Shown here: piece after piece, positions 1 through 64,000 of the stretch
How positions within the stretch are numbered: the first letter of the stretch is position 1
How the letters are laid out: each line of letters starts with the position of its first letter
Source of the DNA: a virus
Taxonomy: Duplodnaviria > Heunggongvirae > Uroviricota > Caudoviricetes
DNA length: 64,000 nt
Reading direction: 5' to 3' (one strand)
Virus record (IMG/VR): IMGVR_UViG_3300021963_000042
Span: 1-64,000 of that record
The notes under the pieces: generated by a model
The model's input: only the letters and a program-made list of their open reading frames with translations
Databases searched by the model: none
Told to the model about the DNA's origin: nothing
Position numbers and translations under genes: made by a program

Positions 1-174
1 CAGAGATAGCATAGAACTGGTTTTCGTTGGGATTTAACAACGCTGTGGCGTTGGCGTACCAATCAATAAGGAATTCCTGTCTGGCTTTCCTCTCGGAGCC
101 ATTCATCATTCCCCACTTCTTTTCATTTGGAGGTGGCTGTTCAGCCAACACTCCATCGATGTCATAGGATACAA

Positions 175-1182
175 TCATAAAATTAAGGGATCAACCTTTC
201 CAGTCTTCTCAACAACAGCCTTCTGAAATTTCCAAATCTTCTCACGCATCTCTACAGGTAAAGAGGCAAACTCATCCAGCTTTTCTTTTGTGTCTGCAGG
301 GAAAGCCCAACCCAAACCATCGTTACCTTTAGGTGCGCATACAGGAATACCAGCATAAAGAGCATGGTAAGCACGACCAGTTCTCCAGCCAGTCTTCTTA
401 TGTTTGTCATCATACACAGCCAGACAACCATGGAACTGCTGGTAGAATTTTCTACGATCTCTTTGTTGTGGATTTTCCAAAATCTCCAAAGCATCATAGT
501 CTGACCACTCAGCTTCTTTACCTGCGATTGCAAGACTTCGTGAAGAAGTAAACTCTTTGAAGTATTTGGTTCTGCCACTTGGACGACCAATGTAGATAAC
601 CTTAGGGATGCTACCAGCGTGAAACTCTGCGAACTCCATACCAGAAGCCATCGGCAAGTCGACTACAGTAACTCCGATAGGGCACTTCAAAACTTTATGA
701 ACCTCGTCACAGTTGGTTGCGTTTGCAGCAACAGTCCAACGTGACCAGTCTTCATCAGGCAGCAACTCCCACAGGAATGGAAGATCTGGATCATCGTTCA
801 AGAAGATGATGCGACCTTTGTGCGCTTTGATCATTTCAATAGTCTTGTCCCAATACTTCTGATAAAACTGTAGGTTAGTTCCACCGAACTCGAGCATAAG
901 CACATCACACTGCTGGTACGTATCAAAGGTTTCAAACCCATCGTCTTTAGTTGGGTCGGTTGCTTCTGATAGCGGAATGATTTGGTAACCAAAGTCAAGC
1001 ATGTTCTTGAACAGAGCAACACGTTTCTCAACCCATGCTCCACGAACACCATTCTCTTTATTGGTCAAACCGATCTTACCAGATACTCTGCGGTAACCAA
1101 CTTTACTTCCAGTGTTGGAAGAGTTCTTGGAATAAAACCACTCCAACATTCTTTCCTCACCTAAAAATTCATGTAAAGACAT
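175..1182 (-). CDS. DNA beta-glucosyltransferase-like glycosyltransferase (GT-B fold)
   Basis: 335 aa. By eye the C-terminal half aligns to T4 beta-gt (KVIYIGRPSGR vs DVIYGGSFRSGQR; ALYAGIPV vs AALIIGD). It sits at the T4 beta-gt/42 slot next to uvsX-41. Confidence 0.5.
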   Translation of the reverse strand: MSLHEFLGEERMLEWFYSKNSSNTGSKVGYRRVSGKIGLTNKENGVRGAWVEKRVALFKNMLDFGYQIIPLSEATDPTKDDGFETFDTYQQCDVLMLEFGGTNLQFYQKYWDKTIEMIKAHKGRIIFLNDDPDLPFLWELLPDEDWSRWTVAANATNCDEVHKVLKCPIGVTVVDLPMASGMEFAEFHAGSIPKVIYIGRPSGRTKYFKEFTSSRSLAIAGKEAEWSDYDALEILENPQQRDRRKFYQQFHGCLAVYDDKHKKTGWRTGRAYHALYAGIPVCAPKGNDGLGWAFPADTKEKLDEFASLPVEMREKIWKFQKAVVEKTGKVDPLIL

Positions 1183-1775
1183 TATAACTCCAAATTAGTC
1201 AACTTATTAACATCGCCAAGCGATCCACGATAAAACGAATTAAACGCCAAAGAAACTCTGGCTTCATTATTCTTATTGGTATTGACTCCGTGCAACATAT
1301 GTGATGGGAACAATACAATCATATTTTGTTTAACATTGATAGGCATGTGGTCAAGATTAAACTTAGTCTGCTTAGTTATCTTGGGTTTGATACCGTAAGA
1401 TTTATCCTTAAAGAAAATTATCTGACTCGGATCTTTACTAATATAAACTACTCCGCTGATGATACTATTGTCATGGCAGTGTGTATGATGTGATGTATTT
1501 TTATCGTTAAAGTTTATCCAAGACTGAGTAACCTCAAGAGTAACACCTTCTGCTCCAATGATATTGATTAGATATTCTTGGAGGTGTTTATTAACCTGCG
1601 CCTTCAAAGATGACAATTCAGGTTTATCCAAAACAAAATTATCATTAGATGTTGCATTACCATACACATTCGGGTAGGTTTCAGTTTTAATGCTCTGTAT
1701 ATAAGCAAGCTCGTGAAACTGAAACTCTACCGTTGATTGGTAAAGTGGCGTTGGAAATAAACCGAAGACGTTCAC
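1182..1775 (-). CDS. 2OG-Fe(II) oxygenase (TIGR02466/PF13759-like)
   Basis: 197 aa. HTHCHD...SGVVYI...HMLHGV...RVSLAFN, i.e. HxD/H/RxS double-stranded beta-helix motifs. Paralogue of 7033-7653, 20188-20859 and 57505-58155. Confidence 0.6.
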   Translation of the reverse strand: MNVFGLFPTPLYQSTVEFQFHELAYIQSIKTETYPNVYGNATSNDNFVLDKPELSSLKAQVNKHLQEYLINIIGAEGVTLEVTQSWINFNDKNTSHHTHCHDNSIISGVVYISKDPSQIIFFKDKSYGIKPKITKQTKFNLDHMPINVKQNMIVLFPSHMLHGVNTNKNNEARVSLAFNSFYRGSLGDVNKLTNLEL

Positions 1776-3070
1776 CCGAAGAAATCCTCAAGTGATGTTG
1801 ATTCTGCCTCAGGATGATATTTCAACAATTCACCACGACCAAGTTTTTGTTCGCAATAGTCATACCACTCTTGAGATTCCCACATTCCCTGAGAAACACC
1901 ATTCCACAGTGGACGTTGCTCTGGGTGTTCTTTATTCAGTCTACGAGACTCAACAAAGTCATAACGACAATCTTCATACTCTTTAGAACCCAACTCAAGC
2001 ATCTTCTCACGGAAGTATACCACCAAAGAAATACGCTCAGAACCTTCTTCGCAAACGATAGGAGTGTTACCGTGCATAACTTCGTGGTTGTTAATCAACA
2101 GCAAGTCACCTGGACGTGGGTTAACAGCAACACGATACTCAGGTGCAATCAAATAACCACCACTGTACTTGCCATCATTAGACAGAGTTAGAAGGTTAGA
2201 CAGACCATCATTCAAATCGCCAACGTCATAGTGAGCAGCAGTGCGGAATGTTTTGTTTACAGTAACCGTAGTGAATGGTGTCCCAGGAACCAAGAATCGT
2301 GCATCGATTTTACCAGCAGCTTCCATCTGAGCAGCATAACGCTTAGGTAAGAACTCTTTAAAACCACCAGCCAAAGATTGCAGGAACGGATATGCCATGG
2401 CAAACTTCTCAGGATACTTCGCAGTATAAGAAGTGGCACGACCATAAGGGATGCGAGGATAACGATCAAACCAACCAGCAATACCTGAATGAACAGAGTT
2501 TGCATATGTGGTCAAGCAGATTAAATCTTCAGCAACGTGAACTGCCTCTTGTTTAGCTTGGTCAGCTGGCAACTTACGTGCACGTTCAACCCACTCATCA
2601 AACTTGAAGTTCTCTTTCTTTACACGATCGATAGACCAAACACGTGCACGATTAGAGATCTCTGGTTTCTTACCAGCATACTTCTTGCGAATCTCATCAA
2701 TAGGATCTTCACCGAAAAGGTTTTCAGTTGGCTTCAAGAAGTAGTCAACGATATCATATTCATACTCGGTAACCCATTCACGATTACCCAGCTTCTCACC
2801 ACGTGGTCCTGCAGCAAGTCCACGATTCTGTGTTTCGGTTGCTGCTTCACGAAGACCTGCGTAGGCTTGTTCTTGTTGCTCTTTGCTAAAGTAGTTCTTA
2901 CGAAACTTCAGAACGATCCTATCTTCGCTGATTGGATCTTCGCCAAACTTCGGTGGCATATAAACATCACAATCTTCTTCAATAAGAAAGTCATAGTGAC
3001 TCTCATCAACGAACTGACCCAACAGATGTTGACAGTCATGTTTTCTATCAGCTACAATTACCTTTACCAT
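1772..3070 (-). CDS. 2OG-Fe(II) dioxygenase-domain protein with clamp-binding-like C-terminal tail
   Basis: 432 aa. C-terminal domain has AAHYDVGD (HxD), HEVMHGN (H) and ERISLVVYF (RxS). The last 7 aa SLEDFFG are identical to the gp43 C-terminus. The N-terminal ~260 aa are unassigned. Confidence 0.5.
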   Translation of the reverse strand: MVKVIVADRKHDCQHLLGQFVDESHYDFLIEEDCDVYMPPKFGEDPISEDRIVLKFRKNYFSKEQQEQAYAGLREAATETQNRGLAAGPRGEKLGNREWVTEYEYDIVDYFLKPTENLFGEDPIDEIRKKYAGKKPEISNRARVWSIDRVKKENFKFDEWVERARKLPADQAKQEAVHVAEDLICLTTYANSVHSGIAGWFDRYPRIPYGRATSYTAKYPEKFAMAYPFLQSLAGGFKEFLPKRYAAQMEAAGKIDARFLVPGTPFTTVTVNKTFRTAAHYDVGDLNDGLSNLLTLSNDGKYSGGYLIAPEYRVAVNPRPGDLLLINNHEVMHGNTPIVCEEGSERISLVVYFREKMLELGSKEYEDCRYDFVESRRLNKEHPEQRPLWNGVSQGMWESQEWYDYCEQKLGRGELLKYHPEAESTSLEDFFG

Positions 3071-3079
3071 ACATTTCTC

Positions 3080-4477
3080 CTAAAATTTGAAACCGCTAAA
3101 ACCTTCATCACTATGTATGCGTTTTCCAAAATCACTTTTATCAAACATCGGTCCTTCGTCTTTACTTCCAGAGTCAGCAAGAGTTTGGGCAGATGCTTCA
3201 ACATCATATAGTTTCATTTTAGCTCTGTCAACACCAATAACAAATCGCTTATAATAATTGGGATCATTATAACGATTCTTCAACTGCTTCACGATAATCT
3301 GATTCAGCTGTTCAAGTTCTTCGTTACTCACCAACGCAAACATAAAGTCTGCAGTCGCTGGTAAACCAAAAGATTCAGAAGTATCTTCCAGACCTGGATC
3401 TGAGTTTGTATAACCAGATCGGGTAGTTTGAGTTGCCGACATAATTGGAACATTACACTCAACAGCCAAACCACGAAGTTCTTCAGCGATTGCCTTAATA
3501 TATGTATAAGAGTTTACGCCATGCGTTTGTTTCATTCGAGAAGAAGCACAGATGTTCAGATAGTCAATAAAGATAATATCAGGAACGAACTCTCGCTTCA
3601 TCTTCAACTCTTCCAGCAGGGCACGGAAGTGACCAGCATGAGCAGACGCAGTTGGGTACTCTTTAACAATCAACTTACCTTGTGTCTTCTTAGCAATCTT
3701 TTCAAGACGAGAATCAAAGATGTCACGATCGACAACTTTCAATTCATCCATAGTCAAGTTAAGAAGGTTGGCGTCAATACGTTCAGCGATACGTTCTTCA
3801 GCCATCTCCATGGTGATGTAAAGAACATTCTTACCTTGCATCAGAACAGAAGCACCAACGTGACACATAAACAAAGACTTACCAACACCAGTACCAGCCA
3901 AAGCGATGTTCAAAGTTTTCTTTGATAGTCCACCTTTGGTAATTTTGTTGAACATATCAAGGTCGAAGCTGATCTTTTCTTCGACTCGATGATAAAATTC
4001 ATAACGAGACTCAGCATCCTCGAGATAATCATGGCCAACATGATTATCGAAAGAGACGGCAAGAGCGTCACTAAGGATGCTAGGAATTGCATCTTGCGTT
4101 CTGACTTTATCTCTACCGTCAATGATTTGGATCGAATGTAGAATCGCATTATAAACTGCCTTGTCTTTACAAAACTTTTCAGTGTTCTGAACTAACCACT
4201 CTTCATTACTTTCCTGATTAGTGAGTTGCTTAGCAAACTCTTGCATCTCGGGAACTTCTTTATCGGTAAACCCTTTTAGGTTTCCAATTTCAATCTGAAC
4301 AATCTCAGGACTAGCTGGTTTGTTGTATTGCTCGAAGAACTTAATTAACAAAGAGGCAATTGCTGCCTCTTTGCGATCTGTGAAGTATTCAGTCTTAAGG
4401 TGTGGTACAACCTTGCGACAATATTCTTCATTGTGGATCAGGTTCGATAGGATCGCCTGTTCTATTCTCATCAACAC
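3080..4477 (-). CDS. 41: replicative DNA helicase gp41 (DnaB-like)
   Basis: 465 aa. Walker A motif ALAGTGVGKS and a RecA-like core (IIFIDYL). Synteny uvsX-40-41. Confidence 0.85.
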   Translation of the reverse strand: MLMRIEQAILSNLIHNEEYCRKVVPHLKTEYFTDRKEAAIASLLIKFFEQYNKPASPEIVQIEIGNLKGFTDKEVPEMQEFAKQLTNQESNEEWLVQNTEKFCKDKAVYNAILHSIQIIDGRDKVRTQDAIPSILSDALAVSFDNHVGHDYLEDAESRYEFYHRVEEKISFDLDMFNKITKGGLSKKTLNIALAGTGVGKSLFMCHVGASVLMQGKNVLYITMEMAEERIAERIDANLLNLTMDELKVVDRDIFDSRLEKIAKKTQGKLIVKEYPTASAHAGHFRALLEELKMKREFVPDIIFIDYLNICASSRMKQTHGVNSYTYIKAIAEELRGLAVECNVPIMSATQTTRSGYTNSDPGLEDTSESFGLPATADFMFALVSNEELEQLNQIIVKQLKNRYNDPNYYKRFVIGVDRAKMKLYDVEASAQTLADSGSKDEGPMFDKSDFGKRIHSDEGFSGFKF

Positions 4478-4754
4478 CGCCTGTATATGTTAAACTATTT
4501 TTCTCAATACCTTCATGGATCAATTCAGTAAGAATGTCACCAATATAATTTTCAAAGGGTTTAACATCAGTTAAAACCTTATCGTTGTAGTCAAGGATTT
4601 CATACTCGAAGTGAATACCCAATTTATCATTGGCTTCATCTTCACTGAAAGAAACCTTTCCGTACACATAAATTATACCCGCAAATGGTTCTTCTGTCAA
4701 CTTTATCGCATCGAAGAAACCATTGCGGTGTTCAACAACTACGTAGGGTTTCAT
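4428..4754 (-). CDS. hypothetical protein (gene-40 position)
   Basis: 108-aa ORF between uvsX and 41. No recognisable motifs. Confidence 0.3.
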   Translation of the reverse strand: MKPYVVVEHRNGFFDAIKLTEEPFAGIIYVYGKVSFSEDEANDKLGIHFEYEILDYNDKVLTDVKPFENYIGDILTELIHEGIEKNSLTYTGGVDENRTGDPIEPDPQ

Positions 4755-5818
4755 TCGTAGTCAACTTCTGCAAGTTCTGCACTGATATCTTCATCACTCA
4801 AGATAGAATCAGTAGAAACCATATACTTGTTCTTGATGAAATCGTAGAAAGACTTTTGCGTCAACAAAGGCATCCAGAAATCTTTGCTATCTGTATCTTT
4901 GATACGCCACTTCTTTTCTTCCACAACACCAGTCTCAAGATCTACTTTCGAATACCAACCATTGCTAGGCTTGATAACATGTCCTGATTCGAGTGCAATA
5001 TCAAGTAGACCGCTCCACTTGCTGATACCACCATTAAAAGAAACAGCGACAGGGATTTTAGATTTTTCTTTAACATATCTTGATTTTTCTACGTTGATAA
5101 TGAAGTTATAACCGACTACTTCAGTACCTTCTTTTTCTTGTTGACGACCCAAGATAAAAATATTGTCAGCTGAGTAATAAGAGCCAGTACCACCACCAAC
5201 GATGTCTTTAGGATACAAACCAATTTCTTTGTAGGTGTGGTTAACAACTACCATTGGGATATCCTTCAGAGTCAGGTGAGGTGTGACCATACGGAATAGG
5301 GATTTCATCTGTTTAGCACGAGACATATCGGCAACAGATTTACCATCAAGTGCATCCTCAACTTCTTTCTTAGAAGCAAGGTTACCGATGGAGTCAATAA
5401 CAATCATCACTCGCTCGCCACGTTCAATGTTCTGCAGCTGTTGCATAATATCAAACTTGAGTTGTTCAACGTCTGTGATTGGAGTGTGAAGAACACGATC
5501 CGTATCAATACCGAAGCTATCGAAGTAACTCTGTGGCGTACCAAACTCAGAGTCATAAAATAGCAGAGCAGCATCTGGATACTTGTCCAGATAAGACTTT
5601 GCCATCAGCAAACTGAAAGCAGTCTTAAAGTGCTTTGATGGACCAGCCCACATTGTGAGTCCAGGAACCAAACCACCATCCAAGCGACCACTCAATGCTA
5701 CGTTGATGATAGGGATGCTAGTTGGAATCATATCCTTCTTAGCGAAGAACTTTGACTGCGCAAGAATAGCGGAATCTTTGATCGTGCTATTCTTTTTAAT
5801 TTTATCAAGAATACTCAT
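4751..5818 (-). CDS. uvsX: UvsX RecA-like recombinase
   Basis: 355 aa. GLTMWAGPSKHFKT Walker A motif on a RecA fold. T4-like position. Confidence 0.85.
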   Translation of the reverse strand: MSILDKIKKNSTIKDSAILAQSKFFAKKDMIPTSIPIINVALSGRLDGGLVPGLTMWAGPSKHFKTAFSLLMAKSYLDKYPDAALLFYDSEFGTPQSYFDSFGIDTDRVLHTPITDVEQLKFDIMQQLQNIERGERVMIVIDSIGNLASKKEVEDALDGKSVADMSRAKQMKSLFRMVTPHLTLKDIPMVVVNHTYKEIGLYPKDIVGGGTGSYYSADNIFILGRQQEKEGTEVVGYNFIINVEKSRYVKEKSKIPVAVSFNGGISKWSGLLDIALESGHVIKPSNGWYSKVDLETGVVEEKKWRIKDTDSKDFWMPLLTQKSFYDFIKNKYMVSTDSILSDEDISAELAEVDYE

Positions 5819-5826
5819 AATGTTCC

Positions 5827-6183
5827 TTAAATAGATTTATATAATGCAGATTGTGCAACAAAGTTTTGTTTCCAACCCCACTCGTCAAGAACCAACTGGT
5901 TGAAAATATGTTCTTCGATATCGATGACATCTTCAACAGACAACTCAAGCATACGGATCGCACGATTGTAGTTGTCCTCATATGACTGCGGTGCTTGAGG
6001 CATAGCACGGAACTTAAACAGATTGAGGTCTGCGCTCTTTGCTTTCTTAAGATTCTCTTGTGCGACTTTTAACACAGCACCTTTGTAGTCTTCAACAGAC
6101 TCATTATAATCAATCACATGCTTCTTAGCATTTTCTTTAACAATCTTAAGAAGCTCTTTACGATTCATTTTTACACTGTTCAT
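5827..6183 (-). CDS. hypothetical protein
   Basis: Track ORF 5827-6228 was trimmed to the ATG at 6183, which has an AAGGAA SD and avoids overlap with the thioredoxin gene. Confidence 0.35.
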   Translation of the reverse strand: MNSVKMNRKELLKIVKENAKKHVIDYNESVEDYKGAVLKVAQENLKKAKSADLNLFKFRAMPQAPQSYEDNYNRAIRMLELSVEDVIDIEEHIFNQLVLDEWGWKQNFVAQSALYKSI

Positions 6184-6208
6184 AACATTCCTTTTCAAAT
6201 CAAGCATT

Positions 6209-6460
6209 TCAAACATCCAAAAATTCAAGTAGTTGGGCTTCGTTCATCATACCAACCTTACGATTCTTTTCCGTATTATTTTCGTCAAGAAGAATCATGG
6301 TTGGGACGCCACGAACTCCATATTCCATAGCAACATTGCTATACTGGTCAATATCAATTTCCTCGATAGGAACTGTAATTTTGTCTGATGCGCCTTCAAT
6401 AACTTTAGAAAGCATTTTGCATGGACCACACCAGCTTGCAGAAAACTTTAGAACTTTCAT
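6209..6460 (-). CDS. thioredoxin
   Basis: 83 aa with a WCGPC active site. Confidence 0.75.
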   Translation of the reverse strand: MKVLKFSASWCGPCKMLSKVIEGASDKITVPIEEIDIDQYSNVAMEYGVRGVPTMILLDENNTEKNRKVGMMNEAQLLEFLDV

Positions 6461-6472
6461 TTTATACTCCTA

Positions 6473-7036
6473 TTATACACTATTTTGATTTATCTGTAAA
6501 TTTTTTGTTGGAACATCAAACACAAAAGTAATGCGAACGCAATCACCAATGTTGTCAGTTCCATGTTCAAGTTTATTGTTAAACCAGAGTAACGTCCCTG
6601 GCTCAACATCATAATGTTCATCGCCTACATAATATCTATACCTTCCCTGTATAGACAGATGATAACGATCTCTTGTTTGATAGTAGTCGCCAATATCAAT
6701 GTGTTTGCCAACCTTTCCACCAACAGGAAGTGACAAGAAACCGCAACGAGAAAACTTGCCAAAGTTTCTCTTCATAAACCCAATAACTTCTGTGTGATGT
6801 TTGCAAGCTGGAGTTGGAATGCAAATCTCTGTGTCTCCGACGTATTGATCAAGCGATTCTACGCCACCCATAACAAGTTGTAGAACACCTGCTTCTACTT
6901 CTGGGAAACCACGATCTAACATAGACATCGCACCATCAACCTGTCTCTGTGAACCCCAATCTTCTGGATGTGCTTGTAACTGTTTCAGTATCTTAGAAAC
7001 ATTCAATCCAGTTTTGATGATGCGTATATTCTTCAT
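6473..7036 (-). CDS. cupin / 2OG-Fe(II) oxygenase-like (Asp/Asn beta-hydroxylase-like)
   Basis: 187 aa. GKHIDIGDY (HxD), LEHGTDN (H) and RITFVFDV (R). Confidence 0.45.
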   Translation of the reverse strand: MKNIRIIKTGLNVSKILKQLQAHPEDWGSQRQVDGAMSMLDRGFPEVEAGVLQLVMGGVESLDQYVGDTEICIPTPACKHHTEVIGFMKRNFGKFSRCGFLSLPVGGKVGKHIDIGDYYQTRDRYHLSIQGRYRYYVGDEHYDVEPGTLLWFNNKLEHGTDNIGDCVRITFVFDVPTKNLQINQNSV

Positions 7037-7653
7037 TTAATGTTTACTATTGACATGTCGTTACCAAGTTCACCACGAAGGAACACATTGAAAGACAGCG
7101 AGTATCTGGTTTTATCTGATGTATTCGGTTCGACTTTATGTAGAATATGTGATGGGAAGATCAAAATATCATTATCATATGGGTAGTGTGCCCACGATGG
7201 CGAGTTAAACAAATTTAGGTTTGAATATTCTACACGGATAGCTGGTGGAAAGATATTTGATGGCGAACCAATATCAAACACAATCTCTCCTGTTGTTTCG
7301 TCTGTTTGAATATAAACGACGCCAGACAAAAGAGAATTGTCATGTCTATGTAGTTGAGCAGCATCACCCTTCTCATGTTTCACAACCCAAGAGTTAGTTA
7401 TGTAAAACTCAATGTGAGGTGCTACAGACAACCCATTATAAACATAACGATCGAGGGCAGACTTGATCTTCTGTTTTAAAGAAGCAAAGTCTTCTCTGTC
7501 CAATACAAACTTATCAGCAGAGTACTTCCCATCATATATCAAGGAAGTTACTCTACTCAACTCATCTGATGTGATGGGTTCAATCTTTGATTGATAGATT
7601 GGTGTAGAAAATAATGGGACGATGTTATCCAAAGAAGTCCTCCAGAGATGCAT
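7033..7653 (-). CDS. 2OG-Fe(II) oxygenase (TIGR02466-like paralogue)
   Basis: HRHDNS...SGVVYI...HILHKV...RYSLSFNV. Track ORF extends to 7731. Internal Met start chosen to match the paralogue N-terminus (LFSTPIYQS). Overlaps the 3' end of gene 43. Confidence 0.55.
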   Translation of the reverse strand: MHLWRTSLDNIVPLFSTPIYQSKIEPITSDELSRVTSLIYDGKYSADKFVLDREDFASLKQKIKSALDRYVYNGLSVAPHIEFYITNSWVVKHEKGDAAQLHRHDNSLLSGVVYIQTDETTGEIVFDIGSPSNIFPPAIRVEYSNLNLFNSPSWAHYPYDNDILIFPSHILHKVEPNTSDKTRYSLSFNVFLRGELGNDMSIVNIK

Positions 7654-10111
7654 GTTCTTCCACCTTCCAGCCCAGTGGTTGAATAACAGTTTGAAGCGCA
7701 TCAAGGAAAGTCTTTTCAAACTGCAACTCATAATCTATGTATTCTTCCAAACCAAACTCTTTCGGTAGCACTTGCGGGAATGCAATCACATCTTCATTGA
7801 ATGGGTTTGGCTTCTTCACATACACAAACTTAATCTTCTCACCCTCTTTAATCAGCTGATACTTCTTGTCAAGACCAAGACGTTTAACGTGGTGATTGAA
7901 CAACAAAGAACCACGAACGTGGATAGGTGTACCCTTACCATAGATTGGGGAACCAGCATACTGGCGTAAACCATTTACACCACGAGGGAATGCTATTTCT
8001 TGGACAGGTAACGAGTTGAATTCTGCACGAAACTTTTCAATGAAGGAATGTAGTTTCGCTTGATCTCCCTCGAGAATAACTTCGATCGAACTCTTAAGTT
8101 TGTCACGAATAACAGCAGGTGTACTCGACTTGACCATCTCCAAGCCCATAACTTTGAGTTTAGGTTTCGCATACTGCACTCCCTCAGAATTGTGCACGTT
8201 CAGAATATATCGTTTCTTGGCAGTCCAGATACCCTTGTCAGCCAGAACCTCTCGCTTCATCTGCATCTTCTGAGAATATGCATTCATGTAGTCAGCAAGT
8301 TCTTGATAGCCTTTGTCGATGAAAGGTTGGATAACATCCTCGCAGATTTTATCCATGGTCTTGATCTTCTGTTCAGTAGTCTTACCTTCACAGATCTTCT
8401 CAATCAAAGTTTCAAGAGTCAGATAAATTGAGTCGGTATCGATGGCGATAACGAAGTCTTTACCTTCTGTCTTCAGAGTTTTGTTGAGGAATGCATTCAG
8501 CTTGTTAGCCATCCAACGAATAGACAACTGACCAGAAGTGGTAATACCTTCAGCCATACGGATATCGAAGTAACGGAAGTACTGGTTACCCATCGCACCA
8601 TAAGCAGAGTTTAGCGCAATCTTCATAGCCATCTGCAGGTTGTTCAATCGGCTAATCTCCTTCAGCAAGTGCTTCTGAGACTTGTCGTTCTGATATTCCT
8701 GCTCGACTTTCAACATCTGCTTCTTGAATTTGCTTCGGTCGACATACATCTTTTCCATCAACTCAGGCATAAACCCTTTGATGTCTTTGCGATATGTCCA
8801 ACCATTCGCAGTAACAGTCAAGTCCCTGCGCTTAGCATATGATGTGTCAACTTCTTGGTTCAACAACTTATCGACAGTACAAGAAATCTTTTCGCTGTTC
8901 AAAGTCTCTGGAGAAATGTTATACTGCATAATCAAGTGAGGATACAGACTGTTCAAGTCGAAGGAAGCAACCCACTTGTGTTGACCAATGATCGGGTCTT
9001 TAACAAACGCACCTTCAAATTGTTCGTTCTTGCTGGAGCCACTCTTCATAGGAATAACGATGTTCTTCTTACGCAGGTGGTTATAGATGATAGCATCCCA
9101 CATGCGAACCTGAGAGAACACGTCTTCGTAGTTAATCTTGGCGTTATATGCCATGGTCAGACACAACTCAATCAGTCGCATCTTGTCTTCCAGTTTGTCA
9201 ACCAACTCTACGTCGTGAATGTTATATTCAACGAACTGTTGCCAGTGGTTGGTATAGAAGTCTTTGAAGGTATCTCCAGGATTTTCTTTCTTCGCATCAC
9301 CTAGTTCTTCGCCAGCGATGTAATCGAGACGATATGATTCTTGCTTGGTATAAGTGAACTTCTTATACAAGTCAAGATAGTCTAGTTGTGAGATACCGTG
9401 AATGTCGAAAGAGATTTCTTCATTACCTTGAATGAAGATCTTGCGTTCGTTGATATAACCCCATGGCGAAAGTTTCGTAGCGATGGTTTCACCCAACTCT
9501 CGTTGAATGCGTTTCACCAAATATGGGATATCGAAGAAGCCAATGTTCCAACCTGTGACAACATCTGGATAGTTCTGCGACCACCAGATAATAAACTCTT
9601 TCAGAAGATGTTGTTCGTCTTTACAGTGCATGTAAATGACATCATCACGATTGTGAACAAACGCACGTGAACCGAAAGTGATTACACGTTTAGATTGAAG
9701 ATCTTTAACAGTGATTAGGAGAACCTCTTCGTTCGCCGAACGGATGTCAGGGAAACCAGATTCAGTTGCAGTCTCAATGTCGATGGTGAAGACTTTAATA
9801 TGTTCCATATCCCAGCGAATGTCACTCTCATAAGTGTCGCTAAGATATTGGCAGATATAATTGGTGTTACCGTAGATGTTGAAACCAGACACGTTCTCGT
9901 ATTGCTTAACGAACTCACGTGTCTCTTTAACAGTTCCAGGCTTGACTTCATCAACGCACTGACCATCGAGTGTGCGCCAATTACTTTCCTTCTTAGAGGA
10001 ACAGTAAAGGGTTGGGAAGAAATCTATTTTACGATTGAAGGGTCGTCCATTATCATACCCTCGGACAAACATTTTGTTACCAAAGGGAAAGACGTGGGTG
10101 TAAAATTGCAT
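7625..10111 (-). CDS. 43: DNA polymerase gp43 (family B)
   Basis: 828 aa. Exo motifs, motif A DLNSLYPH and motif C AIDTDS. C-terminus ends SLEDFFG. Confidence 0.9.
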   Translation of the reverse strand: MQFYTHVFPFGNKMFVRGYDNGRPFNRKIDFFPTLYCSSKKESNWRTLDGQCVDEVKPGTVKETREFVKQYENVSGFNIYGNTNYICQYLSDTYESDIRWDMEHIKVFTIDIETATESGFPDIRSANEEVLLITVKDLQSKRVITFGSRAFVHNRDDVIYMHCKDEQHLLKEFIIWWSQNYPDVVTGWNIGFFDIPYLVKRIQRELGETIATKLSPWGYINERKIFIQGNEEISFDIHGISQLDYLDLYKKFTYTKQESYRLDYIAGEELGDAKKENPGDTFKDFYTNHWQQFVEYNIHDVELVDKLEDKMRLIELCLTMAYNAKINYEDVFSQVRMWDAIIYNHLRKKNIVIPMKSGSSKNEQFEGAFVKDPIIGQHKWVASFDLNSLYPHLIMQYNISPETLNSEKISCTVDKLLNQEVDTSYAKRRDLTVTANGWTYRKDIKGFMPELMEKMYVDRSKFKKQMLKVEQEYQNDKSQKHLLKEISRLNNLQMAMKIALNSAYGAMGNQYFRYFDIRMAEGITTSGQLSIRWMANKLNAFLNKTLKTEGKDFVIAIDTDSIYLTLETLIEKICEGKTTEQKIKTMDKICEDVIQPFIDKGYQELADYMNAYSQKMQMKREVLADKGIWTAKKRYILNVHNSEGVQYAKPKLKVMGLEMVKSSTPAVIRDKLKSSIEVILEGDQAKLHSFIEKFRAEFNSLPVQEIAFPRGVNGLRQYAGSPIYGKGTPIHVRGSLLFNHHVKRLGLDKKYQLIKEGEKIKFVYVKKPNPFNEDVIAFPQVLPKEFGLEEYIDYELQFEKTFLDALQTVIQPLGWKVEEHASLEDFFG

Positions 10112-10255
10112 TATTCTTTTCTCTTATAATATACATTGATTCCATCAGAACCAAGACGCTCACAATTATCTATGAGCCACTTAGCCCAAACCCACCAATG
10201 CTCATCATGCCGATATCCATTACAAGCATGCAACGGAACACCATAATCATTAGTC

Positions 10256-10828
10256 TTATTTTCCATACATTAGTTGCATCGCATCCAGCGCACAGTCATG
10301 TACTGGGTGGTGCTTAATAACTTCGTGTCGTTTGAATGTAGGATGCGCAACATCGCAGTATCCATTAGTAGAACCAGTGAAGCAGTCTACTGCTGTTCTC
10401 ACATCCCTCCACATATTATACGTGGTAATTGGATTTTTGCCTACTTTAATACACAGACTGTCTATTGCAACTTGGTCAAGAGAACCACGTGCCCACATAG
10501 TTTGTTTAGCAGGTGTAGGATACTTATTCATATAATCAGTCAGCTGTTCGATAGCATCCTCAGCAAGAAGATCGTTTGGACTCGGATCGAAACTAACCTT
10601 ACGCACATATTCATGTTGCGTTTTCCACCAATCAAGAGTATCTTTGTTGACAGTCCTGCCGAACCTTTCAATCTGATCTTTCGCATTCAGCTTGACGAAG
10701 CAAGCATCGTTCAACAACTTTTGGTAGTCAGGTTGTTCCTCAGGATTGAACCACAACAGTGCTGCTGAAATAACAACAGTTGTAGATTCAATCCCAAGAG
10801 TTTCAATATCAAATACAAACATTACCAA
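10256..10828 (-). CDS. dexA: exonuclease A DexA (DEDDh 3'-5' exonuclease)
   Basis: 190 aa. FVFDIETLG, TLDWWKTQ and HDCALD align to T4 DexA. Confidence 0.75.
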   Translation of the reverse strand: MVMFVFDIETLGIESTTVVISAALLWFNPEEQPDYQKLLNDACFVKLNAKDQIERFGRTVNKDTLDWWKTQHEYVRKVSFDPSPNDLLAEDAIEQLTDYMNKYPTPAKQTMWARGSLDQVAIDSLCIKVGKNPITTYNMWRDVRTAVDCFTGSTNGYCDVAHPTFKRHEVIKHHPVHDCALDAMQLMYGK

Positions 10829-11145
10829 TCCCTTTTATATCCAACTTCAGTCACGAACGCTTTCATCTTTTGTTCATCATCCCAAGATTTGCAATACTCA
10901 TTTTCGGTATCACACATTGGAATAATTTCTTCCTTAGCAATCTCACGGCTGCTAAGAATAGTTTCACCCAACCAGTGTTGAGAAAACTCTTTCATTTCTT
11001 CCAGAGTCACGCTATCTTCTGCCCACTGAATCGCAGTACAACCAAACTGTTCCTCAGTAACATCAGCGTGATTGTCAGGCACTTCAATGATATAACGCAT
11101 ACGATATTGCGAAATAGTATCGACCAAAACATACTTACTCATCAA
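10822..11145 (-). CDS. hypothetical protein
   Basis: 107-aa ORF. Coding-dense minus-strand array. Confidence 0.3.
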   Translation of the reverse strand: MMSKYVLVDTISQYRMRYIIEVPDNHADVTEEQFGCTAIQWAEDSVTLEEMKEFSQHWLGETILSSREIAKEEIIPMCDTENEYCKSWDDEQKMKAFVTEVGYKRDW

Positions 11146-11494
11146 TCATCTCCTTAGTAATAGCAAGTGACTTCTCCAATGCTTTGCCAGCAACACGGAG
11201 ACCATATTCCATTTCACGATTTTTCCACATCAAGATATCTTTTTTCTTTAATGAATCTTGATAGTTATCGTATACTTCAAGCATATCCTTTTCCATTTTA
11301 TTCAGATAGTCCTGACAGTCAATCAGAGTTGCCCAAGATCCGTCCTCGAGTTTCGAGTATCCATTTTTCTCACGCAACTCATCAGTCCAGTTTTTACCAT
11401 GAATATAGGATGGAGCAGGAATAGTGACTACACCAGTCGTCAGCCCACGAATATATTCGATGCGCTCGCTGATTGATTCTCTACCGTAAAACAT
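11135..11494 (-). CDS. hypothetical protein
   Basis: 119-aa ORF. Confidence 0.3.
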   Translation of the reverse strand: MFYGRESISERIEYIRGLTTGVVTIPAPSYIHGKNWTDELREKNGYSKLEDGSWATLIDCQDYLNKMEKDMLEVYDNYQDSLKKKDILMWKNREMEYGLRVAGKALEKSLAITKEMIDE

Positions 11495-12024
11495 TATTCA
11501 TCTCCTTCATCTTCAACTTCTTGTTCACGACCATCCATGTCTGCATGCACTTCGCAAAGCACTTTGTGCCAACCATCAGTATAGCGTTTACCTGGAGCAC
11601 CACACTCTTCACATGTACGATAACTCATACTCTCTGCGAAAGAGATATAGCTGTAGTGTTTATCAGTTGCAGCCTGAACATAGAATCGTAGACCACCAAA
11701 CTTTTCTTTTACCTGAGAAGCAACTGGAACCTTGCTTGCTTCTTCTTCCATGACTTGTTTGCGCAGATCAATTTCGCCCTGTGTGATAACATCACCAGAA
11801 CCACCATACATCTTTTGCCCAACTTTGTCTTTGATAAACTCGTAGCGACTTTTGGCTGAATAGTATTCACTGCACAACTTGCCGCAGAGAACATCGATGA
11901 TGTTATACCAACCATCACCACATTCAAAACCCCAGCACATGGCTGTGTGTTGCATATTCGCATGACGATCTTTAAAGACCAGCGGATACTTTGCACATAG
12001 TGCTTCGTCTAGTTCTTTACGCAT
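11494..12024 (-). CDS. Cys-rich hypothetical protein (putative Zn-binding)
   Basis: CEECGAPGK...CEVHAD plus several CxxC pairs. Start trimmed to the internal Met to remove overlap. Confidence 0.3.
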   Translation of the reverse strand: MRKELDEALCAKYPLVFKDRHANMQHTAMCWGFECGDGWYNIIDVLCGKLCSEYYSAKSRYEFIKDKVGQKMYGGSGDVITQGEIDLRKQVMEEEASKVPVASQVKEKFGGLRFYVQAATDKHYSYISFAESMSYRTCEECGAPGKRYTDGWHKVLCEVHADMDGREQEVEDEGDE

Positions 12025-12026
12025 AA

Positions 12027-12350
12027 TTAACTCCAAGTTCGGTGGGCTTCTGCCACCCATTCAAGACCATCGTACTCTGCGATAGTCCATTCAACATCAT
12101 CAGGAATCTCAACAATCTTGAGTTCAGAAAATCTGTTTGCTGCTTCTCCACCTAACTGCTCAACAACTTGAATCAGAGCAGGATCATCACGAGGGATATC
12201 ATGCACAGACAAATTATCATAAAAGAAATATGACTTGTTGTACTCTCCAAGTTCAATACCCTTTAGTTTTGCGTACAGGTCTTGTGCTTCTTTAGAAAGA
12301 CCAAAACCACCATGACACGCATTAATAACAACTTTCATTTCGAACTCCAA
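12027..12350 (-). CDS. hypothetical protein
   Basis: 107-aa ORF. Confidence 0.3.
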   Translation of the reverse strand: MEFEMKVVINACHGGFGLSKEAQDLYAKLKGIELGEYNKSYFFYDNLSVHDIPRDDPALIQVVEQLGGEAANRFSELKIVEIPDDVEWTIAEYDGLEWVAEAHRTWS

Positions 12351-12562
12351 TGATGACGTCTGTCAAATTTAATATTCAATGCTTTGTGAATCAACTTATC
12401 TTTGATCATATCAGGAATAGTCAGATATGGATACTCAAGGATAAATGGACAACCATCATTACCCCAACTATGTTTCTCAAAAAAATTACGGACAGCCTGA
12501 AGATCTTTCTTCGATGTTTCGTTAAAATAATGTTTCTGACGGATAATAGTTTCAAGAATCAC
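12335..12562 (-). CDS. hypothetical protein
   Basis: 75-aa ORF. Confidence 0.25.
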   Translation of the reverse strand: MILETIIRQKHYFNETSKKDLQAVRNFFEKHSWGNDGCPFILEYPYLTIPDMIKDKLIHKALNIKFDRRHHWSSK

Positions 12563-13140
12563 AGTAATGCCTTTCGCTGTTCTATGTACTTCTGGATCTG
12601 TTCAAGTTGGGCAATGCTTTCAACACGAGCGATAGAATCACACGCACGAATAACTGATGACGCTGGACCACCAGATGCTTCAGCCCAAGCAAACCCTTTA
12701 TCATAACTGTAAGCATGTCGCATAGATGTATGAATCCAATCTTCGATAACATCGAGATTGAGGTCTTCGAAGAACAAGACTCGAATAAAAACATTATCTG
12801 CATCATGCCCCATAAACCTCAAATACCTACCACATTGGTGATGGGTAATCTTCTCGGAGATAGTGCTGGACTTTAGATTATACGCACGATACGGCACATA
12901 ATCACTCTTACCAACATACCCAATATCTTTATCAACAATTCGCTTCGGTTTAGTTAAAGAGACTTGATAGATGCCACGATGGTTATCAACCTGCTTAGGA
13001 GAGAACACATTGTTCCACCAAGTTTTGGTCTTCAACCTTGTGTTATGTTTTTGAGCAGCATTGGGGATTGCAGAAACAGGAATCCAGTCAGTTATATGAC
13101 TAGCCTTGCTTCTGATATCCGCATCAATTTCTTTAATCAC
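12559..13140 (-). CDS. GIY-YIG nuclease-domain protein (Seg-like homing endonuclease candidate)
   Basis: RGIYQVSL...(11 aa)...IGYVGKS matches the GIY-X10-11-YIG motif. Lies next to the ligase gene. Confidence 0.5.
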   Translation of the reverse strand: MIKEIDADIRSKASHITDWIPVSAIPNAAQKHNTRLKTKTWWNNVFSPKQVDNHRGIYQVSLTKPKRIVDKDIGYVGKSDYVPYRAYNLKSSTISEKITHHQCGRYLRFMGHDADNVFIRVLFFEDLNLDVIEDWIHTSMRHAYSYDKGFAWAEASGGPASSVIRACDSIARVESIAQLEQIQKYIEQRKALL

Positions 13141-14495
13141 TTGATGTCCTTACTGTGGTCAGCCACATCTTTATCATCACGAAGTTCAACAAAGATAGGA
13201 AGGAACAAAGATTCCTCACCCAATTTGTTCTTGATACGACTATTATACTTGACTGCGACAATTCTGTCAAGTAATTTTTCAGTGATCAGATTCTTGCGAT
13301 GAGCATCATTGAAACCTGAGCCGACCGAAACCTTTACAACACCATCAGCAGATTCGCAAATAATTGCACCCAGCATACCTTCATACTTGCCAGTACCAGC
13401 CTGTACTCCAACGATACGCAGGTCGCATTCTAGTTCGCCTTTGAATTTGATCTGATGCTTTGCACGTTTATCTTCCCAAACACCACTACCATCTTTAAGG
13501 ATGATACCCTCAAGTCCTTGAGCAAGATATTCTTGGAAGATACCTTGCGCTTCATCTAGCGTTTGAACCATGTCGCTAGAAACGAGCCAAATCTTTTTAC
13601 CACTAGCCTTCTGTTTCTTTACAAGTTGTTGCAGAGAAGAGAATCGTGTTGAGTAGGGGGTTGCGCAACGACCACTAATAAATTGATCATACGGAATCAA
13701 GTCCCACACAGTAGCGTGAACCAACGATGCTTCTTTGGCAGAGATAGTTCCCTTGTTTGCTTTGTTGAGAATACCATTACCAGTCTGACGATCCGCAAAC
13801 TGATGGTCGCCTTCCAGCATTACCAGCAACTCACCATCAAAGACGCAATCAACACCATCAGCAAGAAACAAGAACTCTTGTTCCAAGTTACCGAGCAACT
13901 GAATCTCTTTACCGTTACGGCTACGGAATTCTACCTTACCATTTTTGACGATAGCGTTGAACCGCATCCCATCCATTTTTAGTTGGACGTAGGCTGGATA
14001 CTTTATCTTGTCTACCAGTTTCTGCTCGTACTGGCTGCACAACATTACGGGATATTCGCTCACCAAACCAGTCCACACTGCGTTTGCGGTTGACACTGAT
14101 GCTCCACATTTCAAATCCTTTTCGATAATTCGTTCGATAACCTTAGCGTCGTTAGAGTTAACTGCCTCAAGAATAGCAGTCAGTCGATCAATCGCAGCAT
14201 TACCAGTTACTACACGATTAGATAAGTCTTTGAGTGCAGGTAACATAGAAGCCAGCGAAGCAGCATGATCGCTGGTGTTGGGAGTATACTTTGGAATCTT
14301 GCGTTGATAGAACTGCGTAAAGGGATCGAGAGCCAAGCGGACTACCTCACGCAACACTTCGTTATCGCTGTTCGCATTTAGTTGATCGATTTTGAAGTTG
14401 CGAGAATTGTTTGCCGCAAGGCTCTCGAGAAAACCATTAATGTTCATTGTATCATTTCCTGTATAACAAATTTTGCTTCGGGGACAGAACGGCAC
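13137..14495 (-). CDS. 30: ATP-dependent DNA ligase
   Basis: 452 aa. KMDGMR (KxDG adenylation motif) on a ligase/OB fold. Confidence 0.85.
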   Translation of the reverse strand: MPFCPRSKICYTGNDTMNINGFLESLAANNSRNFKIDQLNANSDNEVLREVVRLALDPFTQFYQRKIPKYTPNTSDHAASLASMLPALKDLSNRVVTGNAAIDRLTAILEAVNSNDAKVIERIIEKDLKCGASVSTANAVWTGLVSEYPVMLCSQYEQKLVDKIKYPAYVQLKMDGMRFNAIVKNGKVEFRSRNGKEIQLLGNLEQEFLFLADGVDCVFDGELLVMLEGDHQFADRQTGNGILNKANKGTISAKEASLVHATVWDLIPYDQFISGRCATPYSTRFSSLQQLVKKQKASGKKIWLVSSDMVQTLDEAQGIFQEYLAQGLEGIILKDGSGVWEDKRAKHQIKFKGELECDLRIVGVQAGTGKYEGMLGAIICESADGVVKVSVGSGFNDAHRKNLITEKLLDRIVAVKYNSRIKNKLGEESLFLPIFVELRDDKDVADHSKDIK

Positions 14496-14671
14496 TTCTC
14501 ACCATTCACAGTTATCATTCGAAAGTGTTTGATGACGACTTTAAAATTTTCAACAGTAAGAGTGACGTCATCAGGGTTTCGTTGCTTCTCAACACGAGAA
14601 CCTGTAGCGAAGAACAAAGTATCCCTAAGTTCGTCAGAAGCAGCCTTACGTTGAAAGTGCACGTTAGCCAT
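14444..14671 (-). CDS. hypothetical protein
   Basis: 75-aa ORF. Confidence 0.25.
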   Translation of the reverse strand: MANVHFQRKAASDELRDTLFFATGSRVEKQRNPDDVTLTVENFKVVIKHFRMITVNGEKCRSVPEAKFVIQEMIQ

Positions 14672-14973
14672 TATGCTGCTTCTTTAAAGATGCTAGACCA
14701 TGTCATCAGTTTATTCATCTTCTCATTCTTAGCAGCCATCACAGTTGCTTCATCGAGCATACCAGAATCAATCAGAAGGTCAATCATACACATCAGGTCA
14801 CCGACTTCTTCTTCAAGATGCTCACGATTTGTTTGCCCTTTGTATGAATCTTCCATACCGAACCGAAATACTTTACTAATAGCCTGAGTAACCTCAGCAC
14901 ATTCTTCTTGAGTGATCAAGAGAATCTCTTTGTGTTTTTCATTAATCTGTTTCATCTTTGCAAATTTATTCAT
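14671..14973 (-). CDS. MazG-like nucleotide pyrophosphohydrolase
   Basis: 100 aa, all-alpha. EECAEV...EEEVGD motifs. Confidence 0.5.
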   Translation of the reverse strand: MNKFAKMKQINEKHKEILLITQEECAEVTQAISKVFRFGMEDSYKGQTNREHLEEEVGDLMCMIDLLIDSGMLDEATVMAAKNEKMNKLMTWSSIFKEAA

Positions 14974-14979
14974 AGTATC

Positions 14980-15195
14980 TCACAGGGAAAAGGTTGTTTT
15001 ACTGGGCATACCTGTAGCGAAGCCAGAGGTGCCAGTTGTAAACCCACGGGAATTCTTACAGGTCATTTTCTGCTTGGGTGCTTTGCGAGACTTCACAATC
15101 TCGATGGAGCCACCAGCCTTCAGAAACTTTTTCAGTTGCTTGTCCATCTCAGCACGGACTTCAGATTTGGTTTGGGTTTTGTAGAGCACGTTCAT
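14980..15195 (-). CDS. hypothetical basic protein
   Basis: 71-aa ORF. Confidence 0.25.
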   Translation of the reverse strand: MNVLYKTQTKSEVRAEMDKQLKKFLKAGGSIEIVKSRKAPKQKMTCKNSRGFTTGTSGFATGMPSKTTFSL

Positions 15196-15212
15196 AATAT
15201 AGATCCTTTCAA

Positions 15213-15455
15213 TTAAGCTACTTCAGACATTTTAGCTTCCATCATTTCAGACAGAATAAACTTTGCGATGTTAATGTTTTTTCGAGCTTGATCGGTTGCT
15301 TGTTCATGACCGAACGACATGAGTTCTTGAGCATCGGAGAGAACACCCATCGCAACCATTTCCAAACCACTCAGGCGAGCAGTCAAGGAATTCATATACT
15401 GGTCACGGATATCTTTAGCGGACATACCGTAGCAGTTCTTTTCAAATTCAGTCAT
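15213..15455 (-). CDS. small early protein
   Basis: 80 aa from the ATG at 15455 with an AAGGAG SD. The track ORF start at 15503 lies inside the promoter. Confidence 0.35.
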   Translation of the reverse strand: MTEFEKNCYGMSAKDIRDQYMNSLTARLSGLEMVAMGVLSDAQELMSFGHEQATDQARKNINIAKFILSEMMEAKMSEVA

Positions 15456-15485
15456 TTCAATCTCCTTTTCGACTAACTTAGAGTT

Positions 15486-15514
15486 ATTATACTCCAAACC
15501 CAATTTATTGTAAA
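15486..15514 (-). promoter_or_regulatory. sigma70-type early promoter (TTTACA-17-TATAAT), copy 1
   Basis: Minus-strand TTTACA (15509-15514) and TATAAT (15486-15491) with a 17-nt spacer. A near-identical unit occurs at 25971 and 28411. Confidence 0.55.
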
Positions 15515-15572
15515 GTATTATTTTAATAACCCTACACCCTGTAGGGGTATCCTAAGTCGTTGATTTTAAAGG

Positions 15573-15598
15573 AAAAAAAAGGCTCCCAGAGGGGAGCC
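15573..15598 (-). terminator. intrinsic terminator
   Basis: mRNA GGCUCCC-CUCU-GGGAGCC followed by U8, downstream of ORF 15621-15926. Confidence 0.6.
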
Positions 15599-15620
15599 AG
15601 AGGAATGTAAACCTTTTGGT

Positions 15621-15926
15621 TTAGTTTTTTAGGCTAGGCATGGCGCCAGCCCCTACGATTTGGATGCCCGAACCGAAGATACGTTTATACTCATTTTCCA
15701 TCTTAACCTCAGGATTTCCTTCGGCTGCGACCGCATGAGCATGAATGTAGATTTTATCAGTAAGGTATGGCATGTAAGGCATCAAGCCCACACCAAGTTG
15801 TCCTTGTTCGTTTTGCTGCATCATCACCACAGCAGGATTTTCAACGAAGTAACCCTTCTCGCTTGTGCTGGTTACCTCAGCAATAATTTCTTCACCACTA
15901 ATCATCTTCATCACTTTTACTGTCAT
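15621..15926 (-). CDS. hypothetical protein
   Basis: 101-aa ORF. Confidence 0.35.
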   Translation of the reverse strand: MTVKVMKMISGEEIIAEVTSTSEKGYFVENPAVVMMQQNEQGQLGVGLMPYMPYLTDKIYIHAHAVAAEGNPEVKMENEYKRIFGSGIQIVGAGAMPSLKN

Positions 15927-16129
15927 ATATCACTCTCCGCTAAGTATTCTATAAATTGGGCAGCTTCTTCATGATCTGTAAAATGTTTTACAATAACATT
16001 CGCATTGTCATAATAATGCTGTGCAACGATTAACACATCTCTGGCTCTAAAGACAGAGATTTTCATAACCCAGTCGCCACGACGGATCGTTTGAAAGGAT
16101 ACGAGGTTGTGTGTTATTTTTGATTTCAT
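15923..16129 (-). CDS. hypothetical protein
   Basis: 68-aa ORF. Confidence 0.3.
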   Translation of the reverse strand: MKSKITHNLVSFQTIRRGDWVMKISVFRARDVLIVAQHYYDNANVIVKHFTDHEEAAQFIEYLAESDI

Positions 16130-16173
16130 ACAAACTATTTAGGGGAACCGAAGTCCCCCTAACGAATGTATGA

Positions 16174-16305
16174 TTAAATAATTTCGTATTCGTCTTTGCC
16201 TACACCACACTCAGGGCATAGAAAGTCAGCTGGAAGTTCTTCCCACTTACCTTCAATTTCCTCATCGTGGATGTGACCACAAACTACACATACATGTTCC
16301 ATCAT
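16174..16305 (-). CDS. rubredoxin
   Basis: 43 aa, MMEHVCVVCGHIHD...CPECGVGKDEYEII, with two CxxCG knuckles. Its start overlaps the rubrerythrin stop as ATGA. Not in the ORF track (<60 aa). Confidence 0.7.
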   Translation of the reverse strand: MMEHVCVVCGHIHDEEIEGKWEELPADFLCPECGVGKDEYEII

Positions 16306-16751
16306 AGACCTCCCAAAACTTGTTTATATGCATTAGCATGGCGCTCTTCAACTTTCTTCAAAGCTGCAAAACGCTTTTCTGCTTTTGCAAGAACTGCTTT
16401 GAATTGTTGAGCATGTTCGTTTGATTCACGTCCTTGCTCATTGAATTCTTTAACAGCTTCAATGTTTTGTTCAATCTTTGCTTGGCGTTCAAACTGAGGA
16501 TACATTGTAGTAAACTCATAGGTCTCACCTTCGATCGCTTTCTCCAAGCATTCCTTAGTGGATGGCTTGCCGATTAGCAATTCTAGATGACCCCATGCGT
16601 GCTTGATTTCTTGGTCAGCTGTATGCTCAAAGTGTTGAGCAACTTCCTCGAAACCTTCTTCACGTGCGATCTTAGCGAAGTAACGATACTTGATATGAGC
16701 CATTGACTCGCCAGCCAATGCACCCTCAAGATTTTCTAATGTTATAGACAT
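16302..16751 (-). CDS. rubrerythrin/ferritin-like diiron protein
   Basis: 149 aa. Four-helix E / ExxH / E / ExxH pattern (ESMAHIKY, EIKHAWGH, EGETYEF, ESNEHAQ). Confidence 0.6.
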   Translation of the reverse strand: MSITLENLEGALAGESMAHIKYRYFAKIAREEGFEEVAQHFEHTADQEIKHAWGHLELLIGKPSTKECLEKAIEGETYEFTTMYPQFERQAKIEQNIEAVKEFNEQGRESNEHAQQFKAVLAKAEKRFAALKKVEERHANAYKQVLGGL

Positions 16752-17053
16752 ATGGTCTCACTTTGTTTTGTTATGTGGATTTGGTGGCACTTTGCCGTTT
16801 ACCCAATCCCAGTCTTCGTCCGTCATTGGAATCCAGTTGTTCATAATGTATAACCCCTTCTTTGAGAATAATTTCTAGACCAGTGTTCTACATCTGCTGC
16901 AGATTGTGGATTCTTAGAAAGTATATACAACTCAAGTTGGGATTTTTGCTCAAATAACTTGGACAGTTTTTTGAGCAAGTTCATCATTTTACTTTACCTA
17001 CCTTGTAGGTTTTGTATTTCTGGATGCCCTCAGAGATGCCAAGAATAATTTCT

Positions 17054-17563
17054 TTACAGGCGTTCAGCAGCTTCATCATAGCCATCCTCCTGTAAAAATT
17101 GCTTGCTTCCCTTAGTCTTCACTGGGACTTTCTTTGCTTTCTTTTCTTCTGGGATTAGACGCTCAAGAACAATCTTAAGCATACCATTGAAAAGTTCAGC
17201 GTCTTTAACTTCGATCTTGTCATCGACAGCGAAAGTACGAGTGAACGCACGAGTAGCGATACCTTTGAACAGGTAGTCGTTATCGTCAGCTGCGTTTTGG
17301 ACATTACCCTTAACGACAAGTTTACCACCATCAATCTCGATGTCGATTTCGTTTTGTGCGAAACCTGCTACAGCGATCTCGATCGTGTAAGTAGTATCAC
17401 CAGTCTTACGGATGTTGAAGGGAGGATAGTTGGGAATGTTCTTTGTCAAATCATCATGCAGTGTTTGCATGCGTTTGAATTGGTCGTCAAAACCAACAAA
17501 GAATTTGTCAAGGTCTTTGAATGCATCTTGTGAAAAGAATGCAGGAATGAATTGTTTATTCAT
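17054..17563 (-). CDS. small heat-shock protein (Hsp20/alpha-crystallin)
   Basis: 169 aa. YPPFNIRKTGDTTYTIEIAVAGF...LVVKG...NGMLKIVLER is IbpA-like. Confidence 0.75.
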   Translation of the reverse strand: MNKQFIPAFFSQDAFKDLDKFFVGFDDQFKRMQTLHDDLTKNIPNYPPFNIRKTGDTTYTIEIAVAGFAQNEIDIEIDGGKLVVKGNVQNAADDNDYLFKGIATRAFTRTFAVDDKIEVKDAELFNGMLKIVLERLIPEEKKAKKVPVKTKGSKQFLQEDGYDEAAERL

Positions 17564-17725
17564 AGTTTTCTCCTATTAAGCGAGTTAGTTAAATTGTAAT
17601 GATACCCCGAAGGCATATCGATCCTGCTTACTGTAGTACAGGGACACCTTATCGTAGTGCCAGCCTTAAGACGCTCCTAAGGTAGTAGAGTCTTTACGTT
17701 CCCATCCCGAGGGATGCAAATTTAT

Positions 17726-17905
17726 TTAGGCAGCAGGTTGTTCTGCTTGAGCAGCCTGCGCAGCTTTCACAAGTTCATCGACTTGTGGATCGCCTTGTTG
17801 TTTAATCTTACTTACCAAAGCAACAACTTCTTCAAAAGGATGCTTACCCAAAGTACGAAGAATCATATTTACTTCATCAATAGTCAATTCAAGTTTAATC
17901 ATTTC
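17726..17905 (-). CDS. small hypothetical protein
   Basis: Internal Met of track ORF 17726-18013 was chosen to avoid the regA overlap. Confidence 0.25.
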   Translation of the reverse strand, partial: EMIKLELTIDEVNMILRTLGKHPFEEVVALVSKIKQQGDPQVDELVKAAQAAQAEQPAA

Positions 17906-18320
17906 GTTTTTTCCCGATATTATATTTAGGTACAAGTTCCCACTGGTCTTTCTCTTTGTAGGAAACCACTTTAATTTGAGATAGCGATGCTTTCTGTTCT
18001 GCTTTTGTTGCAACCAGAATCTTCAAGAGTTCCCAGTCTTGCAACAATGCAGCGATTGCATTGCGTCTCTCAATATCACCAGAAGTGATATTCGATTCTT
18101 TACCGTCCAAAGCAAATAGTTCTTTGAAGTGAACGATAAAGTACCTACCTTGCTTATGTAAAATATGGCAAGATTGGTAAAGTTTCTTTTCTTTTCTGGA
18201 AGCGATTCCGATGCGAGTAAGTGTCTCACGAACCTTCAGAAAGTTATCTGGTTCTGGTAGTGTCACTTCAAGCATGGACTCTGGTGTCCAGTCGTAGTAA
18301 ATCATTTCAACGCTCATCAT
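17895..18320 (-). CDS. regA: translational repressor RegA
   Basis: 141 aa. FLKVRETLTRIGIA...LYQSCHILHKQGRYFIVHFKEL...WELVPKYNIG aligns to T4 RegA. Confidence 0.8.
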   Translation of the reverse strand: MMSVEMIYYDWTPESMLEVTLPEPDNFLKVRETLTRIGIASRKEKKLYQSCHILHKQGRYFIVHFKELFALDGKESNITSGDIERRNAIAALLQDWELLKILVATKAEQKASLSQIKVVSYKEKDQWELVPKYNIGKKRND

Positions 18321-18694
18321 TTTCCACCTTTATATAGTTTTTCTTTTATCAGGTCAAGCTGGACATCAGACAAAACGCCTAGTGCCTGTTTTGCCTTCTC
18401 CATAGAATAACCATAGTATTCCATCACAAAAGATAATGAGTCAGTCTTAGCATCTTTCTTAGCCCATTTACTGAATCTTTTCTTACGTGGTATACTATTT
18501 AGCAAAAAGAAAAATTGCCACTCTTTAGGTATAGAATAATGACGATTCATTTCGTTCGCATACATCACAGTGTCTGGGAACTGAGATAAACCTTTATTCA
18601 CCATCCAAGGCTCGTAGTCTTTGTTAGCCTGTGGATCTTGAAATAGATTCTCCTTGGTATCGTTGATTGCATTAATAAAATCGAATGGGCTCAT
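18317..18694 (-). CDS. 62: clamp-loader subunit gp62 (short form)
   Basis: 125 aa. NKGLSQFPDT and IPRKKRFSKWAKK match T4 gp62 (ALSQFPEC, VPRGKRYGKWAKL). Confidence 0.55.
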   Translation of the reverse strand: MSPFDFINAINDTKENLFQDPQANKDYEPWMVNKGLSQFPDTVMYANEMNRHYSIPKEWQFFFLLNSIPRKKRFSKWAKKDAKTDSLSFVMEYYGYSMEKAKQALGVLSDVQLDLIKEKLYKGGK

Positions 18695-18857
18695 TTTTTA
18701 AGCACCCAATCTTCTGCAGCGTCTTCGGCATGTTCAAGTGTGTCGTAAGATTTTGCAAAATCTTCTTGAGTATTTCCATCCCAGAAAACAACCATGTATC
18801 TACCATTGGCGGTTTTATATACTCTGGCGTTTAACATACCTTCAGTGTAATCACTAA

Positions 18858-19208
18858 TCATACATCAAACCCCACTTCCTTCAAATTTTCTGGTGTAGCT
18901 GCATATCGCTTACCTGGAAATCGTTTCTCTAAATTTGCTTCAAGTTCTTGACGTGTAGTACCTTGTGCAATAAAAGTATTTTCTGGCAGCGAGTAAACGA
19001 AGTAACCATGATCATGCTTTTCAATCTTGATCGGCTGGTACTTCTTTTTCATTTCCTGAAGTTCGTCATCCAAACTTTCTTCTTCAGACAGATACTGTTG
19101 TACTACTCGCTTAGCGTGACGTTCTCTGGCATTCCAACCAGCCACTGCACCCATTAACCAAGCTACTGCTAAGAAGAATATGAAGACAATAAAGTCTAAT
19201 AGTTCCAT
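18858..19208 (-). CDS. membrane protein
   Basis: 116 aa with an N-terminal TM helix (LLDFIVFIFFLAVAWLMGAVAGW). Confidence 0.35.
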   Translation of the reverse strand: MELLDFIVFIFFLAVAWLMGAVAGWNARERHAKRVVQQYLSEEESLDDELQEMKKKYQPIKIEKHDHGYFVYSLPENTFIAQGTTRQELEANLEKRFPGKRYAATPENLKEVGFDV

Positions 19209-19215
19209 ACATCCC

Positions 19216-20169
19216 TCACTTAAATTTGCAGTTTGCCATAATCTCAGTCAAAGCTGCCATGATATTTATCTCTTGGTCAGCCACGAATGCTGCTTTATAT
19301 TGATAGTCTGCAAGAATAAGAACCATCTGAGGGATGCTTGCTGGTTCCATATTTGTAGTTGCATTATCATACAACTCACGGAACAATGGAGCAGTACCCA
19401 ACTCTGAGTTCTTAGCAACCCATGAGCGCACTTCCTTGAAGTTCTTTTCCTTCAAGTCACGTACAAGTTGCTTGTAAGATTCTTGGCTGGTGTTAACCAG
19501 AATGCCAGAATCAATCTTACCCGAGACAGAATAACGCTGCAGTTCGTTCAGAACACGACGATAGTCAGGGAAGTGTTTGATGATGAGTTCTGAAACTACC
19601 TTGGGATCAAACTCAACATTTTCGTTCTTGAGAATTTGCATAGCACGTTTCATAAACGTACCAGCAATTTCCTGCTTGTCTTTAGTATCAATCTTAAACT
19701 CTACAACAGCGCATCGGCTATGCAGAGGCTCAATGATTCGATTCTTGAAGTTACAAGTAAAGATAAAACGACAGTTATTGGAGAACTGCTCAATCATAGA
19801 ACGCAACGCTGGTTGCACAGAATCAGCATTCATATAATCTGCCTCATCAATAATGATGATCTTTGGAGCATCACTTAGAGAAACAGTAGAAGCAAAGTTC
19901 TTTACGGTAGTTCGAAGAGTGTCGATGTGACGACCTTCGTCCGATCCGTTAATCATAATGTAGTCAGCACCAACTTCGTTACATAGTGCTTTAGCAACAG
20001 TAGTCTTACCTACACCAGCTGTTCCGCAAAACAGAAATGTAGGCAACTCACCTTTAGCGATATACTCTTTAAATGTGTTCTTCAAAGACTCAGGCAGAAC
20101 ACATTCATCAATAGTCTGTGGGCGATACTTCTCGACCCACAGAAACTGCTCATCACGAGATTCAATCAT
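19216..20169 (-). CDS. 44: clamp-loader ATPase gp44 (AAA+)
   Basis: 317 aa. GTAGVGKTT, IIIIDEAD and an SRC motif. Confidence 0.85.
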   Translation of the reverse strand: MIESRDEQFLWVEKYRPQTIDECVLPESLKNTFKEYIAKGELPTFLFCGTAGVGKTTVAKALCNEVGADYIMINGSDEGRHIDTLRTTVKNFASTVSLSDAPKIIIIDEADYMNADSVQPALRSMIEQFSNNCRFIFTCNFKNRIIEPLHSRCAVVEFKIDTKDKQEIAGTFMKRAMQILKNENVEFDPKVVSELIIKHFPDYRRVLNELQRYSVSGKIDSGILVNTSQESYKQLVRDLKEKNFKEVRSWVAKNSELGTAPLFRELYDNATTNMEPASIPQMVLILADYQYKAAFVADQEINIMAALTEIMANCKFK

Positions 20170-20187
20170 AATATAACTCCGAGTAAT

Positions 20188-20859
20188 TTACGTCTTATTA
20201 AAATTCTTATTATTTGGGAACAATGTGGTAGTGTCTTTAATTGCAAAATTAAAAGTCATACACATTCTATCTTCCTGAGACAGATTCTTTGTGACAAAAT
20301 GCATCAAGCTCCCTGGGAAAATCAACATCAAATTTTCTTTAGCATCAATTTGATGGAATACCTCAGTGAACCTGTTACGATCAACAAAGTATTTTGGGGC
20401 ATAGTTCCAGCATCTTGTATTATCGCCATGCTGGAAAACAATGTTACCAGAATCAGGTGGAACCTTAAAATAATATACAGCTACAATCGTGGTGCCAGGA
20501 TGCACATGTGAGAACACGACATCGTCTGGTCCATTAATGTTATACCAGCAGCCATTCAAAACTAAGCTACAAGATTCTTTAGCTCCAAGTTCTCGAATGC
20601 ATTGGCTGGCATTTTCTGTAGCAAGCGCAACAATCTTTTCTAATGCAGAATTAGATTTAATCTGCGCTTTAGACAGTAAGTAGCTAATCCACTTTAGACC
20701 AGCAGACCTAGCCTCACCAATATAATTGTTTGGGTTTCGGTTTGCTGTGTCAATTTCATACAGGGAGTTTGCATGATCAACCAGTCTGGCAGTATCGACA
20801 TCATCAATATCGAAAGACCAAACTGGTGTGACAAACAAGTCAACCCTGTTCATAATCAA
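20188..20859 (-). CDS. 2OG-Fe(II) oxygenase-like (TIGR02466-like paralogue)
   Basis: 223 aa. LFVTPVWSF N-terminus as in the paralogues. HVHPG...VAVYYF...LMHFV...RMCMTFNF. Confidence 0.5.
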   Translation of the reverse strand: MIMNRVDLFVTPVWSFDIDDVDTARLVDHANSLYEIDTANRNPNNYIGEARSAGLKWISYLLSKAQIKSNSALEKIVALATENASQCIRELGAKESCSLVLNGCWYNINGPDDVVFSHVHPGTTIVAVYYFKVPPDSGNIVFQHGDNTRCWNYAPKYFVDRNRFTEVFHQIDAKENLMLIFPGSLMHFVTKNLSQEDRMCMTFNFAIKDTTTLFPNNKNFNKT

Positions 20860-21515
20860 CCTTCGAAGGTTGAGTCAGCTTCTACTGCGACGTAATAAAC
20901 CAAATCGCCAGTGCCTTTGAAACGAGAGATTTTCTTAGAAGAAATGCTAACGTCATAATCGCCAGGAAGCATCTTCAGGTTTTCAACTTTCAAATTGATC
21001 TTGAAAGTTTTATCGGTAGTACCGACAGCTTCACGGAACACGTTAGCCGTGGTGTTCTTCTTGTCACCAACAACAGCAGTGATAGAAGAACCATCGCCAA
21101 CGATAGACAAGTCTTCAGAACGAAGAACGCCAGCAGTCTTACGGATCATGTCCAACTGATCGCTGGACAGTTTGAATTCAATCTCATGCGCTGGGAATGT
21201 GATTGCTTTTTGCGGTGCGACCAAAACTTCAGGTGCTGCAGCGAAGTATTTGATGCTGCGACCACCACTCTTAATGGTGACGTACTTGTCGTTAAATTCC
21301 AACTCGGGATCGTCAAACAGAGACATCGCACCCAAAAATTCATTCAGGTCATAGATACCAAAGTCTGCAGGGAAAGTTTCCCCAACGACAGTGTCAGCCA
21401 TCACGTTCTTTTGTGAAGAGATGGTTGCGAGTTTGTTACCTTGTTTCAAAAGCAAATTGCTGTTGATGCCAGCAAAGTTCTTAATAACGGTAACTGTTTC
21501 TTTAGATAGTTTCAT
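20856..21515 (-). CDS. 45: sliding clamp gp45
   Basis: 219 aa. MKLSKETVTVIKNFAGINS... aligns along its length to T4 gp45. Confidence 0.9.
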   Translation of the reverse strand: MKLSKETVTVIKNFAGINSNLLLKQGNKLATISSQKNVMADTVVGETFPADFGIYDLNEFLGAMSLFDDPELEFNDKYVTIKSGGRSIKYFAAAPEVLVAPQKAITFPAHEIEFKLSSDQLDMIRKTAGVLRSEDLSIVGDGSSITAVVGDKKNTTANVFREAVGTTDKTFKINLKVENLKMLPGDYDVSISSKKISRFKGTGDLVYYVAVEADSTFEG

Positions 21516-21583
21516 ATGTTCTCCTTCAAAGTATCATAACTATGTATAAATGATTATACGCTTGGTGGGTAAAAATGTAAAAT

Positions 21584-21985
21584 TTATTCAGATGCTTTAG
21601 CAATTTCTTTGTATCCAGCCAATGATGGGTGCACATTATCTGGTTGCATCCTCTCTGTTTTTAAAACAGTATCGTGATATTCATTGGCAATCTTCCAGAC
21701 TGCTGCCTGTGCTTTCGGAAACTTGTTGCTCGGCATTACCCAAAACACTCTCTGAGCATCTGTCAGTTTACGAATGGTGCGAAGTTCTTCTTCGGTGTTC
21801 TTTACGTATGCATCATTTGATCCAAGAGAAATAATAACATGCTTGGCAACCAGTGGTGTGTTTTTGATGTTAGCATCCAACCACTGCTTCGAGTTTATTC
21901 CACCCTTAGCATAAGCGACGCATTCTTTGCGTACGTTAGCTACACCAACTGCTATTGAATCTCCTGCGATCAAACAGTCTATCAT
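21584..21985 (-). CDS. SGNH/GDSL hydrolase
   Basis: 133 aa with GDSIA (block I), GSNDA (block III) and DNVHPS (block V). Confidence 0.5.
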   Translation of the reverse strand: MIDCLIAGDSIAVGVANVRKECVAYAKGGINSKQWLDANIKNTPLVAKHVIISLGSNDAYVKNTEEELRTIRKLTDAQRVFWVMPSNKFPKAQAAVWKIANEYHDTVLKTERMQPDNVHPSLAGYKEIAKASE

Positions 21986-22783
21986 TTATTTTCCAATCAT
22001 CAGACCAGTCATGTTGCTAGGAACAACAATAGTCTGAACCTTGCCATTCTTAATACCCTCAGAGATGTTCAGTGCAGCTTGAGCATTCATAAAGGCGATA
22101 GAACTGGCAGAGTTATTAGCCAATGCAGCCATACGTTCTGCTTCTTTGCGAGCAGTGGCAACCTCAACTTCTTTCTGCTTGTATTCATTCTTAGCACGAA
22201 CGAGAGCATTAGCAGATTCAACAACAGAATCAGCAGGAACAATGTTACGAATTAGAACCTGTCCGATAACTAGACTACCATCAAGTTTCTCATCAGCAAG
22301 ACTCTTTTGAATTTGTTCACGGATAGCCTGTTCCATTTGCTGACGATTGTCTGCCATATCCAGTGCTTCGTACTTACGTGCTTCCTTGTAGATAGCATTA
22401 CGTGCAGCTTGAACAATATAGTTATACATCAGATAGATGTCGCCATTATGTTTAGCGTGAAAGGCTTGGCTCTTTTGGCTATACAATTCAGCGACTTGGG
22501 TTTGATTGATGTTATAAATCACCACAGCATCAAAGTCTTTCATAGTGCTGTTATCCTTGGCGACAGGGGTCATGTCATCCAATTTCACGTTGACATCTTT
22601 CACTGGGAATGTCAGAACGTCACCAATCAACACTTGGTTAAAAGATCCAGGCAGCAACTCTCCAGGTTTGACTTGTTTATCAAAACCAACACGGACACCC
22701 ACTTCACCAGTTTCAATGCGAGTGCAACCAGTAGCCAGTGCCATAGCTGCAACGATAGCAGAAATCTTCAAAACTTTTTTCAT
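21986..22783 (-). CDS. SPFH/band-7 domain lipoprotein
   Basis: Signal peptide plus lipobox (ALATGC). Stomatin/HflC-like core and an Ala/Glu-rich coiled coil. The track start is a TTG; the ATG at 22783 is used here. Confidence 0.6.
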   Translation of the reverse strand: MKKVLKISAIVAAMALATGCTRIETGEVGVRVGFDKQVKPGELLPGSFNQVLIGDVLTFPVKDVNVKLDDMTPVAKDNSTMKDFDAVVIYNINQTQVAELYSQKSQAFHAKHNGDIYLMYNYIVQAARNAIYKEARKYEALDMADNRQQMEQAIREQIQKSLADEKLDGSLVIGQVLIRNIVPADSVVESANALVRAKNEYKQKEVEVATARKEAERMAALANNSASSIAFMNAQAALNISEGIKNGKVQTIVVPSNMTGLMIGK

Positions 22784-22792
22784 AATCAATCC

Positions 22793-22969
22793 TTAAAATA
22801 AAACAACAAACACTGTGAGAAAAACCATAGCCAATGTAGCACACAAGATGCTATACGCAGTAATCTTGACGAAACTCCACTTGTCCTTTAGCGTGAGTTC
22901 TCTGTAACCTTTGATACCAAACCAACAGATGGCAAAGGATACTAAGAATGCTAAAACAATTTTAATCAT
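22793..22969 (-). CDS. small membrane protein
   Basis: 58 aa with two TM segments. ATGA overlap with the upstream ORF. Not in the track. Confidence 0.3.
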   Translation of the reverse strand: MIKIVLAFLVSFAICWFGIKGYRELTLKDKWSFVKITAYSILCATLAMVFLTVFVVLF

Positions 22970-23340
22970 TTCTTCTTTCCTTTGTACTTGTTGAATTCGG
23001 CAACCAACTCCTCATGTTTTTCTGCGGAACAATACAACGACCATTCACGAACAATTTCTTTCTCAGTCACACGCTCGACACCCTCACCAGAAGTAGTTAC
23101 CATTGGTTCTGACAACATATATCCAATGATGGTTTTGGGCAAACCATTTTCCCACATACGTTCAATTGAGAACGCTTTCATTGTATCCCAATCAATAGAG
23201 AATGATGCTTTAGACATTTCTGACTCAAGACGTTTCCTGTATACATCATTTGCATATTTGAGATCTTTATTTTCTCGCTTCAACTCTTCCAGTTCAACTT
23301 TCAAATTTGAAAAGGTAAGTCTATCAATACCAAACATCAT
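22966..23340 (-). CDS. hypothetical coiled-coil protein
   Basis: 124-aa ORF. Confidence 0.3.
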   Translation of the reverse strand: MMFGIDRLTFSNLKVELEELKRENKDLKYANDVYRKRLESEMSKASFSIDWDTMKAFSIERMWENGLPKTIIGYMLSEPMVTTSGEGVERVTEKEIVREWSLYCSAEKHEELVAEFNKYKGKKK

Positions 23341-23342
23341 AA

Positions 23343-23687
23343 TTATTCCTTCGAGTATTTCACATCATGTTCATAAAGAAACATCAGGCAACACATTGCA
23401 TGCGCCAGATGGTGGATACCAGATTCTGGATCCATCTCTTCACCTGCTTTGTATGCCCACAGGTGTCGTTGAAGGGCATCAAAATAACGACGCTTGGAAT
23501 CGGGCACTTGTTTCCAATTGTCTGGTTCGTATTTCTCTGCGCCAAAAGTCAGAACCTTTACGGTCTCTGCCAGTGCCAAGGGTGGAAGTAAACCATACTG
23601 TAGTTTACCACCATCAAATTTTCTACCACCAGTTGTAGCTAGTTGGGATGCTTTTACTTGTTCAGGTGTCACCATACTTATCTCCAA
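23343..23687 (-). CDS. hypothetical protein
   Basis: 114-aa ORF. Confidence 0.3.
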   Translation of the reverse strand: MEISMVTPEQVKASQLATTGGRKFDGGKLQYGLLPPLALAETVKVLTFGAEKYEPDNWKQVPDSKRRYFDALQRHLWAYKAGEEMDPESGIHHLAHAMCCLMFLYEHDVKYSKE

Positions 23688-23739
23688 TGAAAATCACAAA
23701 TGGACACTCCCGAAGAAATGTCCATTTATAAACCACTAA

Positions 23740-24000
23740 TTAAGCACGAGTGAATGCATCAGCACCCAATACAGCATTAGCGACACGAACCATACGTTTG
23801 CTTGGTTTGCCGATACGGTACTTAGTAGTAACAGTACCATCAGACAACTTAGCAGTGTTTGAATAAATGCAATTACCTTGCTCACGCAGTGAGTGGATAG
23901 CACGATGAGGGTTTTTCAAACCAAAAGAACCAGAGATCTGTTTAGCGGTGACTTGAGCACCAGATTCCAGATAGTTAAGCAGCTTTGCTTGACGTGACAT
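23740..24000 (-). CDS. small HTH-like protein
   Basis: 86 aa from the ATG at 24000 with a GGAG SD. The track start at 24165 overlaps the upstream ORF. Confidence 0.3.
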   Translation of the reverse strand: MSRQAKLLNYLESGAQVTAKQISGSFGLKNPHRAIHSLREQGNCIYSNTAKLSDGTVTTKYRIGKPSKRMVRVANAVLGADAFTRA

Positions 24001-24076
24001 ATAATATCTCCATATTGAAAACCATCTATAAAAAAGTGGGAGGGGCGATGGCAAAACCCCTACCCACACAGAAAGG

Positions 24077-24508
24077 TTATACTTGAATACCGTTTTCTGC
24101 GAGAATCTTGTTAAAGTCTTCAACGTCCTGATCGTGGACAGGCGAAGTCTCAACAATTTTCTCAAGGCGAGTTTTAGCAGCAGCTTTAGCAGTTGCAGCC
24201 TTGCTCGCCTTAACTTTCGGTTGCTTCACAGCCTTCGGAGCATTCTTGGTAGCGTTGTACTCAGCCAATTCTTTGGCAGATGGCCAAGGCATTTGGTAAG
24301 TACCACGACCAACGATCTGAGTCTTCTGGAGCCACATCGGGAAACCCAACTTCTCACCAGTAGAATCACGTTGCTCTTTCAGCAGAAAATAACCAGCCAG
24401 CAATTGCTTCCACGTCAGATTTTTCTCAGACGCATACTCAGGGCATACGTCAAGGATACGGACACAGAATGCTTTTTGGGCTTTCGAAAGATCAGCAAAA
24501 GTTTTCAT
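24077..24508 (-). CDS. hypothetical protein
   Basis: 143 aa with a Lys/Ala-rich middle. Confidence 0.3.
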   Translation of the reverse strand: MKTFADLSKAQKAFCVRILDVCPEYASEKNLTWKQLLAGYFLLKEQRDSTGEKLGFPMWLQKTQIVGRGTYQMPWPSAKELAEYNATKNAPKAVKQPKVKASKAATAKAAAKTRLEKIVETSPVHDQDVEDFNKILAENGIQV

Positions 24509-24567
24509 AATAAATTTCCTCTCAAAGTTAAGAACTAATTATACACTTAAACAAGTTAAATGTCAAA

Positions 24568-25728
24568 TCAAAATGGGATTTCTTCAGTTTGTTGCACTGC
24601 AACTTCAGGAGCAGGGGTAACCACTTCTACAGCTGGAGCACAAACTTTCTCGAAGAGATCCAAGAATGCAGTCTTCGTTGCGACATCGAAACGATTGCAG
24701 CAAAGTTCTACTGCTTTCTTTTCGTTCTTGAAGATTGCAAAGGCACGGACAATGTGAGTCATACGACGAGTCGTAATCGTTTCGTCCACACCACCATCCT
24801 CGAAAGTGCGACGAATTGCTTCAGCCCACTTTACAAGGTTCTCTGAAAACTCGATATTGGAGCAACCATACGAGTCCATCAGATTCTGAATAATCTTCAG
24901 TTCTACCTTTGCATTAGGATATTCCTGATCAAAGGTAACAGCGAATCGTTCCAAGAATGCTTCGTTCAGCACGTTGGTACCGATGTAACGACCATCATCA
25001 CTACCCTTACCCTTAGTGTTTGCAGTTGCAATCACGTTGAAACCAGCAGCAGGGGTAATCATCTCATTCTTGAGTTTGAAGTAATAAGGTTTACCCTCAA
25101 GAATCGGCTGCAAGCACAGCAAGGTGTTAGCGCCACCAGCGTCAATTTCGTCAAGCAACAGCGTGGTACCAGCACGCATTGCAATCAGTACTGGACCCTC
25201 AACAATTTGCACGTTACCATCCTCCAAGGTTTTGGAGCCGATAAGTTGTTCTTCGTCAGTCATCAAGTTCAAGTTAACACGAATCAGAGGACGTTTGTGT
25301 TTAGCACAAATCTGTTCAATCATCGTTGACTTACCATTACCAGTTGGACCACTAACATAAGCAGGATAGAAAATCTTTGCTTTGATAATGTTTTCCAAAT
25401 CAGCGTAGTTACCGAATGGAACAAAATTTGGATCCTTAGCTGGAATGAGCGAATCCACATTGCTGAAGTCAATAGTCATACTAACACTTTCTTTTACAAC
25501 AGCAACTGGAGTATCGACTTTCTTAACAGCGTTACCTTCAATCGCATACAAACCACGAGCACGAACATCTTGCATCAACCACAAAGGGTGATAGTCGATA
25601 TTATATTTCTCACGAACCTCAAGCAGTTGCTTGCGACTCACAAGACGATCAGACTGCACGTCAGGAAACATCTCAAAGAGTTTCTCTTCAAAAAATGCCT
25701 TTTGGGCTTCAGTAATTTTAGCCATCAC
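24568..25728 (-). CDS. MoxR-type AAA+ ATPase (CobS-like)
   Basis: 386 aa. SGPTGNGKST (Walker A) and LLLDEID (Walker B), AAA_5 architecture. Paired with the downstream vWA gene. Confidence 0.6.
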   Translation of the reverse strand: MMAKITEAQKAFFEEKLFEMFPDVQSDRLVSRKQLLEVREKYNIDYHPLWLMQDVRARGLYAIEGNAVKKVDTPVAVVKESVSMTIDFSNVDSLIPAKDPNFVPFGNYADLENIIKAKIFYPAYVSGPTGNGKSTMIEQICAKHKRPLIRVNLNLMTDEEQLIGSKTLEDGNVQIVEGPVLIAMRAGTTLLLDEIDAGGANTLLCLQPILEGKPYYFKLKNEMITPAAGFNVIATANTKGKGSDDGRYIGTNVLNEAFLERFAVTFDQEYPNAKVELKIIQNLMDSYGCSNIEFSENLVKWAEAIRRTFEDGGVDETITTRRMTHIVRAFAIFKNEKKAVELCCNRFDVATKTAFLDLFEKVCAPAVEVVTPAPEVAVQQTEEIPF

Positions 25729-25759
25729 AAACTCACTTTCTTCATAACAAAATAAAAAT

Positions 25760-25939
25760 TCAGAACCGATTCACTTTAGTCGAGTTACCTTTACGGAGAC
25801 CACGACCAGGTAGACCAACGTAGTTAAACGTATGCCCCACTTCAGACTTCCAAGTCTTTTCAGACTTTTTAGGTTTTCGGTATTCACAGATAGTGACTTT
25901 CACACCATCAAGAACCAAGGTAACATCAGCGTACTTCAT
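25760..25939 (-). CDS. small basic protein
   Basis: 59 aa, not in the track. Begins at the AAGGAA SD downstream of early-promoter copy 2. Confidence 0.3.
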   Translation of the reverse strand: MKYADVTLVLDGVKVTICEYRKPKKSEKTWKSEVGHTFNYVGLPGRGLRKGNSTKVNRF

Positions 25940-25970
25940 AACAAGTTCCTTTTTCGACTAACTTAGAGTT

Positions 25971-25999
25971 ATTATACTCCAAACCTGAATTATTGTAAA
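25971..25999 (-). promoter_or_regulatory. sigma70-type early promoter, copy 2
   Basis: TTTACA (25994-25999), 17-nt spacer, TATAAT (25971-25976). Sequence nearly identical to copy 1. Confidence 0.5.
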
Positions 26000-26070
26000 C
26001 CCCCTGGAGATCCTCTATTCCAGAGGGTTTGCAAAACCCTACAGCCTGCAGGGTTATTTCAGGGTAGTTT

Positions 26071-28221
26071 TTAGGCTACGTAGTCGATAAATTTGTTCAG
26101 CAAAACACGGCTGGTGCGACGACCACCCATAACCTTACTGAAGTTCCGAGCGATCTGTTTTGCAGATTGATCCTCTTTAACTTTCATCTCATCTTGTTCG
26201 ATAGCAAGTTTATTGATAGGAACAATAAACAGATCATCACGACCACTATTCTTCAGAGAAGCAAAGCCATTATCACGAAACTCTCTGCGCATCTTTTCAA
26301 TCATGTTATACGTGTCACCATTAAATGCTGGCAAGTTCGCAGTGATAGCTTGATGCAACACACGACGACTGTTAGAGCAGATAAAGAAACCCACCGAGTT
26401 GACGCCATAACGATCTTTGATCATACGGAGAATCGCTTCGGTATGAGTGCTACCATTCTGGCTAATCTCATACGTTTTCTTAGTCACAGGATCGCTGATA
26501 AAGTGTTTGTGTTTGATACTTTTATATTCAGAGTCATAGCCAGTACTACGCAAGTTACCTTGACTTGGGTACAGTTGACCACCTTCACCATCAGTAAGGG
26601 TGATGAATGACATTTTCTCAATAGAATTTTTCTTAACAAACTCAGGAATGAATTTCAGCATATAAGACAGAGATTCATTTAGTGGCGTGCCACCAGTACT
26701 GTAAGAACCATTCTTAGATTGTCTGATTGAATTGTACGCTAACACACGACGAACCATAGTGTTAAATTCACTAGTGCTCATTTTGTTATTGAAGAATTCC
26801 AACAACATAAAGTTAGTACCAGCGTTACTCAACTTATCGTTTTCGACTTTGTTCATATACTTTTGACGATAGTTAGCTTGTACTTGTCTTTCTGACAATT
26901 CGTCTCTATCGTACTGAGTAGTAAATGCAAACACATGGTAAGGGATCTGAGCACGTTGGCAGAACATAGCAAGGTTGATAACCTGCTTCAGCGTATCTTC
27001 CAAGTAGTAGTCCATAGAACCAGACCAGTCAAGCAAGAACACCATACCGTGATTCTTACCCTTCGGGAAAGTAGTAACACGTTTGAACAAATCGTCATTC
27101 AGTTTGTAAGCCCAAACCTTACCCATGTCCAAAGAACCACTCTTCGCTTGCTGAGCACGTTTGAACATTGTAGCAGACTTCTTCATCTCAAATTCTTTGA
27201 TGAGGTAATTCACCACACGTGTAGAATCAAGTTTGAATGCATCATACTCTTGACGATTTTTCTCAGTGTGAGTTTCCTCAGATTCTTTAGTTTCTTCTAG
27301 AATCGTTTTGTAACCAACAATCGGGTTGTGGACGAAGTCCTCATCAATGGTGTAGTAGTTGTATTGAGTTTTGTCATCAGCCAACTCTTCTAGTTTCTGG
27401 CTAAAGGCAGCATCAGTCTTAGACTCAAGTTCTTTCTCAACTTGTTCTTCGGTTTTTTCTTCTTTCTTTTCACCACGACCACGCATTTTCTTGGTCTCTT
27501 TTGCTTTGTCGTCTTCCTCAACATCAGCGTCAGAGTCTTCAGTTTCGCTATCGTTGAATACATCAAAGTCTTCATCAATTTCGTCTAGGTCATCAGCGTC
27601 AAAGATATCTTCGTCGTCTTCAACCAAAGAGTCGCCATTCTGAAGTGCCTCACGCATGCGTTCTTCGGCATTAGTTTTAGAGTAGTCATAAATTTCTTTA
27701 GCAAGAGCAACTACTTCTTCGACACGTTCTGTGTTCTCAGCACGAGCCACGAACAACTTTTCTTGAATAGAAAACTTAACACCAGCACTCAGACCAACTT
27801 TGTAATAAAGGTTGATTCGATCAATAAGGTTTAGTGCGTCAACATCAGTTTGTTTGACACCAAAGAAGTCACGATCGTTCAGTTGCTTGTAACCTTCATT
27901 CATCGTTTTACGGATGCCTGGATACCTACGCTTCATCAACTTTTCGACACGAATGTCTTCGAGCACGTTCAGATAACCTTGCAGGTTGCGGTTATCAGCC
28001 AATGGCTCCATATATTCTTCGGTTGTGAAAAGTGCGTGACCAACTTCGTGACCATTGAGCATACCCTCGATCTCGGGTGTCATATCTTTCCACATAGGCA
28101 AAGTCAACACACGGGATTTGATATCAAAGGATGCGGTGCGTGCCCGAGCACGACGCACACTGATATTTTCGTTAGCCAACAACTTGGCTGACAAGTCTGA
28201 AGCATTCAATTTTTGTTGCAT
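26071..28221 (-). CDS. CobT-like vWA-domain protein with N-terminal HEXXH motif
   Basis: 716 aa. HEVGH near the N-terminus, a long poly-acidic tract and a vWA MIDAS motif (LDWSGSM). Confidence 0.55.
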   Translation of the reverse strand: MQQKLNASDLSAKLLANENISVRRARARTASFDIKSRVLTLPMWKDMTPEIEGMLNGHEVGHALFTTEEYMEPLADNRNLQGYLNVLEDIRVEKLMKRRYPGIRKTMNEGYKQLNDRDFFGVKQTDVDALNLIDRINLYYKVGLSAGVKFSIQEKLFVARAENTERVEEVVALAKEIYDYSKTNAEERMREALQNGDSLVEDDEDIFDADDLDEIDEDFDVFNDSETEDSDADVEEDDKAKETKKMRGRGEKKEEKTEEQVEKELESKTDAAFSQKLEELADDKTQYNYYTIDEDFVHNPIVGYKTILEETKESEETHTEKNRQEYDAFKLDSTRVVNYLIKEFEMKKSATMFKRAQQAKSGSLDMGKVWAYKLNDDLFKRVTTFPKGKNHGMVFLLDWSGSMDYYLEDTLKQVINLAMFCQRAQIPYHVFAFTTQYDRDELSERQVQANYRQKYMNKVENDKLSNAGTNFMLLEFFNNKMSTSEFNTMVRRVLAYNSIRQSKNGSYSTGGTPLNESLSYMLKFIPEFVKKNSIEKMSFITLTDGEGGQLYPSQGNLRSTGYDSEYKSIKHKHFISDPVTKKTYEISQNGSTHTEAILRMIKDRYGVNSVGFFICSNSRRVLHQAITANLPAFNGDTYNMIEKMRREFRDNGFASLKNSGRDDLFIVPINKLAIEQDEMKVKEDQSAKQIARNFSKVMGGRRTSRVLLNKFIDYVA

Positions 28222-28223
28222 AA

Positions 28224-28379
28224 TTATTCTCCGTATGCCAAGTTGTGTTCAAACTCAGTCAGATACATTTCAACGTCGGCTCGGTTAATCAAACGTGAGC
28301 CCAACATAACGCATTCGCATTCAATTCCATACTCAAAGCACAGGCTATAGAGTTCGGTGTCAGTGAATTCATCCCACAT
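28224..28379 (-). CDS. small protein
   Basis: 51 aa, MWDEFTDTELYSLCFEYGIECECVMLG.... AAGGA SD downstream of promoter copy 3. Not in the track. Confidence 0.3.
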   Translation of the reverse strand: MWDEFTDTELYSLCFEYGIECECVMLGSRLINRADVEMYLTEFEHNLAYGE

Positions 28380-28410
28380 AATATAATCCTTTTCAACTTT
28401 CCAGGACTAA

Positions 28411-28439
28411 ATTATACACTAAACCTGAATTATTGTAAA
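28411..28439 (-). promoter_or_regulatory. sigma70-type early promoter, copy 3
   Basis: TTTACA (28434-28439), 17-nt spacer, TATAAT (28411-28416). Confidence 0.5.
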
Positions 28440-28466
28440 GGGGTATGCTAAGTCGTTGATTTTAAA

Positions 28467-28497
28467 GGAAAAAATAACCCTACAGAGCGTAGGGTTA
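28467..28497 (-). terminator. intrinsic terminator
   Basis: mRNA AACCCUAC-GCUCU-GUAGGGUU followed by AUUUUUU, after the gene 46 stop. A related ACCCUAC hairpin is present at all three cassettes. Confidence 0.5.
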
Positions 28498-28519
28498 TTC
28501 TGAATGTAAACCTTTCGGT

Positions 28520-30232
28520 TTACACTATGACGGAGAAGTCGTTGCGCTTCTCGAATTTGATGACTGACCTAAACTTATCAAACAGCTGGTCGCCTTTGTG
28601 ACTGATAACAAAAATGTTCGACTTATCTCCAAACTGATTCATCAGGTTTAGGAAGTAGTCTGTTCCTGCAGTGTCAAGTGACGAATCAAAAATTTCATCA
28701 AGCAACAACAGGTTGGTGTTTACTGAGTTCTTCATCTTAGCAATTTGTCGCCAAGTAAACAGGATAGACAAGTCGATACGCATCTTCTCACCTTCAGAGA
28801 AACTTGCGTAAGTGAAGTCATCACGATAACGTGATTTTACAATCTCATTGAAAGACTCATCTAACTCAAAGTGAATGTAAGCATCCATTGCTTGAAGATA
28901 TTTGTTAATCAACTTATTCATAACAGGCAGGTATTCACGAATGATTGCTGTCTTGATACCTGTATCCTTTAACAATAAACTGGCAACTTCTTCTAGCTGG
29001 CGCTGGTTTAATAAAGAGTTCTTAATCTTGATGTTCTCCATTGCTTCTTGAGCAAGTTCTTTCAGTTTAGTCTTCTCTTCATCGATGTTAGTTGTGTCAG
29101 ATTCAACGCTTTGGGTTTCAGCTTCAAGACCTTTCGTCTGTTTGTTGAGTAAGGTGATTGTACTGTTTCTTGTAGATAACTCAATGTTCTTGTCGGTAAT
29201 TTGCTCAACCACTTCGTTAATGCGAGTGAGTTTTTCATTAAGCGATGTGAGTATAGATTCGAGTTCACCAATCTTTGTGTTGTTGTCCAACATTTTCTCA
29301 TTAAGATCTTTGATAATGTTCTCTTTGTATTGCTCAGCGATATCTTGGTTACAGCTTGGACATACATCATGTTCGCTAAAAAACTCTGTGTGGTGTTCAC
29401 AAGTTTCAACTTTCTGGAGTAACTTGGATTTGAGAGACTTGGCTTTCTCGATATCTCCAGTAATAGTGTCTTTATCTTTGATGCTTGTTTTAAGTGCGTT
29501 GATCTCCGAAACGATTTGCTCAATCTCGCTCTCTGTCTGTAAAATCTCAGCATTGTTAGCAGCGATCTTTGCTTGAATGCTTTCGATAGCTGTGGCTTTC
29601 GCTTCAGTAATTGTCTTGATGATGGCTTGCTGAGACTCAACCTTATCTTTTGCGCTCTTGATTTCATTCTCTGTTCTGATAATGGCATCTTTAGTCTCCT
29701 GCGCTTTCTCTTTTAAAATTTGGTTCATCGTAGAGAAAATCTTGATATCAAGAATGTCCTCAATAACTTCTCTACGCTGTCCAGGTGGTAACTGCATAAA
29801 AGGAACGAACGATGCTGAACCAAGAATAACAACTTGCGTGAATGTCTTGTAGTTCAGACGTAGGATTTGTTGCTCAAGAACCTTCTGATAGTCTCTTGAT
29901 GCGGCATCCTGATTCATCAGTTCACCATCGCACCAAATCTCAAAGATGTTTGGTTTGATACCACGGATAATCTTGTAAGACTTTCTTCCAATATCAAACT
30001 CGATGGTGACTAGACATTTCTTTCCATTGATGCTGTTAATCAACTGGTTCTTATTGATGTTACGGAAAGGTTTACCGAACAGCGAAAAGCAGAGTGCATC
30101 AAGGATCGTGGACTTACCCTCACCATTCTTACCGATGATAAGAGTAGTGGGAGACTTGTCTAGTAAAACTTTATTTGCTGAGTTGCCTGTGGACAGAAAG
30201 TTAGCCCACTCTATACTTTTGAAAACAATCAT
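28520..30232 (-). CDS. 46: recombination nuclease subunit gp46 (Rad50/SbcC-like)
   Basis: 570 aa. GKNGEGKSTILDA, long coiled coils, CPSC zinc hook, LLLDEIFD. Confidence 0.8.
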   Translation of the reverse strand: MIVFKSIEWANFLSTGNSANKVLLDKSPTTLIIGKNGEGKSTILDALCFSLFGKPFRNINKNQLINSINGKKCLVTIEFDIGRKSYKIIRGIKPNIFEIWCDGELMNQDAASRDYQKVLEQQILRLNYKTFTQVVILGSASFVPFMQLPPGQRREVIEDILDIKIFSTMNQILKEKAQETKDAIIRTENEIKSAKDKVESQQAIIKTITEAKATAIESIQAKIAANNAEILQTESEIEQIVSEINALKTSIKDKDTITGDIEKAKSLKSKLLQKVETCEHHTEFFSEHDVCPSCNQDIAEQYKENIIKDLNEKMLDNNTKIGELESILTSLNEKLTRINEVVEQITDKNIELSTRNSTITLLNKQTKGLEAETQSVESDTTNIDEEKTKLKELAQEAMENIKIKNSLLNQRQLEEVASLLLKDTGIKTAIIREYLPVMNKLINKYLQAMDAYIHFELDESFNEIVKSRYRDDFTYASFSEGEKMRIDLSILFTWRQIAKMKNSVNTNLLLLDEIFDSSLDTAGTDYFLNLMNQFGDKSNIFVISHKGDQLFDKFRSVIKFEKRNDFSVIV

Positions 30233-30543
30233 TCACTCTTCCATTTCATACCTAATGTTTTGTAGATAAACTTCTTAACAAAATTAGGTTTCTTTTTAGA
30301 CACAATAGTAATTGGGGTTTGGTCAACATTAATAGTAAAAGATGGGTTACCCAAGTTGTTGGAAAGAGTAACTGTTCCACCATTAAATGCCCACAATGCC
30401 TGCCCTGCTGATATAGTGACAGAGTTCTTCATGTATTCTTCTTGTCGCTTCTTAGAATATTCTTCACATGGTGTAAAATCTAAGTCAAGTTGAATCTGTT
30501 CAGTCAGCGGAAAGAAATACTGAATCTCAAGTTGTTGCATCAT
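30229..30543 (-). CDS. hypothetical protein
   Basis: 104-aa ORF between genes 46 and 47. Confidence 0.3.
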   Translation of the reverse strand: MMQQLEIQYFFPLTEQIQLDLDFTPCEEYSKKRQEEYMKNSVTISAGQALWAFNGGTVTLSNNLGNPSFTINVDQTPITIVSKKKPNFVKKFIYKTLGMKWKSE

Positions 30544-31595
30544 ACTACCTCTATATTTACTGCCTCAGTGTAAAGAGACTTCATAAATGTTTTGATGTTA
30601 TCTTTGTTAACATCAGTCTGAACAGAATCAATATAATTGGAAAGAACATTCAAAGTATCTTCGAGGTTGATCTCTTCACCAACTTCACCATCTTCAAATT
30701 CAGACATATCTTCCACGATTTTTATTTCGTGCGAACCTTTATTATACAACTTCTGAATAAATTTGTCAAACTTATAATAATCAGTTTTGTTGACTACTAC
30801 TAACTTGACATATTTGTCTTTGAGGTCTAGAGAGTCGAGTTCGATCGGCTCGGAATCTTTATCGTTATATTCGATTCTCGCAAACATTGTATAAGGATTT
30901 GGTACGAATTGAAGTCGTCTTTCTCCTGTGTCAAACAGATGGAATCCCCTCGTATCGTTGAAATCTTGCCAAGTAAGTTCGTAGGGATTGCCGAGGTAAT
31001 AAATGTGACCATCATCACTGCGGTGGTGATAGTGCCCACTAAAAACGAGATCAAACTTACTAAAAGTGTCTTTGCTGAAACCTTCATGACTTTCCATTCC
31101 TCTATACATTGAGAAGCCAGCGATTTCAAAATGCCCCATACAAATTTCAGCTTTGGTGTCTGTGATAGTATCAAGTGAGTCTTGATAGTTCTCTGGACAA
31201 ATCCAAGGCATCATACAGATGGGAGTGTCATCAACATAGATTGTGGCTGGGTGATCAATCACGTTGATGTTGTTGTACTCACGCAGAAGTAAATCTGGTG
31301 AGTTAACATCGTTGGTGTTCTTGTAGTAAGTATCGTGGTTACCTGCCAACATGTGAACAGTGATACCACGATTAGCTAACTTATCAAAGAACATTTCCTT
31401 AGCACGTTGTAAGGAATAGAAGTTCACATACTTACGCCTATCGAAAGTATCACCGAGAATAAGCACAGTAGTGATGTTGTTTTCATCGAGCGTAGGAAAG
31501 AACGTGTTATCATAGAATTTCTGATAGAAGTCTAAGAATGCCACGCTGTCATTACGTGCGCCAAAATGCTGGTCGGTTATGATTGCTACTTTCAA
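30540..31595 (-). CDS. 47: recombination nuclease subunit gp47 (Mre11/SbcD-like)
   Basis: 351 aa. DQHFG, GDTFD and GNHD phosphoesterase motifs. The track start codon is TTG. Confidence 0.85.
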   Translation of the reverse strand: MKVAIITDQHFGARNDSVAFLDFYQKFYDNTFFPTLDENNITTVLILGDTFDRRKYVNFYSLQRAKEMFFDKLANRGITVHMLAGNHDTYYKNTNDVNSPDLLLREYNNINVIDHPATIYVDDTPICMMPWICPENYQDSLDTITDTKAEICMGHFEIAGFSMYRGMESHEGFSKDTFSKFDLVFSGHYHHRSDDGHIYYLGNPYELTWQDFNDTRGFHLFDTGERRLQFVPNPYTMFARIEYNDKDSEPIELDSLDLKDKYVKLVVVNKTDYYKFDKFIQKLYNKGSHEIKIVEDMSEFEDGEVGEEINLEDTLNVLSNYIDSVQTDVNKDNIKTFMKSLYTEAVNIEVV

Positions 31596-31715
31596 TATCT
31601 ATCTCCAATATTGTAACAGTTTCGTTATGTTCTCTAATAAAGTCTGTAACTTTATCTATGTCTTCAAAGTCTAAGTCAGAAACTTGTCCGTCTAGAAATG
31701 TGACACGAACGGCTA

Positions 31716-32942
31716 TCATACAAAACCCATTTTCCTAGAAGTAGGTTTCGTATTTGTCTGAGTGTTAAAGATTTCAGCGATAGAAAATTCAACAACATTT
31801 CCTGCTTGAACATTTGGCACTTCAGCACCATCAAGTTTATCAGCCAGTTTCTGGGCATCAAACAATGACAGTGGTTTGAATTCAATGATATCAAAACAAC
31901 GACCTGGACGAATCAAAGCAGAGTCGATATCACGAATGCTTGGAAGGTTGGTAGAGAAGATCATCTTCTTACCTTTGGTAGTCACAAGACCATCACCTAC
32001 GTTTAGGAATCGGTGCATCATTGTGTTACCATCACTGCGAGACTTCAAGAAAGCATCGCTATCTTCCAGAACCATCACGCTGGCATCATCTTCAATAAAG
32101 CGAGCGAAGAAGCCATCTTTATCAAGAATGTTTGCATCGTATGAAACGATTGCGGATGAATTGGTGTGTGCAAGCAGACCACGAATGAAAGTGGTCTTAC
32201 CAGTTCCAGGAGGTCCAATCAACAACAGAATGTTTGCTGAAGATTCCATGTATCGTTCGTAGTAAGACTCAAGAGTCTCGCCTTTGAGAAACGGATACAT
32301 CTCTGCGATAGGTAGACGATCACGATTCAAAGGTACGTTGACAGAACCACCATCGCTGGAATAAACCCACTCGATGTAAGAGGTTACGATTGAAAACTTC
32401 TCTTCAACTTTGTTGATGATGGATTCAGTGAATTGAATATCTCCGAATGCACGAACTGTGGTGGAGTTGCTGTTTACATCATATTTGATGTAGTTGTTGG
32501 TTTCTTTTTGGATCATGAAACCATTTGACGAGTTACCTTGCGTGAACAGGTATTCATCATTATTGAATGATTCTTCAGCCCATGCTGCCCAGCGTTCTCT
32601 GTTGCAGAGAACAGTGGTCTCACGATGAACAGTAGTTAGTCCAGCCTCAACACGTTTCTGTAAAATTGCTGAGATGATCAAATCATCAAAGTCTGAAACG
32701 CCAAGGAAAATATTGTTGTCAGTTTGTTCGTTCATAATCTTGTTCAATTGAAATTTATTATCTGTTGCATCCCACGCAAACTTTTTAATGGTTCTGTTGG
32801 ATCTACGTCTTGCTCGAATTGCTCTAGAGGATCTTACTACTCTCGATGCTCTTACTGGGCGATAAGTTCCATTAGCTAAACTAGTCAGAAGACTGTGGAT
32901 CGATTGGTGGTTGCTCATGTATATCGCTTTCAATAAAATCAT
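31716..32942 (-). CDS. AAA+ ATPase (classical AAA family)
   Basis: LLIGPPGTGKTT, MVLEDSD and RPGRCFD. The start is uncertain because the Arg-rich N-terminus overlaps gene 55. Confidence 0.5.
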   Translation of the reverse strand: MILLKAIYMSNHQSIHSLLTSLANGTYRPVRASRVVRSSRAIRARRRSNRTIKKFAWDATDNKFQLNKIMNEQTDNNIFLGVSDFDDLIISAILQKRVEAGLTTVHRETTVLCNRERWAAWAEESFNNDEYLFTQGNSSNGFMIQKETNNYIKYDVNSNSTTVRAFGDIQFTESIINKVEEKFSIVTSYIEWVYSSDGGSVNVPLNRDRLPIAEMYPFLKGETLESYYERYMESSANILLLIGPPGTGKTTFIRGLLAHTNSSAIVSYDANILDKDGFFARFIEDDASVMVLEDSDAFLKSRSDGNTMMHRFLNVGDGLVTTKGKKMIFSTNLPSIRDIDSALIRPGRCFDIIEFKPLSLFDAQKLADKLDGAEVPNVQAGNVVEFSIAEIFNTQTNTKPTSRKMGFV

Positions 32943-33453
32943 CTAGAGTTTGTTGCTCTTTCTTTTTCTTCTTTTCTTTTTTCTTATCAATGAAAGAAGT
33001 ATCGAAAGTGCTATTCGCTTGCATGAAGTCCATGTAGGCATTTTTAAAATGACCATCGTCATCTTGATCCTGCAAGTCAAACATATCAAAGGGCATATCT
33101 TGAATTAGCTTGTTCTTGATATACGAGTGTTTCTTTTCTTTGCCAATTCTTCGAAGGAATGCGAAGTAAATAATTTGTGTGAAATATGCAAAGGGATTCT
33201 TGGATTTGTCTGGATCGAAATTGTCAAAGTAATTAATGCAATTTTCAATACCGTCGAGAATCATATCATCACGATATGAGTAGTTGATGAAGTTAGGTTT
33301 GTAAGAAAGGTGTGTTGCAATTTTAAGAATGCACTCGCCAAGGTATCTGGGGATAACAGGTTTTTCTCGACCCTCCTCCGCAGCCTTCTTACAGTCAGCT
33401 TTATATTCAATAATAGCTGCTAAAAAATCTTTGTTGTTTACGTACTCTGCCAC
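32881..33453 (-). CDS. 55: late sigma factor gp55
   Basis: 190 aa. YVNNKDFLAAIIEYK and NPFAYFTQIIYFAFLRRI align to T4 gp55. Confidence 0.8.
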   Translation of the reverse strand: MAEYVNNKDFLAAIIEYKADCKKAAEEGREKPVIPRYLGECILKIATHLSYKPNFINYSYRDDMILDGIENCINYFDNFDPDKSKNPFAYFTQIIYFAFLRRIGKEKKHSYIKNKLIQDMPFDMFDLQDQDDDGHFKNAYMDFMQANSTFDTSFIDKKKEKKKKKEQQTLDDFIESDIHEQPPIDPQSSD

Positions 33454-33490
33454 ATTTGAACCCTTTATAGTTGTTTTTCACACTGTAATA

Positions 33491-33519
33491 ATTCTACCGC
33501 AAACAGGGTTAATAGTAAA
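33491..33519 (-). promoter_or_regulatory. candidate sigma70-like promoter upstream of gene 55
   Basis: TTTACT, 17-nt spacer, TAGAAT on the minus strand. Confidence 0.3.
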
Positions 33520-33602
33520 GTTTATTTGTGCAATAAAAATATATTTGAAATTTATTTTGAAAACAGGTATACTAACAGTGTTAGGGTTGATCGAAAAAGA
33601 GT

Positions 33603-34118
33603 TTAATGACTTGTATCGTTTCCTTGGATAAAGTAACGGTAGTTTGCTTCTTCCTCTTCCTTCTCTTCCTTGGTCTTTAGACCTGCAATTGCTTCCAACA
33701 TGGCGATACGTTTCTTTATCTCATCGTCGGAGAGTTGCTCAATTTCTTCTAACGTCTCATCATCCCAATTCAGTTCCTCTGTACGAGAGACATTTCCCTC
33801 GGAGTCTTTACGCACCAAAACTTGGTTCTCGGCTTCATTGACCAAATGCATATAATGTGGGATTAGTATGTGGTGCAACTTCTTAATGAAAATAATGTTC
33901 TGTTTGAAGATTGTTAGACTGGAGTCTGCTGCAAATTTGCAGTATGGTGTTGCAGTTACATGCTCATGACTAGATTGTTCATTTATGATTGGGAACAGTC
34001 TCAACAACATTGGATAGTTGATGATAACGCTATCTTGCGTTTCGTGCTCTAATACAGCCATAACTTGTTCACCAGTAATAAGTTTCACAATAACATAATG
34101 TTCGTTGCCTGTTAGCAC
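33603..34118 (-). CDS. hypothetical protein with acidic C-terminus
   Basis: 171-aa ORF. Confidence 0.3.
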   Translation of the reverse strand: MLTGNEHYVIVKLITGEQVMAVLEHETQDSVIINYPMLLRLFPIINEQSSHEHVTATPYCKFAADSSLTIFKQNIIFIKKLHHILIPHYMHLVNEAENQVLVRKDSEGNVSRTEELNWDDETLEEIEQLSDDEIKKRIAMLEAIAGLKTKEEKEEEEANYRYFIQGNDTSH

Positions 34119-35581
34119 AGTTCTACCTCTACAAGTTTAATATCAAATTGCTCTTCTGCGTAAGTCTTATATCTTTCTGCAGCATGATTTAGTGTATGAT
34201 TCTTCCAAGACTTCCAATGTAAGTCATCAGCAAGATCATAAAGATTGCACTCACTCTTACCGTTCTTCAAACGAAGACCTCTACCTATGCTTTGTAGATT
34301 ACGGATTTTACTTTTCGATGGCGACGCAAAAATAACATTCTCAATCGAAGGTATATTAATACCAGTGGAAAAAGTCCCATACGATGCAATAATGATAGCA
34401 TCCGACTCTCCCTCTGTGATATGCCTAATTGCCTCACGATCGCTGGTCTCAGTTCCCCCATAGACGAAAAATACTTTTCTCGTGTCGTGCGCTTTTTGTT
34501 GAATAAGGTCATACAACACCTTTCCATGTTTTTCAACATATTGGAAAAGAACAAGGGTATTACCAGTAGACTTGATTGCTAAGTTGCGGATAAACTTGTT
34601 TCTCTCTGGGCAACTGACGATCCAATCCATTTCTTCCTGATAAGTGTTGTTCTTTCTTGTTTTACGAGTTTCTTCTTTATACTTTAGAACCACACACGTG
34701 ATATTTAGTTTAGCCAGCTTCTGATTATCCATCAACGCTTTAGTCGTGGTAACTCTATGAACTGGACCGAACATACCCTCAAGAACTAACTTATGAACTT
34801 TCTTATTATCAAGAGTTCCTGTAGTTCCGATGCGATAACGGATGTTATCCATTCTTTCCATAACAGTGGTCAAAGACTTCGCTTTAAATTGGTGAGCCTC
34901 GTCACCGAAGATAACATTGAATTGTTTAAACCAAGCCTTAGGTTGTAAGTAAACAGATTGCCATGTTGTAATCAAAACATTTTTAGTGAAGTCTTTGGTG
35001 AAACCACTATACAGTTTCTGGCAATTATCTTTTACGCTCCAACCATTTACGCTTGAGTAGTCTTCGAAGTCAGAGTATAATTGCTCAACGAGAGAAGTAG
35101 TAGGTACGATGATAATACACTTGCGCTGAGCCATAACATGCCAGCGAAGGACAGAATAGATGATGAACGATTTACCAGATGCGGTAGGTGAAAGAAGCAG
35201 AGTTCTTTCTTTGTCGAGAGCAGTTGTTATTGCTTCTATTTGATAATCACGAATCTCGATCTTCTCTGGAAGATCTAACGCTTTAACGTAAGTCTCTACG
35301 GACTCAGCGCCTATTTGTGTTTTTCTTATTGGGATGTTATTAGTGACTGGATAATTATTTCGTTGACAGAATTCTTCAACGTAACCAGCTAACCCAAGAT
35401 ATAATGTCTTTCTTACTTGATCATACAGGCGAACCTTACCATCCCACAATCTCGCTCTATACTGTGGTGTAAACCTAGCGCCTGGATATTCATATGTGAA
35501 GAAGTCAGATAGTTCTTGTTCGATACTTGGATCGGAGAAAACTCTAACATATACTTCATCAAGTTTTTCAATAGTTACCAT
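34112..35581 (-). CDS. uvsW: UvsW SF2 DNA helicase
   Basis: N-terminus aligns to T4 UvsW (VRVFSD...ELSDFFTYEYPGARF...WDGKVRLYD). SPTASGKS and GDEAH motifs. Start set at the Met overlapping the uvsY stop. Confidence 0.8.
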   Translation of the reverse strand: MVTIEKLDEVYVRVFSDPSIEQELSDFFTYEYPGARFTPQYRARLWDGKVRLYDQVRKTLYLGLAGYVEEFCQRNNYPVTNNIPIRKTQIGAESVETYVKALDLPEKIEIRDYQIEAITTALDKERTLLLSPTASGKSFIIYSVLRWHVMAQRKCIIIVPTTSLVEQLYSDFEDYSSVNGWSVKDNCQKLYSGFTKDFTKNVLITTWQSVYLQPKAWFKQFNVIFGDEAHQFKAKSLTTVMERMDNIRYRIGTTGTLDNKKVHKLVLEGMFGPVHRVTTTKALMDNQKLAKLNITCVVLKYKEETRKTRKNNTYQEEMDWIVSCPERNKFIRNLAIKSTGNTLVLFQYVEKHGKVLYDLIQQKAHDTRKVFFVYGGTETSDREAIRHITEGESDAIIIASYGTFSTGINIPSIENVIFASPSKSKIRNLQSIGRGLRLKNGKSECNLYDLADDLHWKSWKNHTLNHAAERYKTYAEEQFDIKLVEVELC

Positions 35582-36030
35582 TACATTCCTGCTAAAAACC
35601 TCTTCCATTCTACAGCAGTCTTGATTTGCCAATCACGTGCTTTGATCTGTTGTAGTACAGACTCGAGAAAATAAATCATGGTTTCAAGATATTCAATCTT
35701 CACCTTCATTGTATTTAGATCGTTGTCGCCAGTGAGAAATTCATCCATCTCATTCTTCAATGGCTTTACGCCTTGCCACTGTGGCCATCCAAGATCAGTC
35801 AACTCATCACGTGATAGTTCTCCACGATAGTAGCGAAATTTATTCTTACGTAGGATGTTATAATCTGAACTCAACTTAGTGTGTTTGAGTTTCACGTTGA
35901 CCAGATGTCTAACGTATTTGGCGTGGAGTTTGGGGGTTGCTGTAGAATTCTCACCAAGATAGTTATCGTCTATCTCGCAATCGGTGTCCCACAGAGTTTG
36001 TAGTTCTTCAAGTGTCATAATATACCTCAA
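35581..36030 (-). CDS. uvsY: UvsY recombination mediator
   Basis: 149 aa. LEELQ N-terminus and ARDWQIKTAVEWKRFLAG C-terminus match T4 UvsY. Confidence 0.65.
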   Translation of the reverse strand: MRYIMTLEELQTLWDTDCEIDDNYLGENSTATPKLHAKYVRHLVNVKLKHTKLSSDYNILRKNKFRYYRGELSRDELTDLGWPQWQGVKPLKNEMDEFLTGDNDLNTMKVKIEYLETMIYFLESVLQQIKARDWQIKTAVEWKRFLAGM

Positions 36031-36073
36031 GTTATCGTAGCTACATTATACTACGATTTTACAATATTGTCAA

Positions 36074-36631
36074 TTAAGATTGTGCGAACGTATAATAACC
36101 GTAACGGAATGTTGCATTGCCAACGAGATACTGCACGTCTTGATTAGTTGACATGAATGACAAAGAGTCAATACTTACAGGAAATAAATCGTGGAATGTG
36201 ATTGTTTGCACTTGCAAATTATTTGCGCCTAAGATAACCAAACTTGCGTCAGAGTAGTTCTTTGCAAGTTCTCCAAGATTAGCATATTGATTGCTGTCAA
36301 TAAAATTGACATACTGCTGATAACCCTCAGGGAATCCTAATGCAATAAGCCAGTTGTAGATGGCTTTATAGTTGGTCATATTTTCGTCAACCAAGAATTG
36401 CACTTGCAGAGTATCATACGTCAACGTATCGCCAGGAAGTGGCGCTACGTTAAATGGGTTTCCAAATTCTGGAGCACCCAAAGTGATTCCTGGAAGATTA
36501 ACTGTTTGACAGAAGAATTCTATCTCAGGAAGTTTATATACGCTGAACATGAACCCATTAGGCGACAGTGGGCTAATGTTACTTGGGATTGGGCAGGAAA
36601 TAGTATTGTTCATATTAGTATTTATAAACAA
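36074..36631 (-). CDS. hypothetical (possible structural) protein
   Basis: 185 aa downstream of gp23. The start is ambiguous because a late promoter lies at its 5' end. Confidence 0.3.
   Translation of the reverse strand: MFINTNMNNTISCPIPSNISPLSPNGFMFSVYKLPEIEFFCQTVNLPGITLGAPEFGNPFNVAPLPGDTLTYDTLQVQFLVDENMTNYKAIYNWLIALGFPEGYQQYVNFIDSNQYANLGELAKNYSDASLVILGANNLQVQTITFHDLFPVSIDSLSFMSTNQDVQYLVGNATFRYGYYTFAQS
36619..36626 (-). promoter_or_regulatory. T4-type late promoter TATAAATA
   Basis: Exact TATAAATA on the minus strand immediately after the gp23 terminator. Confidence 0.4.
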
Positions 36632-36657
36632 AAAAAGGGAGCCGAAGCTCCCTTTTT
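36630..36657 (-). terminator. intrinsic terminator after gene 23 (bidirectional hairpin)
   Basis: AAAAAAA-GGGAGC-CGAA-GCTCCC-TTTTT, giving U-tracts on both strands. Confidence 0.6.
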
Positions 36658-36694
36658 AAACACCTATCTTGTTGTAGGTTTGATACCTGATGGA

Positions 36695-37969
36695 TTACAT
36701 CAAGTTCTGAACTTTAACTTTACGGTAGTAAATGTTAGTGCCAGAAGTCAAGCTAGTGAATGGGTTTGCAACCATACCGTAGCGAGTCTTGAAACCAATC
36801 TTTGGTTGGAAAGTGTTTGGATCAATTGCTTGAACCTTTTGTAGTGGAACGTATGGGCAGTAGAACAAGCCAGCATCGAACGCAGAAGTACCCTTGTAAC
36901 CAACAACGAAGAACTGGTCAGCAGATTGGTTAGCAGAATATGGATCGATATAAACTTTGTACTTGCCGTTCAATACACCAGCGAAAGTAGTAGATGCTTC
37001 ATCGATGTTCAATGCGCTGTTGCCTTGGATTGCTGGAGCGTAGTCAAGTACGCCAGCCATTGCCAATGCAGAAGCAACGTCAGAAGAACAGATGATGAAG
37101 TTACCACGACCACGACGTGTAGTCTGGGCGATAGCGTTTGCTTCACGTTCGATTTGGAACATCAAGCCTTTGAATTTCTCAACAGACCAACGACCATTAG
37201 AGTCAACGTCCAAGTCGAAAGCACCAGCAGTAGCAGTACCAACTTCGGCACCAACCTTAGCAGAAGTGTATACAGTACGTACAACTTCACGGTTAATTTC
37301 AGCAGTGATTTCCATAGAAAGGATGTTGCTCAATTCGCCTTCAGCAGACAAGCCATGAACAGCTTGCAAGTCTTGAGCCAATTCAACAGTGTATTCTGCT
37401 TTCAAAGCACGAGTTTGTGCAGTAACAGAAGTCTTCTCGATAGAGAAAGCCATTTGACCGAAAGCATTAGCGCCACCTAGATCTTCAGCGTTAGCTGTAG
37501 TGATGCCACCACCAGTAGTATAAGTACCAGTTACTGGGTTAGAACCAGCGTGAGTGCCAGAACCAGAGAAGTCAGTATCTGCTTCGTTGAACAACGCTTC
37601 AGCGCCATTCTGAGTAGCGTAGCGAGACTTCATTGCGAAGATCAAGCCAGTTGGTTGAGTCATTGGCTGAACACCAGCGATATCATAAGCGATAAGCTGA
37701 GGAGCTGCACGACGAACCAAAGCGATAAGAACTGGATCGTAGCCAGCCATTTGGGCGTTAGTACCAGCACCACCCATAGAAACGCCAGTGCCACCGAAGT
37801 TAGCTGGTACAGTTTCGAATAGAGCTTGTTGCTGTTTAGCCATCTCACGTTCTTGGTTTTCCAAAAGAACAGCAGTAACTTCTTTACGATACTGGTCTTT
37901 GATTGGAGCAGCAGATTCAGCGTTTAGAACTGGTGCCCATTTTTCGATAAGTTGTTGACGTGTAGTCAT
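36695..37969 (-). CDS. 23: major capsid protein gp23
   Basis: 424 aa. ELAQDLQAVHGL, FAGVLNGKYKVYIDPY, FVVGYKG and FQPKIGFKTRYG align to T4 gp23. Confidence 0.9.
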   Translation of the reverse strand: MTTRQQLIEKWAPVLNAESAAPIKDQYRKEVTAVLLENQEREMAKQQQALFETVPANFGGTGVSMGGAGTNAQMAGYDPVLIALVRRAAPQLIAYDIAGVQPMTQPTGLIFAMKSRYATQNGAEALFNEADTDFSGSGTHAGSNPVTGTYTTGGGITTANAEDLGGANAFGQMAFSIEKTSVTAQTRALKAEYTVELAQDLQAVHGLSAEGELSNILSMEITAEINREVVRTVYTSAKVGAEVGTATAGAFDLDVDSNGRWSVEKFKGLMFQIEREANAIAQTTRRGRGNFIICSSDVASALAMAGVLDYAPAIQGNSALNIDEASTTFAGVLNGKYKVYIDPYSANQSADQFFVVGYKGTSAFDAGLFYCPYVPLQKVQAIDPNTFQPKIGFKTRYGMVANPFTSLTSGTNIYYRKVKVQNLM

Positions 37970-37987
37970 TTTATTTCCTTTGTTAGA

Positions 37988-38956
37988 TTACTTGTTAAAG
38001 TTAAGTGCGGATAGGTACTTTGCCATTGTAGGATCAATTTTCTTGTCCTCAGTCAAAGTCTCTACTGGTGCATCAGTAACTACAGATTTAACATCTGCTT
38101 GTGCCTTAGTAGTGAAGTAGTTTTCACGAATAGTTTGTACTTTAGATTTGAAAGTATCAACATCTTCGTAAGAAAGTTCTTCGGCTAGACCCTTTAGTTT
38201 TTCAACTTCAGTGTCGCTCAAACCTTCACATGCTTCATCGATTACTTGACCACGCTTCATTTCGTTGATGGATTTCGCCATTTCAACATTAGAAGCAAGT
38301 TGTTCATCTAGTTTAGCTTGAAGTTCAGCAACTTGGTTTTCCATAGACTCAACTACATCGAATTTTTCTTCTGGAATATCGATATAGTGTTCTTCGAAAA
38401 GACCTTTAAGTCCGTTAACGAAACCTTCAACGATTTCAGACTTCATACCATGCTCAAGGGCAATTTCATTTTGTGCAATCCACTGCTCGACAACGTAGTC
38501 GAGATATCCATCAACTTTTTCAACAAGACCCTCTTGATTCTTCGCTACAGCTTCTTCTAGCTTAGCATTGAATTCTTCTTCGATACGTGCAACTTCTTCG
38601 TTAACACGTGTCATGACAGCAGCTTCAAAAATAGTGGTAGCTTTAGTACGGAACTCTTCAGAGAGTTCTTCACCATTCATAAGTGCGTCGATATCTTCTT
38701 TAATTTTACCAGCGATGTGAGATGCTTCTGGAGCTTCTTCATCTTGGTTTACTTTGTTCTTTGTCTTAGATGTACCACCTTCAGCAGCTTTGGAAGTAAC
38801 AGCATTGTTACGATCAGAGTCTGGATTCATTGGTGCATTTGTTGGCTTAACTGCTTCTTCAGCAATTTCGTCCTCAACGATTTCTTCTACTTGCTCAGAT
38901 AATTGAGCAGCTTTAGATTCGGCGAGAAGTTCTGCGATTTTTTGTTCGATTGACAT
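37988..38956 (-). CDS. 22: prohead core scaffold protein gp22
   Basis: 322 aa, Glu/Ala/Lys-rich coiled coil. Synteny 21-22-23. Confidence 0.65.
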   Translation of the reverse strand: MSIEQKIAELLAESKAAQLSEQVEEIVEDEIAEEAVKPTNAPMNPDSDRNNAVTSKAAEGGTSKTKNKVNQDEEAPEASHIAGKIKEDIDALMNGEELSEEFRTKATTIFEAAVMTRVNEEVARIEEEFNAKLEEAVAKNQEGLVEKVDGYLDYVVEQWIAQNEIALEHGMKSEIVEGFVNGLKGLFEEHYIDIPEEKFDVVESMENQVAELQAKLDEQLASNVEMAKSINEMKRGQVIDEACEGLSDTEVEKLKGLAEELSYEDVDTFKSKVQTIRENYFTTKAQADVKSVVTDAPVETLTEDKKIDPTMAKYLSALNFNK

Positions 38957-38999
38957 CGGGTTCTCCTAACTGGAATAGTTCTATGTAATTATTTATTAT

Positions 39000-39656
39000 T
39001 TATCTGATTTTACTCAGGAAATTTTGGAAAGCGACTAATTTCGCTTCTTGTAAATGCTTTGAAGGAGCTTTTCTAATAATAGCTTTAGCTTCTTCAATAT
39101 GTTTTTCCACAAACTTTCCATCGACAAATACCCATTCTTTATTCTCCATAATCCCACGAACGTAGGCATCTGGAGCAGAAGGGTCGGCAACGATGTCAGC
39201 TGCAGTAGACAGCATAAAATCGTCTTGAACAATTTGGACGCCTTCTTTATTCATCTGAAGAGATCCAAGTGCTCGACTAGAAACACCAAGGTTTGCGCCA
39301 CCGTCTAATAGACCACGTGCAATATTACCCATTGGAGTTTCAAGAATTTTTGCCTTACCAATATAATTTGTACCTTCTTTGCGAAGGTCAACGATAAGAT
39401 GAGAAACACGATCTAAGTTAATAGAAGGTGTATCTGGATGACCAAGTTCACCGTAAGCACGATTCTGCTTAACGTATGATTCCATGTAACGACCGACTTC
39501 CTTGTCCATGATACTTTCTTTGTACATGCGGTTGTTGCGGTTTGTAATTTCTGATTGAAGGAAGATACCTTCAATAAAATATTGTTTACCCTTACCTAGT
39601 TTATCTTCAACGATGAACTTGGTTTCGTGGGTTAAGTCTTCTCTAATGAGTTTCAT
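39000..39656 (-). CDS. 21: prohead core protease gp21
   Basis: 218 aa with GELGHPDTP and Ser motifs. Located between 20 and 22. Confidence 0.7.
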   Translation of the reverse strand: MKLIREDLTHETKFIVEDKLGKGKQYFIEGIFLQSEITNRNNRMYKESIMDKEVGRYMESYVKQNRAYGELGHPDTPSINLDRVSHLIVDLRKEGTNYIGKAKILETPMGNIARGLLDGGANLGVSSRALGSLQMNKEGVQIVQDDFMLSTAADIVADPSAPDAYVRGIMENKEWVFVDGKFVEKHIEEAKAIIRKAPSKHLQEAKLVAFQNFLSKIR

Positions 39657-39659
39657 TGA

Positions 39660-40085
39660 TTAGCTCCCTACTGCAGATGTATTATCATAAGAACCAAACT
39701 GAGCACTCTCAACTTTAGTTGCATAACCAGAAACTTTACGAAGAATTAAAATGATATGACCTTCAGCGCCAGCAATACCTACAACAATGTCTTTATCATT
39801 TTGAGTGCTATCTCTAAATCCTTGACCTTCAAAATCGAAGATCGCACTGTTTTCACCAGCAAAAGCCCATACTGGAACAGAGTTGCGAACAACAGTGATT
39901 GCAGAAGTTAATAGACCAGAAGTCACACAGCAAGTAATGTCAACCTTCTGAGTAGCGCCATCCAATGCTTGAGTAGCAGCTAAACAATCAGTTGCTAGAG
40001 AAATTGTAGCAGTGCCAGCAGTACCAGAAACCTTAACGATAGTTTCTTGGTTGGTGTTCTTTAAAATAGTTTTAGTAACAGCCAT
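39660..40085 (-). CDS. hypothetical head-module protein
   Basis: 141 aa between the gp68-like ORF and gp21. Confidence 0.3.
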   Translation of the reverse strand: MAVTKTILKNTNQETIVKVSGTAGTATISLATDCLAATQALDGATQKVDITCCVTSGLLTSAITVVRNSVPVWAFAGENSAIFDFEGQGFRDSTQNDKDIVVGIAGAEGHIILILRKVSGYATKVESAQFGSYDNTSAVGS

Positions 40086-40087
40086 CT

Positions 40088-40519
40088 TTATTCCTTAATT
40101 TTATTAAGCACATGAAAGAAATTGCTCTTGCTTTCTCTCATATACTCAACTATTTCTTTTTGGTTTGCCAATAAATTATTTAGTTGCTGCTGGGTTGCCT
40201 CATTAATCGCAACAATAGTATCATCGTTAAGACGATAGTGTATTTTGTTCTCGACGATCGAATCTAGTTTGTTTAGTTTTCTGATTTCTTGTGCAACTGG
40301 ATCTATATTGAAAATATTAGATGACGCTAACTCTTTATATGACTCGATTAATGTATTAGTAACTTTGATGTCTTCGTGGTATTCTTTAATGATACTTGCG
40401 ATTCGACCGTCTTCTATTGCATTATACGTATCTTTAATAATTTCTTCAAGTGTATTACTCTCAGCTAGATTGGTGCTAGCTGGAAAGTTAATAGTCTTGA
40501 CGAACTCTTTATACTTCAT
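40088..40519 (-). CDS. prohead core protein (gp68-like)
   Basis: 143 aa. Position only. Confidence 0.35.
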   Translation of the reverse strand: MKYKEFVKTINFPASTNLAESNTLEEIIKDTYNAIEDGRIASIIKEYHEDIKVTNTLIESYKELASSNIFNIDPVAQEIRKLNKLDSIVENKIHYRLNDDTIVAINEATQQQLNNLLANQKEIVEYMRESKSNFFHVLNKIKE

Positions 40520-40700
40520 CTGTAGCAGCTTCTTGTGTTTCTACTTGTGGCGTTTTAAACATATTCTGCGCAACGTCTTGACGCATTGCTTCAAGTCTAG
40601 CAGAAACCTTCTCTGCCATCGCAGCGTTAAAAGAACTATCAATCTCTACGGCATCACCCTTTACGATTGACCCAACTAATGCTTGTACTGTTTCACTCAT
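40509..40700 (-). CDS. small prohead core protein (gp67-like)
   Basis: 63 aa immediately after the portal gene. Position only. Confidence 0.35.
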   Translation of the reverse strand: MSETVQALVGSIVKGDAVEIDSSFNAAMAEKVSARLEAMRQDVAQNMFKTPQVETQEAATDEV

Positions 40701-40709
40701 AATATCTCC

Positions 40710-42281
40710 TTATTTTTCCTGATTTGGTGATTCTTCATCACCGCCAAAACCATTATCTGATAGGTGCTGTTGCTGAGCAACTTGTGTAACACCTGCTAAG
40801 TAACCTTGATTAGCAGCAAGTTCAGCTGCTTTATCTTTATCTGATTCCATCTGTTCATCCATCGTCTCAATGTCTTCATCAGTTTGACGAAGGATGTTTC
40901 TGCGAACCCAATTGCTAGAGTAATACTTACCAACGAACGGATCAACCTGCTGTAATGCTGCCAATCTCTGCAACATTAATTCGTTTTCTTTTAACTCAGC
41001 AAAGTTATTGTCTTGCTGGAAGTCATAATCGATGTATTGTTCAAGTAAGTCCCACTCTTCTGGTTTAATAATATTCTTGGCAATAAGTTGAATGCGAAGA
41101 GCACCATTAAACAGACTACAGAATTTATTGCGTAGACGCTGAATAAATTTGTTAAACTTAATTTCATCACGAGAAATTTCAGTAGAACGTCCAAGGGCAA
41201 ACCCTGTAGATGCCTCTAAGCGAGACATTGGAACATTCAATGACTGATATAACTTACGTTGGAAATATTGAATATCAGCAATATCTCCCAAATTCTGACC
41301 ACCTGGAAGTGTAGTAATTTCAGTACCCTTACCACCTTCACGACGAGGCATCCAAAAATCTTCCATCATTGAAAGATGTTTGCGATCGTCACGAGTCTCG
41401 CCAGTAGTTGCATCATAAACAATCTTATTACGGAACTTGTTCATGATATCATTGACGTACTGCTCAGCCTTCAACTTAGGAAGGTTACCAACGTCAACGT
41501 AGAACACTCTACGTTCTGGAGCACGTGAAATGCGGTAGATAACTACCGCATCTTCGATCATCTTTAACTGGTTAGTTGGCTTAATTGCTTTGTGCAAATA
41601 AGACATCATCATGCCAGTATTATGATCAACTAAACCAGAAGGAACATAAACTACAGAGTCAAGTGAAAGTTTAACACCTTGAGTCTGTGCTTCAGTAATA
41701 CCTTTGTCGTTGTAGAGATAATATTCTTCTTGATTTACAACAACATCAATACCAGCTGGCGATCTCTTCTTTTCAACATTCTTAATCTTGCGAATCTTTC
41801 TTGGATCGATATAACGCAATTCTTGAATACCCGACTTCATGTTCGCTGGGTCAATAAGAATATTGTAATAACAACGACCATCGATATACCACTGACGGAA
41901 GATATCATGACCCTTGCTATTGAAATTCAATAAACGAACTATTTCGTCAAACTCAGCACTAATTTTTTTCTTGATTGGATCAGAAAGTTTCAACTTATCT
42001 AAATCAATCTTAACTACTGGGTCATCGCTCTCAGCAATAATAGCTTCGTTTACAATGTCTTCAATTGCAGCATCGCAATCCGCATATAATGCAGTCTCAC
42101 GATAGCGACGAATTAAGTCGTTTTCATTTTTAACAATCGTGTCCAAATCCATAACCATTCCATAATAGGAAGTGGCATTCGTGGATACGACTGTAGAACC
42201 ATCGTCGGAGATCGGGGATACAACAGCCCCGATCTCTTTCTGTGGCTCTTTACGTTTAATTTCAAAACCAAACAAATTCAT
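40710..42281 (-). CDS. 20: portal vertex protein gp20
   Basis: 523 aa. Synteny 19-20-21. Confidence 0.85.
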   Translation of the reverse strand: MNLFGFEIKRKEPQKEIGAVVSPISDDGSTVVSTNATSYYGMVMDLDTIVKNENDLIRRYRETALYADCDAAIEDIVNEAIIAESDDPVVKIDLDKLKLSDPIKKKISAEFDEIVRLLNFNSKGHDIFRQWYIDGRCYYNILIDPANMKSGIQELRYIDPRKIRKIKNVEKKRSPAGIDVVVNQEEYYLYNDKGITEAQTQGVKLSLDSVVYVPSGLVDHNTGMMMSYLHKAIKPTNQLKMIEDAVVIYRISRAPERRVFYVDVGNLPKLKAEQYVNDIMNKFRNKIVYDATTGETRDDRKHLSMMEDFWMPRREGGKGTEITTLPGGQNLGDIADIQYFQRKLYQSLNVPMSRLEASTGFALGRSTEISRDEIKFNKFIQRLRNKFCSLFNGALRIQLIAKNIIKPEEWDLLEQYIDYDFQQDNNFAELKENELMLQRLAALQQVDPFVGKYYSSNWVRRNILRQTDEDIETMDEQMESDKDKAAELAANQGYLAGVTQVAQQQHLSDNGFGGDEESPNQEK

Positions 42282-42301
42282 AATAAGATTTTAACCTAAG
42301 T

Positions 42302-42898
42302 TTAAACTGCGATTGGGAATGAACCTAATCCTGGAACCGATACGCCAACATTAACTGTAGGACCAGTAGCATTAATAACATCAGATGTGAAGAAGTTGTA
42401 TTGGAACTCTACATCAAACTGTTCAATAGCGTTCTGTTGGTCATAGTCAAGAGCGATTGGACCGATTGTAGTTGGGAATGCATCAATGAATTTATAAGAC
42501 TTGATAACAGCGCCAGAACGATCTAGCTGATGTACGGACATATCGATTTGATAGTCACGTGGGTTAACTTTACCATCAGTAGTGTTATAGCTCTGGATAC
42601 CTGCTTGCCATTGTTCAAAGGCATTGCGGATACCGAAAGTAGTATCGTTATAGATGGAAATTGTCCAAGGTTGGAAAGTGCGCTCACCAGCAAAGTTTAC
42701 TGGACGACCCTTGTAAAGAACTTGAATGTTCTCGATGCTAGAGCCTGGAAGTTGAGCAGACTTACACAAAAATTGAGCACGTTGACCAGCTACGATACCA
42801 AGAGTAACGTATGATGGGAATGATAGTTCGACACGGAATTGATTAGGACGTGCACCGCCCCCAATCATTTGTGCTTTGAAGTCAGCAATATTTGCCAT
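42302..42898 (-). CDS. 19: tail tube protein gp19
   Basis: 198 aa. ARPNQFRVE and RTFQPWT match T4 gp19. Confidence 0.85.
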   Translation of the reverse strand: MANIADFKAQMIGGGARPNQFRVELSFPSYVTLGIVAGQRAQFLCKSAQLPGSSIENIQVLYKGRPVNFAGERTFQPWTISIYNDTTFGIRNAFEQWQAGIQSYNTTDGKVNPRDYQIDMSVHQLDRSGAVIKSYKFIDAFPTTIGPIALDYDQQNAIEQFDVEFQYNFFTSDVINATGPTVNVGVSVPGLGSFPIAV

Positions 42899-42931
42899 TT
42901 AAATCTCCTTATGTTCTTCTTTATTTAGCTA

Positions 42932-45109
42932 TTACGCACCGATTTCGCTGAAGTTAATACCAGAGCGAGCAGCAACGAAGTTAAGGCTAATAAAGTTAAT
43001 AGAACGTGCTGGTTTAACATAGATGTCTGCAACAAACTCGTTACGATCAATTACTTCGCCAGTGTTGTTAGAAGTATCGCACTTAACAACGAACTCAGTA
43101 ATACCACGACGACCCTGAACATCACGTAGGAATGGCTCAACTAGGTTCTTGAACTGAGCACGAGTAAAGCTGTCGTTGAATTCGAACAACTGATATTTAG
43201 CAGCAGTAGCGATAGCTTTCTCAAGAACGATGAACAGACGACGCACGTTGATGCGATCAAATGCGCTTGGCTTGCTCAATAGAGTCTTGTCACCGTAAAG
43301 AACAGTGCCTTCACCTGGGAATGTAACAACTGGGTTAACACCAGCTTTGTAGATTGTGTCACGTTCAGATCTGTCAAGAGAAACAGCAAGTTTAACTACG
43401 TTCTTGATTTGACCACGATTCAAACCACCTGGAGACCACCATGGATCGTTAGTGTTGTCAGTACGAGCGCATAGACCAGCTACGTCGCCGTTCAATGGAA
43501 CCCAACGATACTTGTCGTTGTAGCGGTCGTATTGATATTTGTAACCAGAGTCAAGAACAGCGTAAGAAGTGCTAGACAATGCATTACGGTAAGCAACGAT
43601 TTTATCGATCGCAGTAGTTTCGTTATTGTTGTTGCTAATCATGTCGCCAGTAGTTACGTCTTGTGGAGAGATGAATACAACGCAATCTTTGCGAGTTTCT
43701 GCCAATGCGATAACAGAAAGAGCAGTAGCAGCAGATGCTTTACCTAGTGGTAATAGAGAGATGTCATACAAAGACTCATCAGAGTAGATAGCCCATGCAG
43801 TTTGCAACTGACCATCAGTTACAGCGTAGTCATCAACACCACCAGTTAGGCTGTAAGTTTGGAAACCTGCAGTAGTGAATGTCTTACCAGAAGCAGTAGT
43901 ACCCCAGTTAGTGCCAGCATCTGGATGGTCAGCCCACCAGATATACTGTGAACGAGAGTTAATTACATCTTTGTAATAGTTGTTAGTTCCGTCTGGTTTC
44001 TTAGCATCAGATGCTTTAGAAACGAAAGCGAAAGTTTCTAGAGTAGAACCTGGAACACCAGTCCAAGTACCGTCTCTGTCGATAACTACAATGTGCATTT
44101 CATCGTTAGAGCCAGAAACACCAGCAGCGTAAGTAGAAGTGCTTGGAGCAGCATCAAACAAACCTTTGTAGTCCCAAGTTGCGAAGTTTAAAGAGTCGCA
44201 ATAAGAAACAGTTAGGGCATTACCCATAGATCCTGGGAACTTAGCGATCCATTCGCCAGCAACACCTTGACCATTAGCCCAGTTTAGAGTATAGTCAGAA
44301 GGGTTGTTAACGATAACACCACCGATAGTAATCGCAGCAGTTGCAGTAGCAGTAGTACCGCCAGAACCAGTTGGGTTAGCGATAGTTAGAGCTGGAGCAG
44401 AAGTGTAACCAGAACCAGCGTTAACGATAGTTAATGCAGCGATTGTAGAAGCAGTAATTGTAACAGTACCAGCAGTCGCACCAGAACCAGTTGTAGAACC
44501 GATGGTCATAGTTGGAGCAGTAGTATAGCCAGAACCAGCATTAACGATAGTTACGCCAGTAACAACGCCACCAACAATATTTGCTGTACCAGTAGCAGTA
44601 ACGCCACCTGGACGCTGAGGAGCAGAGAATGTTACAGTAGCTGCAACATAACCAGTACCGCCAGAGTTAATAGTAGCAGCAGAAACGCTACCACCAGAAA
44701 GAACTGCAGCAACTACTGCCTGAACACCACCAGCGACTTGAGGTGCGCCAACTGTAATTGTAGGAGTAGTAAGATAACCAGTACCTGCGTTAGTGATAGA
44801 AACGCCAGTAATAGAACCAGAAGTTCTAGAAACAGCATTACGTTGAGCAGATGTTGCAGCACGAGTGACCAATAGATTATTGGTATAAGATAGGAAGTTT
44901 GCTGCAGTGAAGAAAGATTGAGCAGTAGCGTCATTTGGTTTTCCGAAACGCTTAACCAATTCATTTTCAGAACTAATAGCTACTGGGGACAAAACTGGAC
45001 CCCACTGGAAAACACCAGCAAAAGCACCTGCTGTGCTAGATACTGCTGGAACGATGGAAGTTAAATCTTTTTCTGTGACTGCAACGCCAGGGCTAAGTTG
45101 GAAAGGCAT
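42932..45109 (-). CDS. 18: tail sheath protein gp18
   Basis: 725 aa. The C-terminal 300 aa align to T4 gp18 (QYDKYNDKYRWVPL...GLCARTDN, RINVRRLF, IDRNEFVADIYVKPARSINFISLNFVA). An internal domain carries four NAGSGYT..APT.TI repeats. Confidence 0.9.
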   Translation of the reverse strand: MPFQLSPGVAVTEKDLTSIVPAVSSTAGAFAGVFQWGPVLSPVAISSENELVKRFGKPNDATAQSFFTAANFLSYTNNLLVTRAATSAQRNAVSRTSGSITGVSITNAGTGYLTTPTITVGAPQVAGGVQAVVAAVLSGGSVSAATINSGGTGYVAATVTFSAPQRPGGVTATGTANIVGGVVTGVTIVNAGSGYTTAPTMTIGSTTGSGATAGTVTITASTIAALTIVNAGSGYTSAPALTIANPTGSGGTTATATAAITIGGVIVNNPSDYTLNWANGQGVAGEWIAKFPGSMGNALTVSYCDSLNFATWDYKGLFDAAPSTSTYAAGVSGSNDEMHIVVIDRDGTWTGVPGSTLETFAFVSKASDAKKPDGTNNYYKDVINSRSQYIWWADHPDAGTNWGTTASGKTFTTAGFQTYSLTGGVDDYAVTDGQLQTAWAIYSDESLYDISLLPLGKASAATALSVIALAETRKDCVVFISPQDVTTGDMISNNNNETTAIDKIVAYRNALSSTSYAVLDSGYKYQYDRYNDKYRWVPLNGDVAGLCARTDNTNDPWWSPGGLNRGQIKNVVKLAVSLDRSERDTIYKAGVNPVVTFPGEGTVLYGDKTLLSKPSAFDRINVRRLFIVLEKAIATAAKYQLFEFNDSFTRAQFKNLVEPFLRDVQGRRGITEFVVKCDTSNNTGEVIDRNEFVADIYVKPARSINFISLNFVAARSGINFSEIGA

Positions 45110-45194
45110 TGTTATTCTCCTTAATTACATGTTATTCTGTGTTTTGCTTCGAGGAGCAATTGAAAGCACTAAATTATTTATTGAAAACACGATT

Positions 45195-46775
45195 TCAAAA
45201 ATTCAAAAGTGGTTTCTCTCTTGTATCTCCATTATCAAAAAAGCCAAATGGAGTCAATTCTTCCTCCATAGCCTGTATCTTTTTCTCATACATAATCTGT
45301 CTTAGGTTCACATTATTTAGGTCTTTAAAATAGCTGGTACTTGTCATCCAACTAAACAGAACCAAAGACATGACTAAGTCATCATGATACCCTTCATCAG
45401 CCTGATAAGAAGTTCTCTTTTCAATAAAGGTAGAGATCTCGGAGATTATATCGGCATCTTGAATAATATATTTGTTCTCTTCTACGAGAGATTTAAAATT
45501 GTGACATCCAGTACGCTTGACTTTCTTATCAGTATTAACCCCAAGTTGGGTTTGTCCTCCACCAAAGCCACCTGTAATAGTTTGCATACCAGTACTTCTA
45601 TTTACAAAAACCAAGTTTTCATACTCTAGTTCATGGTGTAAAATGTATGGTACTTGTTCGCTGGAATTTATCTCAACTAGAACAAATGCCTCATTAAATT
45701 TCATTGCAACCTGATGAATTACGTTCGGGTATAGAAGTGGGCTAATATCATTCTTGCGATACTTACCGACCAATTTATATGGAATCTCAGTGATATCTGT
45801 AATGGTAAACGCTGAGTAGTCGCCACCAACACCCTTTGCAGTATCCGCAACAAGAACATAAGTATGTCCCTTAATTGGATGCTCATAAATGTCCAAGCCA
45901 TCTTTGCTAAACACTGGAACTGCAACGGACATCTTGGCAATAACATCAGCGTTAATCAGAGTCAAGCTGGAGCCAAGGAATTTACATAGAACCTCTTGGT
46001 TATACTTCAGTTCGCCGAGCATCGCTTTCTGTTCAGCAGCCCATTTCTCATCACGACCAGGAATTTCCCAGTAAGGGATAAAGCAGTTTACGAAACCATT
46101 ACGTCCATTCTCAGCATCATTCCAGAATTTCCAGAAGTGGTTATAGCCTAGCGGAGTTGAACTTAACAGAATCTTGGTTGTTTCACCAGCAGAAATAGTT
46201 GGGTAGACAGAAGTGAAGAATTCTTCGGCTACGTTGTTTGGAATAATCGCAGCTTCGTCAACATACAATAAGTTAACAGACTTACCACGAATACCAGACT
46301 TACCAGTCGCAGCAGTAAAAACTTTAGAGCCGTTCTCTAATTCGATGTCACCCTTGTTCCAAGTAGTAACACCTTGCTGCATCCACTGAGGAAGCATTTC
46401 ATACATGGTTTGGTAACGATCCAAAACTTCACGAGCAGCTGTCGCTTTGTTAGCTAGAATGGCTACGGTTTTATTAGATTGGAATAAGGTATACCAAAGA
46501 ATATAAGCTGCGGAAGTGGTCGTCTTACCCTGCTGACGACCTTCCATCAAAATAACCCTGCGGTTCTCGTGGATGATTTTTAGCTTTTTCTTCTGGCAAT
46601 CATACAGTTTAAATAACTGAAGACCATTATCTAGCGTAACGATTTGGCAATAATTCTCAACAAAGTAAATATAGTCTTCAGAACATCTAACATATTCTTG
46701 AATTTGCTCTGGAGTGAACTGGACGCTAACTCCAGCTGCCTTTAAATTCGCATTAGCATTATATACTTGTGCCAT
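45195..46775 (-). CDS. 17: terminase large subunit gp17
   Basis: 526 aa with Walker A GRQQGKT and nuclease-domain Asp residues. Confidence 0.9.
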   Translation of the reverse strand: MAQVYNANANLKAAGVSVQFTPEQIQEYVRCSEDYIYFVENYCQIVTLDNGLQLFKLYDCQKKKLKIIHENRRVILMEGRQQGKTTTSAAYILWYTLFQSNKTVAILANKATAAREVLDRYQTMYEMLPQWMQQGVTTWNKGDIELENGSKVFTAATGKSGIRGKSVNLLYVDEAAIIPNNVAEEFFTSVYPTISAGETTKILLSSTPLGYNHFWKFWNDAENGRNGFVNCFIPYWEIPGRDEKWAAEQKAMLGELKYNQEVLCKFLGSSLTLINADVIAKMSVAVPVFSKDGLDIYEHPIKGHTYVLVADTAKGVGGDYSAFTITDITEIPYKLVGKYRKNDISPLLYPNVIHQVAMKFNEAFVLVEINSSEQVPYILHHELEYENLVFVNRSTGMQTITGGFGGGQTQLGVNTDKKVKRTGCHNFKSLVEENKYIIQDADIISEISTFIEKRTSYQADEGYHDDLVMSLVLFSWMTSTSYFKDLNNVNLRQIMYEKKIQAMEEELTPFGFFDNGDTREKPLLNF

Positions 46776-46777
46776 AA

Positions 46778-47524
46778 TTAGAAATCAAATTCCCAGTTTT
46801 CTGAGTTTACTGTTGATGTAGTTACATCGCCCTCAGCTGTATAAATTCTATTCGGGTTGCTGAAGTCTTCATTCTGACCAACATTAACACCAACTTGTTT
46901 AATAATATTCTGACCACTAACTGGTCCAAACAACTGAGTCTTTAGGGTGAAGTTTAATGTGTGAGTAACAAATCTTCTTGTTTGAAAATCACCATCATAA
47001 TCATCTTGAACAGAGACGCTATTCAAAATTACTGGAACATCTACGACGATATTCATATCGTCTACAACTTTAAGTTGTATAGTATATTCAGGTGTAAATG
47101 TTGGCAGAATTTGTTCTAAGATTTGTAGTCCGTCTTCTTGAGTCTTAGATAGAATATACAGAGATATGTCTACGTTGTATGGAACTGGAGTATAAACAAA
47201 TGACATACTGTCAGAGCCTGAACCACAAGTCAACTTCTGCATTCTATTTACTTTTCTTGCAGGATCATAAGAATAGCTTGTAATCTCAAATGACATTCTT
47301 GGAAGAGAAACGTATGTGTGTCCTTCCAATGTTGGGTCAGAGTCAATTCTAACTAACCACTTTTCTTTTGGTGCGTATGCAAGAGGAACTTGCAATCTTT
47401 GTATGGTTTCCCCATTAACAGAATCGCCTTGCTTACGGTCAATATAAATGCTGCTGAACAGACGACCGAAACCTACAATCGTTTTTCTGATTATACCATG
47501 ATAATAAACATTACTGTCAAGCAT
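46778..47524 (-). CDS. 15: tail sheath stabiliser/completion protein gp15
   Basis: 248 aa. YVSLPRMSFEITSYSYDPARK and ILEQILPTFTPEY match T4 gp15. Confidence 0.7.
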   Translation of the reverse strand: MLDSNVYYHGIIRKTIVGFGRLFSSIYIDRKQGDSVNGETIQRLQVPLAYAPKEKWLVRIDSDPTLEGHTYVSLPRMSFEITSYSYDPARKVNRMQKLTCGSGSDSMSFVYTPVPYNVDISLYILSKTQEDGLQILEQILPTFTPEYTIQLKVVDDMNIVVDVPVILNSVSVQDDYDGDFQTRRFVTHTLNFTLKTQLFGPVSGQNIIKQVGVNVGQNEDFSNPNRIYTAEGDVTTSTVNSENWEFDF

Positions 47525-48423
47525 TATTTGACCTCACCGAATGGGTTGTTGTCATTAAAGAAAAAGTCTTGGCTCTCTTCTTTAAATTTATTGTTATCGC
47601 CGAATGAATCTGGTTTATCAATATTAGGTTGAACAACTGCAACTGCTTGTGCACCAGTTCCACCGCCACCACTAATAGTGACTGTTGGAGCGATTTGATA
47701 TCCTTGACCACTCTCAGTAACATCGATAGAAACGACTTGTCCGTTGGAAACTACTGCAGTAGCAGAAGCACCGAAACCTTGCGACGCTAAGAATGTTACA
47801 TCAGGTACGCTGGTATAACCAGAACCACGATGAGTTACTTCAATAGAAACAACACTTCCTGGATTGCGAGTAGTATTTGTATTGAATGTTTTAAGTGTTT
47901 CGAACGCATCTATTTCAGCGTGTCCAGTATCAATTGCTTCAGAAGCATACTGGAACAATTCAACTTGTAGTTTGTAAACATACAGTTTACCCAGCTGATA
48001 GAATGGGTCTTGGTGTTGAACGAATTTAATCTCGAACAACCCTTTAGATAGTGGGAAGTAGATTAAGTCGCCTTCGTTTGGTCTTGTAGGAATTGTTGTA
48101 ACCCCAAAGCGACCAACGAACTGTTCCCAACGTCTGCGAGCAACTACTAGAGTTGCAGACTGCTCCATCATCAAACCAAACTTCTGAATGAACGCACCCT
48201 GTCCAGCAAAGTTATCTACGTTCTCGAAGTACATCTCGATAGGGAAGGCAGACTTAAATTGTGATAGACGATCCTCACCAAGAATCTCGTCTTTGGAAAC
48301 TAATGTTCTTGGGATATACATAACCTCTTGTCCATACATACGTAGAGACTCGATGATTAGGTCTTCAATTAGGTACTGTTCATTTCGTGTACCATTAGAA
48401 AAATATACATTAGTTGTTGTCAT
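47524..48423 (-). CDS. 14: neck protein gp14-like with C-terminal repeat domain
   Basis: Position between 13 and 15. The C-terminus has two GSGYTSVPDVTF / GQGYQIAPTVTI repeats like those in gp18. Confidence 0.5.
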   Translation of the reverse strand: MTTTNVYFSNGTRNEQYLIEDLIIESLRMYGQEVMYIPRTLVSKDEILGEDRLSQFKSAFPIEMYFENVDNFAGQGAFIQKFGLMMEQSATLVVARRRWEQFVGRFGVTTIPTRPNEGDLIYFPLSKGLFEIKFVQHQDPFYQLGKLYVYKLQVELFQYASEAIDTGHAEIDAFETLKTFNTNTTRNPGSVVSIEVTHRGSGYTSVPDVTFLASQGFGASATAVVSNGQVVSIDVTESGQGYQIAPTVTISGGGGTGAQAVAVVQPNIDKPDSFGDNNKFKEESQDFFFNDNNPFGEVK

Positions 48424-48425
48424 GC

Positions 48426-49163
48426 TTATCCTAGGAAGAATTCAAGTGGAGCAGATTTAGTCATTAACTCATCTTCCAACTCTTTGATTTCTCCTGTAGC
48501 TTCGTCATACAATTTATCACCATCCAAAGTGACACCACCTGGAAGTTGAATGCCTGAAAACTTTTTAATGTTTGTTGCCCATTGACGTTTAAATAGCGCA
48601 GTTACATAGTGTTTTAACCATGCTTCGTTATACACTTTAGTGAACTCTTGTGGATCGAGAACACGATAAGCCTCAACAACAACTAAACTTCCCAATGGAA
48701 GATCTTGAGACCAGTTACAGTCGATATACAAACGATCTTGCATTCTGTTGAATCTGAACAGCTGTGGACCATTCAATTCAAAATCGAGCAAAGAGATATG
48801 GTTCATAACCATCTGATAGTAGATGATTGATGTAGAAGTTAAGTCATACAGATCGTGCAGACGCAATTGATATTGCATGTCAAACAAATTCTTTGTAGAA
48901 GATGCTTGAGTTACTGGGATAACTCTTGTGATGCCGTAAACCAGAGAGTTGATTGGGATATACTTGTTGTCAATATCAGTTTGAGTGATAGCGTGTTTTA
49001 AGTAAACACGCTCGACACCTTCATAGTGATACTGTCTCCAATATTCAAGAGCTTCGTCTATACGATCTTCTAATTGATCCTCATCTACGTTGATCTCAAC
49101 TACAGGTGCGCCCAGCGATCTAAGCGCATACTGTTTTAATCCTTCTCTTGAGCTGACTGCCAT
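48426..49163 (-). CDS. 13: neck protein gp13-like
   Basis: 245 aa. Position upstream of 14. Confidence 0.5.
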   Translation of the reverse strand: MAVSSREGLKQYALRSLGAPVVEINVDEDQLEDRIDEALEYWRQYHYEGVERVYLKHAITQTDIDNKYIPINSLVYGITRVIPVTQASSTKNLFDMQYQLRLHDLYDLTSTSIIYYQMVMNHISLLDFELNGPQLFRFNRMQDRLYIDCNWSQDLPLGSLVVVEAYRVLDPQEFTKVYNEAWLKHYVTALFKRQWATNIKKFSGIQLPGGVTLDGDKLYDEATGEIKELEDELMTKSAPLEFFLG

Positions 49164-49166
49164 TTA

Positions 49167-52100
49167 TTATTCTCCAAGTTTTGCTTTAAGAGCATTAACT
49201 TCAGCGCTAAGTTCTTGAACTGCCTTAATTAGAACAGAAACCATCTGAGCATAGTTAACTGACTTAGTACCTTCTTCATCTGGGCTAGTATGAACGAACT
49301 CAGGAATAATCTTCTCAACTTCTTGAGCAATCAAACCAATTTCGTGTTTGCCGTTATTCTTCATATCATACTCTACAGAGCGTAACTGAAGAACTGTATC
49401 TAAACCATATTTAGAGTCAACAATGTTGTCTTTTAAGCGAACGTCAGATACTTGTTGGAAGTTATTTGCTAGGATACCAGCAGAGTTATAAGTTTGAACC
49501 CAACCTGATTGAGTAGCGTAAATACCGACAGCGTATGTTGCGCTATACCAACCAGCATTACCGTTAGAACGGAACCAACCATCAGTGCCGTTAGTGTAAG
49601 CATCAGCACCTTGCAGGTACTTAGAGTAGTAAGTAGATGGTGTATAACCAAGAGCAGTAGTAACGTCACCAGAAGTCAACGTAACAGCGTTGGCACGTCC
49701 GTTGAACGTAGTAACCATTGCGTTACCAAGATATGACCACTGAACGTCAGTACCATTGGTTGTAAGAACATAACCAGATTGTCCCGCAGATTGAGAAGGT
49801 AAAAGATTAGTTCTTGCACCCTGTGCAGTAGTAGCACCAGTACCACCATTACCGATAGCAAGAGTGCCAGTAACACCTGGAGAAATATCGGCAGATCCGT
49901 TGAACGAAGCAGCGGAATTGCTTCCAAGGTTAGTAGTAATATTACGTGCAGTCTGTAGAGTAGTAGCAGTAGAAGCATTACCACTCAATGCTGCAGTAAC
50001 AGTACCTGCAGAGAAGTTACCAGAAGCATCACGGAATACAATAGTAGAACCAGTGTTAGCGCTAGTTGCGTTGCTAGTTACTGTGAAGGTTGCTGCACCA
50101 GATCCGTTGTAAGTAGTAGAACCACTTAAACCATTACCAGATGTATTTGTAGTAAATGTAGCAAGAGTACTACCAAGAGCAACACCAGAAATTGTGTTGT
50201 TTGACAATGCGCTGTTTGGGATATTGGTGAATGTATTGCTCGCACCAGACATTGTCTTGTTAGTCAATGTATCTGTTGTAGCACGACCAACCAACTGGTC
50301 AGTTGCAGCTGGTAGAGTTAAAGTACCAGAAGCTGCAGCTGTAGAAACGATTGTTGTAGCACCACTTGTAGAACCATTCAAAATCAAGTTCGTACCGAAT
50401 GTCGCTGCGCCAGTAACACCCAAAGTGCTAGAAAGAGTAGTCGCTCCAGTAACACCTAGAGTACCACCAACAGTAGTGTTTCCAGTGATAGCGCCAGTAC
50501 CAGCAACATATAGAGGCTTGTTTAGTTCCCAACGATCGCCACTAGAAGCATAAATGATAGTAGCGTTAGCGCCTGCAACAGTTAAACCAGCACCATTGGC
50601 TGCTGCAGCAGTTGCAGCGTTCTTAGCAACAGTAATGTTCAAGTCAGCAACATCAAGAGTTGTAGCGTTAACTGTAAAGGTTGTGCCAGATACTGTCAGG
50701 TTACCAGAAATAGCTAGGTTGTTATTAACAGTTGTAGTGCCAGTAGAAGCACCAAGACTCAGAGTAGTGGCAGCTCCACCGATGTTTAGAGTAGTCGCAG
50801 TAGCGTTAACCAAGTTAAATGTAGTTTGAGTAGTAGTCAAGCTACCACCATTAACTGCTACGTTGCCACCAACTGTAGTCGCTCCAGTAACACCCAGAGT
50901 GCTAGAAAGAGTCGTTGCACCAGTAACACCTAGAGTACCACCAACAGTAGCATTGTTTGTGATAGAAGCAGAAGCTGATGTTAAACCACCATTGTGAGTT
51001 GTGGCACCTGTGAAAGTAGAAGTGCCAGTTACTGCAAGGGTAGAGCTTAGTGTAGTCGCTCCAGTAACACCTAATGTTCCTGCGATAGCAGTATTACCAG
51101 AAGCAGCAGTTACGTTGAATTTGTTAGTGTTAACAGCTAGATCGCCAGTAACACCTAGAGTGCTGGAAAGAGTAGTCGCTCCAGTAACACCCACTGTTCC
51201 AGAGAATGTAGCGTTACCTGTGTGGCTAGAAGTGCCAGTCACAGATAGGTTGTTATTAACAGTTGTAGTGCCAGTAGAAGCACCAAGACTTAGAGTAGTA
51301 GCTGCGCCAGCAAAGTTAACTGTAGTGGCAACAGTGTTAAACAAGTTCTGTGTGGTATTAGAACCGACAACAGTTCCTGGACGTAGCGTCAGAGTAGCTG
51401 CAGTAGCATTACCCAGAGTAAGAGTAGTTGCTGCGCCGAATGCGTTAACAGTAGTAGCAACTGTATCGAAAACAGACTGTGTAGTATTAACACCGACAAC
51501 AGTTCCTGGACGAACAGTAACTGTAGCTGCAGTAGCATTACCCAAGTTAATAGCAGTAGCAGCGCCACCAATGTTTAACGTAGTAGCAACTGTGTTGTAT
51601 AAGTTCTGAGTTGTCTGAGTACCGACAACAGTTGGGTTACCGATAGTAAGAATACCAGAGTTAGCGCCCAAGTTAATTGTTGACGCTGCACCTAACAAGT
51701 TGGCAGTAGTAGCAGTAGTATTGAATACTGTTACGTTAGTCTGGTTGGTTAGAATATCACCACCATTAACGGAGATGTCACCAAAGATAGAGAATGTTCC
51801 GTCACAGACAATATTCTTAACAACGCTGATACCACCAGCAAAACGAACGGATCCGTTAGCAGAAGTAGTTGCGTCTGTGGTATTGGTATACGTTACGATA
51901 CCGTTATCGAATGTTACGTTAGGGTTGCTAATGGTTAACAATCCACCAGCAGTAGAGCCAATGTTTACGTTAGTTGTAGAACCTGTTAGACCACCAGTAC
52001 CTAAGTTTAACGTCTTAGTTGTTGCAGTGGCAGTAGCGCCAGTTGCAATATTTGTAGTTTGAGCTGCAGTAACACCAGTACCAATATTCAGAGTAGTCGC

Positions 52101-53414
52101 AGCACCGAATGCATTGACAGTAGATGCTACAGTATTAAATAGAGCTTGTGTGGTATTAGCGCCAACGATAGTTGGGTTGTTGACTGTTAGAGTACCAGTG
52201 CTTGCGCCTAAAGAGATAGCAGTGGCAGATCCACCAACTGTAATAGATGTTTGGGATGCGTCGTTCAGAACAGCAGTAGAAGTTAATACTGGTACGTTAT
52301 TGATCTTGAATGTTTTACCAGTAGCTAAGTTCCAGTTTTCTGAAGAAGTCCAGTTAGTATTAGTTTGATCCCAGATGATTGTTTTATCCGTAGCACCCTT
52401 AAGAGTGATACCACCACCATCGGCTGTAGCGTTAGTTGGAGTTGCTACAGAACCCAACTCAATATTTTTATCATCAACAGAAACAGTTACTGCATTAATC
52501 GTTTCAGTAGTTCCGTTTACAGTGAATGTTCCAGTAACAACCAAGTCGTTACGTACTGTAGTAGTGCCAGTAAGAGCACCGATAGAAACTGAAGTAGCAG
52601 CGTTACCAATGTTTAGCGTAGTGGCGTTAGTGTTGAATAGAGTAGCAGTCGTTGCTGTAGTAGTAACGTCACCACCATTAACTGCGATATCGGTAGCTAG
52701 GGTTGCATTGTTTGCTGAGAAGTCACCGTTGGCATCACGTGCCATAATAGCGCTGGCAGTATTGTTTGGTGTAGAGTTAACAGAAACTAATGGATTGCCA
52801 GAAACGCCATCTCCGTTGGAGACGGAAATACCTTGACCAGAAACAGTAACAGCACGACCAGTGTAAGTACCTTTAGCAGTACGAGTCACCAAACCAGAAA
52901 CTGTATTTTGTGCAACACCACGACTCTCAACACCAAGCCATTTTTCAAATGTAATAGCGTGGAGGTCTATAGTAGTAGGTTGTGAAGTTAGTTTCCAAAC
53001 AGTTTCGTTGTGAGTAGAACCCTCAGCAACGTATATAAACATACCAAGTTTAATATTTAATATTTTATCGAAGTCGAATGCACGAGTCCAAACAGCTGGA
53101 AGATCTTGAACAACGTAAATACCATTCTTGGAAGAGTCACTTTGCCCCGCAACCAGAATGCGATCACCAGCTACAACAGAAACTCCATCAATAGTTTGAG
53201 TTCCAGATAAAGTTATATTTGATGTAGTAACAACTCTAACAGGATTAGATTTATATTGTGTACTGCCAGTAACTTGTTCTAAACCACCAGGAGTCGCACC
53301 ATCATGGATGCGCATTACTTTATTAGTGGTATCAAAGGTTGGTTCTGCATTAGCACCAGTAAACGTCTGGTGCTGAGTGTAAGTACCTCTTCTTAATTGT
53401 ATTTGTGTTGGCAT
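49167..53414 (-). CDS. large fibre protein with C-terminal intramolecular chaperone (peptidase S74-type)
   Basis: 1415 aa. Fibre-type N-terminus (IQLRRGT...GEP...RIHDG). Extensive Thr/Gly/Ala/Val/Asn repeats. C-terminus DVRLKDNI...IGLIAQEVEKIIPEFV... Confidence 0.6.
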   Translation of the reverse strand: MPTQIQLRRGTYTQHQTFTGANAEPTFDTTNKVMRIHDGATPGGLEQVTGSTQYKSNPVRVVTTSNITLSGTQTIDGVSVVAGDRILVAGQSDSSKNGIYVVQDLPAVWTRAFDFDKILNIKLGMFIYVAEGSTHNETVWKLTSQPTTIDLHAITFEKWLGVESRGVAQNTVSGLVTRTAKGTYTGRAVTVSGQGISVSNGDGVSGNPLVSVNSTPNNTASAIMARDANGDFSANNATLATDIAVNGGDVTTTATTATLFNTNATTLNIGNAATSVSIGALTGTTTVRNDLVVTGTFTVNGTTETINAVTVSVDDKNIELGSVATPTNATADGGGITLKGATDKTIIWDQTNTNWTSSENWNLATGKTFKINNVPVLTSTAVLNDASQTSITVGGSATAISLGASTGTLTVNNPTIVGANTTQALFNTVASTVNAFGAATTLNIGTGVTAAQTTNIATGATATATTKTLNLGTGGLTGSTTNVNIGSTAGGLLTISNPNVTFDNGIVTYTNTTDATTSANGSVRFAGGISVVKNIVCDGTFSIFGDISVNGGDILTNQTNVTVFNTTATTANLLGAASTINLGANSGILTIGNPTVVGTQTTQNLYNTVATTLNIGGAATAINLGNATAATVTVRPGTVVGVNTTQSVFDTVATTVNAFGAATTLTLGNATAATLTLRPGTVVGSNTTQNLFNTVATTVNFAGAATTLSLGASTGTTTVNNNLSVTGTSSHTGNATFSGTVGVTGATTLSSTLGVTGDLAVNTNKFNVTAASGNTAIAGTLGVTGATTLSSTLAVTGTSTFTGATTHNGGLTSASASITNNATVGGTLGVTGATTLSSTLGVTGATTVGGNVAVNGGSLTTTQTTFNLVNATATTLNIGGAATTLSLGASTGTTTVNNNLAISGNLTVSGTTFTVNATTLDVADLNITVAKNAATAAAANGAGLTVAGANATIIYASSGDRWELNKPLYVAGTGAITGNTTVGGTLGVTGATTLSSTLGVTGAATFGTNLILNGSTSGATTIVSTAAASGTLTLPAATDQLVGRATTDTLTNKTMSGASNTFTNIPNSALSNNTISGVALGSTLATFTTNTSGNGLSGSTTYNGSGAATFTVTSNATSANTGSTIVFRDASGNFSAGTVTAALSGNASTATTLQTARNITTNLGSNSAASFNGSADISPGVTGTLAIGNGGTGATTAQGARTNLLPSQSAGQSGYVLTTNGTDVQWSYLGNAMVTTFNGRANAVTLTSGDVTTALGYTPSTYYSKYLQGADAYTNGTDGWFRSNGNAGWYSATYAVGIYATQSGWVQTYNSAGILANNFQQVSDVRLKDNIVDSKYGLDTVLQLRSVEYDMKNNGKHEIGLIAQEVEKIIPEFVHTSPDEEGTKSVNYAQMVSVLIKAVQELSAEVNALKAKLGE

Positions 53415-53424
53415 CTTTTATTCC

Positions 53425-53955
53425 TTAAGCAAGTGCTCCAAAATCTACAGTATTGAATACTCCATCTGGACCCATGTTATCGTATGTAATAATTGCAATA
53501 ATTGGGACACCGAAAGCATCATATGCAGCTGCTGAAACGATGTCGCCATAATCGCCTTTAGGATAACCAGAAGCTGATGCAGTACCGTCTGCATATGCTT
53601 TGTTTGCAGCATCTGTATTTCCAATTGGGGCTGATAATCCAGTAATAACATTGCCGTTCATTGACAGAGGAACATCGAATGTTACCTGTCCGCCACCGAA
53701 CCTAGCGATTGTTAATCCACCGACCTGGATGTTTAGAATAGAGTTGTTAGATGCGTCTTTTGTAAAAGTTACCGCACTATTTGTCGATGGCTGAGTGAAA
53801 CCACGTGAAGCAAATGCTTCGATCTCATTATTTGAATTTTTAAAGTAGAGATATCCATCCGCATAGTTTAGCGCAACCTCACCAAATTCGAGGTCGGTTA
53901 ATTGCGGAACTTTCGTCGTTACTGACGATTTTTTAAGAATAATCTTATTCGACAT
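53425..53955 (-). CDS. fibre-associated protein with conserved fibre N-terminal motif
   Basis: 176 aa. KKSSVTTKVPQLTDLEFGEVALNYADGYLYFK. Confidence 0.4.
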   Translation of the reverse strand: MSNKIILKKSSVTTKVPQLTDLEFGEVALNYADGYLYFKNSNNEIEAFASRGFTQPSTNSAVTFTKDASNNSILNIQVGGLTIARFGGGQVTFDVPLSMNGNVITGLSAPIGNTDAANKAYADGTASASGYPKGDYGDIVSAAAYDAFGVPIIAIITYDNMGPDGVFNTVDFGALA

Positions 53956-54040
53956 TATATCTCTATTCTAAAAAGAATGACGGAAGCAGTAAAAACTGCT
54001 GGGTGGAGTTTCAACCACCCTTGTTATTTAGTTGTCAATT

Positions 54041-56812
54041 TTAATATGTTCCACCATCGATGTTGAAACCATCAATAGTAGAAGTTGCAGCACCAGCACC
54101 AGTAATATTAGTACCAACATACATTGCTTTAGCAACGGATAGACCACCTGAAAGAACAACACCAGCAGTACCAAGCGCAGTGGCGTCAGTAGTACCAGTG
54201 AAAGTAACTGCACCAGAAGCAGACAGAGTTGTAGCAGCTACAGAACCTGCGAAGCTAGAAGCAGTAATTGTCTTATTACTTAACGATTCAGCGCCAGCCA
54301 GAGTAGCCAAAGTACCAGTAGTTGGTAGTGTGACGTTAGTTGCAGCAGTAGAAGTAAGAGTAGTACTGAACGCACCAGCAGTTGCAAGAGTACCGCCAGA
54401 AACAATAGTCAACGTACCAGTTGTACTAGTGATTGTTAATCCGTTAACAGTCTTGTTAGTTAATGCTTCAGTTCCAGCTAAAGTAGCAAGAGTACCAGTA
54501 ACAGGTAGTGTTAATGTAGTATTAGCAGTAGCAGTTAAAGTTGTAGAGAACGCACCTGAAGTAGTAAGGTTACCACCAAGAGTGATAGTCTTACCGCTGT
54601 TGTTAACGCCAGTACCACCATATTGACCAGCAACAATAGTGCCTTGCCAAGTACCACTAGAAATAGTACCAAGAGTGGTGATAGAAGTTTGACCAACATA
54701 AGTGGCAGCAATATCAATTGCATCTGCAGAGATAGAAATGCGGTTTGCGGTACCAACTGCGTTTAGCGTATTACCAGTCTTAGTTAAACCATCGCCAGCG
54801 ATAATCTGACCAGCACCAGAGAACTGAACCCAGTTGATGTTGCTAGTACCAATAGTGATAGTACCAGTTGAAGTACAAACAAATCCGTTATTAGCGTTTT
54901 GTGTACCTTCTTCAACGAAAGTGAAAGCACCTGGAGTAACTTCAGGTTGTTGGTCAGCGTCAACAGAGCGAGTCAATACCCAGTTTGTAGAGGCAGTACC
55001 AACTGTAGTAACAGTATAGATACCGTTCTGAAGAGCGGATGCTTGGTCTTTAACAAGAACACGATCGCCAAGGACAGCAACAATAGAGTCAACTGTAAAG
55101 GCAGCTTGAGTACCAGCGTTAGTAAGAGTAGCACCAACACCAGAAGATCCGTTAGCATAAGTTGCAGTTAATGCAGTAGTTGTTGCGATGCGAACTGAAT
55201 CTTTAGGGTCTAGACCAGTCTTAACAGCATCAACGTAGTTCTTAGTAGCAGCATCAGTTGCTTGAGTAGGTTCAGCAACAGAAGTGATACGCTTGTTAGC
55301 GACGTCAACAGTACCAGTACCAGTTGGCACCAAGTTAACGCTGTTGTTGCCAGCAGCGCCTGCAAGAGTCAAGCTACCAGAAGTAGCAGTGATACTAGTT
55401 GCAAGAGCAGCGCCAAGAGTTGGTGTTACCAATGTTGGGCTAGTTGCAAACACTAGAGAACCAGTGCCAGTCTCATCAGAGATAACCCCTGCCAATTCAG
55501 CAGAAGTAGTTGAAGCGAATACGTTTAGTTTGTTTGCTACATAAGCAACAGTACCGCCACCACCAAACGCTACAGTAGAAGTATCAGTACCAGTAAATGT
55601 TAATGTATTGCTTGCAGTAAGAGTTTTACCGTCAGCGATAGTTAATGTAGAACCAGTCGCAGGAGCAGTAATCGCTACTTTGTTAATAGATGTAGCAGAA
55701 GCAACACCCAATGTAGGTGTCACTAAAGTTGGGCTAGTATTGAATACTAATAGACCAGAACCTGTCTCATCTGTCATTGAAGCCAGAAGTTGAGCAGAAG
55801 TAGCAACTAATGTGTTATTTGCTAAGTTGATGGTCTTGTTTGTAAGAGTATCAGTTGTAGCACGACCAACCAACTGGTCAGTTGCAGCTGGTAGAGTTAA
55901 AGTATTTGAACCCGCAACTGCTGCAGCAGCAACAGTAATTGTACCAGAAGTAGAACCATTAAATGTAGCGCCAGCAGATCCAATAGTTGGAGTGTTTAAT
56001 AGTGCGCTAGTTAATGTCTTGTTGGTAAGGGTTTGTGTGCCAGTTAATGTAACAACAGTAGAATCAATATTAAATGTTACATTATTCAGTGCTGAGTTGA
56101 TTACAGAATCAATACCAGTACCACCAACGAATGTCAGAGTATCTGTCGCAAGAGCGATAGTATCTGCTCCAGTATCAGCAGCAATACTTAAAGATGTTGT
56201 AATACCAACAGTACCAGCAGCAGTTAATTGACCTTGCGCATTAACAGTGAATGTTGGGATCGCTGTTGCAGAACCATATGTTCCAGCAGTAACACCAGTG
56301 TTAGTGATAGACAGAGTAGTTGTATTACCAGCATCGCTTACCGTAGAAGTGATACCTGTACCATTAACAATAGTACCGCCAACTAAGTCATAGATGTACT
56401 CAGCTAGTGTATCTGTTGTACCATTGATGTATGGGTTATTAAGGACTAACTTGCCAGTGCCGTTTGGAGTGATGTTAATATCACCATTGGCATTGGTAGA
56501 AGATAGTGTGCTTGATGTTAACTGTAAGTTACCAACTAGCCACTTGTCAATACTTCCTGTTGCGGAAAGAACTGGGATTGAAGATGCGCTCGTTGTTAAA
56601 GTTCCTGCAACGGATGCATCAATTAAGCCAGTATAGTAAGTACCACCAATAACCAAGTGGTTAGCAGCGTTACCCGAAGTTTCTACGCCCATACCAATGT
56701 ATAAGCGATTGCCCCCAGCGCCATTTAAGGCTGAGTATGCTAATTCGCCTGCAGCTAGGGTAGTTGGATTACCAGCTGTAGACGAGCGTTTAATTCTAAT
56801 AATAGAAGCCAT
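54041..56812 (-). CDS. tail fibre protein
   Basis: 923 aa. IRIKRSSTAGNPTTLAAGELAY N-terminal motif. Thr/Gly/Ala/Ser-rich beta-repeats with recurring TLTNKT. Confidence 0.55.
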   Translation of the reverse strand: MASIIRIKRSSTAGNPTTLAAGELAYSALNGAGGNRLYIGMGVETSGNAANHLVIGGTYYTGLIDASVAGTLTTSASSIPVLSATGSIDKWLVGNLQLTSSTLSSTNANGDINITPNGTGKLVLNNPYINGTTDTLAEYIYDLVGGTIVNGTGITSTVSDAGNTTTLSITNTGVTAGTYGSATAIPTFTVNAQGQLTAAGTVGITTSLSIAADTGADTIALATDTLTFVGGTGIDSVINSALNNVTFNIDSTVVTLTGTQTLTNKTLTSALLNTPTIGSAGATFNGSTSGTITVAAAAVAGSNTLTLPAATDQLVGRATTDTLTNKTINLANNTLVATSAQLLASMTDETGSGLLVFNTSPTLVTPTLGVASATSINKVAITAPATGSTLTIADGKTLTASNTLTFTGTDTSTVAFGGGGTVAYVANKLNVFASTTSAELAGVISDETGTGSLVFATSPTLVTPTLGAALATSITATSGSLTLAGAAGNNSVNLVPTGTGTVDVANKRITSVAEPTQATDAATKNYVDAVKTGLDPKDSVRIATTTALTATYANGSSGVGATLTNAGTQAAFTVDSIVAVLGDRVLVKDQASALQNGIYTVTTVGTASTNWVLTRSVDADQQPEVTPGAFTFVEEGTQNANNGFVCTSTGTITIGTSNINWVQFSGAGQIIAGDGLTKTGNTLNAVGTANRISISADAIDIAATYVGQTSITTLGTISSGTWQGTIVAGQYGGTGVNNSGKTITLGGNLTTSGAFSTTLTATANTTLTLPVTGTLATLAGTEALTNKTVNGLTITSTTGTLTIVSGGTLATAGAFSTTLTSTAATNVTLPTTGTLATLAGAESLSNKTITASSFAGSVAATTLSASGAVTFTGTTDATALGTAGVVLSGGLSVAKAMYVGTNITGAGAATSTIDGFNIDGGTY

Positions 56813-56824
56813 CTATGTTCTCCG

Positions 56825-57070
56825 TTAAAATTCGCCACCTTCCATGTCCTGTGCATCTAGCACAGTGGAAGCTGTCCATCTATTTGTTGTTGTTTTGTAA
56901 ATTAAAATTGACCCATCGATTTTATTAGTTGTATCAACATCAGCAATTGCTGACATAGATTCTACTACTGCTGGGTTGGACACGTTTGATGAAGAAAGTG
57001 TAAGAACACCTTCAGAGACTGCCACCTGAAGAGCTTCATCTGCTTGTACAATAGCGATTGTATCTGCCAT
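56825..57070 (-). CDS. hypothetical fibre-module protein
   Basis: 81-aa ORF. Confidence 0.3.
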   Translation of the reverse strand: MADTIAIVQADEALQVAVSEGVLTLSSSNVSNPAVVESMSAIADVDTTNKIDGSILIYKTTTNRWTASTVLDAQDMEGGEF

Positions 57071-57072
57071 AG

Positions 57073-57408
57073 TTATGATTGCGTTATTTGAGGTATTACT
57101 GTAACCACACCTTCTACAACTCGAGTTTTGGATCCAGATGGGGATGTAATTTCCACATCATACAACCATCTTCCTGCTGGAATTGCTTCGGACTGTTGTG
57201 GGGATAACTGTAAACGAATTTTGCCTGTATCTGCATTAAATACACTGGCAGTAAAATTATATGCTGTGCTTGAACTGTACGATTTTCTCATTTGAGACGC
57301 AACCGTATACCCAGTCAAATTTAATGGTTGGCCATTAGCTGCACTGACTGTAATTATATTGCTATAATTTGCACCAGCGTCAACAAAAAGGTTACTGATA
57401 GTCGCCAT
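57073..57408 (-). CDS. hypothetical (possible Ig-like) protein
   Basis: 111-aa ORF. Confidence 0.3.
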   Translation of the reverse strand: MATISNLFVDAGANYSNIITVSAANGQPLNLTGYTVASQMRKSYSSSTAYNFTASVFNADTGKIRLQLSPQQSEAIPAGRWLYDVEITSPSGSKTRVVEGVVTVIPQITQS

Positions 57409-57504
57409 GAATTCCCCAAAATTGTATTTCTCAACAGTTATTTATGTTATTTCAGATCGCTAAATATAACAGCTGCGAAGCGAATTTAACCTTATGGAGA
57501 TAAT

Positions 57505-58155
57505 ATGGAAGATCAAAATCAAACCAACTTACCTTCGCCATTAGTCGGCGATGCACCAACAGAAGACTATAACTTCGAATATTCACCAGTCGAAGAAACT
57601 TTTCAAAGACGTCTTTTCCCAACAATTTTCGCAAGCTATAAATTTGCAGATTGGGAAAAAATTGCCCAACCTCTGATCAATCTATCGAATGGATGGAATG
57701 TTCCAGATGAAGATCATGGCAAAGATATTATGGAATTAGATCATCCTGCAGTCAATAGACTGAAAGAAATCGTCTATGAGATCTGCGAAGGTCTTGAGTT
57801 ATCAAAAGACGACAATGGTAGAACACCAGTTATTGTAGGTTCAAATACATTGTTCCAACAAAAGGGCGAACACATTCCACCACATAACTACGAGTTCTCT
57901 ACTTTAGTATTCTCGTTCGTGGCGAATGTTGGGGAAAATGGTCCAATGACATACTTCCCAGATCCACGTGGTGGCGTACAAGCCTTGCGTAAAATTGTTT
58001 CTCAAAATCTAGTTAGCACAAGTTTCGGCATTAAGAGTCGCATTGGAGAAATCTATGTAACTCCAGGTTATGCTCAGCGTTACATCGAAACTAACTTAGA
58101 ATCAGAAACCCACGTAATCGTAAACGTCCGTGTTAACTTTGTTATGATTAGTTAA
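57505..58155 (+). CDS. divergent 2OG-Fe(II) oxygenase-like protein (TIGR02466-like)
   Basis: The only plus-strand gene, with a GGAG SD. RLFPTIFAS resembles the paralogue N-terminus. HIPPHNYEFSTLVFSFV and VNVRVNF fall at equivalent motif positions. Confidence 0.4.
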   Translation: MEDQNQTNLPSPLVGDAPTEDYNFEYSPVEETFQRRLFPTIFASYKFADWEKIAQPLINLSNGWNVPDEDHGKDIMELDHPAVNRLKEIVYEICEGLELSKDDNGRTPVIVGSNTLFQQKGEHIPPHNYEFSTLVFSFVANVGENGPMTYFPDPRGGVQALRKIVSQNLVSTSFGIKSRIGEIYVTPGYAQRYIETNLESETHVIVNVRVNFVMIS

Positions 58156-59205
58156 TATTTTCTTATTAACATAGAAGACTGAATAGTCTTCCAACAAAAA
58201 CAGCCAAGGTGCAATGGGATTTCCTAACGAGGAAATCCCTTTTGGCTTGTTCCACGCATAATAGCTATCCCCACTATATTCCTCAATTAGTTCTCGCATA
58301 ACCCATCTGTGGGTTAGTGGTTTACCCACATCTTTAGTGAATGGCTCTTTAGTCGTTAAAACATATTTCTGAAAGTCGTCAGTATTAAAGAAATGGTACT
58401 GATTGTTTTGTTGTTTGGTTGCAATTCTGGTAGAATACTCAGCTGTATACCAATCGAAATTAAAGATTAACCACCAACGCAAATCCCTAAGTGTCTCGAT
58501 TTTCTTTGGGCTGGCTTTAATAGAAGGCAGCAGGAATTCGTGCAACTCATCGTTTATGCATTTGGTGTAATCAATTAATGGGTCGTCATTATTAAATTGG
58601 TGATGGAAAAACGAAACCTCAGTTTTAACCTTTCCAGTAGTAAAATCGTCTACTGGACCAAATAACTGGTTTCCAAAAAACCCTGTTACAAAAATACTAT
58701 TAGAGTCACCATCATCAAAATCTCTAGTAGAAGAAACTTTAAATTTATACTTCACGCCTGAGTTTTTAATGCAATTATCAAATAGAGAACCCGATTCTAA
58801 AATAGAACTATATGTTCCATAAACTGTAATTTGACTGGGGTCGTCTACTTGTTGCATTAGAGAGAATAACGCCAGAGTGCTGTCAATACCACCACTCCAC
58901 ACTACAGTTATGGGTTTATCTAATTCTACCAATTCTTTCGTTCTTTCCTCAACACACTGTCTGAACGACTTATTAAAAGTAGAATCTATCAGTGGTATTT
59001 GCAAAAGACCAGGCTTAATATTCAAATAGTGTGGAGTCTGTCCAGTTCTATCGTAAACTGAATTCAAATTGAGTTTATGCTTATCGAAGAATGCATAAAG
59101 TTCTTTATGATTTGGAGCAAGATATTCATCTATATTTTCTTGCCTTTTGTTGATCAAGTCCAATGATTTAATCAAATTGATATTGTAGTATAATAACTGT
59201 TTCAT
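58102..59205 (-). CDS. PP-loop ATP pyrophosphatase (AsnB/ExsB-like)
   Basis: 367 aa. VVWSGGIDSTLALFSL (SGGxDS) at about residue 100. The 3' end overlaps the convergent plus-strand gene. Confidence 0.55.
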   Translation of the reverse strand: MKQLLYYNINLIKSLDLINKRQENIDEYLAPNHKELYAFFDKHKLNLNSVYDRTGQTPHYLNIKPGLLQIPLIDSTFNKSFRQCVEERTKELVELDKPITVVWSGGIDSTLALFSLMQQVDDPSQITVYGTYSSILESGSLFDNCIKNSGVKYKFKVSSTRDFDDGDSNSIFVTGFFGNQLFGPVDDFTTGKVKTEVSFFHHQFNNDDPLIDYTKCINDELHEFLLPSIKASPKKIETLRDLRWWLIFNFDWYTAEYSTRIATKQQNNQYHFFNTDDFQKYVLTTKEPFTKDVGKPLTHRWVMRELIEEYSGDSYYAWNKPKGISSLGNPIAPWLFLLEDYSVFYVNKKILTNHNKVNTDVYDYVGF

Positions 59206-59213
59206 AATTTCCT

Positions 59214-59242
59214 CAAAAACAAAAAAGGGAGCCTGAGCTCCC
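59214..59242 (-). terminator. intrinsic terminator (bidirectional hairpin)
   Basis: AAAAAA-GGGAGC-CTGA-GCTCCC-TTTTATTT. Near-copy of the gp23 terminator hairpin. Confidence 0.5.
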
Positions 59243-59266
59243 TTTTATTTAGACACTAAAATTTAA

Positions 59267-60214
59267 TTAGTGTAACTGAATCTTCTGAACCAAACCTGGA
59301 GTGAAGTAGTCAGCAAACTTCTCATATACTTTAGAAGTAACAGCTTTGAACTTGCTTTCTTCTTCAGCAGACATCTTAACAACTTCAACACCCTTTGCTT
59401 CACACTCAGCCAAAATCTCTGGAATGTTAGCAACAGATTCACGACGCTCTTTGCGAGCAGCGTTGAAAGCAGCAGTAGCCATGATCTCTTGAGTTTCAGC
59501 GTCAAACTGTTTCATGAAGTCTTGGTTAACGATGATAGAAGTCAAGAACAAGCTATGAGCAGTGTCGTTAACAACTTTGAAAGATTCGTTCTGGTTTAGT
59601 GGGAAAATACGTACGTATGTAGATTCACCAGCAGAGATAACACCAGCGTCAGCTGCTTCGTTCATTTCTTCAAGAGCGATGTCCTTGTTTGGAACTGCGC
59701 CAAGAAGTTTGAAAGTCTCAACAGCAACTGGGCTGCGAGAAGTGCGAACAGATTGACCTTCCCAAGCTGCAACAGTGTCAGCACGGAAGTTTGCTGGAAC
59801 TACACGGTAGCCACCAGAGTAAGTGAAAGACATAGCCTTGATATTGCTATTCTTAGAAACGCCAGCTAGCAACTCAGTACCAATCTCGCCTTCTAGAACA
59901 CGATCAGCATGGGCGTGATCTTGGAACAAGAAAGGAAGGTCTAGAGCGTGTAGGTCTTGATTATAGTCAGCCAACCAAGTAGTATAGATGTGGCTCATTT
60001 CGATAGCACCAGAATCAACCAACTGCATTAGTTCATTCTTAGTGATTTTCTTACCATCATTATACTTTGCAGAGTAGTCAGACAAAGAAAGAACTTCGAT
60101 GTCGAACATACCACCAGTTTGCTCATTTACTTCTTTAGAGAAGGACTCGGCTACTTTCAAAAATAGACCGATAGGCTCGTGGGCAATAACCCATTTAACA
60201 TGCTTCTTTTGCAT
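59267..60214 (-). CDS. DctP-type (TRAP) solute-binding protein homologue, no signal peptide
   Basis: 315 aa. KWVIAHEP, LDLPFLFQDHAHADRVLEGEIGTELL, YSGGYRV (conserved Arg) and GQSVRTSRSPVAVETFKLLGAVP align to DctP/SiaP. Confidence 0.7.
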   Translation of the reverse strand: MQKKHVKWVIAHEPIGLFLKVAESFSKEVNEQTGGMFDIEVLSLSDYSAKYNDGKKITKNELMQLVDSGAIEMSHIYTTWLADYNQDLHALDLPFLFQDHAHADRVLEGEIGTELLAGVSKNSNIKAMSFTYSGGYRVVPANFRADTVAAWEGQSVRTSRSPVAVETFKLLGAVPNKDIALEEMNEAADAGVISAGESTYVRIFPLNQNESFKVVNDTAHSLFLTSIIVNQDFMKQFDAETQEIMATAAFNAARKERRESVANIPEILAECEAKGVEVVKMSAEEESKFKAVTSKVYEKFADYFTPGLVQKIQLH

Positions 60215-60227
60215 TTATATCTCCTTG

Positions 60228-60554
60228 TTATTTTCTTAAATACTTAAGATGTTCAGCGCATCTAAGATCTAGTTTCCATTTTTCACCTTCAGCCGTAACC
60301 TCTAATACAATAATTGGTAGGTTCAGTCTGATGATTCTTTCCTTATATTTATAAACGAATTCTTTCTCTTCTTGCGATGCCTCGATTATAAAGTCGGGAA
60401 TCTGTATACTGAAGTTGTTATTCTGGAATTTGTTTTCTAAAGAATTGTGATAGAAAATATCAGCTAGTGTTCTTCGATTATAATTTGATACTGCAGTTCC
60501 ATATCTTGGATACCTATTGATATTCCATATGTTGCAGTCTAAAAATCCACTCAT
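60228..60554 (-). CDS. hypothetical protein
   Basis: 108-aa ORF within the cassette. Confidence 0.3.
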   Translation of the reverse strand: MSGFLDCNIWNINRYPRYGTAVSNYNRRTLADIFYHNSLENKFQNNNFSIQIPDFIIEASQEEKEFVYKYKERIIRLNLPIIVLEVTAEGEKWKLDLRCAEHLKYLRK

Positions 60555-60555
60555 T

Positions 60556-62019
60556 TTATTTAGGTTCTACTGGAACTTGGACTACTGGAATATTCAAAGG
60601 TTTGCGGACTTTCCAACTCTTTTTTCCAGTCTTCATATATTCGTTGTCGATTACCTGAATGCTAGTAACACCATCGAAACGAATTCGATCACCTTTAATC
60701 TCTGTCAAAACCAGACCATCAGTCATCTTGAATAGAGCAGCGCTCAACATCGCTAGGTTATACCAGAATAGGTTTTCGCAAGCCTGCTCCCAGTATTGAT
60801 CTTCTAAGAACAAACAAGCACCCTGACATAACTGTACAACTGGACAAGAAGGGCATTCTTTACGAGTAGACCAATGATAAGAGTTCGTTAGACGAATGTT
60901 ATCAAAATCTTCGATGTTTCCAATATTATGCTTGGTTAAGGAAGAAGTATTCTGACACGTAGTAACATTACCCTTCATATCGATGGCAATATTGTCTTCC
61001 TTATCCATACCACACTTTTGACCAACAGCTTCAGCTGGACGACCATAGACGATAGACTCAAAGAATGACTTGACCTTCTGATAGATAGTCCAACTAAATT
61101 GGTTCTTATTATCGATGGTTTCTTCAAATAAAGTATGAAGGATTTCTTTCTTCTCGTCTGTGGTTTGGAGAGAGTGAGTCATACCAGAGTCATCATATGG
61201 CAACATTAATTCTTCTGTAGTAACTTGAATTTCACGCTGGTCGACTCCAGGATTTTCAAATCCGACGTGTTTCTTATTGAGTTTATCCATAATAAAATTA
61301 CGGACAGAAGGAATAGAAACATTCTCACGTGTAAGAACACAGTTGAAAGTGAAACGTGTCAACCCCATAGTTTTCATAGCATAAACAACAGCGTCTTTTG
61401 CTACAGGTTCATCTAATGGATCTGGTCCACGATTCTGCGCATGCAGTGGTCCATCATGAGACATACCGATAGAAAACCCCATACGATTAAACCAATCAAC
61501 TTTTTCTCTAGTTAAAAGAGAACCATTGGTAACCATCATGAAACTAGCATTAGGGTAAACCTTCTTGATCTTTTCAGCAAGAGGTTTCAGTGTTTTCCAG
61601 TAAACCATCGGCTCACCACCCCAAAACTCAAGACGGAATTTATCATATGTTCCAAAGTTGAAATTCTCTTTCATCTTTTGGATCAATTCTTCCGCATCTT
61701 CTGGACCACCTACTGGGTCGTGTGGTTGGTGCGCTTGGTTACAGTAAGAGCATGCGTAGTTACACTTAAGACCCATCGTGATCTTAAGCGTAGTTGGCTT
61801 ACGGGATTTCTTACCGTGGAGTGCAGGATCGTGTGGGTTTGTAATATTTGCAGGTTCCCACACCTTTGCATTCATTTGATATTGAAGACCCTTACTCACA
61901 TGCTCGAGCGAGGGTCTTTCGTGCGTTTCTTCCCAATACATTTCAGATGTCATTGGGTCGTAAACCATATTAACTTTCACATCATTAGCCCCTTGTAGGA
62001 CTAGCGTAAATTTGCTCAT
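60556..62019 (-). CDS. radical SAM enzyme with C-terminal SPASM domain
   Basis: 487 aa. CNYACSYC (CX3CX2C) and C-terminal CPSCPVVQLCQGAC (CX2CX5CX3C). Confidence 0.7.
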   Translation of the reverse strand: MSKFTLVLQGANDVKVNMVYDPMTSEMYWEETHERPSLEHVSKGLQYQMNAKVWEPANITNPHDPALHGKKSRKPTTLKITMGLKCNYACSYCNQAHQPHDPVGGPEDAEELIQKMKENFNFGTYDKFRLEFWGGEPMVYWKTLKPLAEKIKKVYPNASFMMVTNGSLLTREKVDWFNRMGFSIGMSHDGPLHAQNRGPDPLDEPVAKDAVVYAMKTMGLTRFTFNCVLTRENVSIPSVRNFIMDKLNKKHVGFENPGVDQREIQVTTEELMLPYDDSGMTHSLQTTDEKKEILHTLFEETIDNKNQFSWTIYQKVKSFFESIVYGRPAEAVGQKCGMDKEDNIAIDMKGNVTTCQNTSSLTKHNIGNIEDFDNIRLTNSYHWSTRKECPSCPVVQLCQGACLFLEDQYWEQACENLFWYNLAMLSAALFKMTDGLVLTEIKGDRIRFDGVTSIQVIDNEYMKTGKKSWKVRKPLNIPVVQVPVEPK

Positions 62020-62057
62020 TAAAAATCCTTATAATATAGAACGGATAATATATTTAG

Positions 62058-63212
62058 TTACGCAATTTCAACCCAAAGTTCTGCCCAAGAAACGAATTTA
62101 CCAATGTTTAACTTAACCTTAAAGTAATCGCCAGTAGTTAAGCCGACAGTAGAAATTAATAGATTCTCACAGCCAGAATGTAATGTTGTCAATCTGTCTG
62201 TAGGATAGTTATGTGTATCTAGAAATTCTTGGGTAGCAGCATTAGGAGCTTCTGGATCGTATATATTAGAAACACGTGTCTTATTTGAAATACAGTTGAT
62301 GCATTCTACATCAAAGGTAGCAGCTGCTCTGGAACCAAGTATTGTATGCAATCTACTTCCGAAAATAACCTTAACATTATATGTATCAGAAGCTGGCAAT
62401 GTTACTTTAAATCTATTGCCAGAAGTAGGAGCAGCAGTTGCAGGTAAACCAAGTGAAGTGTCAATACCTTCAACAACTATTTCTTTTTGCTGTTGTAGTT
62501 CGACATATCCTGTAGATTTTGAAGTAGGTTTTACAAACTGCGTTAGAGCAGAAGTTAAGACTTTACCTTCAGAATCTAAAACTTCAAACGTCGCCAAAGT
62601 TTTCACATAAAAATTACACCAAATTTCATACTCTCTTTGAGTAACTTCAGTAACTTCAGCTGGAGTATTTTCAATAATACTGTCTAATACATTCACTTGC
62701 AAATCTTCAATGAAGAACATCAAAGTAGAACCAGTGAAACCAGAAAGTTCTTTATAGAAAGAATCTAAAACGAACAATGGTGTTTTCGTTGAATTAGACT
62801 GATAGCGATATTTGTTTAGATTGTAAAATAATTTTACATGAGAATCACTACCATTGATGTATTCTGTAGCAATATCATAAACATCGATTGGGTCGCTAAT
62901 AGTTCCTGTCTCTGAGTCGAACTCAACGATCCACTTGTAGTTATCCGTTTTCATTCTGAAGTCATCAGCAGTGAACGCACGTTCAGCTACAATACGAAAA
63001 TCAGCTGTTTCATGAACATCACGTTTTTCGTCAGGTGTATCTTCAGGTTTTGCTTCGTCTAGATCTGGATTTGCAGGAACAACTTCTTCCATTTTAACAT
63101 GGATAGTTTGTGTAGCAGCATCAAAGCGCATTGTGGCTCTGTGTTTGCTATCTCTTTCATAGACTTCTGTACCTTCGTTTGGTCTAATTACAGTTTTGAA
63201 AATTTTTAACAT
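62058..63212 (-). CDS. hypothetical protein
   Basis: 384-aa ORF between the Cys-repeat gene and the rSAM gene. Confidence 0.3.
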   Translation of the reverse strand: MLKIFKTVIRPNEGTEVYERDSKHRATMRFDAATQTIHVKMEEVVPANPDLDEAKPEDTPDEKRDVHETADFRIVAERAFTADDFRMKTDNYKWIVEFDSETGTISDPIDVYDIATEYINGSDSHVKLFYNLNKYRYQSNSTKTPLFVLDSFYKELSGFTGSTLMFFIEDLQVNVLDSIIENTPAEVTEVTQREYEIWCNFYVKTLATFEVLDSEGKVLTSALTQFVKPTSKSTGYVELQQQKEIVVEGIDTSLGLPATAAPTSGNRFKVTLPASDTYNVKVIFGSRLHTILGSRAAATFDVECINCISNKTRVSNIYDPEAPNAATQEFLDTHNYPTDRLTTLHSGCENLLISTVGLTTGDYFKVKLNIGKFVSWAELWVEIA

Positions 63213-63225
63213 TATGGTTCCTCAA

Positions 63226-63600
63226 TTAGCAGTTGCAAGCGCAGTTACAGTTACAGTTGCAAGCACAGTTACAGTTGCAATTAGATCTGTACCACTGGAA
63301 ACCGCCCATCGTATTATCTTGGTTGTCGTGACGGATACCATCAGTAGAAGCGTTAATAGCTCCACCAACAGAAGTGTTACGGAAAATATTGATACGTCTG
63401 TCAGTAGTAACACCGAAACCTAAGTCACCAGCATCACAGTTACCGCAGTTACAGTTAGCTCCGTTACATGCGCAGTTCCATGCGCAGTTAGCGTTTGGCT
63501 CTGTATAGGTTCTGTTGCCTGCGTCATAATAATTCCAAAATAAGTCTACAACGTCTGTGCCATCAGCACGTCTGTGTCCTGTTGCTCCGTGATAAGCCAT
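63226..63600 (-). CDS. Cys/Asn-repeat protein (RiPP-precursor-like or metal-binding fibre accessory)
   Basis: 124 aa, 15 Cys. NANCAWNCACNGANCNCGNCD internally and the C-terminal tail NCNCNCACNCNCNCACNC-stop. Lies 3 nt downstream of a fibre gene. Confidence 0.5.
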   Translation of the reverse strand: MAYHGATGHRRADGTDVVDLFWNYYDAGNRTYTEPNANCAWNCACNGANCNCGNCDAGDLGFGVTTDRRINIFRNTSVGGAINASTDGIRHDNQDNTMGGFQWYRSNCNCNCACNCNCNCACNC

Positions 63601-63602
63601 GT

Positions 63603-64000
63603 TTATTTCTCCAATTTCTCTAAACGAGTAGTTAATTCTTTAATAGTTTGTTGCTGTTCTTTAACTGCTTCGATAAGTAAACCGACAAGGTTTCCGTAAG
63701 CAACAGACTTAAACCCGTCTTGGTTCGTTTCAACAACTTGTGGAACAAAATCTTCGACTTCCTGGGCGATAACACCGATTCTAGGTTTTCCGTCTTGAGT
63801 ATAAGATACACCACGTAAATTACAAACTGTATTGACTGGACTATTTAGTGTTTGAATGTTCTGTTTCAAGCGCATATCAGACGCTTGAGTGAATGTTGTT
63901 GCAACGATAGCGTTAAAAGTATTTGTAGTTCCAGCCCAAGTGTTATTCGCTGCTAAAGAAGGTACGTCTGTACCGCAATCTAAAGTTGGGTTTCCGTCCT
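63603..64000 (-). CDS. tail fibre protein, C-terminal part (continues beyond the window)
   Basis: The frame stays open to the window edge. C-terminal S74-type chaperone LKQNIQTL...IGVIAQEVEDFVPQVV resembles the end of 49167-53414. Confidence 0.6.
   Translation of the reverse strand, partial: DGNPTLDCGTDVPSLAANNTWAGTTNTFNAIVATTFTQASDMRLKQNIQTLNSPVNTVCNLRGVSYTQDGKPRIGVIAQEVEDFVPQVVETNQDGFKSVAYGNLVGLLIEAVKEQQQTIKELTTRLEKLEK

What the first reader, a model, noticed from the sequence alone, without database searches (positions are those of the whole stretch)
60556..62019. rSAM/SPASM enzyme in the structural gene region
It has the canonical CX3CX2C cluster-I motif and a twitch/SPASM Cys-rich C-terminus. 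The length (487 aa) is typical of peptide- or protein-modifying rSAMs (anSME, QhpD, ranthipeptide synthases) and is well above QueE. It lies among late-transcribed fibre genes, not among early metabolic genes.
Basis: partly seen in the sequence, partly recalled or inferred. Interest (0 to 1): 0.65.

Follow-up and report, generated by a model that had tools for sequence, protein, structure and literature searches.

The report
Radical SAM maturase for tail-fibre tips
This phage gene encodes an iron-sulfur "radical SAM" enzyme that, across hundreds of unrelated phages and prophages, always sits just downstream of a tail-fibre protein ending in a string of Asn-Cys repeats, which suggests that phages chemically staple the tips of their host-recognition fibres, something apparently not described before.

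Summary
ORF 60556-62019 (-) is a 487-aa radical SAM enzyme with CX3CX2C (C86/C90/C93) and a full seven-Cys SPASM domain. It lies in the fibre operon of a T4-like aquatic myovirus. It reaches no curated cut-off for anSME, QhpD, PapB or any other equivalog. It belongs to a large family of its own (phrog_1802; 522 clusters at 50% identity).

The main result is comparative. In T4-like, P2-like, Ackermann-like and lambda-like phages and prophages, this enzyme lies 0.03-3 kb downstream, on the same strand, of a tail-fibre or small tip protein whose C-terminus is an (x-Cys)n repeat, mostly Asn-Cys. In this window that protein is the 124-aa ORF 63226-63600, ending NCNCNCACNCNCNCACNC. The link holds in both directions: 55 of 56 assessable NC-tail loci carry the enzyme, and 56 of 57 assessable prophage loci carry such a tail. 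A fast-evolving Ig-like protein (62058-63212) and 2OG-Fe(II) oxygenases are recurrent partners.

Best explanation: a dedicated maturase installs Cys-to-Asn thioether cross-links in the fibre tip. The substrate assignment is well supported. The chemistry is inferred. No literature describing this was found. It is a new variant of a known kind, and cultured phages (JWF, RSP15) could test it.

The parts
60556..62019 (-). rSAM/SPASM enzyme, 487 aa (the finding)
   Evidence: ORF. Pfam Radical_SAM and NCBIfam SPASM are above their cut-offs. phrog_1802 matches at E 3e-63. AF2 pLDDT is 89.3 and the best PDB hits are CteB and anSME.
61741..61764 (-). Codons for C86-X3-C90-X2-C93, the radical SAM [4Fe-4S] cluster motif
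   Evidence: Invariant in alignments A1 and A3.
60778..61014 (-). SPASM region, residues 336-414, with seven invariant Cys (C336, C355, C389, C392, C398, C402, C414)
   Evidence: TIGR04085 scores 37.4 bits against a cut-off of 27. The Cys are invariant. The region lacks the extra Cys of anSME's 'CGMNGTCTC' segment.
63226..63600 (-). 124-aa Cys/Asn-rich protein, the predicted substrate (NC-tail protein)
   Evidence: ORF. It is conserved in 14 related loci in this reading frame. It has no Pfam, NCBIfam or PHROG match.
63229..63282 (-). C-terminal tail NCNCNCACNCNCNCACNC (residues 107-124), followed directly by the stop codon
   Evidence: All nine Cys are invariant, with free TGC/TGT and AAC/AAT synonymous variation. 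The x positions hold only N, A or D, and the tail is always 18 residues long.
63436..63489 (-). Internal Cys-rich segment NCAWNCACNGANCNCGNC (residues 38-55)
   Evidence: Conserved across the close family.
63603..64000 (-). 3' end of a ~398-aa tail-fibre gene with a Peptidase_S74 intramolecular chaperone domain (cut by the window end)
   Evidence: Pfam PF13884 at E 1.2e-9. Fibre PHROGs match. The reading frame is open to the window edge. The full-length homologue in L003 is 398 aa.
62058..63212 (-). 'F1': 384-aa multi-domain beta-sandwich protein, a constant partner of the module and its fastest-evolving gene
60228..60554 (-). 108-aa protein of unknown function ('F4'), directly downstream of the rSAM gene
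   Evidence: Conserved in the close family and in two distant loci. No family match.
59267..60214 (-). DctP-type (TRAP) solute-binding protein homologue, 315 aa, without a signal peptide; last gene before the terminator
   Evidence: Pfam DctP at E 1e-42 over residues 20-301. NCBIfam TRAP_S1 is above its cut-off. N-terminus read.
59223..59246 (-). Terminator-like hairpin (10-bp stem plus T run) that closes the fibre/NC/F1/rSAM/F4/DctP gene string
58102..59205 (-). PP-loop (SGGxDS) ATPase-like protein, 367 aa; accessory, also next to the rSAM gene in distant loci
   Evidence: Weak AsnB and QueC-like matches confined to the PP-loop. Homologues are present in L025, L043, L065, L079 and L133.
57505..58155 (+). 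2OG-Fe(II) oxygenase, 216 aa; possible accessory tailoring enzyme
   Evidence: phrog_81 at E 1e-11. Other 2OG oxygenase families (PF13759, PF13640 and an unclassified HxD..H family) sit between the NC-tail gene and the rSAM gene in about 30 distant loci.

Best explanation
The ORF encodes a three-cluster radical SAM/SPASM maturase dedicated to tail-fibre tip proteins that end in an (x-Cys)n tail, mostly Asn-Cys. In this window its substrate is the 124-aa protein encoded two genes upstream, which ends NCNCNCACNCNCNCACNC. Proposed mechanism (inferred): the enzyme is made together with the fibre genes. It cleaves SAM reductively to give 5'-deoxyadenosyl radical, which abstracts a hydrogen from the residue paired with a Cys. 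That residue is usually Asn, at the alpha or beta carbon. The Cys thiolate, held on the incompletely Cys-ligated auxiliary cluster, captures the carbon radical and forms a thioether. Repeating this along the tail gives a ladder of covalent cross-links, within a chain or possibly between the chains of the trimer or to the partner protein F1. The product would be a rigid fibre tip that resists reduction and proteases and is made in the reducing cytoplasm, where disulfides cannot form. The fast-evolving Ig-like protein F1 is inferred to be the adhesin or chaperone that works with this tip. The 2OG oxygenases and the PP-loop enzyme are inferred to be optional extra tailoring steps. Shown: enzyme class, cluster motifs, and the conserved two-way genomic linkage to NC-tailed fibre proteins. 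Inferred: that the tail is the substrate (about 0.75) and that the chemistry is thioether formation (about 0.55 given the substrate).
For: 1. Enzyme class. Radical_SAM and SPASM are above their cut-offs, and seven SPASM Cys are invariant. The best NCBIfam full-length alignments are PapB ranthipeptide maturase, DynA, CcpM, anSME and QhpD. The best structural match is the thioether-forming CteB, followed by anSME.
2. From enzyme to tail. In viral loci at 33-93% identity, in JWF and (weakly, only ...NCQCGN) in RSP15, an ORF ending in (xC)n lies upstream on the same strand. Among 57 prophage loci with at least 3 kb of upstream DNA, 48 have an NC-tail ORF 0.7-3.1 kb upstream. Seven more have an (xC)n repeat fused to a Hint domain and one has an Ala/Asp-Cys variant. 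No tail ORF lies downstream.
3. From tail to enzyme. The viral collection was scanned with (AAYTGY)4. In 71 loci the repeat is the C-terminus of an ORF, and 55 of these have the rSAM gene, all on the same strand. Of the other 16, 15 have less than 2.7 kb of downstream DNA. In the 49 loci where the repeat is not a C-terminal ORF feature, only 1 has the enzyme (Fisher p = 1e-27).
4. The tails belong to real fibres, with collagen repeats, gp36-like or F2-like N-termini and fibre PHROG matches. The phage backbones are unrelated: T4-like here, Ackermannviridae RSP15, siphovirus JWF, a P2-like Bradyrhizobium prophage and a GpJ-type Ralstonia prophage.
5. Selection acts at the protein level. The Cys are invariant with synonymous codon variation, and the tail length is fixed. 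Of 945 Cys, 76% are preceded by Asn. The figure is 71% even outside the last 30 residues, against an Asn frequency of 14.6%. 61 of 90 distinct tails end in Cys.
6. In the Hint-fused variants the repeat runs straight into the Hint Cys1, so self-cleavage would again leave the repeat as the free C-terminus.
7. Chemical precedent. [quoted passage not shown] These are the same residues found at x (N 715, A 84, D 25, Q 15), and NCNC contains NxxC. QhpD makes thioethers inside a protein subunit (PMC10114670).
8. Relative to anSME, the family lacks the extra Cys of 'CGMNGTCTC'. This fits a free iron site for a substrate thiolate.
9. No transporter or leader peptidase is present in the module, which argues against an exported RiPP.
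Against: No biochemical data exist and nothing here shows any modification. The linkage could reflect a shared fibre cassette rather than an enzyme-substrate pair, and the loci are not phylogenetically independent. No canonical RiPP recognition element (winged helix) is evident: the N-terminus is three beta strands plus a coil. The enzyme reaches no thioether-maturase equivalog cut-off. Its best sequence-profile PDB hit is TigE, which is not a thioether enzyme as far as I know. The strict Asn-Cys adjacency, even for isolated Cys, is not explained by the NxxC precedent and may point to different chemistry. RSP15's fibre ends only in ...NCQCGN, and one prophage locus (L172) and one viral locus (L103) break the pairing. 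An alternating Cys tail in a trimeric fibre could instead bind metal.
Confidence: 0.5

Rival explanations
1. The substrate is the same but the chemistry is anSME-like. The enzyme oxidises tail Cys to formylglycine (or another Cys-derived electrophile). The aldehydes then react further, for example with the neighbouring Asn amide, with Lys, or with a receptor.
For: anSME is the second-best structural match and aligns over the whole length, with a TIGR03942 partial hit over 81-402. anSME acts on proteins rather than short leader-bearing peptides, and no recognition element is evident here. The strict Asn-Cys adjacency would suit a reaction between a modified Cys and its neighbour.
Against: The score is far below the anSME cut-off (62 versus 349 bits). 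The sulfatase motif C/S-x-P/A-x-R is absent from the 124-aa protein (sequence). anSME's extra auxiliary-cluster Cys are missing. No sulfatase is nearby.
Confidence: 0.12
2. The Asn-Cys tail is a metal- or Fe-S-binding clasp of the trimeric fibre, analogous to the His-x-His iron sites of the T4 gp37 needle. The rSAM enzyme acts on something else in the module: the F1 protein, another fibre, or a small molecule bound by the DctP-like protein.
For: Alternating x-Cys in a beta strand puts all thiols on one face, which is suitable for a threefold metal site (inference from the sequences). DctP is as conserved as the rSAM and is co-transcribed with it in this lineage. F1 is always present.
Against: DctP is confined to the T4-like subgroup (3 distant loci), whereas the tail-enzyme pairing is universal. 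F1 has no conserved Cys or other invariant residues across the family. Cys-rich C-terminal cores are the typical SPASM substrates (PMC10114670). Metal binding would not by itself explain why a dedicated rSAM gene travels with the tail through unrelated phage backbones.
Confidence: 0.1
3. The 124-aa protein is the precursor of a diffusible RiPP (a toxin or signal) released at lysis. It is not a virion component, and the fibre context is incidental.
For: The protein is small and separate from the fibre in this window. Some viral contigs hold RiPP-like clusters, such as an 82-aa NC-tailed peptide followed by five rSAM genes (L037).
Against: In most loci the same tail is fused to fibres of 200-620 aa. 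There is no leader peptidase or exporter. The module always lies within the tail genes.
Confidence: 0.05
4. It is a nucleotide or cofactor biosynthesis rSAM enzyme (QueE, MoaA or viperin-like) acting as an auxiliary metabolic gene.
For: There are partial matches to viperin (57 bits) and MoaA (33 bits), restricted to the N-terminal rSAM core. A PP-loop protein with a faint QueC-like match lies nearby.
Against: A full SPASM domain is present. All matches are below cut-off and cover the core only. The structural neighbours are peptide/protein maturases. The gene sits in fibre modules in every lineage examined.
Confidence: 0.02

Closest known systems
SCIFF/ranthipeptide thioether maturases (CteB, PapB)
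   Same: Three-cluster rSAM/SPASM architecture. CteB is the best structural hit (5WHY/5WGG, E 1e-14) and PapB the best NCBIfam alignment (residues 77-403). The substrates are Cys-rich C-terminal cores encoded next to the enzyme.
   Different: The score is 77 bits against PapB's cut-off of 340, at about 19% identity. No winged-helix recognition domain is evident. The substrate is a virion fibre or tip protein of up to about 620 aa, not a ~45-aa exported peptide. The acceptor would be Asn adjacent to Cys, not Asp/Glu at CX3D/E spacing.
NxxcB/NxxcA (streptococcal Cys-Asn beta-thioether RiPP)
   Same: This is the only characterised rSAM enzyme whose native thioether acceptor is Asn. It tolerates Ala, Gln and Asp (PMC9389541), which matches the residues seen at x in (xC)n. 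NCNC contains the NxxC motif.
   Different: No sequence-level membership was tested, because no NxxcB model is in the libraries used. NxxcA is a short quorum-sensing-regulated peptide. Here isolated Cys are also preceded directly by Asn, which NxxC spacing does not explain.
QhpD/QhpC (quinohemoprotein amine dehydrogenase gamma-subunit maturation)
   Same: A SPASM enzyme that installs several intra-protein thioethers in a small Cys-rich protein, which then becomes a structural subunit of a larger assembly (PMC10114670). It gives a full-length partial alignment over residues 21-403.
   Different: The score is 61 bits against a cut-off of 453. No QhpA, QhpB or QhpC genes are present. The acceptors in QhpC are Asp and Glu.
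Anaerobic sulfatase-maturating enzyme (anSME); phage JWF's homologue is annotated this way in GenBank
   Same: The SPASM fold aligns end to end, and the enzyme acts on a protein substrate.
   Different: The score is 62 bits against a cut-off of 349. There is no sulfatase and no CxPxR motif, and the fully Cys-ligated Aux I signature is missing.
Other fibre-tip maturation and covalent virion stabilisation devices (S74 intramolecular chaperone, Hint self-cleavage, disulfide-linked fibres of cyanophage Pam3)
   Same: All act on fibre ends or attachment points. The window's neighbouring fibre carries an S74 domain. JWF-type fibres combine the (xC)n repeat with a Hint domain. Pam3 shows that covalent Cys chemistry is used in fibre attachment (PMC9942802).
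   Different: Those devices are autocatalytic or spontaneous. Here a separate radical enzyme is encoded, which could make irreversible links inside the reducing cytoplasm.

Membership tests
Radical SAM superfamily (PF04055) | CX3CX2C motif binding the SAM-cleaving [4Fe-4S] cluster | tested here: met
   C86/C90/C93 are invariant in 50 homologues.
Radical SAM superfamily (PF04055) | Profile match above the curated cut-off; partial TIM-barrel fold | tested here: met
   42.6 bits against a cut-off of 29.5. The AF2 model matches rSAM structures. The 'WGGEP' glycine-rich SAM motif is invariant.
SPASM subfamily (TIGR04085) | C-terminal domain match above cut-off with the seven-Cys motif CX9-15GX4C ... 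CX2CX5CX3C ... C | tested here: met
   37.4 bits against a cut-off of 27. C336-X13-G-X4-C355, C389/C392/C398/C402 and C414 are all invariant.
SPASM subfamily (TIGR04085) | Actually binds two auxiliary Fe-S clusters | not testable with these tools
   Needs reconstitution, iron/sulfide analysis and EPR or Moessbauer spectroscopy.
PapB-type ranthipeptide maturase (NF047865) | Equivalog score of at least 340 bits | tested here: not met
   76.6 bits.
SCIFF maturase CteB/ScfB (TIGR03974) | Equivalog score of at least 425 bits, and an adjacent ~45-aa six-Cys SCIFF precursor | tested here: not met
   44.5 bits. The neighbouring Cys-rich protein is 124 aa with a different motif.
anSME (TIGR03942) | Equivalog score of at least 349 bits, and a sulfatase substrate with C/S-x-P/A-x-R | tested here: not met
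   62.4 bits. No such motif is present in the neighbouring proteins (sequences), and none of the 10 flanking gene products scanned matched a sulfatase family.
QhpD (TIGR03906) | Equivalog score of at least 453 bits, and qhpABC neighbours | tested here: not met
   61.5 bits. The neighbours are fibre genes.
RiPP biosynthetic system (general) | Precursor gene adjacent to the maturase, with a conserved core motif | tested here: met
   An NC-tail ORF lies upstream on the same strand in nearly all loci.
RiPP biosynthetic system (general) | Recognition element (PqqD-like winged helix) in the enzyme or a partner, a leader peptidase, and export | tested here: inconclusive
   No PqqD match was found in the enzyme, F4 or F1. 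The N-terminus is three beta strands. No peptidase or transporter is in the module. It therefore behaves as a protein-modification system rather than a classical exported RiPP.
Thioether-forming activity | Formation of Cys S-C bonds in the tail | not testable with these tools
   Needs mass spectrometry or NMR of the modified protein.
QueE / MoaA / viperin (nucleotide and cofactor rSAM enzymes) | Family score above cut-off | tested here: not met
   MoaA scores 33.5 against 284 and viperin 57 against 180, both on the N-terminal core only. QueE is not among the 25 best of the 51 NCBIfam matches listed.

The most novel reading that the evidence does not exclude
Phages of many lineages use a dedicated radical SAM enzyme to staple the extreme C-terminal tip of their receptor-binding fibres covalently. 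The links would be a ladder of Cys-Asn thioethers, perhaps backbone thiomorpholine-type rings between adjacent Asn-Cys residues (by analogy with TqqB's adjacent-residue ether). They might also join the three chains of the trimer or tie the tip to the hypervariable adhesin F1. This would be the first enzyme-installed radical post-translational modification of a virion structural protein, and a cytoplasm-compatible substitute for disulfides.
Probability: 0.35. Interest if true: 0.9.

Novelty: new variant of a known kind. Interest (0 to 1): 0.8.

Why it matters
Tail-fibre tips decide which bacteria a phage can infect, and they are the parts engineered for phage therapy and diagnostics. If a large class of fibres needs a co-encoded radical SAM enzyme to mature, three things follow. 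Swapping or expressing such fibres without the enzyme would fail. A new kind of covalent virion chemistry would be added to the known ones (HK97 isopeptide chainmail, disulfides). The rSAM/SPASM 'RiPP' toolbox would extend to large structural proteins, with a very simple, portable tag, (Asn-Cys)n. The family is abundant in aquatic and soil Proteobacteria phages and prophages: 522 clusters at 50% identity, and relatives in 210 stretches from a scan of one genome for each of 185,579 species. It occurs in cultured phages (Achromobacter JWF and 2-1, Ralstonia RSP15), so the idea can be tested directly. It also gives a function to the 'radical SAM cassettes' noted without explanation in pelagimyophage host-recognition clusters (PMC7029224).

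Tried and rejected
- A near-identity DNA search of 56800-63900 against GenBank phages found nothing, so there is no annotated close relative.
- The T4 late-promoter motif TATAAATA occurs twice in 64 kb, no more than chance, so transcription timing could not be inferred. Sigma-70-like sites are at the shuffle level.
- Pfam, NCBIfam and PHROG searches gave nothing for the 124-aa protein, F1 or F4.
- A PDB sequence search with the PP-loop protein found nothing.
- BLAST did not link JWF gp029 or gp031 to F1 or F4. JWF may use an unrelated partner.
- Eight literature searches found no description of this module. They covered radical SAM or SPASM with tail fiber/fibre, thioether, receptor-binding protein, phage-encoded RiPP, ranthipeptide with phage, and 'NCNCNC'. 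The library lacks most subscription journals, so absence is not proof.
- I considered that the DNA repeat (AAYTGY)n might be a non-coding simple repeat. That is true for the 49 loci with short ORFs or giant-virus contexts. It is rejected for the fibre tails because of frame conservation and synonymous variation.
- I considered that the '90-aa S74 ORF' is a stand-alone gene. This is rejected: it is the end of a fibre gene that runs off the window.
Full report
**Observation.** The ORF at 60556-62019 on the minus strand is real. It has an ATG start and encodes 487 aa. It carries CNYACSYC, i.e. CX3CX2C at C86/C90/C93. It matches Pfam Radical_SAM (42.6 bits, cut-off 29.5) and Fer4_12. It matches the NCBIfam SPASM domain model TIGR04085 (37.4 bits, cut-off 27) over residues 336-406. 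In alignments of 17 and 50 homologues, reaching 33-43% identity, ten Cys are invariant. Three form the radical SAM motif. Seven form a canonical SPASM pattern: C336-X13-G-X4-C355, C389-X2-C392-X5-C398-X3-C402 and C414. An AlphaFold2 model built on 50 sequences is confident (pLDDT 89.3, pTM 0.89). Its best PDB matches are the thioether-forming SCIFF maturase CteB (5WHY/5WGG, E 1e-14), then anSME, ChlB, TigE and SuiB.

**Context in the window.** The window is part of a T4-like myovirus. It encodes a gp43-type DNA polymerase, ligase, helicase, portal, major head protein, large terminase and tail sheath. The major head protein is about 62% identical to those of Pelagibacter phage HTVC008M, Methylophilales phage Melnitz and marine cyanomyoviruses. 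No close cultured relative exists.

Read in the direction of transcription (minus strand), the neighbourhood is as follows.
- The end of a ~398-aa fibre gene with an S74 intramolecular-chaperone domain, which runs off the window.
- A 124-aa Cys/Asn-rich protein (63226-63600).
- A 384-aa protein that I call F1 (62058-63212).
- The rSAM gene.
- A 108-aa protein.
- A DctP-type solute-binding homologue without a signal peptide.
- A strong terminator-like hairpin at 59246-59223.
- A PP-loop protein, a convergent 2OG-Fe(II) oxygenase, and more fibre genes.

The genes from the fibre to DctP are separated by 1 to 38 nt. Related contigs of about 170 kb have the same order, preceded by a protein of about 2,090 aa. 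This matches the 'host recognition cluster' downstream of VrlC described for pelagimyophages. [quoted passage not shown]

**The key lead.** The 124-aa protein ends in NCNCNCACNCNCNCACNC, directly followed by the stop codon. It also has an internal segment NCAWNCACNGANCNCGNC. The only annotated phage homologues of the enzyme scoring above 150 bits (33-38% identity) are in Ralstonia phage RSP15 (Ackermannviridae) and Achromobacter phages JWF and 2-1 (siphoviruses); Ralstonia jumbo phages RP12 and RP31 match more weakly (27% identity, 127 bits) and were not examined. The RSP15 and JWF genes lie in tail-fibre regions. The JWF fibre gp028 contains NCNCDCNCNCSC immediately before a Hint self-cleaving domain. 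The RSP15 fibre fragment ORF048 ends ...NTNCQCGN.

**From enzyme to tail.** In 25 viral-contig loci found with the enzyme (33-93% identity), nearly all have an upstream, same-strand ORF ending in an (x-Cys)n run. Examples are ...NCNCNCNCNCGK on a 341-aa fibre...NCNCNCVCACNC on a 74-aa protein and ...CACACNCGG on an 84-aa protein.

A scan of one genome for each of 185,579 bacterial and archaeal species found 210 relatives. Most are in Alpha- and Betaproteobacteria: Limnohabitans, Polynucleobacter, Burkholderiales, Rhodospirillaceae, Bradyrhizobium and Methylobacterium. Of the 57 listed loci with at least 3 kb of upstream DNA:
- 48 have an NC-tail ORF 0.7-3.1 kb upstream on the same strand, and none has one downstream;
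- 7 more have an (xC)n run fused to a Hint domain ('...CDCQ|CFPAGT...');
- 1 has an Ala/Asp-Cys variant;
- 1 has nothing recognisable.

Two prophages were looked at gene by gene. A GpJ-type siphovirus prophage in Ralstonia pickettii and a P2-like myovirus prophage in Bradyrhizobium show the same order. An NC-tailed protein comes first, then F1. An extra gene follows (a second rSAM or a GNAT), and then the enzyme.

**From tail to enzyme.** I scanned the viral collection with (AAYTGY)4, the DNA encoding NCNCNCNC.
- In 71 loci the repeat lies within 25 residues of the C-terminus of an ORF segment of at least 60 aa. Of these, 55 contain a homologue of the enzyme, all on the same strand: 52 downstream at 25-7,000 nt, and 3 from a distant rSAM clade upstream.
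- Of the 16 without the enzyme, 15 have less than 2.7 kb of downstream sequence and only one (L103) has room for it.
- In the 49 loci where the DNA repeat is not a C-terminal ORF feature (short ORFs, AT-rich giant-virus contigs), one has the enzyme. That one is a Hint-like internal case.

Fisher's exact test on 55/1 versus 1/48 gives p = 1e-27. The loci are not independent, so this value only describes the contrast.

**The tails are protein features of fibres.** Within the close family the nine tail Cys are invariant, while their codons vary freely between TGC and TGT and the Asn codons between AAC and AAT. The x positions hold only N, A or D. The tail is always 18 residues long and ends in Cys followed by the stop codon. 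Across 90 distinct C-termini, 715 of 945 Cys (76%) are directly preceded by Asn. Outside the last 30 residues, where my selection rule does not act, 228 of 322 (71%) are, against an Asn frequency of 14.6%. 61 of the 90 end in Cys.

The larger tail-bearing proteins are typical fibres. They have collagen-like repeats and the 'MQNYT.IPSS' N-terminus shared with JWF gp028. Some have the same N-terminus as the window's own S74 fibre, in which case the NC tail replaces the S74 domain. Their N-terminal and central parts match tail-fibre PHROGs. Nothing in the libraries matches the tail region. In the Hint-fused variants, self-cleavage at the Hint Cys1 would again expose the repeat as the new C-terminus. 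A free (xC)n end therefore appears to be the common requirement.

**Partners.** F1 homologues lie between the tail gene and the enzyme in at least 48 loci outside the close family, counting the divergent 'F20' form, and in both prophages. Only the C-terminal ~100 residues are conserved. The AlphaFold2 model (pLDDT 81) is a string of beta sandwiches with only generic Ig-like matches. F1 is the fastest-evolving gene of the module: 32-54% identity where the enzyme is 78-93% and the NC protein 56-91%. This pattern is typical of receptor-contacting proteins.

2OG-Fe(II) oxygenases recur between the tail gene and the enzyme: PF13759 in 14 loci, PF13640 in 5, and an unclassified HxD...H family in 11. 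The window has a phrog_81 oxygenase nearby. The PP-loop protein recurs in five distant loci, in L025 directly next to the enzyme. The module contains no leader peptidase and no exporter.

**Mechanism.** What is shown: a three-cluster-type rSAM/SPASM enzyme is genetically coupled, in both directions and across unrelated phage backbones, to fibre or tip proteins with a selected (Asn-Cys)n C-terminus.

What is inferred: the tail is the substrate, and Cys-derived thioethers are formed. The inference rests on four points.
- Cys-rich C-terminal cores are the classical SPASM substrates, and QhpD makes such links inside a protein subunit (PMC10114670).
- The nearest structure is the thioether synthase CteB.
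- The family keeps seven SPASM Cys and lacks the extra Cys of anSME's 'CGMNGTCTC' segment. This is consistent with a free iron site for a substrate thiolate, as proposed for sactisynthases and NxxcB (PMC9389541).
- NxxcB's native acceptor is Asn and it tolerates Ala, Gln and Asp. These are the residues found at x in the tails (N 715, A 84, D 25, Q 15), and NCNC contains NxxC.

A thioether ladder made in the cytoplasm would give a covalently stapled, reduction-proof tip. Disulfides, which do hold fibres in cyanophage Pam3 (PMC9942802), cannot form there.

The strict Asn-Cys adjacency is not explained by the precedents. It may mean links between adjacent residues, as with TqqB's adjacent Thr-Gln ether, or a different reaction.

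I put about 0.75 on 'the tail is the substrate' and about 0.55 on thioether chemistry given that. The rivals are: anSME-like Cys oxidation (0.12); a metal-binding tail with another target for the enzyme (0.10); a diffusible RiPP (0.05); and a nucleotide or cofactor enzyme (0.02).

**Comparison and membership.** The protein is a member of the radical SAM superfamily and of the SPASM subfamily, with cut-offs and motifs met. It is not a member of PapB, CteB/ScfB, anSME, QhpD, CcpM, DynA or any other NCBIfam equivalog: it scores 35-77 bits against cut-offs of 300-600. It forms its own family, phrog_1802. The word-indexed protein search listed 1,122 proteins at E<=1e-10, a threshold that also admits other SPASM families. 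A profile search found 522 clusters at 50% identity at E<=1e-30, many of them full-length at more than 250 bits. It works like a ranthipeptide/QhpD-type maturase, but on virion fibre proteins and without the leader, peptidase and exporter logic of RiPPs.

**Novelty.** GenBank calls the homologues 'radical SAM domain-containing protein', 'hypothetical protein' or, for JWF, 'anaerobic sulfatase-maturating enzyme'. Eight full-text searches found no paper linking these enzymes to fibre tails. The nearest mention is the pelagimyophage paper's remark on radical SAM cassettes. The library omits most subscription journals, so prior description cannot be excluded. I rate this a new variant of a known kind. 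The enzyme chemistry class is known. The substrate class, the tail motif and the biological role would be new.

**Verdict.** The likely substrate and a widespread conserved module have been identified. The chemistry remains to be shown. Interest 0.8.

Noticed in passing
L037 (IMGVR_UViG_3300009135_000020) 3051-11671, - strand: An 82-aa peptide ending ...YSTACNCNCNCNCTRGIL is followed on the same strand by five CX3CX2C radical SAM genes (587, 354, 403, 424 and 442 aa; the last has a SPASM motif). This is a RiPP-like cluster on a viral contig with an NC tail but a distant enzyme clade (about 27% identity). L089, L045 and L105 carry related peptides.
   Followed up: partly
L002 (phage JWF) 5679-7130; L210, L181, L184, L186, L193, L197, L199, L044: In one lineage the (x-Cys)n repeat is internal and runs directly into the Cys1 of a Hint (intein-like) domain ('...NCNCSC|FPAGT...'). 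Self-cleavage would release the repeat as the fibre's new C-terminus, possibly through a thioester that a nucleophile could capture.
   Followed up: partly
window 59267-60214 (-): A DctP/TRAP-type solute-binding protein homologue has no room for a signal peptide (it starts MQKKHVKWVIAHEP, and the Pfam match begins at residue 20). It is co-transcribed with the rSAM gene and is among the best-conserved genes of the module (77-97% identity, comparable to the rSAM at 78-93%). Its role in a fibre operon is unexplained.
   Followed up: partly
window 57505-58155 (+) and 58102-59205 (-): The 2OG-Fe(II) oxygenase gene and the PP-loop ATPase-like gene converge and overlap by 54 nt at their 3' ends. A 10-bp hairpin at 58216-58239 lies inside the PP-loop ORF.
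   Followed up: no
L148 (Ralstonia pickettii CP104381) 9009-11371; L027 1700-4003: Some modules carry two tandem rSAM/SPASM genes. In L148 a 335-aa gene overlaps the start of the 456-aa family member. This suggests two different radical modifications.
   Followed up: no
L082, L108, L056: Two or three paralogous small NC-tailed ORFs (75-115 aa, sharing an 'LSQFTNDLGNYG' motif with full-length fibres) lie in a row upstream of one enzyme. They may be alternative tip cassettes.
   Followed up: no
L101/L128/L144; L173/L176/L178; L179: Variant tails exist: ...CDCDCGDD on small proteins downstream of a distant 370-aa SPASM enzyme, SYCSYCSYCSYCTYC...NCDCGD in Rhodospirillaceae prophages, and ACDCACACDCACNC. 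Cys at every second or third position is therefore the constant feature, and Asn is the commonest partner.
   Followed up: partly
L065, L081, L133 versus window 63603-64000: Fibres with the same N-terminus as the window's S74-ended fibre instead end directly in an NC tail. The S74 chaperone end and the NC tail therefore look like exchangeable C-terminal modules.
   Followed up: partly
window 62058-63212 (-): F1 is far more divergent between otherwise near-identical phages (54% identity where the rSAM is 93%) than any neighbouring gene, which suggests diversifying selection for host range.
   Followed up: partly

Follow-up and report, generated by a model that had tools for sequence, protein, structure and literature searches.

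Cys-X repeat tails of phage tail-fibre proteins are encoded together with a radical SAM/SPASM enzyme and are its proposed substrates

The 64,000-nucleotide stretch of viral DNA analyzed here (the window) carries on its minus strand a T4-like tail-fibre operon, in which the 3' end of a fibre gene (S74-fibre) is followed by genes for a small Cys-rich protein (CN124), a 384-residue Ig-like protein (g384), a radical SAM (rSAM)/SPASM enzyme (rSAM487), a small protein (g108) and a DctP-type solute-binding protein (Table 1). The genes are closely packed: the S74-fibre stop codon lies 2 nt before the ATG of CN124, the CN124 stop is followed after 13 nt by g384 and g384 after 38 nt by the rSAM gene, and g108 overlaps the end of the latter. 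This synteny is preserved in about 20 of 25 related loci. In four relatives (L002, L003, L018 and L025), the full S74-fibre gene encodes about 398 to 401 aa. DctP, which is apparently without a signal peptide and is 77 to 97% identical to its relatives, is the final gene ahead of a terminator-like hairpin, and this hairpin likely ends the transcription unit that runs from the fibre gene through CN124, g384, the rSAM gene and g108 to DctP. For g108, no family match was found in Pfam, NCBIfam or PHROGs. Beyond the hairpin lie g367, which shows only faint similarity to AsnB, QueC and diphthamide synthase, and g216, which is possibly an accessory modifier. PDB sequence searches with these two proteins returned nothing, and pairwise BLASTP of g216 against gp046 of Ralstonia phage RSP15 was not significant.

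Table 1. Features of the fibre-tip locus and its surroundings in the window
Feature	Coordinates	Strand	Basis or remark
S74-fibre, upstream tail-fibre gene, 3' end with S74 intramolecular chaperone domain	63603..64000	-	PF13884, E = 1e-9; runs off window
CN124 ORF, stand-alone tail-fibre tip protein, proposed substrate	63226..63600	-	ATG start, 124 aa, 15 Cys
CN124 N-terminal motif ATGHRRADGTD	63553..63585	-	Conserved in family; consensus ATGF(R/K)xxDGTD
CN124 internal Cys block NCAWNCACNGANCNCGNC	63436..63489	-	Translation; 6 Cys
CN124 C-terminal (X-Cys)9 tail NCNCNCACNCNCNCACNC	63229..63282	-	Translation; stop codon at 63226-63228
g384, Ig-like beta-sandwich "middle protein"	62058..63212	-	AF2 fold, middle-protein HMM
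rSAM487, radical SAM/SPASM maturase, proposed modifying enzyme	60556..62019	-	PF04055, TIGR04085, phrog_1802
g108, small protein, syntenic in this phage clade only	60228..60554	-	Synteny
DctP-type solute-binding protein	59267..60214	-	PF03480, E = 1e-42, domain from residue 20
Terminator-like hairpin	59223..59246	-	10-bp stem and T run
g367, PP-loop (SGGIDS) ATPase-like protein	58102..59205	-	Syntenic in clade
g216, 2OG-Fe(II) oxygenase-like protein	57505..58155	+	phrog_81, E = 1e-11; opposite strand
Framing fibre genes g923 (tail-fibre protein) and g111 (tail-fibre-assembly-like)	54041..57408	-	PHROG matches, synteny

The initial annotation of this DNA had drawn attention to CN124 as a protein with 15 Cys whose last 19 residues form a strict Cys-X repeat. 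The ORF proved to be real: its ATG is preceded at 8 nt by a GGAG Shine-Dalgarno sequence, and the frame runs uninterrupted through every one of the 25 related viral loci and the 9 proteins found in databases. Disruption of the frame in related isolates had been named as a reason for doubt. Translation confirmed the 15 Cys, six of them in a block in the middle of the protein and nine in the tail. The repeat was likewise found, at a somewhat different length: residue 106, which had been taken as the first Cys, is Ser, and the strict repeat comprises 18 residues, (X-C)9, with the protein ending in (Asn/Ala-Cys)9. Nine Cys at strictly alternate positions cannot have arisen by chance at a normal Cys frequency, and among stop-to-stop frames of at least 80 aa the CN124 tail was the only (C-X)≥3 run in the window.

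A repeat with a 6-nt periodicity might, in line with a second doubt named in the initial annotation, be a functionless, slippage-prone simple-sequence tract, or else a contingency locus, and tail length does vary among close relatives, which mostly carry 9 Cys and otherwise 5, 6, 10 or 11. These length changes are small and always in frame, and the codon usage argues against slippage. Since TGC and TGT are mixed, the tail DNA is not a perfect microsatellite; both codons were seen at each tail Cys position among 15 relatives, and pairwise comparison of these codons yielded 364 synonymous TGT/TGC differences and 0 nonsynonymous ones. The tail Cys positions are invariant in the CN124 family, with synonymous variation only, as are all six Cys of the middle block in the family alignment. 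The repeat is still conserved in relatives down to 43% protein identity, and it recurs on unrelated fibre scaffolds. Every tail Cys is under strong purifying selection. We therefore rejected the slippage explanation on the basis of codon data, conservation and recurrence, and regard its remaining probability as negligible.

CN124 gave zero matches in Pfam, NCBIfam and PHROGs, and neither megablast of the region nor tblastn of CN124 found a match in 50,697 phage records. A profile search with the CN124 alignment against 1.84 billion representative proteins recovered 4 representatives only, and the AF2 model built from a 9-sequence alignment (pLDDT 34) was uninformative as to fold or trimer. Because the whole-protein family is thus restricted to this phage clade, the wider connections of the repeat were reached through the enzyme.

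This enzyme is encoded two genes downstream of CN124 in the same operon, which agrees with the link to rSAM/SPASM enzymes that had been proposed from the repeat. rSAM487 matched PF04055 with E = 1e-10 (42.6 bits versus a gathering cutoff of 29.5) and the SPASM model TIGR04085 with 37.4 bits (cutoff 27). Its radical SAM motif CX3CX2C (C86-x3-C90-x2-C93), the only such motif in the window among stop-to-stop frames of at least 80 aa, and its seven SPASM Cys (C336-x13-G350-x4-C355, C389-x2-C392-x5-C398-x3-C402 and C414) were invariant in 12 diverse homologues. By these sequence features, rSAM487 is a bona fide rSAM-SPASM enzyme. Its best NCBIfam matches were PapB, DynA, CcpM, anSME and QhpD, all under the family cutoffs (for example, 76.6 bits versus 340 for PapB and 62.4 versus 349 for anSME), and it failed membership of any curated equivalog, including PapB, anSME, QhpD, CcpM and the SCIFF maturase. 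By its profile match (E = 3e-63), it is a member of a separate family, phrog_1802. Since it scores far below every curated cutoff, its chemistry cannot be read from homology. The nearest solved structures were those of anSME and CteB: anSME gave the only full-length alignment (query 78-386 to chain 15-331, E of about 1e-13), and 8vpo (E = 5.9e-19) and CteB aligned with the radical SAM core of rSAM487 only. No PqqD/RRE match was found with Pfam or NCBIfam in rSAM487, g384 or g108; the N-terminal 76 residues of the enzyme and the Ig-like g384 could take the role of an RRE. The enzyme family is large, with more than 570 matches in IMG/VR and 173 in GTDB species representatives.

To follow the enzyme beyond this clade, we surveyed 128 phage or prophage loci from IMG/VR and GTDB genomes that encode rSAM homologues at 33 to 93% identity. 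An upstream same-strand ORF with (C-X)≥3 was present within 4.5 kb of the rSAM gene in 122 of them and at about 5.4 kb in 2 more; the background rate of such runs was 118 in 11,460 frames. Altogether, 124 of the 128 rSAM loci had an upstream tail-fibre protein ending in (N/A/D-C)3-11. The four loci without a clear repeat were RSP15, which carries only ...NCQCGN, L149, and L058 and L066, whose enzymes are bacterial homologues that adjoin ABC/HlyD genes. In the reverse survey, 77 DNA matches to NCNCNCxCxC were collected from viral contigs with enough flank, and an rSAM gene lay at most 6 kb downstream in 65. Eight of the 12 exceptions were short non-ORF frames (27 to 43 aa from stop to stop), and a ninth, L265, was similar. 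The check suggested by the initial annotation, a search for CN-repeat homologues beside rSAM-SPASM genes, thus gave a near-obligate association in both directions. This association covers unrelated virion types: the module was found in the siphoviruses Achromobacter JWF and 2-1, in the Ackermannviridae phage Ralstonia RSP15, in P2-like prophages of Bradyrhizobium, in T4-like marine phages and in prophages of Ralstonia, Limnohabitans and Ferrovibrio. At about 61 other loci, 2OG oxygenases (PF13759 or PF13640) are encoded between the fibre and the rSAM gene. It might be these enzymes, often found beside the module, that actually modify Asn or Asp, and we counted this against the explanation favoured below.

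The repeat-tailed proteins of these phages are tail fibres. They showed PHROG tail-fibre matches, collagen-like repeats and Pfam Shufflon_N matches, one of them (JWF gp028) is annotated as gp36-like, and their genes neighbour those for tube, gpU, gpD and J in tail modules. They are 200 to 726 aa long, with collagen repeats and baseplate-attachment N termini. Over its whole length, the CN124 HMM aligned with the last ~130 aa of the longer fibres, and CN124 holds the tip domain only. In the long fibres L028, L031, L123 and L128, an ATGF(R/K)xxDGTD-type motif precedes the Cys-rich tip domain, and the middle block of CN124 matches an NCNCG.FNC block that long fibres carry immediately ahead of the tail. 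The tip domains of the other phages, like CN124, had no match in Pfam, NCBIfam or PHROGs. We compared 80 unique tails that other phages carry on their fibres. The repeat run ended 0 to 8 aa from the stop codon in 64 of them; in 13, a Hint autoprocessing domain (PF05203, E = 3e-12) came directly after it. The run's final residue is the nucleophile of this domain, with Cys in 11 cases and Ser in L132 and L134. Since the run lies either near the stop or before a self-cleaving Hint domain, it must be located at the mature C terminus. The X residues of these tails were N (59%), A (23%), D (13%) and Q (1.5%).

That the repeat-tailed proteins are fibres also bears on another idea, in which CN124 would give rise to a free phage RiPP. 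Such a product would be a toxin or signal similar to ranthipeptides or sactipeptides, its core being cut from a long leader and set free. RiPP loci typically have a Cys-rich C-terminal core encoded beside an rSAM-SPASM gene, CN124 is small, and two of the bacterial enzyme homologues adjoin ABC/HlyD export genes. However, identical tails end fibres of 200 to 726 aa inside tail-gene modules, and CN124 is collinear with their tip domains; Pfam, NCBIfam and PHROG searches revealed no peptidase or exporter in the window operon, and the Hint-fused versions would free the fibre rather than a peptide. We thus consider a released peptide very unlikely, and the classical RiPP precursor raised by the initial annotation found no support.

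Between CN124 and the enzyme lies g384, the fastest-evolving member of the module: its full-length identity to relatives was 25 to 54% (80% in a truncated match, L001), compared with 69 to 93% for the rSAM enzyme. The AF2 model of g384 (pLDDT 82, pTM 0.81) had Foldseek matches only among uncharacterized phage proteins of 252 to 315 aa. Pairwise BLASTP against the middle proteins of RSP15 and JWF was not significant, and neither g384 nor the middle proteins of other phages matched Pfam, NCBIfam or PHROGs; homology was recovered only through fold comparison and an HMM of a 71-locus middle-protein cluster, which matched g384 with E = 5e-6 and RSP15 gp047 with 4e-50. Middle proteins have no conserved Cys: JWF gp029 has none at all, and alignment A3 contains no invariant one. 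We propose that g384 would be a conserved third partner with one of two roles: as an adaptor or chaperone, it would present the tip to the enzyme; as a fast-evolving adhesin, it would dock on the tip once this has matured.

From these observations, we consider it reasonably probable that the CN124 tail is a substrate of the rSAM-SPASM enzyme in a co-transcribed fibre-tip module, with thioether cross-linking as the most likely modification. The pairing of enzyme and substrate is drawn from genomic association and the chemistry from analogy. CN124 would be the distal tip module of the tail fibre of a marine T4-like myovirus, made as a separate 124-aa polypeptide in this clade and as the C-terminal domain of a long fibre in other phages. 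The substrate would be the C-terminal (Asn/Ala/Asp-Cys)n run, probably together with the internal Cys block, and the enzyme would act inside the infected cell, ahead of virion assembly. The likeliest chemistry would be that of the nearest characterized relatives (PapB, NxxcB, QhpD, CteB and the sactisynthases), in which case the 5'-deoxyadenosyl radical would abstract hydrogen from one of the carbons of residue X (Asn, Asp or Ala), and the Cys thiolate, bound to an auxiliary cluster, would then close a C-S thioether. As NCNCNC consists of overlapping N-x-x-C motifs, repetition could yield a ladder of small thioether rings, giving a rigid, hardened C-terminal tip that would resist reduction and proteolysis; the ladder could also lock fibre chains together. 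The beta-thioether acceptors of NxxcB are natively Asn, with Ala, Gln and Asp tolerated (PMC9389541), and we counted the agreement of this set with the X residues N, A, D and Q in favour of the thioether reading. PapB, which uses Asp or Glu, is also able to join Cys with a residue at the C terminus (PMC12373016). The number of Cys in the repeats varies from 3 to 11, and a fixed cross-link topology would thus not be required. We counted this variation against the proposed modification, and likewise that rSAM enzymes are oxygen sensitive and the likely hosts are aerobic marine bacteria.

The enzyme might act on the tail by a different reaction, such as an anSME-like conversion of Cys to formylglycine, which would create an aldehyde-rich reactive tip, or epimerization, C-C cross-linking or another SPASM reaction. 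That anSME gave the only full-length alignment among solved structures, that the JWF enzyme is annotated as an anaerobic sulfatase-maturating enzyme and that family scores do not separate PapB, DynA, CcpM, anSME and QhpD are all consistent with this. Inspection of the sequences, however, found no anSME motif C/S-x-P/A-x-R in CN124 or its relatives, and on these grounds we rejected the tail as an anSME substrate. In addition, the limitation of X to N, A, D and Q fits thioether acceptor sets and has no obvious reason under Cys-to-formylglycine conversion, and the one-to-one alternation of donor (Cys) and acceptor suits pairwise cross-links. A non-thioether reaction on the tail therefore appears unlikely, if worth keeping in mind.

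Alternatively, the Cys repeat could be a metal-thiolate element, either metallothionein-like or a Cys analogue of the gp37 HxH needle, or a disulfide-knotted tip, with the enzyme serving another task, for instance, modifying the middle protein or only aiding cluster or metal insertion. Metal-thiolate proteins typically show the C-x-C spacing seen in the tail, and binding of metals is known for the fibre tips of T4. In a beta-strand, all Cys of the tail would face one side so that a trimer could stack coordination sites, and the Asn and Asp partners could also act as ligands; a covalent role of Cys in fibre attachment is known from phage Pam3 (PMC9942802). Still, the near-obligate two-way coupling to an rSAM-SPASM gene would be unexplained if the Cys-rich segment escaped radical chemistry, and the absence of conserved Cys from the middle protein speaks against that protein as the target. 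The tail, moreover, contains no His and has no metallothionein match in Pfam, and its Cys number is variable. We regard this explanation as rather improbable.

Extended to the other phages, the thioether reading would mean that (Asn/Asp/Ala-Cys)n fibre tips of many phages are converted into a cross-link ladder by a dedicated phage-encoded rSAM/SPASM enzyme, across marine T4-like phages, siphoviruses and P2-like prophages of Alpha- and Betaproteobacteria; for this broader claim, we see the balance as even. We found no description of the module in the literature, Pfam, NCBIfam or PHROGs, and no paper that ties Cys-X fibre tails to rSAM enzymes.

The proposed pair resembles several known systems. 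In NxxcA-NxxcB (a Cys-Asn beta-thioether) and PapA-PapB (six Cys-Asp thioethers), an rSAM-SPASM enzyme is likewise encoded beside a substrate with repeated Cys and Asn or Asp. The NCNC of CN124 contains overlapping N-x-x-C motifs, a match in form only, and the X set of the fibre tails equals the acceptor tolerance of NxxcB (PMC9389541); PapB is the best NCBIfam match of rSAM487, yet at 77 bits versus 340. Whereas the substrates of those systems are peptides of about 40 aa with a leader, here they are phage-encoded virion structural proteins of 124 to 726 aa; the spacing is strictly C-x-C instead of CX3D or NxxC repeats, and no RRE, protease or exporter was detected with Pfam or NCBIfam. QhpD, which acts on QhpC, the quinohemoprotein amine dehydrogenase gamma subunit, and anSME, which acts on sulfatases, offer a parallel in that a SPASM enzyme targets Cys of a protein that is later part of a complex. 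Both belong to the top matches of rSAM487 by family model or structure, though far below family cutoffs, but their substrates and motifs are different (CN124 has no CxPxR), and the context here is a phage tail.

As the initial annotation had suspected, CN124 is placed like a T-even tip adhesin: its gene directly follows the S74-fibre gene, the position known from T4 tips (the gp37 HxH-iron needle, gp38 and the S74/Tfa chaperones). Like these, it would carry, at the distal tip, a residue of metal-ligand type repeated with a short period, and g384 recalls an adhesin or chaperone. The repeated residue is His in T4 but Cys here, with no sequence or family similarity. The more specific suggestions of gp38 homology and a gp37-like metal needle were abandoned, as CN124 had no gp38 match in Pfam, PHROGs or NCBIfam and contains no HxH motif. 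To our knowledge, no described fibre system includes a radical enzyme. In cyanophage Pam3, fibres are attached to the baseplate by disulfides (PMC9942802), which is Cys-based covalent fibre chemistry as proposed here; in that case, single Cys form spontaneous disulfides at the proximal fibre end, with neither repeat nor enzyme.

If the thioether reading is correct, it would explain the "radical SAM cassettes" that were described, and left unexplained, in host-recognition clusters of pelagimyophages (PMC7029224). Phages would then modify their own virions by radical chemistry of the RiPP type, and receptor-binding proteins would be subject to a previously unrecognized class of enzymatic posttranslational modification. 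The structure and stability of the tip, and possibly receptor recognition, would hinge on an enzyme that has never been considered in phage assembly or host-range engineering. SPASM enzymes would gain a new class of substrates, whole structural proteins recognized at a mature C terminus that is sometimes made by a fused Hint domain, and enzymologists a large and diverse family with a simple, tunable motif in a strict C-terminal context. Cultured systems that carry the module include Achromobacter phages JWF and 2-1 and prophages of Ralstonia pickettii, Bradyrhizobium and Limnohabitans. A model substrate peptide of the repeat type would be ...YRSNCNCNCACNC.

The window belongs to a T4-like myovirus, with genes for portal, major head protein, sheath, terminase, DNA polymerase and gp46-like proteins. 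Pelagibacter phage HTVC008M, Methylophilales phage Melnitz and cyanophage P-RSM6 have major capsid proteins that share ∼62% identity with that of the window; no near relative was found in a phage database search. The gene for the Cys-rich protein CN124 lies within the fibre region, where the minus strand carries, in order, an S74 fibre gene, CN124, g384 (the middle protein), a 487-aa radical SAM/SPASM enzyme, the small protein g108, a DctP-type binding protein and a terminator-like hairpin. Beyond the hairpin follow a PP-loop gene, a 2OG-oxygenase-like gene on the opposite strand, a fibre-assembly-like gene and a 923-aa fibre. The initial annotation had located the CN124 ORF correctly, and its repeat formula was otherwise accurate but held one surplus Cys at the tail start, because residue 106 is Ser. 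The CN124 run is the sole (C-X)≥3 in the 64-kb window, and the sole CX3CX2C motif lies in the radical SAM gene.

Features of the CN124 locus in the window
Feature	Position	Strand	Remarks
CN124 ORF	63226-63600	minus	124 aa, 15 Cys in total
CN124 tail, last 18 residues	63229-63282	minus	NCNCNCACNCNCNCACNC (translation)
CN124 internal Cys block	63436-63489	minus	NCAWNCACNGANCNCGNC (translation)
Upstream fibre		minus	∼400 aa, S74 intramolecular chaperone at end; stop 2 nt before CN124 ATG
g384, middle protein	62058-63212	minus	
Radical SAM/SPASM enzyme	60556-62019	minus	
g108, small protein	60228-60554	minus	
DctP/TRAP-type solute-binding protein	59267-60214	minus	PF03480, E=1e-42
Terminator-like hairpin	59223-59246		
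PP-loop protein	58102-59205	minus	367 aa, SGGIDS motif
2OG-oxygenase-like gene	57505-58155	plus	phrog_81; near module, opposite strand

Among 5.8 billion proteins, a word-indexed search returned 9 relatives of CN124, and a scan of IMG/VR returned 25 loci. The initial annotation had named disrupted frames or unconstrained slippage in repeat length as observations that would speak against it, and neither was seen: the frame was intact in all relatives found, at identities as low as 43%, and changes in Cys number (mostly 9; 5, 6, 10 or 11 in some) were modest and in frame. All 6 internal Cys and 6 of the 9 tail Cys positions were invariant in the family alignment; P0004, P0006 and P0007, whose tails are short, lack the last three tail Cys through deletion. 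Among 15 relatives with a 17-residue tail, TGT and TGC both occurred at every tail Cys codon, and pairwise differences at the Cys positions comprised 364 synonymous versus 0 non-synonymous changes; X positions of CN124 relatives varied among N, A and D only. A DNA-repeat artefact is ruled out by the intact frames, the invariant Cys and this codon pattern, and the Cys repeat is a selected protein feature.

Repeat length differs among relatives of CN124, some of which share 90% identity or more (P0162, P0166 and P0007/P0169 compared with window positions 63229-63282). A 6-Cys repeat was found on a 174-kb contig and a 5-Cys repeat on a 772-bp contig, most relatives having 9, always in frame. Such variants could represent true gain or loss of units or collapse of the repeat in short-read assembly, and some of the short ones may be assembly collapses.

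The repeat and the enzyme were tightly associated across phages. Stretches encoding enzyme relatives numbered 173 in genomes and at least 570 in viruses; a profile search supplied the best-scoring 160 loci of a family of >1100 members, half of them (80) in GTDB genomes and half (80) in IMG/VR. Upstream sequence of at least 2.5 kb was available for 128 loci, of which 122 had a same-strand ORF with (C-X)≥3 within 4.5 kb, compared with 118 of 11,460 background frames. Two apparent exceptions had the CN gene ∼5.4 kb upstream, with genes inserted between, and a clear repeat was absent from 4 of the 128 loci. Conversely, a DNA pattern for NCNCNCxCxC gave 77 matches in viral contigs with enough flank, and the enzyme lay within 6 kb downstream of 65; eight of the 12 exceptions were short non-coding microsatellite frames (27 to 43 aa), and a ninth, L265, was similar. 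The search for CN-repeat homologues beside radical SAM/SPASM genes that the initial annotation had proposed thus supports the pairing in both directions. In two relatives, L122 and L168 (the contig of L010), the CN124 homologue and the radical SAM gene are set apart by ∼4 kb of additional genes, among them fatty-acid-desaturase-like ORFs that have HNNHH motifs; the module therefore tolerates cargo insertion. In two MAG contigs, L058 and L066 (Sulfuritalea/Sulfuricella), the enzyme homologue (∼7001) follows ABC-transporter/HlyD-like ORFs, with no Cys-X repeat ORF upstream; these homologues may represent a bacterial, non-phage branch with a different substrate.

Enzyme homologues with 33 to 38% identity, from Ralstonia phage RSP15 and Achromobacter phages JWF and 2-1, all adjoin tail-fibre genes. 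The gp36-like fibre of JWF reads ...KPRQNCNCDCNCNCSC followed by FPAGTMVL, with a Hint autoprocessing domain (PF05203, E=3e-12) directly after the run; that of phage 2-1 has the same design minus one repeat unit, and that of RSP15 ends in ...NTNCQCGN. The fibre and Cys-run pattern recurred with prophage and metagenomic homologues of 42 to 46% identity, whose fibres end in ...NCYSNCNCNCNCACDCNCFTGS (Bradyrhizobium), ...RDTNCNCNCQCSCG (Ralstonia pickettii) and ...NCRTNCNCNCDCNCDCNC (uncultured Caudovirales).

Across 80 unique tails, 3 to 11 Cys occupied strictly every second position, preceded by the consensus CNCG(A/S)FNC(R/Y)(T/S). The X residues were N (59%), A (23%) and D (13%), with Q, T and S rare, and Asn filled the first three X positions in 95%. 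In 64 tails, 0 to 8 residues separated the run from the stop codon, and in 13 a Hint-like domain directly followed the run, so that the repeat would always end the mature protein. Fibres with a run and then a Hint/intein-like domain (CFPAGT...) include L027:4679-6130 (JWF gp028), L306:2853-4295 (phage 2-1), L061, L063, L065, L067, L068, L073, L076, L079, L080, L127, L132 and L134; the last run element doubles as the domain's first Cys or Ser, and the mature protein would end in the repeat once the domain had cleaved itself off.

The tail carriers are genuine tail fibres: their N-terminal and shaft parts contain collagen-like repeats and PHROG tail-fibre matches, and nearby genes include tube, gpU, gpD and J. 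The Cys-rich tip was covered by no model of the family libraries searched. The CN124 HMM is collinear with the final ∼130 residues of longer fibres (e.g., residues 222 to 354 of 360 in L128), sharing in order ATGF(R/K)xxDGTD, the NGNC block, G(G)F..Y(R)(S/T) and the run, which makes CN124 a stand-alone form of a fibre-tip domain. Its position is analogous to that of a tip adhesin, as the initial annotation had noted in comparing it with gp38, to which it is nevertheless unrelated. In the short collagen-like fibre L064:2345-2788 (...QGPTGPQGPAGNCNCACDCGNN), the repeat sits right on the collagen triple-helix segment, implying that the tail can function at a trimer end.

Both the radical SAM motif of the enzyme, C86x3C90x2C93, and its complete SPASM signature are invariant in 12 of 12 homologues (34 to 64% identity); the enzyme belongs to phrog_1802. 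Its best curated-family matches, PapB (ranthipeptide), DynA, CcpM, anSME and QhpD, score far under their cutoffs. Ranked by E-value, 8vpo (an unnamed radical SAM protein), anSME and CteB, the SCIFF thioether synthase, are the nearest solved structures, and anSME alone aligns over the full length. By these scores and structural matches it forms a separate family among peptide- and protein-modifying SPASM enzymes.

Given the near-invariable tie of this enzyme to a Cys-alternating C-terminus, gene neighbourhood and motif logic suggest, as the simplest reading, that the enzyme acts on this segment as its substrate. NCNC forms overlapping N-x-x-C motifs in series. In N-x-x-C, NxxcB links Cys to Asn through a beta-thioether, and Ala, Gln and Asp are tolerated as acceptors in place of Asn (PMC9389541); these are the same residues found at X here. 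PapB joins Cys to Asp/Glu, and a C-terminal residue can serve it as well (PMC12373016). By analogy, and from the same neighbourhood and motif logic, we favour a ladder of thioether rings along the tail, which would stiffen the tip and protect it from reduction and proteolysis. Conversion of Cys to formylglycine, other radical chemistry or metal binding are possible alternatives.

The module logic resembles that of sacti- and ranthipeptide RiPPs and of QhpD/anSME protein maturation. In contrast to these, the system is phage-encoded, its substrate would be a virion receptor-binding fibre, its motif is a strict C-x-C repeat at a mature C-terminus that a Hint domain sometimes makes, and it has no leader peptidase or exporter. 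A full-text literature search found no account of a fibre-tip/radical SAM module; unexplained radical SAM cassettes were reported in the host-recognition cluster of pelagimyophages (PMC7029224), and many radical SAM genes in T4-like genomes of marine viromes (PMC5332604).

A protein of 240 to 390 aa nearly always separates fibre and enzyme. One such family covers 71 loci, and its HMM matches RSP15 gp047 (4e-50) and g384 (5e-6). For g384 there was no family match; its AF2 model is good (pLDDT 82) and shows Ig-like beta-sandwiches, with generic Ig folds as PDB matches and seven uncharacterised phage proteins of 252 to 315 aa as the only significant structural neighbours (E down to 7.5e-13). The middle protein has no conserved Cys and is the fastest-evolving module member. 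The window gene order is conserved in ∼20 of the 25 related loci, and identities to the window are 69 to 93% for the enzyme, 77 to 97% for DctP, 43 to 91% for CN124 and just 25 to 54% full-length for g384 (80% in a truncated match, L001). It could be an enzyme adaptor or chaperone, or an adhesin docking on the matured tip.

2OG-Fe(II) oxygenases (PF13759 or PF13640) occur inside or beside the module in ∼61 loci (e.g., L086:6091-6777 and L097:2413-2991), which suggests that the same tip undergoes a second modification, one that depends on O2. In 15 loci, including L029:7009-8016, a second, shorter radical SAM/SPASM protein (335 to 362 aa) is encoded directly upstream of the main enzyme. The PP-loop protein, syntenic with the module in the window clade only, resembles asparagine synthase, QueC and diphthamide synthase only faintly, and is conceivably an amidating or thiolating enzyme for the Asn/Asp-Cys tail. 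The DctP gene is the last of the fibre operon before the hairpin; since the PF03480 domain begins at residue 20, the protein has no room for a signal peptide, and its role might lie in the virion or in receptor binding, not in transport as an AMG.

In Ralstonia jumbo phage RP12 (L305, 47-8125), genes for a fibre-like virion protein, a 125-aa Cys-free, His- and Tyr-rich protein and a 295-aa protein precede three radical SAM genes. The RP12 enzymes are 27% identical to that of the window, and the arrangement may be a related or parallel system in which radical SAM enzymes mature a fibre tip by other chemistry.
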